From Raphidiopsis brookii D9 (GTDB lineage: Bacteria; Cyanobacteriota; Cyanobacteriia; Cyanobacteriales; Nostocaceae): a DNA stretch of 32,000 nt. Numbering within the stretch: the stretch's first letter is position 1; every line of letters begins with the position of its first letter. Of this stretch, positions 1-32,000 are shown piece after piece. The notes beneath the pieces are model-generated. The model saw only the letters and a program-made list of their open reading frames with translations, was not told the origin of the DNA and made no database searches. Where the stretch lies: assembly GCA_000175855.1 (NCBI GenBank), contig ACYB01000005.1, positions 30,178 through 62,177 on the forward strand, read 5' to 3'. Position numbers and translations under genes: made by a program.

Positions 1-194
1 TTCCTAATATGCCAGGAGCTGTTCCTTGGACATCTACGCAAGCACTAAACAACAGTACTTTACCATACGTGTTACAACTAGCTAACTTAGGGCTAGAAGC
101 ATTAGAAGTTAACTCAGCTTTAGCCAAGGGTTTAAATATCAAAAGTCATCATCTCTTACACCCTGCGGTACAGGAGGTATTCCCAGATCTATAG
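1..194 (+). CDS. ald: L-alanine dehydrogenase, C-terminal fragment (5' end lies outside the window)
   Basis: The frame is open from the window edge (..PNMPGAVPWTSTQALNNSTLPYVLQLANLGLEAL..GLN..). The NMPGAVP-TST-AL-N-TLPY block is the conserved C-terminal region of alanine dehydrogenases. The stop is at 192-194. Confidence 0.7.
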   Translation, partial: PNMPGAVPWTSTQALNNSTLPYVLQLANLGLEALEVNSALAKGLNIKSHHLLHPAVQEVFPDL

Positions 195-635
195 CTTTAG
201 CTCTTGACATTTTGCATTAGCTTTTTCATAAGCATCTAAGTAATATTGATCACCCAACATTAAATCACCGTAATACTGGTAGGGTGGATCAGTATATATT
301 GGTAAAGGATTGTCTTCTGGATAGTCTTCTTCTGATTCTTCGAGAATTGCTTTTAATTTCTTCAGGGTTAAAACTTGTGCGGGGAAATACCAAATATTTT
401 CAGCTTTTCTTTGCAAATAGGCAAAACTAGGATCGATAATCACATCTTCTAATTCTATCCAAGCATGTTCTATAGGTTTATATGGGTGTCCGGTCAAGGC
501 TAAAAAGCCTTGAACATATTTAGCACCTTCTGTTACTAGTAATGCTTTATATGCGTTTTCAAAAGGTTTCTTAGCTTGACTTTTGATAGTTTGAGCAACC
601 TGTAAAGACAGGGATTCGTTTAATAATTTGCTCAT
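189..635 (-). CDS. hypothetical protein (148 aa), no recognisable domain
   Basis: Uninterrupted ORF with an ATG start and a non-repetitive, acidic sequence. It converges on the ald 3' end with a 6-nt overlap. No motif recognised. Confidence 0.55.
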   Translation of the reverse strand: MSKLLNESLSLQVAQTIKSQAKKPFENAYKALLVTEGAKYVQGFLALTGHPYKPIEHAWIELEDVIIDPSFAYLQRKAENIWYFPAQVLTLKKLKAILEESEEDYPEDNPLPIYTDPPYQYYGDLMLGDQYYLDAYEKANAKCQELKL

Positions 636-830
636 GGTAAGTTAGTTATTTTTAAGGAAAAGGGGACCAAAACTATAAAACACTATAAAACTAAAAACAA
701 GCGACCAGAACCCCATGCTAACTTTGCCATGATGAAATGATCGCTCTTATCCAATTAATCAATTGACACCTAGCCAAAGGAATCAATTGTTATCATCTTA
801 TATCAACATCAGATAACGGGGGATAGAGTG

Positions 831-2264
831 TTACCCCCATAGGGTGTCTGACCCCCCATGGGATGGTGTTGGTTGTAGTATTTGTTGCAAGGTGGGAGCT
901 AAGTTGGGCAAAGGTACTTCTATTTGCTCTCCCGTACTCAAATCCTTTAAGCATGATTTGGCGTTAGCAGCTTCCTGACTACCAATGATGACACAAAATC
1001 TAATTCCCTGTTTATCTGCTAACTGAAATTGCTTACCTAATTGTTTTTTCTCAAAGTTAGTGACAACATTAATTCCCGCTCGTCTTAATTGTTGTGACAC
1101 CTGTAAATAAATGGGCATTAGGTCTTCTTGAATATTTACTACCATTACTTGAGCGGGTGTGGGTGGTAATTTCTGTAAAATATCGGCTTTTAATAATCGA
1201 TTAATTAGTCTAGATAGTCCTATGGAGATCCCTACTCCTGGCATTTTTTCACCCAAAAATATTCCCACTAGTTCTTCATATCTACCACCAGAACAAATAC
1301 TACCAAGGGATTCATGTCCAATTAGGGTGGTTTCATAAACGGTTCCTGTGTAGTAGTTTAACCCACGCGCAATGGATAAGTCAATACAGAAACGTTGGGC
1401 GGGTACTCCTAAATTCTTCACTCCATCAATTACCGCTTCTAATTCACTTACTCCTAAGTTTAAGTTAAATCCTTCCGCTTGGGGTAAATTTACTGCTAGA
1501 TGTTTGAGTTTGTCTAAAACATCATCCACATTGCCATCAATGTTGATAAATTCAATTATCTTTTGGCTTTGTTCTAAAGAAATACCAGTTTTTTCTAGCT
1601 CCTGTTGAACTTGAGATTCACCAATTTTTTCTAGGTTATCAATAATACCAATACAAGTTTTAATTTGCTCCTGGGCAACCCCCAGAGATTGAAAAAAGCC
1701 CGAGAGAATTTTGCGGTTATTAATACGAATGACAAAATCACCAATATTAATGGCTGCAAATATTTCCGTGATAATTGCTGGCATTTGGGCATCGTATAAC
1801 AAACTTAGCTTGTCTCGACCAACTACATCAATGTCACACTGACGAAACTGTCGAAAACGCCCATCTTTTGCCCGTTCCCCCCTAAATACCATATCCATTT
1901 GATAACGGGCAAAGGGGAAAGTTAATTCATTTAAATGACGGGCTATATAAGCAGCTAAAGGAACAGTTTGATCAAATTTTAAAGCCCTAGCTTCCGCACC
2001 AGTTTCCCCAGATTTATCTCTTTCTAATTGGCGGTTCGGTGGTAAAATTGGCTCAATTCCATATATTATATTATCCCCTTGATTGCCTTTGGCTTGCAGT
2101 ACCTCTAGCCTTTCTACCGCTGGTGTTTCTATGGGTGTAAAACCATAACTCTCAAATACTTTACGAATGGTGTCTAGTAAGTATAATTCTAGCCGCTTTT
2201 CCCCAGGGAGAAATTCGGGAAACCCGCTGGGAGTAGCAAAGTTAATTTTCTCGTTTCTTGTCAT
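831..2264 (-). CDS. hisS: histidine--tRNA ligase (class II aminoacyl-tRNA synthetase)
   Basis: 477 aa. The N-terminal G(F/T)PEFLP..., FRGERAKDGRFRQFRQCDIDV (motif 2-like) and SICSGGRYEEL..GVGISIG (motif 3-like) blocks are typical HisS signatures. A C-terminal anticodon-binding-like region follows. Confidence 0.9.
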   Translation of the reverse strand: MTRNEKINFATPSGFPEFLPGEKRLELYLLDTIRKVFESYGFTPIETPAVERLEVLQAKGNQGDNIIYGIEPILPPNRQLERDKSGETGAEARALKFDQTVPLAAYIARHLNELTFPFARYQMDMVFRGERAKDGRFRQFRQCDIDVVGRDKLSLLYDAQMPAIITEIFAAINIGDFVIRINNRKILSGFFQSLGVAQEQIKTCIGIIDNLEKIGESQVQQELEKTGISLEQSQKIIEFINIDGNVDDVLDKLKHLAVNLPQAEGFNLNLGVSELEAVIDGVKNLGVPAQRFCIDLSIARGLNYYTGTVYETTLIGHESLGSICSGGRYEELVGIFLGEKMPGVGISIGLSRLINRLLKADILQKLPPTPAQVMVVNIQEDLMPIYLQVSQQLRRAGINVVTNFEKKQLGKQFQLADKQGIRFCVIIGSQEAANAKSCLKDLSTGEQIEVPLPNLAPTLQQILQPTPSHGGSDTLWG

Positions 2265-2294
2265 CTTTATACCTGGTTTTGTTAATCCTTCTAA

Positions 2295-3692
2295 TTATGG
2301 TTCATCATCCTGGGAAATTTGCAGAACTACTAGGGTCATATCATCAGTGTTTTGTTTATCAGTTCCAATAAATTCCTGCACTTTATCAAATAAATAATCC
2401 ACTATTTCTTGGGGCCCGTTACAATAGCGACAAGCAGCATTAAATGAAGTAATGAAATTATCTTCACTAAAGCGATCGCCACTTGCAGCTGCGGCATCCG
2501 TCAAACCATCAGTATAATAAATTACAGTATCACCTGGTTCTAAGAGAGCTTGACCACTTTCATATTGACTGTTAGCATCGAGACCAATAAGCATGCCCAT
2601 TGTGTCCAGTCTAGTCACAGTTCTAGATGCGGCATGCCACCACAGAGGTGGGTTATGGGCGGCATTACTATAAGACAAAACTCGGGTTCTTGGGTCATAT
2701 TCAGAATAGAACATAGTAACAAAACGGTTCGAATTTTCTAAATCAGCATACATAACCCGGTTTAAATTTTGCAAAATTCCTGCTGCTGAATTACCGTGAA
2801 GTACCTCACCCCTGAGCATTCCTCGCAACATAGTCATAATTAAACCTGCGGGAACACCTTTACCCATCACATCCGCAATCACTACAGCCCAACAGGTGTT
2901 GTCTTGACTCAGATGGTGGGGAGGGTAACTGGTGGTGTGATTGGTGGCAATAAAATCATAATAATCTCCTCCCACGCGATTCGCTGGTTTAAAACGTGCA
3001 GCCAAGACAGCACCGGGAATATTAGGACATAAACGGGGCAAAAGTCTCCGTTGGATTTCTGCTGCGATTTCCAGTTCTTGATCCAACAGTTCTTTTTTCC
3101 GCAGCTCTACGGACAATTCATCATTGCCAATAGCTACTCCAGTTTGATCAGCAACCAGTCTCACTAGTTTTTGCCTGGTCTCTGTCCAACTGTAATCAGG
3201 ATCCCGACTTAGAACATATAGCCAACCCCTTTCTGTGTGTTTAACTATAATTGCCGTGCCAAAAACCTGTACATCTGGACCCAAATACATTTGCATTTGG
3301 TCGTCCAGTATACTAGTGGTTGTGACTGGCACTGAACTGGGGAAAAGGGTAATTTGACTACTGGCAATTTCCAGGGCTTTACGGATACTTTTCCGTTGCT
3401 GACTATCTTGCCAATGTAACTGTTCTAAGGTAACTTGACCATTGGGTTTATACAGAAACAGGGCACTACCATCCGCATCCGTTACCTTAGCAGCCATAAA
3501 CGGAATTAGTTCCAGAAACTGATTTAAATTGTTGAAACTTCTCAAGGCAAATCCCAGAGAACTCAGCAGCTCTTGAATTTTGTTCTGTTCCCGATGTAAC
3601 CTAGCCACAATCTCTTTTAGTGCCACCATTGGGGTGACATCTCTAGTGGCACTACTATTGATTTCTGTGGATTGAGAAGGAAATTGGGACAC
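2295..3692 (-). CDS. GAF-domain-containing PP2C/SpoIIE-family serine phosphatase (RsbU/IcfG-like)
   Basis: 465 aa. The C-terminal half carries AAEIQRRLLP, VGGDYYDF, IADVMGKGVPAG, YYTDGLTDA and DDMTLVVL, the metal-binding blocks of SpoIIE/PP2C phosphatases. The N-terminal ~200 aa resembles a GAF sensor. Confidence 0.85.
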   Translation of the reverse strand: MSQFPSQSTEINSSATRDVTPMVALKEIVARLHREQNKIQELLSSLGFALRSFNNLNQFLELIPFMAAKVTDADGSALFLYKPNGQVTLEQLHWQDSQQRKSIRKALEIASSQITLFPSSVPVTTTSILDDQMQMYLGPDVQVFGTAIIVKHTERGWLYVLSRDPDYSWTETRQKLVRLVADQTGVAIGNDELSVELRKKELLDQELEIAAEIQRRLLPRLCPNIPGAVLAARFKPANRVGGDYYDFIATNHTTSYPPHHLSQDNTCWAVVIADVMGKGVPAGLIMTMLRGMLRGEVLHGNSAAGILQNLNRVMYADLENSNRFVTMFYSEYDPRTRVLSYSNAAHNPPLWWHAASRTVTRLDTMGMLIGLDANSQYESGQALLEPGDTVIYYTDGLTDAAAASGDRFSEDNFITSFNAACRYCNGPQEIVDYLFDKVQEFIGTDKQNTDDMTLVVLQISQDDEP

Positions 3693-3989
3693 AGGCTGCT
3701 ATTTTCTGTAAGTGTTAGAATAAATGAACAAGCTTTTAAGATTAGTCATTTTAGCAAGGGCATCATAACCGAATATGTAACTTTTAGGGTATTTTAGGTT
3801 AGAAATTCCAGGCGGACATTTTGAATCGTGTGTATGTGTATATGCTCACTCTCCAATGACTAAAAAATAGTTCTAGTGTGAGATTTTACCAGAATTTGTC
3901 CATTTTTTACGAAAAAAAGAATTATTTTTGATAATTTTTATTTCCAACCTATCTCCCCTATCCCAGTTTAAAAGTTTTTAGTTTTTTTG

Positions 3990-5552
3990 TTAGTTTAAGA
4001 GAGCCTCAACAAACTCATAACTGGAGAATGGACGTAAATCTTCAATTCCTTCCCCAGCACCTATAAAGCGAATTGGTAAACCTAACTGTTGCACTACTGC
4101 CAAGGCCACTCCCCCTTTGGCTGTGCCATCTAACTTAGTTAAAACAACACCACTAAGTTGAGCAGCTTGAGAAAAAACTTCAGCTTGTCTAATTCCGTTT
4201 TGTCCTAAGGTGGAATCTAGGACCAACAGCGACTCTACACGGGCATCGGCGGCTTTCTTGTCAATAATTCGACGAATCTTGCTCAGTTCATCCATTAGGT
4301 TTTTCTTGTTTTGCAGTCTCCCTGCTGTGTCTACTAACAGTAATTCCGTTTTCCGTGATTGGGCAGCTGCGATCGCATCAAATACAATAGCAGCAGGGTC
4401 AGTATTTTTACCGGGGTTGGCAATCACTTCTACACCACTTCTACTTCCCCAAACTTTTACCTGCTCCACAGCAGCAGCGCGGAAAGTATCAGCAGCAGCA
4501 ATTAAACAGTTATATCCAGATTTCTGAGCTAGGTGAGCAATTTTACCAATAGTTGTGGTTTTACCAGCACCATTCACCCCTGTAATTAACCAAATAGTGA
4601 GTTTGTCTTTTTCTGGAGCAAAACCCGATCTAGGTGCTGATTCCAGAGGTTTCTCAAGCATATCCCGGAGGATTTGCTTGAGATAGGCAATTGCTTGTTC
4701 GGGGGGGGTAACCTCATCGCGAAGTTTTTTCTGGAGGGATTGAATAATCAAATCAGTAGCTTCAACACCTACATCAGCCTGTAGCAGTACTCCTTCAATT
4801 TCTGCTACTGCGTCTTGATTTAGGGGGCCTTGTCCAACAATAGCTTTTAACTGATTTAGTATATTACGTCTAGTTTTATCCAGTCCCTGACGCAGTTTTT
4901 TCAACCAAGTAATTTCCTCTATGGAAATGTCTTCTGCTCGTCTACCCTGGGCGGCTAAAACTTCTGCTGACCAAACAAAGCCATCGTCAAATTCTAATTC
5001 AGGAATTGCTATTGTGATGCTAACGCTGGGCATAACCGTAGTTTCTGGTTCAGGAACCTCCACAGCAGTGGCAATTAATCTCTCTTGTTTAGCCTGTCTA
5101 TCTGCAGTTGCTCGCTCTAAAAAGGATAATTGCGGATGTCCATCAATTCCCGCTTCCGGTGGAATATGGTCCGTGTCTGAAATCAATTCTTCACCGACAT
5201 CCCTACTGGTCACCAGAATCTCATCTTTAACCGTTACCGGTGAATTGACAGAGCTGTCTTCTGATATTTCCCCAATTTCTTGAGTAATTTGATGGATTTC
5301 TGAAGTTTCACTAGTTGTAACTGAAGATGCTTCATCAGTTACAGTCGTACTTTCTTGATCTTGAGACTGTTGTTTTTGCTGAATATTCTTATAAGCAGCT
5401 TTGGCATAGGCCAACAGATCCGCTGGATCAATTATTGTTTCCGGAGCTGATTCTGGTGATACTTCCTGATTAGATGAAGTTTCACTTTGTACTTGAGTTT
5501 CCGTAATAGCGGAAGAATCATCATGTTGACGGCGAAACCAGTTAAATGACAT
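3990..5552 (-). CDS. ftsY: signal recognition particle receptor FtsY
   Basis: SRP GTPase motifs GVNGAGKTTTIGK, DTAGRL and TKLDGTAKGG, with a long acidic S/T/E/Q-rich N-terminal A-domain. I place the start at the ATG at 5552 (MSFNWFRRQ...) rather than the ORF-track start at 5618. Confidence 0.9.
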   Translation of the reverse strand: MSFNWFRRQHDDSSAITETQVQSETSSNQEVSPESAPETIIDPADLLAYAKAAYKNIQQKQQSQDQESTTVTDEASSVTTSETSEIHQITQEIGEISEDSSVNSPVTVKDEILVTSRDVGEELISDTDHIPPEAGIDGHPQLSFLERATADRQAKQERLIATAVEVPEPETTVMPSVSITIAIPELEFDDGFVWSAEVLAAQGRRAEDISIEEITWLKKLRQGLDKTRRNILNQLKAIVGQGPLNQDAVAEIEGVLLQADVGVEATDLIIQSLQKKLRDEVTPPEQAIAYLKQILRDMLEKPLESAPRSGFAPEKDKLTIWLITGVNGAGKTTTIGKIAHLAQKSGYNCLIAAADTFRAAAVEQVKVWGSRSGVEVIANPGKNTDPAAIVFDAIAAAQSRKTELLLVDTAGRLQNKKNLMDELSKIRRIIDKKAADARVESLLVLDSTLGQNGIRQAEVFSQAAQLSGVVLTKLDGTAKGGVALAVVQQLGLPIRFIGAGEGIEDLRPFSSYEFVEALLN

Positions 5553-5627
5553 TTTAGCTTGATTAAGTATGATTATTGTGATTTGATCCTTGGAGGATTG
5601 ACAACTCAGAACCACCAAGGTATATAA

Positions 5628-6269
5628 TTAAGCAGGTTGTTTCTGTTCTGTGACCCGACGTAAAACACCATTAATAAATCGATGTCCATCATCGCCACTA
5701 TAACGTTTAGCCAGCTCTACTGCTTCATTAATAGCAATGCTGGGAGGAACCTCCATAAATTTCATTTCAGCCACAGCAATTTGAAGTATATCTCTATCTA
5801 TTTGAGCTAGTCTAGTTACTTGCCAGTCTACCAGTGCTTGGGAGATAATCTGATCTAAAATAGTTCGATTCTCATCAACAGTAACCACAATTTCCTTAGC
5901 GTAATTGCGAACTTCCTTATCTTGATTAGCCAATTGAATCAACTCAGGGAAATCAACAGCTAAACCCAATTGATTAATAGCTGTTTGAGTGCAGCCAATG
6001 GCTTCTTGAAGCATTGTTCTAGCCATATTTAAGTCAGAGGCACGGGTTTGACTAGTTAATAAACGGTCATTGCTGCGCTGTAATTCAGCTGCAGCACTAT
6101 TTAATGTATCCTGTACTTCTGCCGTTAAAGTGCGGACAGCACCAAGAACGAGCTTGGCCATTAGTTGGTCGTCTGGTAGTTTCTGCAATTTTTTAGGATT
6201 GACTGGCAACTGACTAAGACTTAGTAGAGCTAGTTCTCTAGCTATTTGTTGAGGTTTACGAGGTTGCAT
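5628..6269 (-). CDS. nusB: transcription antitermination factor NusB (long cyanobacterial form)
   Basis: 213 aa. It has an N-terminal [10 protein letters not shown] and the C-terminal [10 protein letters not shown]....[10 protein letters not shown] block characteristic of NusB. It lies immediately upstream of ftsY (9-nt gap). Confidence 0.85.
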
Positions 6270-6343
6270 AATCTTACATAATAATATGGTAGGAATAAGA
6301 AATTAACTACAAGTTAAAACCAGGATATTGTTAGGTTGTTAGG

Positions 6344-7057
6344 TCAGAAATCAGGTTCAACACCAACCAGATGGCTTTTGCTTTCTGTGGTTAGTGCTGG
6401 AGTTGTTAAGGGCAATTGGGACATAACTATACCATTGCTAGGCGCGACTATACCGCCAGATACAATGATTTTAAATGCATCCTCTATAGACATTGTCAGA
6501 TTGATTGCTTCATCTTCTGGAACCACTGCGTACCACCCAGTAGTGGGGTTAGGAGTAGTGGGAATAAAAATGCTCAACATGGGACGACTCAATTTTGCTT
6601 GAATGTCGCTGGCAATTACACCAGTGACAAAGCCAATAGACCATATTCCCCTCCTAGGATATTCCAATAACACAACTCGACGGAATTTGCCATTGGAATC
6701 TTTGAGTATGGTCTCTAGCAATTGTTTGAGAGTTTTGTAGACTTGACCAGCTAAGGGAATTGCGTGCAATATCCTCTCCCCAAAGTCAAGCAACCATTTG
6801 CCAAAGATATTCCGGGCCATTAGACCAATAAATAGAATGCTAATTAATGGTACTGCTAAACCGACTAAAAAGTTCAATAAGTTAACTAGTATGGGGTTTA
6901 GTCCATCAAAGGGGTTAAGCTGTTTAGGGATTTGGGTGAGAAAGTTAATTACCCAGTTGGCAATCGTAATGGTTAACCAAATGGTGGTTGCTAGGGGTAT
7001 TACCACCAACAAGCCAGCTATCAAGTCATTTTTTAAGTCCTGTTTAAGCCGTTCCAT
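6344..7057 (-). CDS. DUF502-family membrane protein
   Basis: Two N-terminal TM helices (LIAGLLVVIPLATTIWLTITIANWV.., LNFLVGLAVPLISILFIGLMARN) are followed by an IPLAGQVYK.. PRRG.WS.GFVT .. PTTPNPTTG core typical of DUF502. The start is placed at the ATG at 7057 (MERLKQDL); the 52-codon upstream extension in the ORF track looks non-coding. Confidence 0.75.
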   Translation of the reverse strand: MERLKQDLKNDLIAGLLVVIPLATTIWLTITIANWVINFLTQIPKQLNPFDGLNPILVNLLNFLVGLAVPLISILFIGLMARNIFGKWLLDFGERILHAIPLAGQVYKTLKQLLETILKDSNGKFRRVVLLEYPRRGIWSIGFVTGVIASDIQAKLSRPMLSIFIPTTPNPTTGWYAVVPEDEAINLTMSIEDAFKIIVSGGIVAPSNGIVMSQLPLTTPALTTESKSHLVGVEPDF

Positions 7058-7291
7058 GACCAAGCCCGGATCCTCCTTGTTTTGGCTACTAGAATTTTTG
7101 TGATTGATTTCCACACCACAAATCCTTATTGTCAGTCCAGATAAATGAGTCCTAAGTTTAAGATTTATTACTTGTTTCTCATTATCAGTTGCTTTAGTCC
7201 TGCAAATAGGCACGCTAAGACATATTGCCTGTAAATTATTGTTGCAGGTTTTCGAGGTATTATTAATCCTAGCGTTAATCGTAGCTAATGA

Positions 7292-8134
7292 TCACCCAAG
7301 ATTTTGGTTTTCCTTGTTATTGAACCTACGTGTACTAGATGTAGTTTTTAATCCATTCCAACCGATGATAATGTAACCAATAGATAACAACAGACTGCCA
7401 ATTCCTATTCTTAGTCCAGACTTCCAAGCATTGTCTTTAGCTTGTGTTTCTGCTTCCCTTTGGCGTTGGCGAATTTGCTCGATTTTTTGTTTGGCAATTT
7501 CATTGGGATCGGTCTGCTGGGCAATAAATTTATCTATGTCTTGCGGGTTGGCTTGCAGTTTCTTGAGTAACTCTTTCTGTTCCGGGGGAAGTTGGGGGTT
7601 GGCTATTGCTTGTTTATATTTTTGTGGATCTTTAAGTATTTCAGTAATTTGTGCCTTCGCCTGAATTTGAGCCTGTTGTAATTGAGCGCGACCTTGGTCA
7701 TTATTCAGCTGACCCTGGAATTGGGCCAACTGGGTATTAAGTTGGGATTCTGCTTGTTGAGCATCTTGAGCAATTTGATTAACTTTTTCTTTACTGACCT
7801 GATCCACAGTTGTCACATGCAGGGGAAAAATCAACAAAAACATTAGACCAAAAATGCTAGAAAGTATTAAGGAAGGAAATTTAAAATCCATACCCGAATT
7901 TTTTCCCTGTTCATTGGTGTCCAACCAGTGGGCAATGAGAATCATTGCTAAACCTACCATGGGGACAACACCACGATCTACTAATGCTGTGGTTAGACCA
8001 ACTTGTGCTTGTTTATCTGTAAAGTTGAATCCCAGCATCAAAATCAAAAAATCTATGAAAAAAGATAAAATACAAACTATCCCCACTACTTTGAGAGTGA
8101 GGGAAGTATGAGAGTTGGTAGGACGATTAGCCAT
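7292..8134 (-). CDS. hpsJ: HpsJ-like membrane protein (hormogonium polysaccharide locus family)
   Basis: 280 aa. N-terminal hydrophobic helices (LKVVGIVCILSFFIDFLILML.., RGVVPMVGLAMILIAHWLD), a central Q/A-rich coiled coil and a C-terminal TM. The architecture, N-terminal sequence and position next to hps-type pseudopilins match HpsJ-family proteins as I remember them; this was not verified by search. Confidence 0.5.
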   Translation of the reverse strand: MANRPTNSHTSLTLKVVGIVCILSFFIDFLILMLGFNFTDKQAQVGLTTALVDRGVVPMVGLAMILIAHWLDTNEQGKNSGMDFKFPSLILSSIFGLMFLLIFPLHVTTVDQVSKEKVNQIAQDAQQAESQLNTQLAQFQGQLNNDQGRAQLQQAQIQAKAQITEILKDPQKYKQAIANPQLPPEQKELLKKLQANPQDIDKFIAQQTDPNEIAKQKIEQIRQRQREAETQAKDNAWKSGLRIGIGSLLLSIGYIIIGWNGLKTTSSTRRFNNKENQNLG

Positions 8135-8349
8135 ATTTTCCTAAGTCTGTGGTGAAGAAAACTGATGGGTCTATTAAGTTATCTAAGTTATCTAGAATAT
8201 CAATATCAGTCCAAGCAGGGGTAGTTGCCGAGATGGATAATTGACTTTGATACAACCCAATTAAGTAATGACCATCATTCATAAAATATATCATACTGAT
8301 GATACTGGCTCATCACGATATGGTTTTTAAAAACTGAAACTCGTATTAA

Positions 8350-8871
8350 TTAATAGCAGTAGGCATTATTTTTGATCACAGTATTTTCCCTAGCAGTTCT
8401 GAGGGAACCCAAAATTGTGGAGACAATAACACAGCGTTTTGCCGTTCCACCCGACTTCATAGACAGAGTAACTGTCCCCAAAGGAGGTTTTCTGATAGCG
8501 CCTAAATCATCAAATTGAATATGTCTAATACCATGAGACTCTTGTAAAGTTGTTTCCCGATCTAATTGAACAGCAGAATCTAAACTATGCCAGACCGCAT
8601 TAGCGGGATGAACTAAAATTGGGTGAACGGCCCATTTAACTATACCATTTTCTTGTTTAAAACTAGCTTGCCAAGTAGATTTTTCTTTTTTAGCCTGACT
8701 TTGAGCTTGACGCAATGCTTGATAAACTTGTTCTTGAGCCACATTGAGATGATAGTTTGTCAAAAAACTTAGCCAGGAGGGTGTAACCATTGCTGATAGA
8801 ATACCAATTATCGCTAAAACCATGAGATTTTCCCACACAGTAAATCCTGGCTCTGATGTTTGGGTGTTCAT
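8350..8871 (-). CDS. prepilin-type pseudopilin, GspH/FimT-like (HpsD/HpsH-like)
   Basis: The N-terminus MNTQTSEPG|FTVWENLMVLAIIGILSA is a canonical prepilin peptidase cleavage/methylation motif (G|FT..E plus a hydrophobic helix). Size is 173 aa, and it is the last gene of the pseudopilin run. Confidence 0.75.
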   Translation of the reverse strand: MNTQTSEPGFTVWENLMVLAIIGILSAMVTPSWLSFLTNYHLNVAQEQVYQALRQAQSQAKKEKSTWQASFKQENGIVKWAVHPILVHPANAVWHSLDSAVQLDRETTLQESHGIRHIQFDDLGAIRKPPLGTVTLSMKSGGTAKRCVIVSTILGSLRTARENTVIKNNAYCY

Positions 8872-8938
8872 AGATAGTGTTCCTCTTTTGGAAAAAAGAC
8901 TTTCTCAACAACTAAATTAATAAACTAATTAACAACTG

Positions 8939-9952
8939 CTATTTATAGAAAAAACCCTTTCCCTTCACCTGAGTGCTAACAGTGGGAAAATAGTGACTTA
9001 GTTGATTACTATTGATATTTAAATTATTAGGAATGCGAGCTAAAGCATCTCCCCGAATAAATACTTGTGCCGTTGCATTCAGTCTATCTACGCAGGCATA
9101 AAAACTAGTCATCCGACCAGTTGTAGTATTACTAAAATTGGATGAAGTAACCCTTGACCAAGTAATTTTAGGGTTAGTAGAGTCCGGGGGACAAACCGCA
9201 GGAGGTATATTATTAATTCTACTGTCAATATAATCTACTAAAACTATGGGGTCATTAGTATATCTAGCACTGTGCTTTCTCCAACCATTCATGATTTGTT
9301 CTAAATTACCTGAATTATTGAGATTAAAAAGAGAAAATCCAGGTTCAGGACAAAATTCTGGGGGATCAGAATTAGAATTGCCCTTTATAGAATTGCCCTT
9401 AATATATGTTCCCGGATATCCATTGCAATCAACTATTTGATTAAACTCTCTAGTATTAGCCAGAACACCATCTCTAATTTTCCATCTAGCAATACGAGCT
9501 GATTTTGACCACTCAGATCCGGATGCAGTTGTATCTCTGATTAAATAATAAACAACCAGAGAATAAACAAAAGCATCATCTTTGATTGAATTTCCGGGAA
9601 CTGGTAAAACATTTTCTATTGTTTCCTGTCGCCAAAAAACCAGCACAGGAACCCTGTCTATACCGGTAGGAGTAGAGGGTAATTGGGATCTGATAGCATT
9701 TATTCCCTGAGCATCATAAATATAAATTGCCTGTTTTAAATCATTGGCAATATAGTTCAAAGCTGTTTGAATTTCTGCCCCAGTAGTTATTTTGGCTTGT
9801 TCCTGTCGGTTTATTTCGATCACATTAATTAGTAACCTTAATAGAAGAGTAATACTGATGACTCCTGTGGTCAAACCAACGAGTAGTTGCACTATGGTAA
9901 ATCCATAGAATGAACCATTTTTTGAGGGCGTAAGTAAGGAGATTATTGACAT
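8939..9952 (-). CDS. hpsC: large pseudopilin-like protein (HpsC-like), atypical Gln at +5
   Basis: Starting at the ATG at 9952 gives MSIISLLTPSKNGSFYG|FTIVQLLVGLTTGVISITLLL, a pilin-like leader and helix with Q instead of E at +5. That start overlaps the stop of the upstream pseudopilin gene by 10 nt (ATGTCAATAA), suggesting translational coupling. Confidence 0.6.
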   Translation of the reverse strand: MSIISLLTPSKNGSFYGFTIVQLLVGLTTGVISITLLLRLLINVIEINRQEQAKITTGAEIQTALNYIANDLKQAIYIYDAQGINAIRSQLPSTPTGIDRVPVLVFWRQETIENVLPVPGNSIKDDAFVYSLVVYYLIRDTTASGSEWSKSARIARWKIRDGVLANTREFNQIVDCNGYPGTYIKGNSIKGNSNSDPPEFCPEPGFSLFNLNNSGNLEQIMNGWRKHSARYTNDPIVLVDYIDSRINNIPPAVCPPDSTNPKITWSRVTSSNFSNTTTGRMTSFYACVDRLNATAQVFIRGDALARIPNNLNINSNQLSHYFPTVSTQVKGKGFFYK

Positions 9953-10626
9953 AGGGTGGAACTGGAATAAGTGGTGGGTGCGATCGTACCTAAACGCTGA
10001 CATAGAGAGTAAAAAGAGGTTTTATTATTGGTTACTTCCGTGGTCATTTGTATTAGTGGCACCTGTTTATTGCCAAGATTATGACTTATGGAAGATGAGG
10101 TGGATTTATTAATTGAGATTTGTTGAGTAAAATCAATATCTGCTCTAAAAACTCGTATGGACAAAAGATAACTCTCATTTTTGGAACTTGTGGCAATTGT
10201 ACCCGCTTGAATATAAAACAAATTATTGGAATTATTTTGGCATCCCGTAAAACTAATTATGCCATTTTGGTTATAACAATATAAGCCATTTGCTGATGTT
10301 GGTGCTGGCATTTGCGAGCTGGTAATCAAATAATCTTGGGGACTGGTAGAAATATTCCTGGGAGCTTGTTGACTAGGAGTAATTTCAGATATTACTTGTG
10401 GCGTGACAATGGAACCCATTTTCACCCCATTAACAAATGATGTTACTGCTTGAGCAGCCATTTCCACGCGCCGTGCTTGCATACGGATGGCTGTGGACAT
10501 AATCCATATTGGAGTGATTACCATTAATAATAAAGATACAGTGGAAATGGCCACTAGTGATTCTAAAACAGTAAAACCATCATATTCTGAATAACAGGGT
10601 AAATATTTTTTGAGATGACTTAGCAT
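9943..10626 (-). CDS. hpsB: prepilin-type pseudopilin (HpsB-like)
   Basis: The N-terminus ..SEYDG|FTVLESLVAISTVSLLLMVITP is a canonical G|FT..E prepilin signal. 227 aa. It begins 26 nt downstream of the HpsA-like gene. Confidence 0.65.
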   Translation of the reverse strand: MLSHLKKYLPCYSEYDGFTVLESLVAISTVSLLLMVITPIWIMSTAIRMQARRVEMAAQAVTSFVNGVKMGSIVTPQVISEITPSQQAPRNISTSPQDYLITSSQMPAPTSANGLYCYNQNGIISFTGCQNNSNNLFYIQAGTIATSSKNESYLLSIRVFRADIDFTQQISINKSTSSSISHNLGNKQVPLIQMTTEVTNNKTSFYSLCQRLGTIAPTTYSSSTLCQ

Positions 10627-10652
10627 ATTTTTAAAAATAATCTAAGAATAAT

Positions 10653-13600
10653 CTAAAAACAATTAAATCGTTGATCTGGATCAACAGCGTAGGTTGCATC
10701 ACTGGTTTGTTTGGCACATAAAAGGGTTTGAATCCATTCATCATCTCGACCAACTTGACGAAAATAGTCTTTGGATAACTTTTGTGATTTTATAGGAATT
10801 TTTTGGGCAAATAAATCCAGTGGTTGAGATAAAAGTCCCACATCATAATGCCATTGTCGTCTAGGTGGAAGATGCCCAGAACTTCTACCAAAATTCACGG
10901 CAATTTTGTATTGAAAATCCTGGGGTTGACTGTTAATAGATGTGCTATAGGTTCCCGTGGCATAGTTACTCCTTTTCATTTGAATAAATGCACCATTGAT
11001 TGTCAGATCTATAGGGGTAGTATTAGGGCTCCAATTTTCCAATAAGCGGAGTAAGTTGGGTAACCCCCATTATCTTCCATTGGACGAGCTGGATTGTCTC
11101 CCGTAGCAGCAATAAAATTCACAGTAGTTGGGGTTGCTATCTGTAACCAATGACTATGTGAACCATTGGTAATGCTGTTAGTGTTATGGGGGTCAGTTAG
11201 GGTGGCAAAGGGTTGATTAATTTGTAAAACTGGTTGCCAAAAACCATTGAAATCAGGTGTTAACCAGGGAATGAGAAATCCTTGATTATTTTCATTGACA
11301 GCTAATCTTGGTAAGGTGTTACCTGAAAAAGCAAAAGTTTTAATTATCTGATTATTATCCACTCCATAAACAGTTAGGGGTTGAAGTAATTTACCTGTTG
11401 CCAGATTTCTTTTGAAAGCAATTCTTTTAGGCAAGTTTATGGCTTCCCAACCATTAGATGGTGGATGATTATAACCAAGACTTCCAGTTTTAATGGCAGT
11501 TATTGGTAGACCCTCTATATTACCTTCTGGTTGTGCATTGTATTCACTTCTAGAAAATCTACTAATTACCCATTGTGTTGGGTCATTGTTACATATATCA
11601 GTATTAGACACTAGACAAACCTCTAACAGAAATTCTCTAGCTGGTATTTGTTTAACTATGGGTGTGACAAAGTTGTGAAAATAGGAACTACCTTGTGTAC
11701 CGTTAGTTGTGGGATCCAGATCGATATTTGGTATACCATTGATATCATAATTTCGGGTTACTGTGGGAGCATAAGTGTTATATTCAAAGTTGGGAGGACG
11801 ATTATTTAGGGATGCAGTATGGCCAATATAATTATTCCAATCATAGTCTCCTTCATTGCGAAACCCAAATCTAAAGTTCTGAGAAAGTAAGGTAATGGAA
11901 TCTGCTAATATGGCAGCATTTCGCCACTCATCACCTACAGTACAAATAGATGGTCCAGAATCACTAGGAATTAGTTTAGGATCGCCAGGACGACAAGCAA
12001 ATTGACGGTTTACCTGACTACGATTGTAAAAATTACTCCAATCAGCTGCTAAGGTACTGGTAAATTCTTCTTGGGTATGTCTATTGAAATCACCTTTAAT
12101 ATAAACCGGTAAGTTAGAAGCTAAAATCAAACCCTTTTCCTGTCTTATAAATGTATTACTTGATCCACGGAAAAGTTTAGTTGGTGAACCATCACTAGTG
12201 GTAATTAGAATCCCATTAGGACGACGAGTAGGATCAAGTTTATAATCCAGAGAACTTTCTGATTTAGCAGATATTCCTCCACTGCTATCTGGTAGAGCAT
12301 CATCCCGAGTCGCATAAATAATTCCACTATTGGGTAATAAATACTCATCGGTTGATATTCTGGTTGTGCGTAGCTGATTTAAGTCTATGACTGTAGCACG
12401 AATTTCTAACGGTTGTCTATCTCTCAGAGGTAAATCGTAGGGTAAATTACTATCCATTTGTACCCGGTTTGAGGTTTGATTAGCTCTGATTTCTCTGGAA
12501 TCTAAAAAAGCTATTTCCTTAATTGCACCATGGGGAATGGGAGGGTTACTCAGAGGACTTATACTACCATCCATAATTTGTAAAGCACATAAGGCAGTAT
12601 CTATGGCAGACTTTTCTGATAAGGAATAGTTGTTTTTTGCTAAAGCATTTCTCAAAGGTTCATTTACCCAACGTCCATTAGGATATTGCAACTCGGCTTG
12701 ATATCTGAGTAAATTTGCATAAGCATTAACATTTCTAGTGGGAGGTGGATAAACAATACCATTGTTTGATAATCCCTGGGGAGATTTTTCTATTCCTCCT
12801 GCATTGGGTAAGCTCATCATATTTGTTGCTGTGCTGCTATTTGTAGGAAGATAAAAACTACTAATGCAAGCTATGGGGGTGGGGTTAGTCTGGTTATAGT
12901 TAGTAGATTTATAGTGGTAAACCACCGTAGCTCGCATTTTTAAATAGGGGGTTGTAATGTCTGTTTCAGAAAGTTTAGGTAGGGTAAATTTTAAGGATGA
13001 ATCATACATCCAGTAGGGATCAATGGTTGTATTTGGGTATTCTTGAGATGTTTGTGGTATGGGTAAGATATCGGACCAAATTTTTGTTGAAACATCTACA
13101 AAGTTCGTGCTAGAAGCAGTATGATTTCTGGGTAAATATATTCCAGAACCAGTAACCACACGCAAACCACCAATGAAATTTTCCTGTTGTGGATTTTGGG
13201 GTACTTGTGCTGCTGCATATTCCCAATCTCCATCCCTTTCTATTGCAGCTAAATCAGCTAAGTTATGCAGGGTGGTATAACGAGTTCTTGGTTGATTACT
13301 TAGATCCCAATTAATATCTTTGAGGTTTTGAGTGTGGTTAATATCGGTGGTAAAAAAGCGATTTTGTGGATAGTTCCACCACATTTGGGGTAGATTGTGA
13401 CCAACTATAACCCGGTCTCCTAAATACTGCTCTACTCCCCCTAGTTGTTTTTGCAGTTGCTCCATGGGTTCTGTTGCACTAGGTTTGAGTAAATTACCAC
13501 CAATATTCCCACTAATATTTAATGATAATTCACTATGATTAGTTCCTGTAATTCCATCACTAGCAAATGGATAAATCCATCGATCTATGGGACGCAGGGT

Positions 13601-15034
13601 ATCACCAGTACCTTGTAAGGGATTATGGATCTTATTTACATCGCTCTGTTCACTGCCAAAAGGTACTTCTTGAAAAGGCACACGGCGGGTGCGTTTTTGA
13701 AAATAGAGTTCTAATTCTTTACGGCGAATTTGGTCATACTGATCGTTTGTATATGCTGTTCCTAATTGCCTTTGTTTTTTGGTGATTCCCTGTTTTACTT
13801 CTTGGGGGTCGGTGGTCAAAGAATTGGCTAGTTGGGTATCTACTAACTTATTAATTCTTTTTACATAAGCCAGACTGTTATAGGCTATGCTTCGTGGTGA
13901 ATTAGTAACTGATTTATGGTCTCTAATTCTGGGGTTGTATCCCGCAACTGTTTCTGGATTTATGCCTTTATCCTTAAATAAATCTATGGTGGTTGCTATG
14001 GATAAATCTGTATTATCTGTAAATCCACCCGCTGCTAAATTCCCACCTACGATAATTTTGGAGTTTTCTGGTTCGTAAAAGCAAGAACTCTGACTACTAA
14101 TTTGATAGAGTCTAATTGAGCGGGAAGCTGAACCAGTTAACAAGTTACTATTGGTAAAAATTCTGCCATTAATTCTGAAGTCTTCATTGCCAGTAATTTG
14201 TAAGTCATCTTCATAAACAATGGCGTTGTTACTAGATGGAAGTTGGATTCTCTCTTGCTTATATTCTAGAGCATAAAATGCTTTATTTTCTGAGGATATT
14301 TCATAGTTAATTTGATTTTGTGTGGGTATGGTCATCTGGCTAGTAATGGGAACTGTAACAGTATAAACAAAAAAGGCTTTTCTCATTTGTCTACCGATTA
14401 TTAACCACCCGTTTGTATCTACTAAATTACCACTTATTGAATTGAAATCCTGACATCGAGAATTAAAATCGATTGGATTTATAGGTAAAGATCTAGCTTC
14501 TAAAGTGTTTCTAGCTCGTATGTATTGCTGATTGCTTTGAGGAGGATTTTTAAAATAAATGCCATAAAGAGTGTAACTGTCAAATTTACCATTGTTATTA
14601 GTGTCTACGGGAAATTTCCAGGCGGTTTTTAAGGGTTCGTAGTTTTGCAAGTTCAGGGTCAGATTAGTCTCATCACCAAAGGTATATTCGTCTAGGTGAT
14701 TCACTAGGTTATTATATAAGTCTTGATCTGAAGGTAAAAATTGGGTAATTCTAGGATCTGCCAACATTTGGTTAATCTTGGCTCTTCCCCTATCTATTGC
14801 GGGAGTCGCTGCATTGATTACTGTTTGATTAATCCTGGTATTATGAGCATGTTTAGCTCTTTCAAAGGAGCGAAATATAATTGCCATTGTTAGTAACATT
14901 AGGACCAGGATAACCATGGTTGTTGTGGGCAATACAAATCCTTGGTTTTTTAAGGTTTGTCTCCTTTGATATTTCAAAATAATTTTTAAAAACCATTTTA
15001 TAAAGCTTTTTATAGCTCTTGCTAAAATAGACAC
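10653..15034 (-). CDS. hpsA: HpsA-like giant exported protein (~1460 aa if repaired), interrupted by a 1-nt frame change in a homopolymer (pseudogene or sequencing error)
   Basis: ORF 11009-15034 (1341 aa, GVG start, pilin-like hydrophobic N-terminus ..KNQGFVLPTTTMVILVLMLLTMAIIF) and ORF 10653-11042 (129 aa) overlap by 34 nt. The downstream frame opens exactly at the C5 run (G5 on the coding strand) at 11064-11068. One extra G would read ..PMEDNGGLPNLLRLLENWSPN.. continuously. The size and the position ahead of three pseudopilins fit HpsA of the Nostoc hps locus. Confidence 0.6.
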
Positions 15035-15333
15035 AACTTGAGCGATCGCCTTAGCAGATTTTTTTAGTGATGATCCGGTAAGAATGACACTTTTTAGCCA
15101 TAACTATGAGTCCCCCTCCATAAGCCCATGACTTTTGAGTAATTGGGTTAGTTGGATAAACTTAATATATCCAACATATCTAATATAGATTGTTATCTCT
15201 TGGCGGGGATTTTATGTACAGTATTTACACTGTTTTTTAAAAAAAAGGACTGAATATTGAAAATTGGGAATTCACTGAAGGAATCTTGGGTATGATAGAT
15301 TTTTGTCAGCAATCCCCTAATTAAAATCCCCTA

Positions 15334-17868
15334 ATGAAAAACCATAAGATCAAAAACATCAAACTCCCCGAACTCCTAGCACCTGCGGGTAACTGGGAAT
15401 GTGCAAAAGCAGCAGTAGAAAATGGTGCGGATGCAATTTATTTTGGTTTAGACAAATTTAACGCCAGAATGCGATCGCACAATTTTACTATTAGTGACTT
15501 ACCGGAATTAATAGAATTTTTACACTTACGGGGAGTGAAGGGATACGTTACCTTAAACACCCTAGTTTTCACTTCAGAACTCCAGGAAGTGGAGCAATAC
15601 CTCAAAACCATGATTACCGCTGGTGTGGATGCTGTGATTGTTCAGGATGTGGGTATTTGTCGTCTGATTCGTCATCTTTCTAGTGATTTTCCTATTCATG
15701 GGTCAACCCAAATGACTATTACCAGTGCTGCTGGGGTGGATTTTGCTAAATCTCTGGGATGTCAATTAGTTGTTTTAGCGCGAGAGTGTTCAATTAGTGA
15801 GATTAATAAAATTCAACAACAAATATTAGAGAAAAACATCCCCTTACCTTTAGAGATATTTGTACATGGTGCATTGTGTGTTGCTTATTCTGGACAATGT
15901 TTAACCAGTGAAGCGTTGGGGGGACGCTCCGCAAACAGAGGAGAATGTGCTCAAGCTTGTAGAATGCCTTATGATTTAATAGCAGATGAGAAAATTGTTG
16001 ACCTAGGTAATCGCAAATATTTACTCAGTCCTCAGGATCTTTCTGGAATAGAGGTATTACCGGAGCTAGTAAACTGTGGAGTAACATGTTTAAAAATTGA
16101 AGGTAGATTAAAAACACCTGAATACGTTGCTAACGTTACTCAGGTTTATCGACAAGCATTAGATAAAATTGCCAAATTATGTGATATTCATGTAACTGCT
16201 ACATCTCAATATATTACAGATAACCACGATTATAAAAGTTATAACAAGTATCCCTTAGAGATGGCTTTTTCCCGTGGACTTTATACGGGATGGTTGAAAG
16301 GTATTAATAATCAAGAATTGGTACATGCAAATTTTGGCAAAAAACGCGGGGTTTATGTGGGAGAGGTAACGCGCATTAAAAATGAACAAATAACTTTAAA
16401 AATAGTTGCACCTATTAAAGCTGGTGATGGAGTGGTATTTGACTGTGCACATCCGGAATTACCAGAAGAAGGAGGGAGGGTATACACAGTCACACAAAAA
16501 GGAAAAAAAGAAGTAGTGTTAACTTTTGGTAGGGATGCTATCAATCCCAGCAAGATTCATATAGGTGATAAGATTTGGAAAACCAGTGACCCAGAATTAG
16601 ATAAAGCAATTCGTCAAACCTACACAGGAGAAAATGCCAATTTTACCCAACCAATTCATCTAGAATTATTTGGGGAAACAGGAGAAAAATTAATAGCTAT
16701 AGTTGGGGATGAAATTGGTAATATTGTCAAAGTAGAATCAGAAATGCTGCTAGTTGAGGCTCATACTAAACCCTTAACTACAGAAAAATTGCAAGAACAA
16801 TTTGGACGTTTGGGGAATACACCATTTCATTTAGGAACTTTGAAAAACAAAATTATGGGTAATGCGATTTTACCGGTTAGTCAGTTGAATAAAATGCGTC
16901 GAGAACTGGTGACAAGATTGCAAATTCTTAGAAGTAAACCCCAAGTTTGGCAGATAAATCATGATCATCAATGGCAAGATATGCTCAAGATTGTCACAGA
17001 TGATAAGAGTGTAACTAATTCAGGTGTTTCTTTGATAATACTAGTCAGGAGCATGAAACAACTCATGGCTGTGTTAGATTCAAATATTGAAACAATATAT
17101 TGTGAATTTGAAGATCCTCGTAAATATCAAGCCGCAGTAAAACTCTGTAGGGATACCCAAAAATCTTTTAACCTATATATTGCACCTCCTCGCATTACTA
17201 AACCAGGTGAAAATTGGATTTTGAAACAGCTAAAAGATTGTCAAGTAGATGGTTACTTAGTTAGGAACTATGACCACTTAGAATATTTTAGTGGTGCAAA
17301 GTGTATTGGTGATTTTTCTCTAAATATTGCTAATCCCTTAACTGCGGACTATTTTCAAAAACAGTTTAACCTGGAACGATTAACTGCTTCCTATGACTTG
17401 AATATTAATCAACTCATGGATTTAATTACCAGTTATACGCCAAGATTTTTAGAGGTAACCATACATCAACATATCCCCATGTTCCATATGGAACACTGTG
17501 TATTTTGTGCCTTTCTCTCCCAGGGAACAGATTACACAAATTGTGGTCGTCCCTGTGAAAAACAAGAACTAAAAATTCGTGATAGAGTAGGTAGCGAGCA
17601 TATAGTCAAAGCAGATACGGGATGCAGAAATACTGTATATAATGGCACTGCACAAACTGGAGCAGAATATATACAAAAACTAATTAGTGTGGGGTTGAAA
17701 AATTTCAGAATTGAATTTCTCCAGGAAACACCAGAACAGGTAACCCAAACCATCAATTATTATCAACAACTGATTCAAGGGGAAATCACCGGTTCACAAC
17801 TTTGGAAAACCTTAAAATTACAAAGTCAACTTGGTGTAACTCGTGGTGCATTAACCAATCACTATTGA
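15334..17868 (+). CDS. U32-family peptidase (long, ~840 aa form)
   Basis: N-terminal PELLAPAGN...A.ENGADAIYFG and the U32 signature-like motif EIFVHGALCVAYSGQCLTS. A second U32-like half occupies the C-terminal 250 aa, with a cysteine cluster HCVFCAF..CGRPC. Confidence 0.85.
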   Translation: MKNHKIKNIKLPELLAPAGNWECAKAAVENGADAIYFGLDKFNARMRSHNFTISDLPELIEFLHLRGVKGYVTLNTLVFTSELQEVEQYLKTMITAGVDAVIVQDVGICRLIRHLSSDFPIHGSTQMTITSAAGVDFAKSLGCQLVVLARECSISEINKIQQQILEKNIPLPLEIFVHGALCVAYSGQCLTSEALGGRSANRGECAQACRMPYDLIADEKIVDLGNRKYLLSPQDLSGIEVLPELVNCGVTCLKIEGRLKTPEYVANVTQVYRQALDKIAKLCDIHVTATSQYITDNHDYKSYNKYPLEMAFSRGLYTGWLKGINNQELVHANFGKKRGVYVGEVTRIKNEQITLKIVAPIKAGDGVVFDCAHPELPEEGGRVYTVTQKGKKEVVLTFGRDAINPSKIHIGDKIWKTSDPELDKAIRQTYTGENANFTQPIHLELFGETGEKLIAIVGDEIGNIVKVESEMLLVEAHTKPLTTEKLQEQFGRLGNTPFHLGTLKNKIMGNAILPVSQLNKMRRELVTRLQILRSKPQVWQINHDHQWQDMLKIVTDDKSVTNSGVSLIILVRSMKQLMAVLDSNIETIYCEFEDPRKYQAAVKLCRDTQKSFNLYIAPPRITKPGENWILKQLKDCQVDGYLVRNYDHLEYFSGAKCIGDFSLNIANPLTADYFQKQFNLERLTASYDLNINQLMDLITSYTPRFLEVTIHQHIPMFHMEHCVFCAFLSQGTDYTNCGRPCEKQELKIRDRVGSEHIVKADTGCRNTVYNGTAQTGAEYIQKLISVGLKNFRIEFLQETPEQVTQTINYYQQLIQGEITGSQLWKTLKLQSQLGVTRGALTNHY

Positions 17869-17876
17869 ATTGAGTA

Positions 17877-19325
17877 TCAATAACCGAAAATACTGCCACT
17901 GCGTGGAGGAATATTGACCTCAATATTCTTCTCGCTCCAGAATACTTCCCCCTTACCATACAGCAACTTGCTTAATTTATTTGCCAACTTACTACTATCT
18001 ATACTAGCTTTAACTGATTCCTCACCTATATTGACAGCAATCATTAACTCCTGATTTTCCCAAGTTCTAACAAACACATATAATGTGGTGTCCGCATAAA
18101 TAACTTGATAATCTCCTATCCTTAAAGCTGGATATTGATGACGCAAGGAAATTAACTGTTTATGAGTTTTCAGGATTTCTAAGTTCCATTTATCAATTAT
18201 AGGAAACCCTCGACGACAATCGGGGTCTAACCCACCAGGTAAGCCAACTTCGTCTCCATAATATATACTGGGCGATCCAGGAAATGTCAATAGTAATAGG
18301 GTTGCCAATTCAACAGATGTAATATCACCACCAGCAATAGAAATTAATCTGGCTGTATCATGACTTGCCAGTAAATTTAGTTGGGTTAGTTGAATTTCCC
18401 ATGGGTACAGCTTTAATAGTTCCTGCATTTTCTCAGCATACTCAGCTGCAGATAAAGGTGGAAAAGCTTCATAATCACGTCTTTTTACCATTTCTAATTG
18501 CACGCGATCGCCTGCAGTAAAAGCAATAGTAGGACCAGTAAATAGATAATTCATTACGCCATCAAATTGGGTTCCATCTAACCACTGACGGGAATCTTTC
18601 CACACCTCTCCCACAATATAGGCATTGGGATTAATGGCTTTCACCCGTTCTCGGAATTCTTGCCAAAACCCAGGAGTTTCAATTTCATTAGGTACATCTA
18701 AACGCCATCCATCAATGCCAAATTTTATCCAATATTCGGCAATTTGCATAATATATTCCCGCACATCTGGATGATCATGATTAAATACTGGTAAAGAACG
18801 AATATCTGCCCAACTTTCATAATTTGCTGGTGCATCACCTGTATAGGGTGCAAGTGGCCAACCTTGGATCTTAAACCAGTCTACCCAGGGAGAATGGGGT
18901 CCATTCTCTAATATATCATGGAAGAAGAAAATCCCTCGACTTGCATGATTAAAAACTCCATCTAACACAATCTTGATATTGCGTTTATGCGCCTCGTTTA
19001 ACAACTCTCTAAAAGCTCCATTTCCCCCTAATAACGGATCCACTTGATAGTAGTCATGGGTATGATAACGGTGATTACTTGCAGACTGAAAAATAGGAGT
19101 AAAGTAAATAGCATTAACTCCCAAGTTTTCTATATGGTCTAATTTTTCTAAAACACCCCACAAATCTCCACCTTTATAACCTTGTAAAGTGGGGGGAGCA
19201 TCCCAATCTTCCCATTGGGGATTACTTAATAAACTAGGTTTAAATTGTTTACCTTTAGCAAATCTGTCAGGGAAGATCTGATAGAAAATGGCGTGCTTGA
19301 CCCAGTCCGGTGTGTGAATCTGCAT
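17877..19325 (-). CDS. GH13 (alpha-amylase family) glycoside hydrolase, neopullulanase/alpha-glucosidase-like
   Basis: The four GH13 conserved regions are present: VLDGVFNH, GIDGWRLDVPNE (nucleophile Asp), IVGEVW (acid/base Glu) and LLASHDTAR. The N-terminus IFYQIFPDRF is typical of this family. Confidence 0.85.
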   Translation of the reverse strand: MQIHTPDWVKHAIFYQIFPDRFAKGKQFKPSLLSNPQWEDWDAPPTLQGYKGGDLWGVLEKLDHIENLGVNAIYFTPIFQSASNHRYHTHDYYQVDPLLGGNGAFRELLNEAHKRNIKIVLDGVFNHASRGIFFFHDILENGPHSPWVDWFKIQGWPLAPYTGDAPANYESWADIRSLPVFNHDHPDVREYIMQIAEYWIKFGIDGWRLDVPNEIETPGFWQEFRERVKAINPNAYIVGEVWKDSRQWLDGTQFDGVMNYLFTGPTIAFTAGDRVQLEMVKRRDYEAFPPLSAAEYAEKMQELLKLYPWEIQLTQLNLLASHDTARLISIAGGDITSVELATLLLLTFPGSPSIYYGDEVGLPGGLDPDCRRGFPIIDKWNLEILKTHKQLISLRHQYPALRIGDYQVIYADTTLYVFVRTWENQELMIAVNIGEESVKASIDSSKLANKLSKLLYGKGEVFWSEKNIEVNIPPRSGSIFGY

Positions 19326-19498
19326 AAATCTAGGTAAAAAGTGAAGATTTTTGCCAGCATAACATATAACTTTAGACTGTTGCTCTTATGTTATTTTTTA
19401 TATTATCTTTAAGTGCAAAATTTTACAATGCCTATACATATAGCTTAGAAATAAATTAATGCATAAAAGTAAATAAAACTGAATTGAGGATAGTAAAA

Positions 19499-20113
19499 AT
19501 GTCTTACAGTGATTTTAAGTTAAGCCAAGTTGTTGACGACTTTGGATTGACAATTAATGAAAGGTCGGGACTGTTTGCAGAACATCCCCAGACAGAATGT
19601 AGTGATTTATTGAAGATCATTCTCAGCGAAAGTATTGATTTAGCAGTTGCAATTAATACAGAAAAAGCTCGTTCGGAAATGATCATTAGTCCAGTTTTAC
19701 TGGAAGTAAGGCGAAAATTAAATTATCAAATCAGCTTGTTTTCCGGAATTGATTTTAATGTTGATCCTCAACGAGGACTAAATGGGTTTTGTGATTTTCT
19801 CATCAGTCTTTCTCAAGAACAACTTTTTGTTCGTGCACCTGTGCTTACCCTAGTGGAGACTAAAAATGAAAATCTCAAATCTGGCTTAGGACAGTGTATA
19901 GCGGAAATGATAGCAGCTCAAGAGTTCAATAGACAAAAACAAAATCAGCAGATAAAGATTGTTTATGGTGTGGTGACAATTGGTACTATTTGGCAGTTTT
20001 TACAACTAGAAAATCAAGTGGTTTCTATTGATTTAAGCGAATACTATATCAAGGATGTAAACAAAATTCTAGGAATATTAATCAGTACAATTAATAATAT
20101 AACTAGAATATAA
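19499..20113 (+). CDS. hypothetical protein with a PD-(D/E)xK nuclease-like motif (possibly HsdR-N-like fold)
   Basis: ~204 aa from the ATG at 19499; the ORF-track start at 19484 is TTG. A candidate catalytic constellation is E(74)..GFCDFLIS ..(19 aa).. LVETKNE ..GQC, i.e. D...E-x-K spacing as in restriction-endonuclease-fold proteins. Motif-level evidence only. Confidence 0.45.
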   Translation: MSYSDFKLSQVVDDFGLTINERSGLFAEHPQTECSDLLKIILSESIDLAVAINTEKARSEMIISPVLLEVRRKLNYQISLFSGIDFNVDPQRGLNGFCDFLISLSQEQLFVRAPVLTLVETKNENLKSGLGQCIAEMIAAQEFNRQKQNQQIKIVYGVVTIGTIWQFLQLENQVVSIDLSEYYIKDVNKILGILISTINNITRI

Positions 20114-20249
20114 CTAGTTGATACATGTAAATATTAAATAAGGGATGTGAAAATTCTTGGCTAACATTCTTTGATCCCCCCCTCTTATCATTTGTAACCC
20201 ATAGTCCTAAACTAAAGATGAGAGTTGAAAGGTAGTCTGGAGAAATTTT

Positions 20250-21539
20250 GTGAAAAGAGTTTTAGCAATCATTCTAGGTGGGGGAGCGGGTACAAGACTG
20301 TACCCCCTGACTAAGCTCAGGGCTAAACCAGCAGTACCTGTGGCTGGTAAATACCGGTTAATAGATATCCCCGTTAGTAACTGTATAAATTCAGAGATTT
20401 TTAAAATTTATGTTCTTACACAGTTTAACTCAGCGTCCCTAAATCGTCATATTGCTCGTGCTTACAATTTTAGTGGCTTCAGCGATGGTTTTGTAGAGGT
20501 ACTAGCAGCACAACAAACTCCGGAAAACCCCAATTGGTTCCAGGGAACCGCTGATGCTGTACGTCAGTACATTTGGATGTTAGAGGAGTGGGATGTAGAT
20601 GAATTTCTGATTCTTTCTGGTGATCATCTATATCGGATGGATTACCGTTTATTTGTCCAGCGTCATCGGGAAACCAATGCTGATATTACCCTTTCCGTAA
20701 TTCCCATAGATGGTCGTCGGGCCTCGGATTTTGGTTTAATGAAAATTGACAATGGTGGTCGGGTAATTGACTTCAGCGAGAAACCCAAAGGTGAAGCTCT
20801 GGCAAAAATGCAGGTAGACACCACTATTTTGGGTCTAACCAGCGAAGAAGCCCGATCACAACCCTACATTGCCTCCATGGGCATTTATGTCTTTAAAAAA
20901 GACGTTCTCATCAAACTTTTAAGGGAGTCCCTAGAAAAAACCGATTTTGGCAAAGAAATTATCCCCGACGCTGCCAAAGATCACAATGTTCAAGCATATC
21001 TATTTGATGGTTATTGGGAAGATATAGGTACAATTGAAGCCTTCTACAATGCTAACCTGGCCCTAACCCAACAACCAGTCCCTCCCTTTAGCTTCTATGA
21101 TGAGGAAGCACCCATTTATACCCGCGCTCGCTACCTACCACCTTCCAAATTATTGGACTGCGATATCAAAGAATCCATGATTGGCGAAGGCTGTATTTTG
21201 AAAAACTGCCGCATTCAGCATTCGGTATTGGGAGTGCGATCGCGTGTAGAGTCAGGTTCCATAGTTGAGGAATCTTTAATTATGGGTTCAGACTTTTACC
21301 AACCCTCCGTGGAACGAGTATGCAACCTAGATAAAGGAGACATTCCTTTAGGTATTGGTACGGATACAATCATTCGCCGAGCGATCATTGATAAGAATGC
21401 CCGAATTGGTCATAATGTCAGGATAATCAACAAAGACAACGTCCAGGAAGCGGAGCGAGAAAAACAAGGTTTCTACATCCGTAGCGGTATAGTTGTCGTT
21501 TTAAAAAATGCTGTTATTCCCGATGGAACTATCATCTAG
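20250..21539 (+). CDS. glgC: glucose-1-phosphate adenylyltransferase (ADP-glucose pyrophosphorylase)
   Basis: GTG start. The [38 protein letters not shown]-terminus, [10 protein letters not shown] and a C-terminal left-handed beta-helix region are textbook GlgC. 429 aa. Confidence 0.93.
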
Positions 21540-21562
21540 TTAGGGAACTAACCTAGCAATAT

Positions 21563-21581
21563 CCCCACAAGCTTGTGGGGG
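21563..21581 (+). terminator. putative glgC terminator hairpin
   Basis: The palindrome CCCCACAAGCTTGTGGGG(G) lies 23 nt after the glgC stop and gives a 7-bp GC-rich stem with an AGCT loop. No U-tract follows, so assignment as an intrinsic terminator is tentative. Confidence 0.35.
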
Positions 21582-21773
21582 TAATCTCTCCCAACTAACT
21601 AACCTCTAAAGTACCATAATTACTCTGGAAGTGTGAGGGAAAACAAAAATAAATTTTTGCCATGCTTTGCTAATTTAGGATCACTATCTTATCCTAAAAA
21701 AGACATGACCTATATTTCTCCTATATTGTATTATAGTAATGTATTGTAGTAAGTAGTAACAGGAGGCTTGTGG

Positions 21774-22730
21774 ATGGCTGGAACCGATTTTAAAGACTAT
21801 TATTCAATTTTAGGAATCAGTAAAACTGCCAGTCCAGAAGAAATTAAACAAGCTTTTCGCAAACTAGCTCGTAAATACCACCCTGACGTTAATCCTGGAA
21901 ATAAACAAGCTGAAGCAAGATTCAAAGAGATTAATGAAGCCTATGAGGTTCTGTCGGATCCAGATAAACGGAAAAAATACGACCAATACGGTCAATATTG
22001 GAAACAAGTAGGAGAAGGTGGTTTCCTGGTGGTGCGGGGAGTAGATATGAGTGGTTTTGACTTTGGTCAATACGGCAGTTTTAATGATTTCCTCAATGAT
22101 TTATTTGGTGGGGTAGGACCCCGCAGCTCAACCTCTTCTCGCTCCGCTGGTCGACCCGGTGGTTTTGGAGACTTTGGTTTTCCGGATATGGGTGCCCAAG
22201 ATAGTGAATTTGTCATTACCCTAAGCTTCGCCGAAGCATTTGGAGGAGTACAAAAACGATTCAGTTTAGGAAATGAAACCATTGAAGTGCGTATTCCTGC
22301 AGGAGCAAAAACTGGCACTCGTTTACGGGTGAGGGGTAAAGGTGCAGTTAACCCTAAGACCGGACAAAGGGGAGATTTATATTTAAAAACAGAACTATCA
22401 CCCCATTCATTTTTTCAACTTGAAGGTGACCAACTAATTTGCGAAGTGCCAATCGCACCAGAGGAAGCAGTTTTAGGTGCGACCATTCAGGTTCCCACAC
22501 CTGATGGTCATGCTAGCGTAAAATTACCCGCAGGAGTGCGTTCTGGTCAGTCTCTGCGCTTACGTGGCAAGGGATGGCCCCTACCCAAGGGCGGTCGTAG
22601 TGACCAGTTGGTAAAAGTTGCCATTGTACCCCCTAAAGACCTCACTCCCCAAGAGCGGGAATATTACGAGAAACTGCGTGCTATCCGTAGTTATGATCCT
22701 CGCGCTCATTTACAGCAAATTAAATTCTGA
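21774..22730 (+). CDS. DnaJ-family co-chaperone lacking the zinc-finger domain (CbpA/type II DnaJ-like)
   Basis: J-domain DYYSILGI....[19 protein letters not shown]....[17 protein letters not shown] with the HPD tripeptide, then a G/F-rich linker and DnaJ C-terminal beta-domains. There is no CxxCxGxG repeat. AGGAGG at 21761-21766 precedes the ATG at 21774. Confidence 0.85.
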
Positions 22731-22812
22731 TTCTGGATCACCCCAGGGAACAGAAGTAACCCCGTATTTTTTCGGGCAACGTAGAAAATTTAGTATTTTC
22801 TACTTTTTACAC

Positions 22813-22842
22813 TTGACGGAGTAAATTCACCCACAGTATGAT
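22813..22842 (+). promoter_or_regulatory. candidate sigma70-type promoter upstream of the COP23/protease gene run
   Basis: TTGACG (22813-22818), an 18-nt spacer, then TATGAT (22837-22842), about 220 nt upstream of the first COP23 gene in a 330-bp intergenic region. Motif match only. Confidence 0.25.
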
Positions 22843-23060
22843 ATAGGTGTTGATTAAAAAACTTCTTGTTTGTAGGGAATGACTGCTTGTCATCTCATTG
22901 AGTGGGTTAAGTAAACATAAAGGATATCTTTGTGGTAACCGGTAGTCCAGGAATAAACAATGCGCCATTAATGCATTAAGAATAGTCGGTAGTGCGCAAC
23001 TTTCAGTTTAAACCCTAGCGAGTTTCTGTTAGGAAAGAATAAAATTAGGAGATATATATT

Positions 23061-23735
23061 ATGAACAGCAAATTCTCAGCCACAGGTTTAGTAGCAACCC
23101 TAGCCCTATCAAGCATTTTGGGTTTAGGACATCGTCAATTAAAAGCCCAATCATCAGATGACGCATTCTTTGATCCGAGCGATCCCAGTCAATACAACGG
23201 AACTAAATTTACCTGTGTAGCCCAAGGTAGCGACTGGTCCACAGTTGGACAGCGCCCTGGTGGTAGACCAATTCCCATAATTGTGTGGACAAAAAAAGGA
23301 GCCCAGTCCTTTGGCGAAAATTATAATCCCAAGAGCCGTTGTGAAATCGTCACAGCCAACCTCAACCAAGCGGTAGAAGACAGTGCTGGTAAGCTTTACG
23401 ACGTAGTCCTAACCTGGGGTAAACTTGGCGATGGCAAGACTGTTATTTGCGCACTTTCTTTAAAGGATAAAGGAGGTTGTGATGGTAACAATACCCTGTT
23501 TGCTCTGAAGCCAGAAAATGCCAAGGACCCTAATAAGGTTTTAGAAACCCTGACTCAAATTAGCATTAAAGGTTCCAGTGCAGGGACTGTTCGTGAAACA
23601 ACAAGTCGTTTGAGTGTAAACCTGGGCAAAGTTGTCTCACAAGCAGCCAAGCGATTGCCTCAAGAAACACCCAAAACTCGCACAATTCCCGGAAATAGAC
23701 CCGTTAAAGATACACCCGTTAAAGGTACTCTGTGA
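23061..23735 (+). CDS. exported COP23-domain protein, paralog 1
   Basis: Sec-type signal peptide (..LSSILGLGHRQLKA|QS), then a four-Cys domain: YNGTKFTCVAQG..W.TVGQRPGG.PIP.I.WT....FG..Y.P..RC..VT......G.L......G....G..VICA......GC....LFALKPEN. This pattern matches the cyanobacterial COP23 (circadian oscillating protein, 23 kDa) family as I recall it. The C-terminal tail is basic and Pro-rich. The RBS AGGAG lies ~10 nt upstream. Confidence 0.65.
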   Translation: MNSKFSATGLVATLALSSILGLGHRQLKAQSSDDAFFDPSDPSQYNGTKFTCVAQGSDWSTVGQRPGGRPIPIIVWTKKGAQSFGENYNPKSRCEIVTANLNQAVEDSAGKLYDVVLTWGKLGDGKTVICALSLKDKGGCDGNNTLFALKPENAKDPNKVLETLTQISIKGSSAGTVRETTSRLSVNLGKVVSQAAKRLPQETPKTRTIPGNRPVKDTPVKGTL

Positions 23736-23854
23736 CGAGTTGGTAACAAAACTTTGTATTAGAAGTTATCAGCATCGGGAACTTTCGCAATTCCATACTA
23801 GTCAATTTTTTCTAGGATGCACACAACAAAATTAGGGAGTCATTTAGGAACATT

Positions 23855-25084
23855 ATGAACATTATATCAAAATCACATCTAAAATCTTCCGTAGTTATGG
23901 TAACCCTGTCCATCTGCGGTTCCTTGTCAGTTACACTTCCCATAGGTGCTCAGGTGCCTCCAGTGGCACCAGTCATCTATGTAGATCCCGCTAATGGGTT
24001 GAATGTTGTTGGCAATGGTAAGTCCCCAACAAATCCATATAAAAGCATTACTTTTGCCCTGGATCAGGCCCAATCGGGAACCATAATTCAGTTAGCTCCT
24101 GGTAGCTACACTAACGAGTCCTTTCCCATCCGAGTCAAACAGGGTGTTACCTTGCGGGGTGATGAATCAACCCAGGGCAAGACGGTGGTGATTTCCGGTG
24201 GTGGGGATTACAACAGTCGTAGGTTTGCCAAACAAAACGTGACAATTCTTGCGGGAGAGAATAGTACAATTACTGGTGTAACCGTGACGAATCGGAATGA
24301 CAGAGGCACGGGTATATGGGTAGAATCAACTAACCCAGTGATTAAGAATAGCACATTTACCCAAAATTCCCGGGAGGGAGTATTCTTGATTGCTAGTCCC
24401 AATCCTACCGTGGAAAATAACCAGTTTATAGCAAACAATGGCAACGGTATTTCTGTAACCAAATCCAGCGGGGGGAAAATTAACGAGAATGTATTTGAAG
24501 GTAGTGGCTTTGGGTTGAGCATCAATGATGACTCCGCACCAGTATTGACTAAAAACCAAATCCTAAACAACAAAGATGGACTACTTATTACTGAGACAGC
24601 TAAACCATCGTTACGGGGCAATGTAATTAAGAATAACCAACGGGATGGCATAGTCATCACTCTTAATTCTTCCCCGGACCTAGGCACCCGGAGCAATCCA
24701 GGTGGCAATGTCATCGTCAACAATGGTCGCTACAACATTTATAATGCTACCACAACTGGTGTTGCCATTTCCGCACTGGGTAATACCATAGACGACTCAG
24801 GGATTTTAGGTGAAGTAGAAATAGATGGAATCCAAATTACAGGTAGCAAAAAACCAGTGTCATCCGACGACCCAAATTTAGCCCTGTTAAAAAGATGGCA
24901 ATTAACAGCTGTTTCCTGCAACTCTGGTCCAGCAATTGACATCTTTATAGGTGATAGACAGTATTGTGTCAGTCCCCACCCAGACCTAACCGCTAAGGCT
25001 TATGAGTACAATCCTACCACTGGTACCCTCAGAGCTTTAAGAACTGGCCCACGTGGCAACTCAATCATACGACCTGGCTTGTAG
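23855..25084 (+). CDS. exported right-handed parallel beta-helix protein (DUF1565-type)
   Basis: Signal peptide, then IYVDPANG..GNGKS..NPYKSITFAL.QAQSGTIIQLAPGSY (the DUF1565 N-terminal hallmark). This is followed by ~8 imperfect ~22-aa N/G/T/V-rich coils (..NSTITGVTVTN.., ..NPVIKNSTFTQN.., ..NPTVENNQFIAN.., ..APVLTKNQILNN.., ..KPSLRGNVIKNN..) and a ~90-aa C-terminal non-repeat region with two Cys. Confidence 0.75.
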   Translation: MNIISKSHLKSSVVMVTLSICGSLSVTLPIGAQVPPVAPVIYVDPANGLNVVGNGKSPTNPYKSITFALDQAQSGTIIQLAPGSYTNESFPIRVKQGVTLRGDESTQGKTVVISGGGDYNSRRFAKQNVTILAGENSTITGVTVTNRNDRGTGIWVESTNPVIKNSTFTQNSREGVFLIASPNPTVENNQFIANNGNGISVTKSSGGKINENVFEGSGFGLSINDDSAPVLTKNQILNNKDGLLITETAKPSLRGNVIKNNQRDGIVITLNSSPDLGTRSNPGGNVIVNNGRYNIYNATTTGVAISALGNTIDDSGILGEVEIDGIQITGSKKPVSSDDPNLALLKRWQLTAVSCNSGPAIDIFIGDRQYCVSPHPDLTAKAYEYNPTTGTLRALRTGPRGNSIIRPGL

Positions 25085-25132
25085 ATTTTGCTCCAGCAAG
25101 ACCTGAAACTAAAAGCAAATTAAGGAGATATT

Positions 25133-25780
25133 ATGAACAGCAAATTCTCAGCTACATTTTTAGTAGCTACCCTAACCCTATCAAGCATTTTGGGTTTAGG
25201 AAATGGTCAATTAAGAGCCCAATCATCAGATGATGAATTTTTTGATCCGAGCGATCGCAGTCAATACAATGGGACTAGATTTGCCTGTGTAGCCCAAGGT
25301 AGTAACTGGGCCACAGTTGGACAGCGCCCTGGTGGTAGACCCATTCCCATAGTTGTGTGGACAAAAAAAGGAGCCCAGTCCTTTGGCGAAAATTATAATC
25401 CCAAGAGCCGTTGTGAAATCGTTACAGCCAATCTTAACCAAGCAGTGGAAGACAGCGCTGGTGATCTTTATGACGTAGTCCTAACTTGGGGTAAACTTGA
25501 TAATGGCAAAACTGTGATTTGCGCACTTTCTTTAAAAGACGAAGGAGGTTGTGATGGTAGCAATACTCTGTTTGCTCTGAAACCCGAAAATGCCAAGGAT
25601 CCTAATAAGGTTTTACAAACCCTGACTCAAATTAGTCTTAAAGGTTCTAGTGCAGGGGTTGTTACTGAAACAAAACCTCGTTTGAGTGTAAACCTAGGTA
25701 GGGTTGTATCCCAAGCGTCCAAACGCTTGCCCCAAGAAACACCCAAGACCCGCAAAACTCCCAAATCAACTATAAGGTAG
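25133..25780 (+). CDS. exported COP23-domain protein, paralog 2
   Basis: Roughly 85-90% identical by eye to paralog 1 at protein and DNA level, with the same signal peptide and four Cys. The C-terminal tail is shorter (ends ..KTPKSTIR), and the next paralog starts 9 nt later. Confidence 0.65.
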   Translation: MNSKFSATFLVATLTLSSILGLGNGQLRAQSSDDEFFDPSDRSQYNGTRFACVAQGSNWATVGQRPGGRPIPIVVWTKKGAQSFGENYNPKSRCEIVTANLNQAVEDSAGDLYDVVLTWGKLDNGKTVICALSLKDEGGCDGSNTLFALKPENAKDPNKVLQTLTQISLKGSSAGVVTETKPRLSVNLGRVVSQASKRLPQETPKTRKTPKSTIR

Positions 25781-25789
25781 ATAGAGATT

Positions 25790-26470
25790 ATGAGTAGGAA
25801 ATTCTCAACCACATTTTTAGTAGCTACCCTAACCCTATCAAGCATTTTGGGTTTAGGACATGGCCAATTAAAAGCCCAATCATCAGATAACGCATTTTTT
25901 GATCCGAATGATCCGAGTCAGTATAACGGGACTAGATTTGCCTGTGTAGCCCAAGGTAGTAACTGGGCCACAGTTGGACAGCGCCCTGGTGGTAGACCAA
26001 TTCCCATAGTTGTGTGGACAAAAAAAGGAGCCCAGTCCTTTGGCGAAAATTATAATCCCAAGAGCCGTTGTGAAGTTGTCACAGCCAACCTCAACCAAGC
26101 CGTGGAAGATAGCGCTGGCAATCTTTACGACGTAGTTTTGACCTGGGGCAATGTTGGTGACAAAACTGTTATTTGCGCACTTTCTTTGAAGGATGAAGGA
26201 GGTTGTGATGGTAACAATACCCTGTTTGCTCTCAAACCCGAAAATGCCAGGAACCCTAACAGGGTTTTAGAAACCTTGACCCAAATTAGCATTAGAGGTT
26301 CTAGTGCAGGGGTTATTACTGAAACAAGGGGACGTCGTCCTAATCGTGCTAGCGTAAACCTAGGTGAAGTTATCTCACAAGCAGCCAAGCGCTTGCCCAA
26401 ACAAACGCTCAGAACCCGCCCAAATCCTGGAGTTAAACCTACTGTTAGGCCTACTAGAGGTGGTCTATGA
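25790..26470 (+). CDS. exported COP23-domain protein, paralog 3
   Basis: Near-identical core to paralogs 1 and 2. The tail is divergent and R/P-rich (..RGRRPNRASVNLG...RTRPNPGVKPTVRPTRGGL). Confidence 0.65.
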   Translation: MSRKFSTTFLVATLTLSSILGLGHGQLKAQSSDNAFFDPNDPSQYNGTRFACVAQGSNWATVGQRPGGRPIPIVVWTKKGAQSFGENYNPKSRCEVVTANLNQAVEDSAGNLYDVVLTWGNVGDKTVICALSLKDEGGCDGNNTLFALKPENARNPNRVLETLTQISIRGSSAGVITETRGRRPNRASVNLGEVISQAAKRLPKQTLRTRPNPGVKPTVRPTRGGL

Positions 26471-26561
26471 CGAATGGCGGTTCTTGCATAATTGCTAACA
26501 AAATTGAAAGCGTGGGATAACCAAAATTTTCCACGCTCCACCGAGAAAAGAAAGAGGCATT

Positions 26562-27337
26562 ATGAAATTTTCAGCAGCAGTTTTGACTACTTTCCTGACT
26601 GTATCAGCTATAGGTTGGCATGCTGGTATGGTGAGAGCTGTACCAGTGGAAAGTGGAGATAACCCCCCACTATCCCTGCACCCGACAACCCATCAAACTC
26701 ACAACAGACTGATGGTGATGAAGGCTACAGTGGAGACAACCCACCCACTACTCCTGCATCCAACAACCCATCAAACTCACAACAGACTGGTGATGATGAA
26801 GCCTACAGCGGGACAAAATTTACTTGTGTGTCCCAAGGTAATGGCAAGTGGGCTACCGTTGGACAGCGCCCTGGTGGACAGCCAATTCCTGTAATCATTT
26901 GGACCCAATCAGCTTCCAAATATTTTGGTAGCCAATTTGCCCCCGAAAACCGGTGCCAAATCGTCACCAGCAAGTTCAATACAGCAGTGCGAGAGAGTGG
27001 TGGTAGCCTTCAGGATGTGTTGTTAACTAGTGGCAATGTTAATGGTCAGGTTGTTATTTGTGTAATTTCCGACCGAGATAATGGGTGTCAGGAGAAAAAT
27101 ACCCTATTTACCCTGAAACCAGAAAATGCCAAGAACCCTGATAAGGTTTTATCTCAACTCTTGGAGATTAGCACTAAGGGGTCAGACGGAGGTGTAATTA
27201 CTGAAACAAGAAGTAATCGGCGGCGGGTTACAGTCAAACTCAGTGATGTGCTGTCAATAGCAGCTCGACGCTCATCTTCTTCACCCGTTAAAAGGCCAAA
27301 GGTTCAAAATAACCGACGGAATCAACGTGGTTTGTAA
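26562..27337 (+). CDS. exported COP23-domain protein, paralog 4, with a repeat-containing acidic linker; reading frame broken by 1 nt in a C6 run (pseudogene or sequencing error)
   Basis: ORF 26562-26894 supplies the signal peptide (MKFSAAVLTTFLTVSAIGWHAGMVRA). The COP23 domain (..YSGTKFTCVSQGNGKWATVGQRPGGQPIP..) is in the frame of ORF 26828-27337, which is open back to a stop at 26660-26662. The two frames meet at CCCCCC 26663-26668. Adding one nt gives ..ESGDNPPTIPAPDNPSNSQQTDGDEGYSGDNPPTTPASNNPSNSQQTGDDEAYSGTKFTC... Confidence 0.6.
26652..26806 (+). repeat. direct tandem repeat (77 nt + 78 nt) inside COP23 paralog 4
   Basis: Unit 1 is 26652-26728 (AGTGGAGATAACCCCCCACTATCC...GAAGGCTAC). 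Unit 2 is 26729-26806 (AGTGGAGACAACCCACCCACTACT...GAAGCCTAC). Unit 1 is exactly 1 nt shorter, at the C-run where the frame breaks. Each unit encodes a ~26-aa P/S/N/Q/D-rich segment. Confidence 0.85.
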
Positions 27338-27364
27338 AGTAATTGTGGGAAAAAGGAATGGTAC

Positions 27365-27985
27365 ATGATGAAACTATCCACGACAGTTCTAGTTACTAGT
27401 TTAGCCCTAACAGGAACTTTGATTCAGTTTGGGGTACAAGCTAAGCCCCCTACTGAAACCTACAATGGCACCAAGTTTACATGTGTTTCCCAAGGCAATG
27501 GCAACTGGGCTACTGTTGGTCAGCGTCCCGGTGGTGGTCCAATTACCGTAATTACCTGGACAAAAGAGGGTTCTAAATATTTTGGGGACAACTATACTGC
27601 TCAAAATCGTTGTCGAATGGTAACTCCTAAATTTAATCGAGCTGTGAAACAAAATGGTGGACGTCTGAAAAATGTAGCTCTAATTAAAGGTATTGTTAAC
27701 AATGAGACAGTTATCTGTGTAGCTTCTACAAGAAGTAGAACAGGTTGTAATGCTGAAAATTTCTTGTTTACTCTTAAGCCAGAAAATTCTCAAAAAGCCA
27801 ATGAGATTCTGGCACAACTTACGGGAATTGGTAAATTGGGTTCCAGCGCAGGAGTTATCTGGGAAACAACCGGTCGTCTGCGAATTGAATTGAGTGAGGT
27901 TCTCGACCATAATCTTGACCCACAACCCCAGCATTCTGACAAAATAACACCACCAGCAGACTCTAATCGGGGGTTCAAACTATAA
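27365..27985 (+). CDS. exported COP23-domain protein, paralog 5 (divergent)
   Basis: Signal peptide, then YNGTKFTCVSQGNGNWATVGQRPGGGPITVITWT..FG.NY...NRC..VT....V..NGG.L.......G..N...VICV.......GC....LFTLKPEN. It has the same four Cys and the invariant TVGQRPGG, and is ~50% identical by eye to paralogs 1-4. Confidence 0.65.
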   Translation: MMKLSTTVLVTSLALTGTLIQFGVQAKPPTETYNGTKFTCVSQGNGNWATVGQRPGGGPITVITWTKEGSKYFGDNYTAQNRCRMVTPKFNRAVKQNGGRLKNVALIKGIVNNETVICVASTRSRTGCNAENFLFTLKPENSQKANEILAQLTGIGKLGSSAGVIWETTGRLRIELSEVLDHNLDPQPQHSDKITPPADSNRGFKL

Positions 27986-28052
27986 ATTCTACCCGGATGA
28001 GAAGGAATTAATCAACCGCTCCTTTTTTGAGTGAATCACCGTGTTTTATCCC

Positions 28053-28853
28053 ATGTCTTTTAGGTTGTCTGTGCTATTACTGACAACAACTCTTCCCACT
28101 GTTTTGTATTCTCAAACCCTACCTAACTTCCTGGCTTCCAAACCCCATCCCGGATTTGAATTTCCCGCCGCCAGGACTGCCAGTAAAGTAACAGTCAGAA
28201 TTTTTACCAAGTCTGGATCCGGTTCAGGAGTAATTATCAACCGTCAAGGAAAAAGCTACACGGTTTTGACCAATGATCACGTAGTAGTGGATAGTCCTGA
28301 GAGTGGTTATGAGGTTTTAACACCTGATGGCAAGATTTACAAAGCTCACCAGTTGCCAACGGTAAATCCTGATTCCCTGGATCTAGCACTGGTGGAATTT
28401 ACCAGTGGGGAAAATTATCAAGTTGTGCAATTTTCCCAGTCGCCAAATATATCTGGGGAAGTGGTATATGTATCTGGGTTTCCAGCGTGGCATTTTGTTT
28501 TTAATCGGGATACTATCAGCAAAGTGGAAACAACCCGCAATTGGGGACTGGGTGCTTTCAAGCTACGACCAGGCAACATCAAAATGTATCTTGACAAGAC
28601 CTTGGTAGGTGGTTACAAGTTAGGTTTTACCAATGATTTTACCCAAGGGATGAGTGGAGGCCCTGTTCTAAATCAACAAGGAGAGCTTATTGGCATCAGT
28701 GGTTTATTAAAATACCCATTTCAGGGGATTAATGCCTTTATTTTCACTGATGGAACCAGGCCAGAAAGGGAAGAATACCGTAGAATCGAGTCTTTAAGTT
28801 GGGCTATTCCTATTTCCACTGTGGTTGGTTTTCTCCAAGAGCAAAAAAAATAA
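28053..28853 (+). CDS. exported trypsin-like (S1/Trypsin_2-type) serine protease
   Basis: Hydrophobic N-terminus and a full catalytic triad in the canonical order and context: TNDHVV (His), DLALVEF (Asp), GMSGGPV (Ser). The start is ATG at 28053 (MSFRLSVLLL..) or GTG at 28041. Confidence 0.8.
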   Translation: MSFRLSVLLLTTTLPTVLYSQTLPNFLASKPHPGFEFPAARTASKVTVRIFTKSGSGSGVIINRQGKSYTVLTNDHVVVDSPESGYEVLTPDGKIYKAHQLPTVNPDSLDLALVEFTSGENYQVVQFSQSPNISGEVVYVSGFPAWHFVFNRDTISKVETTRNWGLGAFKLRPGNIKMYLDKTLVGGYKLGFTNDFTQGMSGGPVLNQQGELIGISGLLKYPFQGINAFIFTDGTRPEREEYRRIESLSWAIPISTVVGFLQEQKK

Positions 28854-28936
28854 TAGAATTATCATTATCAATCATAAGCAAATATTTATGATTTTTGACA
28901 CTATTCCTACGCAAAAACACTGTGGGAGAAAAGTAA

Positions 28937-30458
28937 ATGAATTTAAGTATTACAACAAAAACCCCAAGAAAAACTACGATAAAAACTGCCAGAATTAATC
29001 TTTTTCTACTGGCTAGTGCACTCGTAACTGCTATTACATCTACTACTTCGTTAGCCACAGACACTATCAGTGCCCAGGACATAGCACAAATTGCTAAGAA
29101 GACATCTGTACAGATTAATACAGAAGGTGATATTACTCCGGGTGGTTCAGGAGTGATTATTGCCCAACAAGGTAATCGTTATTCTGTACTAACGGCCAAT
29201 CACGTGGTCTGTGATATTATAGACAGGCCGGGAAAAATTACCTGTGCTAAAGACATTACCTATTCTGTAAGAACAAATGATGGCAAAGAATACCCGATTC
29301 AATCACAGGACATTATAGTCCTACAGTCAACCAAAAATGATCCTGATTTAGCCCTAGTTAGCTTTGTAGCTACAGAAGAATATCCCGTAGCTAATTTAGG
29401 TGATTCTGACCAAATGACAGAAGCATCAGATGTGTTTGTGGGGGGTTTTCCAGCAGTATTTGGTAAAGTTGGATCAGCCAGAGATTTTAGTTTTAGTAAA
29501 GGGATTGTTCTTTCGCGTGGTAGAACTTCTATTAATGGGTACAGTTTAATTTACGATGCCAAGACCCTGACCGGGAATAGCGGTGGACCGGTTTTTGATA
29601 TTAAGGGTAGAGTGGTGGGAATTCACGGGTTAGCAGACGCCTCGAATAAAAGTAAAACAGAAACGGGAGAACTAGTATCACAGAAAACCGGATTTAATGC
29701 TGGCATTCCCATTAATACTTTTTTGAACTTCAATAACCCCCTGGTTAAAGATCTGCCAATTAAAAGGAATACCATTGCTACTGGGGAAGCGCCACAAGAA
29801 CGTTTAAATTCTCCCCAATCTGCTCGAGATTTCTATGCCAGAGGTATTACTAAGCTGGAACAGTTTAATTATAAAGAGTCTTTAGCTGATCTTGATCAGG
29901 CGATCAAAATTGACCCCAAATATGCAGAAGCTTATTTCAAACGCGGATATGCTCTCAGTTGGCTGAGAAGATACGAAGAAGCCCTTTTGGACTTTAACCA
30001 GGTAATTGCCTTGGATCCAAATTATTTGGATGGTTATCTCAACCGTGGCTGGACTTATATCTGGTTACAAAATGACCAGGCCGCTCTTGAGGATTTCAAT
30101 CGGGTAATTCGTATCAATCCTAATTATGCTGAGGCATACGCCCATCAAGGTATGGCTTATATTAAGCTGGGCAAGTATCAAGCTGCCCTAGAATCTTCTA
30201 AACAAGCTATTAGGTTGGATCCTAATAAAAGTTATGGGTATACGATTCAAGGTGATGTATTCAATTATCTTAAAGACTATCCTGCTGCTATCAATGTTTC
30301 GACTTTTGCAATTAAAAATTGATCCAGATGATTTTAATGCCTACATAAATCGTGCTTTAGCATATACTCTCACAGGTAATTATTCAGACGCTCTTGTGGA
30401 CTATCAAAAGTCCGCAGAAATTTTTGAAAGACGTTACACCAGAAAACCTTCAAACTAG
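28937..30458 (+). CDS. exported trypsin-like serine protease fused to C-terminal TPR repeats; last TPR split by a 1-nt frame change in an A5 run (pseudogene or sequencing error)
   Basis: Triad TANHVV / DLALVSF / GNSGGPVFD, followed by at least 5 TPR units (..AIKIDPKYAEAYFKRGYA.., ..VIALDPNYLDGYLNRGW.., ..VIRINPNYAEAYAHQGMA.., ..AIRLDPNKSYGY..). ORF 28937-30322 stops at ..FAIKN*. ORF 30234-30458 continues as ..KIDPDDFNAYINRALAYTLTGNYSDALVDYQKSAEIF. Removing one A from AAAAA at 30314-30318 restores FAIKIDPDDFNAY.., a perfect TPR junction. Confidence 0.75.
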
Positions 30459-30853
30459 ATAACCAAAAATATCTGGTATTGAAGGTGCATTACCTACCCT
30501 AACCCACTCTAAAAGAGCGGCGATCGCACTGATAGCGACAAAATTCCCTACCCCTTGAGGTCCTGGGAAGTAACCTGGATTATTCGTCAGAGTAGAATAA
30601 AAATCGCTGAAAGGGTTATACTGCAACAGCTACGGCAATAAGGGTTAATGAGCGATCTCGCGTAGCGAGTGCTTAACAAACGCGGATGGTGAGTACTTCG
30701 CGATCGCCCAGTAGGTGTTGCTACGAAGTTTGTTAAAGCAAATTGTTATTCGCCTAACCCAAAAATATTTTGGTGCCAGGTATCAGAAATGCCTGGAATG
30801 GCAAGGTTTGGTGGAAATCTGGTAGTTTGCAAATGTTTACAGATGCTGGGAAT

Positions 30854-32000
30854 CTATTGTGTGTTACACTCTGCATGTCTGGATAGGACAGCTGCATGTG
30901 TCTCGGGGAGGGAAGCTCTCACGCACCAACGACGCACCCACCCTAAAAATCCATCTCCAAAAACTAACCCAAACACCCACAACACTAACAAAAATGGCCA
31001 CAGCAATGGCCACAGCACATAGACCACAGCAACCAGCAGCAAACCAAACCCCCACCACTCATTCCAAACCCTCTCTGGAGACGTATAGAAGATATCAGTG
31101 AATATAGCTTTTGGTAGGTGACCTGATGGTACTGTTTGTGAAAAGTTTAAGTCTTCATAAGAGAGCCATTTTCCTGTACTCCTCCATCCGATACGGTCTC
31201 CTAATGATTTATATATGTTTCTACTAAGCCCCTTTGTGGAATTCAGGCTTTGGTATATCTGGTACTGAATGGATATACCAAATTTACCTTGACTGTATTT
31301 TAACCACAGTTCGTCGATGGTCTGCAATCCTTTGCAAGGAAAATTTTCTACATCTTCTTTTCTTAGGTAACCTTCTTTTTCTCGGTTTGCTACCTTTAAC
31401 ATGATTTTTCCGGTTTCTATATCTGCTTGCCTAAACTTTTTGGATTTTAATAGTCTATCTAGTCTTGAGAATAGAGGTCTATAACGAGATGATTTAGCTA
31501 ATTTAGTATCTTTTGAAAGCAGTAAGTTATAAACAGCATCTTTAACCTCCCAGGAATCATCTTTTTCTAAGATTTTCAGTAATAAATCAGTTAAGTTATG
31601 GTTAAGTTTGATAGCTTTTGTGTAATCGTCAATGGCACCCTGCTTATCTCCTAACTCGCTGCGTGTATTCCCACGGTTATAGTAAGATTCGGCATCATTA
31701 GGATTAATTTTGATGTCTTGATTATATTTATCTAATTCTCTATACTTTCTCAATATTTCTAGGTATTTATCTCTGTGGTTTTTAAATATGGAACTAATCC
31801 AATTTTTTGATTCTTTAATAGGTAGATCAAGGATAATTTGTGGTGTTATATTCTTGGAATTAACTAGTAATTTGAGTAATTTACTACTAATTTTAGATTG
31901 ACTAATTTGGTAAAAGTATGCAGCTAGGTCATATTCTTTTATTTCAGTAAATAATTTACCTAATATCTTATATTTTTGATATTTCTTGTTTTTCTTATGG
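30854..32000 (-). CDS. TPR + GUN4-domain protein with a C-terminal Trp-rich hydrophobic tail (5' end outside the window)
   Basis: GUN4-domain hallmark: F.QADIETGKIMLKVANREKEGYL..EDVENFPC..L.TIDELWLKYSQGKFGISIQ..IYQSL...LGDRIGWR....W........F....PSGHLP. A TPR unit (INPNDAESYYNRGNTRSELGDKQGAIDDYTKAIKLN) precedes it. My translation shows the frame stays open upstream of the TTG at 31753, all the way to position 32000 (..HKKNKKYQKYKILGKLFTEIKEYDLAAYFYQISQSK..), so the gene is truncated by the window edge. Confidence 0.8.
   Translation of the reverse strand, partial: HKKNKKYQKYKILGKLFTEIKEYDLAAYFYQISQSKISSKLLKLLVNSKNITPQIILDLPIKESKNWISSIFKNHRDKYLEILRKYRELDKYNQDIKINPNDAESYYNRGNTRSELGDKQGAIDDYTKAIKLNHNLTDLLLKILEKDDSWEVKDAVYNLLLSKDTKLAKSSRYRPLFSRLDRLLKSKKFRQADIETGKIMLKVANREKEGYLRKEDVENFPCKGLQTIDELWLKYSQGKFGISIQYQIYQSLNSTKGLSRNIYKSLGDRIGWRSTGKWLSYEDLNFSQTVPSGHLPKAIFTDIFYTSPERVWNEWWGFGLLLVAVVYVLWPLLWPFLLVLWVFGLVFGDGFLGWVRRWCVRASLPETHAAVLSRHAECNTQ

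Follow-up and report, generated by a model that had tools for sequence, protein, structure and literature searches.

The locus described here raises the question of why genes encoding small proteins of the COP23 family should be arrayed in several copies directly beside genes encoding two exported serine proteases. Within the window (the whole 32,000-nucleotide stretch of Raphidiopsis brookii D9 DNA that was analyzed), eight co-directional genes form a cassette with intergenic gaps of 119, 48, 9, 91, 27, 55 and 83 nt; these genes, and all features located below, are on the + strand. The coordinates of the closely spaced, co-directional ORFs in the original prediction are confirmed, although a gap given there as ~67 nt is 55 nt unless protease 1 begins at ATG 28053. 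That start is likely to be the true one, because the L004 orthologue begins MSFRLSV, and it would widen the gap to 67 nt. Nine ORFs had been claimed, but the last of them, at 30234-30458, is an out-of-frame continuation of the TPR protease; restoration of the frame joins the two, and it was rejected as a separate ninth gene. The eight real N-termini all have a K/R n-region and a 12-aa hydrophobic core (mean Kyte-Doolittle ~2) with no acidic residues, and are of export type as judged by hydropathy, not SignalP. The signal-peptide-like N-termini described for all nine ORFs are thus present in the eight real genes and absent from the ORF at 30234-30458. A scan of the window for further COP23, S1 or partner (CTD, described below) domains found none beyond the cassette.

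The five small proteins had been assigned to the COP23 family by eye, and the Pfam HMM search agrees: all five match PF14218 (gathering score 27) with E-values of about 1e-24 to 1e-30, and the four-cysteine domain and the motifs used to recognize it are invariant in all five copies. Paralog 1 (23061..23735, 224 aa, E 2.1e-24) comprises a signal peptide, the COP23 domain and a basic tail ending in KGTL. Paralog 2 (25133..25780, 215 aa, E 4.4e-25) lacks the G-L end, its tail having been shortened by a duplication junction (repeat family D1/D5 boundaries). Paralog 3 (25790..26470, 226 aa, E 1.3e-25), which is 80-83% identical in amino acid sequence to paralogs 1 and 2, ends in RGGL. Paralog 4 (26562..27337) is frameshifted; restored, it has 258 aa, a linker containing a 26-aa tandem repeat (the 78-nt tandem repeat D6) and the end QRGL, and its 3' ORF matches PF14218 with E 1e-30. 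Paralog 5 (27365..27985, 206 aa, E 9.4e-30) ends in RGFKL; its AF2 model (pLDDT 80, core >90) has no match in the PDB, either by fold or by profile. Judged by sequence identity, paralogs 1-3 (80-85% aa, 88-94% nt) are recent duplicates, and paralogs 4 and 5 (45-51% aa) are old.

The family takes its name from the circadian oscillating polypeptide (23 kDa) of Synechococcus/Cyanothece RF-1, whose four cysteines the five paralogs keep. The RF-1 protein shows a rhythm of synthesis and degradation, with degradation requiring light and Ca2+, and behaves as membrane-associated (bioRxiv 10.64898/2026.04.23.720389), while the Anabaena 7120 homologue Alr2313 occurs in the exoproteome (PMC4390845); the predicted export of the paralogs fits both locations. 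In diatom endosymbionts, expression of COP23 is reported to be the highest of any gene and to cycle strongly. The locus differs from the RF-1 case in that its COP23 genes number five in one array, within a filamentous genome of the Cylindrospermopsis/Raphidiopsis type, and in that the array sits with an adaptor and two proteases that are not mentioned in the COP23 literature examined. Within the library of papers searched, there was no COP23-protease link and no citation of PF14218, in line with the earlier statement that no such module has been characterized. The family had also been described as known only from unicellular diazotrophs, a restriction that does not stand: COP23 is widespread in filamentous cyanobacteria, including Microcoleus, Limnospira, Chamaesiphon and Phormidium. 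Some of these lineages are probably non-diazotrophic.

The gene between paralogs 1 and 2 (23855..25084) encodes a 409-aa protein ending in RPGL, and its proposed identity as a DUF1565 right-handed beta-helix protein is borne out by HMM matches (PF07602, E 1.2e-34; PF13229, E 3.4e-36). It matches the DUF1565, Beta_helix and NosD models and, weakly, the LIC10774 surface-protein family, and has no sequence relative in the PDB. Unlike DUF1565/NosD-like surface proteins, it carries a tail and a COP23-linked partner domain, CTD, at its C-terminus. The CTD (24833..25051) is a two-cysteine domain of ~60-70 aa with the pattern W-x-L-T-x-V-x-C ... Y-C-x-x-P ... Y-x-Y ... L, and the C-terminal part of the beta-helix protein matches its profile with E 1.5e-26. 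There is no match to the CTD in Pfam, nor in the PDB to its AF2 model (one helix and four strands, core pLDDT ~80). In other genomes, tblastn and HMM searches found it in genes upstream of COP23 (33 of 47 loci) and in the C-termini of protease 2 (fused in 12 genome loci). By these searches, the CTD is a new small domain genetically linked to COP23. In other lineages, the protein encoded in the slot upstream of COP23 has a PPC-like or coiled-coil head instead of a beta-helix. The partner domain had gone unremarked in the original prediction.

The description of two S1 proteases with intact His/Asp/Ser triads, one fused to TPRs, is upheld by the Trypsin_2 and TPR HMMs. Protease 1 (28041..28853) is a short exported S1 enzyme (Trypsin_2; PF13365, E 4.6e-22) with no accessory domain; its triad, H80/D114/S205, is invariant across 16 orthologues, and among solved structures it is closest to the protease domains of HtrA/DegP/DegQ (E 2.6e-6). 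Protease 2 (28937..30458) is frameshifted and, restored to 506 aa, combines an exported S1 domain (PF13365, E 2.1e-22; triad H89/D137/S215) with TPRs (TPR_1, E 5.5e-28), which Pfam also matches in its tail ORF; intact orthologues have 507-567 aa. Both share the His-Asp-Ser order of the extracytoplasmic S1 enzymes of the HtrA family (DegP, DegQ and DegS; cyanobacterial HhoA/HhoB/HtrA), whose protease domains are their nearest relatives in the PDB and NCBIfam, and one fused relative bears a PDZ domain. However, the window proteases score 52-55 bits against a family cut-off of 416, Pfam finds no PDZ domain in either, and they belong to a heterologous pair associated with TPR, CTD, COP23, GUN4 or WD40 modules. 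Whereas HtrA enzymes stand alone as general quality control, these are encoded beside specific small proteins.

The pairing of COP23 with proteases, first suggested by this one locus, recurs when gene neighborhoods are surveyed. In 28 of 46 evaluable species genomes retrieved through a COP23 motif, the gene next after COP23, in the same orientation, encodes an S1 enzyme of the protease-1 type, and a second S1 gene then follows in 25 of those 28. The 28 come from Nostocales, Phormidium, Microcoleus, Limnoraphis, Pleurocapsales, Leptolyngbyaceae, Elainellales and Chroococcales; the arrangement is also found in Anabaena sp. 90, Scytonema, Phormidium yuhuli, Pseudanabaena PCC 6802, Oxynema, Limnospira and a 52.6%-GC genome assembly. 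In the reverse direction, COP23 lies immediately upstream of protease 1 in 45-48 of 69 metagenome loci that were retrieved through protease 1 and have room upstream. The stop and start codons of the two genes often overlap. In some cases the parts are joined in single ORFs, as S1+COP23 or S1+TPR-like+COP23, and both proteases may be fused as 2xTrypsin_2+TPR, in one case with PDZ. A DUF1565+COP23 fusion mirrors the DUF1565+CTD protein of the window, and a PG_binding_1+COP23 fusion, by its domain content, puts the COP23 domain at the cell wall. With synteny conserved from Pseudanabaena to Nostocales, and with the S1-COP23 fusions, the pairing is strongly supported by sequence comparison; the cassette is widely conserved in cyanobacteria and undescribed. 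Most Chamaesiphon loci have the adaptor and COP23 pair with no protease in cis, so COP23 has a function independent of an adjacent protease.

COP23 and its partner proteins share a low-complexity tail followed by Gly-Leu/Phe/Ile-COOH, a conserved end that the original prediction did not mention. In the surveyed loci, the last residue is L or F in 92% of COP23 proteins, compared with 20% of background ORFs, and a G[LFI] end is found in 72%, compared with 6%. Among 148 COP23 family representatives with <=50% identity to each other, 78% end in I/F/L/W/Y/V. Many tails end GG-X, and the adaptor and COP23 share their last residue at 30 of 33 loci, even where it switches within Microcoleus. The same tail is found on adaptors with unrelated head domains and on some proteases (Phormidium, Microcoleus), in some lineages on both, and is absent from paralog 2 and some family members. 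In the AF2 model of paralog 5 the tail has pLDDT <50.

These features are best, if still tentatively, explained by an envelope cassette in which the proteases dock on COP23 and adaptor proteins and process them or turn them over. The locus would be one copy of a conserved cassette, amplified on its COP23 side, with the order CTD-bearing exported adaptor, COP23 protein(s), short S1 protease, and a second S1 protease that carries an accessory domain at its C-terminus (here TPR). Every product would be exported by a Sec-type signal peptide and disulfide-folded. The two proteases may be ancient paralogs that act as a pair, with an HtrA-like catalytic domain and no PDZ, and the accessory module of protease 2 (TPR here; CTD, COP23, GUN4, PDZ or WD40 elsewhere) would recruit them to COP23 and the adaptors. 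HtrA enzymes read hydrophobic client C-termini, which the Gly-Leu/Phe tails of the cassette resemble. These tails (Gly-Leu/Phe/Ile-COOH) probably contribute, in the way that hydrophobic C-terminal peptides tether or activate DegP and DegS. Their presence on some of the proteases is a sign that they are read by something other than the proteases, and TPR cannot be the universal reader, since protease 2 is without it in Microcoleus, Limnoraphis and Cronbergia. By trimming or degrading COP23 and adaptors, the proteases could set the level of an abundant envelope protein. The cassette is a first testable lead on the role of COP23.

It may instead be, although this is rather unlikely, that the protease system includes COP23 as a stable subunit, whether regulatory, inhibitory or targeting, that replaces the missing PDZ domain. 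Such a subunit could be an inhibitor or foldase resembling ecotin or a pro-domain, with the end of its tail in the S1 pocket as in the pro region of alpha-lytic protease, and five paralogs would tune, or protect against, two proteases. In several lineages COP23 is fused to the C-terminus of protease 2, where TPR, CTD, PDZ or GUN4 sit elsewhere, and covalent fusions of this kind are no less to be expected of a stable partner with a regulatory or targeting role than of a substrate. The position of COP23 next to protease 1, its flexible tail with a conserved hydrophobic end, and its multiplication while the protease count remains two would also fit. However, the COP23 fold resembles no solved inhibitor or pro-domain, its top expression and cycling in diatom endosymbionts better fit an abundant structural or physiological protein, adaptors with unrelated heads bear the same tail, and Chamaesiphon has COP23 without an adjacent protease. 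A short C-terminal motif common to exported proteins beside dedicated enzymes, co-varying with lineage, also recalls sortase/LPXTG, exosortase/PEP-CTERM and rhombosortase/GlyGly-CTERM systems. The S1 pair would then be a sortase- or D,D-transpeptidase-like sorting enzyme that removes the last residue and passes the glycine carboxyl to an amine, on peptidoglycan or a module protein, giving an anchored layer of COP23 and adaptors. The tail is found on every class of module protein, as sorting signals are, with a terminal residue that co-varies within loci and is often preceded by GG, and the PG-binding fusion and the membrane association of RF-1 COP23 would suit anchoring. This reading is nevertheless improbable: the motif is the extreme C-terminus, followed by no TM helix or basic anchor, and is missing from some COP23 proteins, the Anabaena homologue is released into the medium, and the enzymes are of the S1 serine type and are neither cysteine transpeptidases nor rhomboids. 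HtrA-like S1 enzymes have no known transpeptidase activity.

There is similarly little probability that the genes share only envelope or stress regulation and encode non-interacting products, in a cassette that may be decaying in D9 through real frameshifts. A sigG mutant of Anabaena expresses less alr2313, which suggests a regulon, and no promoter or terminator signal at the locus exceeds chance. But whichever gene the search started from, the order, orientation and close packing of the genes recurred across cyanobacterial orders, and the domains have been fused independently several times, which is difficult to account for unless the products cooperate physically. As two of the eight genes are frameshifted, the cassette may have lost part of its activity in the D9 strain. 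In paralog 4, a C6 run (26663..26668) has one base too few to keep the frame open, and three-frame translation shows the gene split by this 1-nt loss into 26562-26894 and 26828-27337; with the base restored, the product matches the intact 258-aa homologue P0069. In protease 2, an A5 run (30314..30318) replaces the A4 of relatives, and removal of one A gives the 506-aa protein, which matches an intact 507-aa orthologue. The close relative L056 (95% identical) reads GATAATCCCCCCACT, in frame, at the first site and GCAATTAAAATTGATCC at the second; its own frameshifts, in paralog 4 further on and in the beta-helix gene, could likewise be taken as decay. The two assemblies, although nearly identical, are not frameshifted at the same places, and the frameshifts are located within or beside homopolymer runs, a pattern that fits assembly error as well as decay. 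Both D9 frameshifts had been overlooked in the original prediction.

On the forward strand at 23061-30458, the window carries a cassette of eight genes rather than the nine of the original prediction, whose ninth open reading frame (30234-30458) is the tail of the second protease read in another frame. COP23 proteins (Pfam PF14218) are encoded at 23061-23735, 25133-25780, 25790-26470, 26562-27337 and 27365-27985, numbered here as paralogs 1 to 5 in that order. Between paralogs 1 and 2 lies the gene for a 409-aa beta-helix protein (23855-25084), which matches DUF1565, Beta_helix and NosD, scoring 120 bits against PF07602 (gathering threshold 20.3) and 125 bits against PF13229 (gathering threshold 25.9). 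The array ends with two S1 protease genes, protease 1 (28041-28853; Trypsin_2) and protease 2 (28937-30458; Trypsin_2 and at least five TPR units). In a profile scan of every open reading frame, the totals for the whole window are five COP23 domains, two S1 domains and one copy of a two-cysteine C-terminal domain (CTD), found in the beta-helix protein. The signal-peptide-like N-termini claimed for all the genes are upheld by a hydropathy check for these eight, each with basic residues at the start, then a hydrophobic core some 12 residues long, no acidic residues and A-x-A-like sites after the core; the claim lapses for the ninth frame, which is not a gene.

All five paralogs match PF14218 as expected, with E-values from 2e-24 to 1e-30 (86-107 bits, gathering threshold 27), and share the four cysteines and the motifs by which they had been recognized. 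C83, C118 and C128 never vary among 117 diverse family members, and C40 is retained in at least 90% of them. Paralogs 1-3 are 80-85% identical to each other (88-94% in DNA, with a repeat that begins 5 nt ahead of each ATG), and paralogs 4 and 5 have 45-51% identity to the remaining copies. Paralog 2 ends in KSTIR, 9 nt short of the start of paralog 3 (junction region 25678-25790); it appears that the tandem duplication that gave rise to copy 3 removed the tail of paralog 2 along with its Gly-Leu end, leaving a natural tail-less variant. In paralog 4, a 78-nt tandem repeat at 26663-26811 (87% identity) yields a duplicated 26-aa linker rich in Pro, Asn and Ser, which connects the signal peptide with the COP23 domain. 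In the AlphaFold2 model of paralog 5, the core (residues 37-165) is predicted with scores mostly above 90 and the tail is predicted to be disordered. No solved structure resembles this fold (best E 0.04, TM below 0.2), a profile search is likewise negative, and COP23 has no sequence or fold similarity to solved serine protease inhibitors such as ecotin, SSI, Kazal and others.

COP23 has been without an assigned function since its description in 1996. Circadian oscillation and a peripheral membrane location are properties of the founding protein, and the literature gives them for the RF-1, UCYN-A and diazoplast homologues. In UCYN-A no transcript changes more between day and night than that of COP23 (PMC6315102), and in a diatom spheroid body COP23 has the highest expression of any gene (PMC11131595). 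The diazoplast gene is strongly repressed by ammonium, and the RF-1 protein follows a rhythm of synthesis and degradation in which degradation requires light and Ca2+ (bioRxiv 10.64898/2026.04.23.720389 for both). The Anabaena 7120 homologue, Alr2313, is present in the exoproteome (PMC4390845), with lower levels in a sigG mutant (PMC4390870).

One genome per species was scanned with a single COP23 peptide motif, and the 47 loci obtained, 46 of them evaluable, were analysed with tblastn and custom profiles; subfamilies that lack the motif, including the canonical diazotroph proteins, are represented by a few look-ups only. The proposed link to proteases is borne out, as a protease-1-type S1 gene is located immediately downstream on the same strand at 28 of the 46 loci, and at 25 of those 28 there is also a second gene of the protease 2 type. 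The lineages involved include Nostocales, Phormidium, Microcoleus, Limnoraphis, Pleurocapsales, Leptolyngbyaceae, Elainellales and Chroococcales. Of the several thousand genes in a cyanobacterial genome, perhaps ten to twenty are of the Trypsin_2 type, which would place the chance rate of an S1 neighbour well under 1%. Chamaesiphon loci mostly have no protease in cis, and four have a convergent S1 gene instead. A COP23 profile search returns mostly the same Nostocales and Oscillatoriales proteins, and look-ups of three COP23 clusters return filamentous taxa only.

The pairing is also found when the search starts from the protease. Scanning metagenomes with 16 aligned protease 1 orthologues gives 79 loci, which carry no taxonomy, and 69 of these have at least 900 nt of upstream sequence. 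COP23 lies directly upstream of protease 1 in 45 of the 69 by script, and in three more if overlapping stop-to-stop frames are allowed. A second S1 gene comes next in most of these loci, and the weakest protease matches make up most of the loci that lack COP23.

Look-ups of single proteins agree with these surveys. Scytonema and two Phormidium species have COP23, S1 and S1-TPR genes in succession, Oxynema aestuarii has COP23, S1 and an S1-TPR-COP23 fusion, and a genome of 52.6% GC has three COP23 genes followed by S1. In Anabaena sp. 90 the order is DUF1565, two COP23 genes, an IS605 TnpB insertion, COP23 and S1-TPR; the IS605-type TnpB/OrfB element occupies 8732-9970 of this locus (L001, CP003284.1), between the second and third COP23 genes. 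In Pseudanabaena PCC 6802 the stop and start codons of COP23 and the following S1 gene overlap. Beyond them on the same strand are genes for an SLH/OprB porin and a HemolysinCabind protein (L138, 8064-9926), neighbours that hint at an outer-membrane context. One COP23 subfamily has lipoprotein-like signal peptides, with a Cys after the hydrophobic core, and in Limnospira a protein of this type precedes an S1-WD40 protein. In Limnospira fusiformis (CP051185.1; L136, 6001-9121) the latter has 829 aa, with an N-terminal S1 domain, WD40 propellers and the serine motif GMSSEP, not GMSGGP. Large STAND NTPase-WD40 proteins (NB-ARC or nSTAND1) are encoded a few kilobases from the cassette in two Phormidium loci (L007, 3147-6734; L008, 14672-19438), but such genes are common in filamentous cyanobacteria and so may be chance neighbours.

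The two proteases are trypsin-like, as had been proposed, scoring 79.7 and 80.9 bits against Trypsin_2 (PF13365; cut-off 27.6). Their triads are intact, consisting of H80, D114 and S205 (GMSGGP) in protease 1 and H89, D137 and S215 (GNSGGP) in protease 2, and the triad is invariant in the 16 protease 1 orthologues. The TPR fusion of protease 2 is likewise real (TPR_1, E 5.5e-28, four stretches), and its frameshifted tail holds one more unit. An ORF finder starts protease 1 at GTG 28041, and in the orthologue at locus L004 the start corresponds to ATG 28053 (MSFRLSV...); with that ATG the gap of about 67 nt reported earlier is correct. The nearest solved relatives are the protease domains of HtrA, DegP, DegQ and DegS, at E 1e-6 or weaker. 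Both proteases fall far below the curated cut-offs for the HtrA/DegP (S1C) group, with 52.7 and 54.7 bits against 416 for TIGR02037, and 39.8 bits against 450 for the HhoA_HhoB_HtrA model. HtrA and DegP also have one or two C-terminal PDZ domains, whereas neither window protease has a PDZ match and protease 2 has TPRs instead.

In the beta-helix protein the CTD occupies some 65 residues directly ahead of the tail (approximately 327-399), and it recurs in other proteins. By profile, it is present in the gene immediately upstream of COP23 at 33 of the 47 genome loci, including 14 protease-less Chamaesiphon loci, and in one or two copies at the C-terminus of protease 2 at 12 loci. Two cysteines, a proline and a tyrosine are invariant. 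The domain itself has no Pfam match, its predicted fold, a single helix plus four strands with a core pLDDT of about 80, has no PDB match, and a word-indexed protein search returns only 15 small Chamaesiphon-type proteins. The heads to which it is joined differ between lineages: Nostocales have a DUF1565 beta-helix, Phormidium a weakly PPC-like region (E 0.003, below threshold), Microcoleus a region with no Pfam match, and Chamaesiphon, Scytonema and Leptolyngbyaceae a coiled coil. The CTD and COP23 interchange in fusions, both after DUF1565 and after S1-TPR, and the simplest reading of these shared positions is that the CTD would attach variable heads to COP23 or to the binding target of COP23.

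COP23 proteins and their CTD partners also share a C-terminal end, in which a polar low-complexity tail runs into a Gly and a single hydrophobic residue. In the window, paralog 1 ends in KGTL, the beta-helix protein in RPGL, and paralogs 3, 4 and 5 in RGGL, QRGL and GFKL. Among COP23 proteins at the genome loci, L or F is the last residue in 92%, compared with 20% of background open reading frames, and the end is G[LFI] in 72%, compared with a 6% background that consists mostly of unrecognized CTD partners. The last residue is hydrophobic in all CTD partners, and it is I, F, L, W, Y or V in 78% of 148 COP23 family representatives with at most 50% mutual identity. The last residue of the partner equals that of COP23 at 30 of 33 loci (shuffled mean 15, maximum 25), although this figure is inflated by relatedness. 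Co-variation is independently supported by a within-genus switch of the last residue from F/Y to L in Microcoleus, and by two Phormidium groups with all-F and all-L/I sets, in which the tail is present on both proteases too.

Several proteins combine these parts in one chain. S1 is fused directly to COP23 in single open reading frames at L116 and L124, and via a TPR-like helical region at L070, at L079 and in the Oxynema protein. At several loci both proteases are one polypeptide, with two Trypsin_2 domains followed by long TPR arrays; one such metagenomic protein (L111) is the only relative found to have a PDZ domain. GUN4 occurs as an alternative module of protease 2. Fusions within the COP23 family include DUF1565 with COP23, two PG_binding_1 with COP23, COP23 with GUN4 and COP23 with a coiled coil. 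Taken together, the fusions argue for joint action of the two proteases, and for a single site of action, at or near the cell wall, for these enzymes, COP23 and the beta-helix head.

Two genes of this particular copy contain frame changes. That of paralog 4 is in a C6 run (26663-26668), at the first base of the 78-nt repeat, and the addition of one base gives a protein of 258 aa with the 26-aa tandem-repeat linker, equal in length to the homologue P0069. That of protease 2 is in an A5 run (30314-30318); removal of one A gives 506 aa, with 30234-30458 encoding the last TPR units, and the orthologues are intact at 507-567 aa. The nearest assembly, GCA_002321935.1 (L056), has 95% nucleotide identity across 13.8 kb and the same gene order, and it reads A4 at the protease 2 site. 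Two stretches of L056 (7134-8373 and 9750-10100) are affected: its beta-helix gene is split into calls of 183 and 232 aa, and its paralog 4 frameshift is a different one, with an extra C in CCCACCTACT, suggesting error-prone homopolymer or low-complexity stretches in both assemblies. The two near-identical assemblies do not have the same lesions, and these are in or next to homopolymers, a pattern that assembly error explains at least as well as gene decay does.

The genes of the cassette very probably constitute one functional unit. On the favoured reading it would be an extracytoplasmic module in which a PDZ-less, HtrA-like pair of serine proteases is recruited to COP23 and CTD adaptors, which the pair would trim or degrade. 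Recruitment would occur via the accessory module of protease 2 and probably also via the Gly-hydrophobic tails of the clients. Hydrophobic C-terminal peptides tether substrates to DegP or activate DegS, and the tails of COP23 and the CTD proteins resemble such peptides. The chance that the proteases do act on COP23 and the adaptors, with this role for the client tail, falls slightly short of even. In the main rival, which is rather unlikely, COP23 would be a stable subunit of the protease system with a regulatory, targeting or inhibitory role; the covalent protease fusions speak for it, and the Chamaesiphon pairs that lack a protease and the very strong expression of COP23 speak against it.

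Sortase-like sorting or cross-linking by the tail and the proteases is a minor possibility; sortase and exosortase signals comprise a motif, a hydrophobic helix and a basic tail, whereas the COP23 and CTD tails have no hydrophobic helix and end in G-L, G-F or G-I. Mere co-regulation, or a decaying locus, is unlikely to be the general explanation, though the frameshifts mean that this particular copy may or may not be intact. There is also a slim chance that COP23, the CTD adaptor and the S1 pair are an unrecognized extracytoplasmic assembly system, with the Gly-hydrophobic end as a new sorting or ligation tag read by the proteases and a regulated COP23 envelope layer as the product. The proteases might then remove the last residue and cross-link the proteins to each other or to peptidoglycan, and the building and removal of this layer would account for the way COP23 behaves over the day and with nitrogen supply, both in diazotrophs and in the organelle-like lineages descended from them.

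The two proteases are candidates for the light- and Ca2+-dependent degradation reported for COP23. COP23 genes usually sit in a fixed cassette with a new-domain partner, two dedicated serine proteases and a common C-terminal tag. In the library that could be searched, no publication was found that links cyanobacterial COP23 to a protease, or that cites PF14218. The cassette as a unit, the CTD, and the C-terminal tag with its co-variation appear to be undescribed in the searchable literature, as does the paired protease architecture with interchangeable docking modules. As all of the catalytic and repeat domains come from known families, the molecules are not of a new kind; what is defined here is a class of HtrA-like proteases that come in pairs, lack PDZ domains and carry exchangeable docking modules, plus a domain outside Pfam.

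The closest named proteins are from Cylindrospermopsis raciborskii and Raphidiopsis, and an exact-match search with paralog 5 finds no identical entry. Ordinary chromosomal genes flank the cassette upstream (hisS, a SpoIIE-type phosphatase gene, ftsY, nusB, a U32 peptidase gene, glgC and a DnaJ-like gene), and a convergent gene for a TPR-GUN4 membrane protein is located downstream. A mobile island was rejected given the housekeeping flanks (hisS, ftsY, nusB, glgC and dnaJ-like) and unremarkable base composition. A defence system was also rejected; PADLOC gives only generic S1-domain matches for the proteases (LmuA, RT-protease) and none for COP23 or the beta-helix protein. Control by NtcA fared no better, as the seven GTAN8TAC sites in the window are exactly the chance level and none is upstream of the cassette. 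Promoter-like signals (19, with 16.8 expected) and terminator-like signals (6, with 8.2 expected) are likewise at chance level. On the reverse strand, Pfam searches at E up to 1e-5 find nothing for open reading frames of 1341 aa (11009-15034), 280 aa (7292-8134) and 354 aa (8939-10003). The convergent gene directly past the cassette (30854-31753, reverse strand) encodes a TPR and GUN4 protein with a hydrophobic C-terminal segment. Because GUN4 is fused elsewhere to COP23 (P0173) and to protease-2-type S1 domains (L091, L110), GUN4-like domains may belong to the same network.
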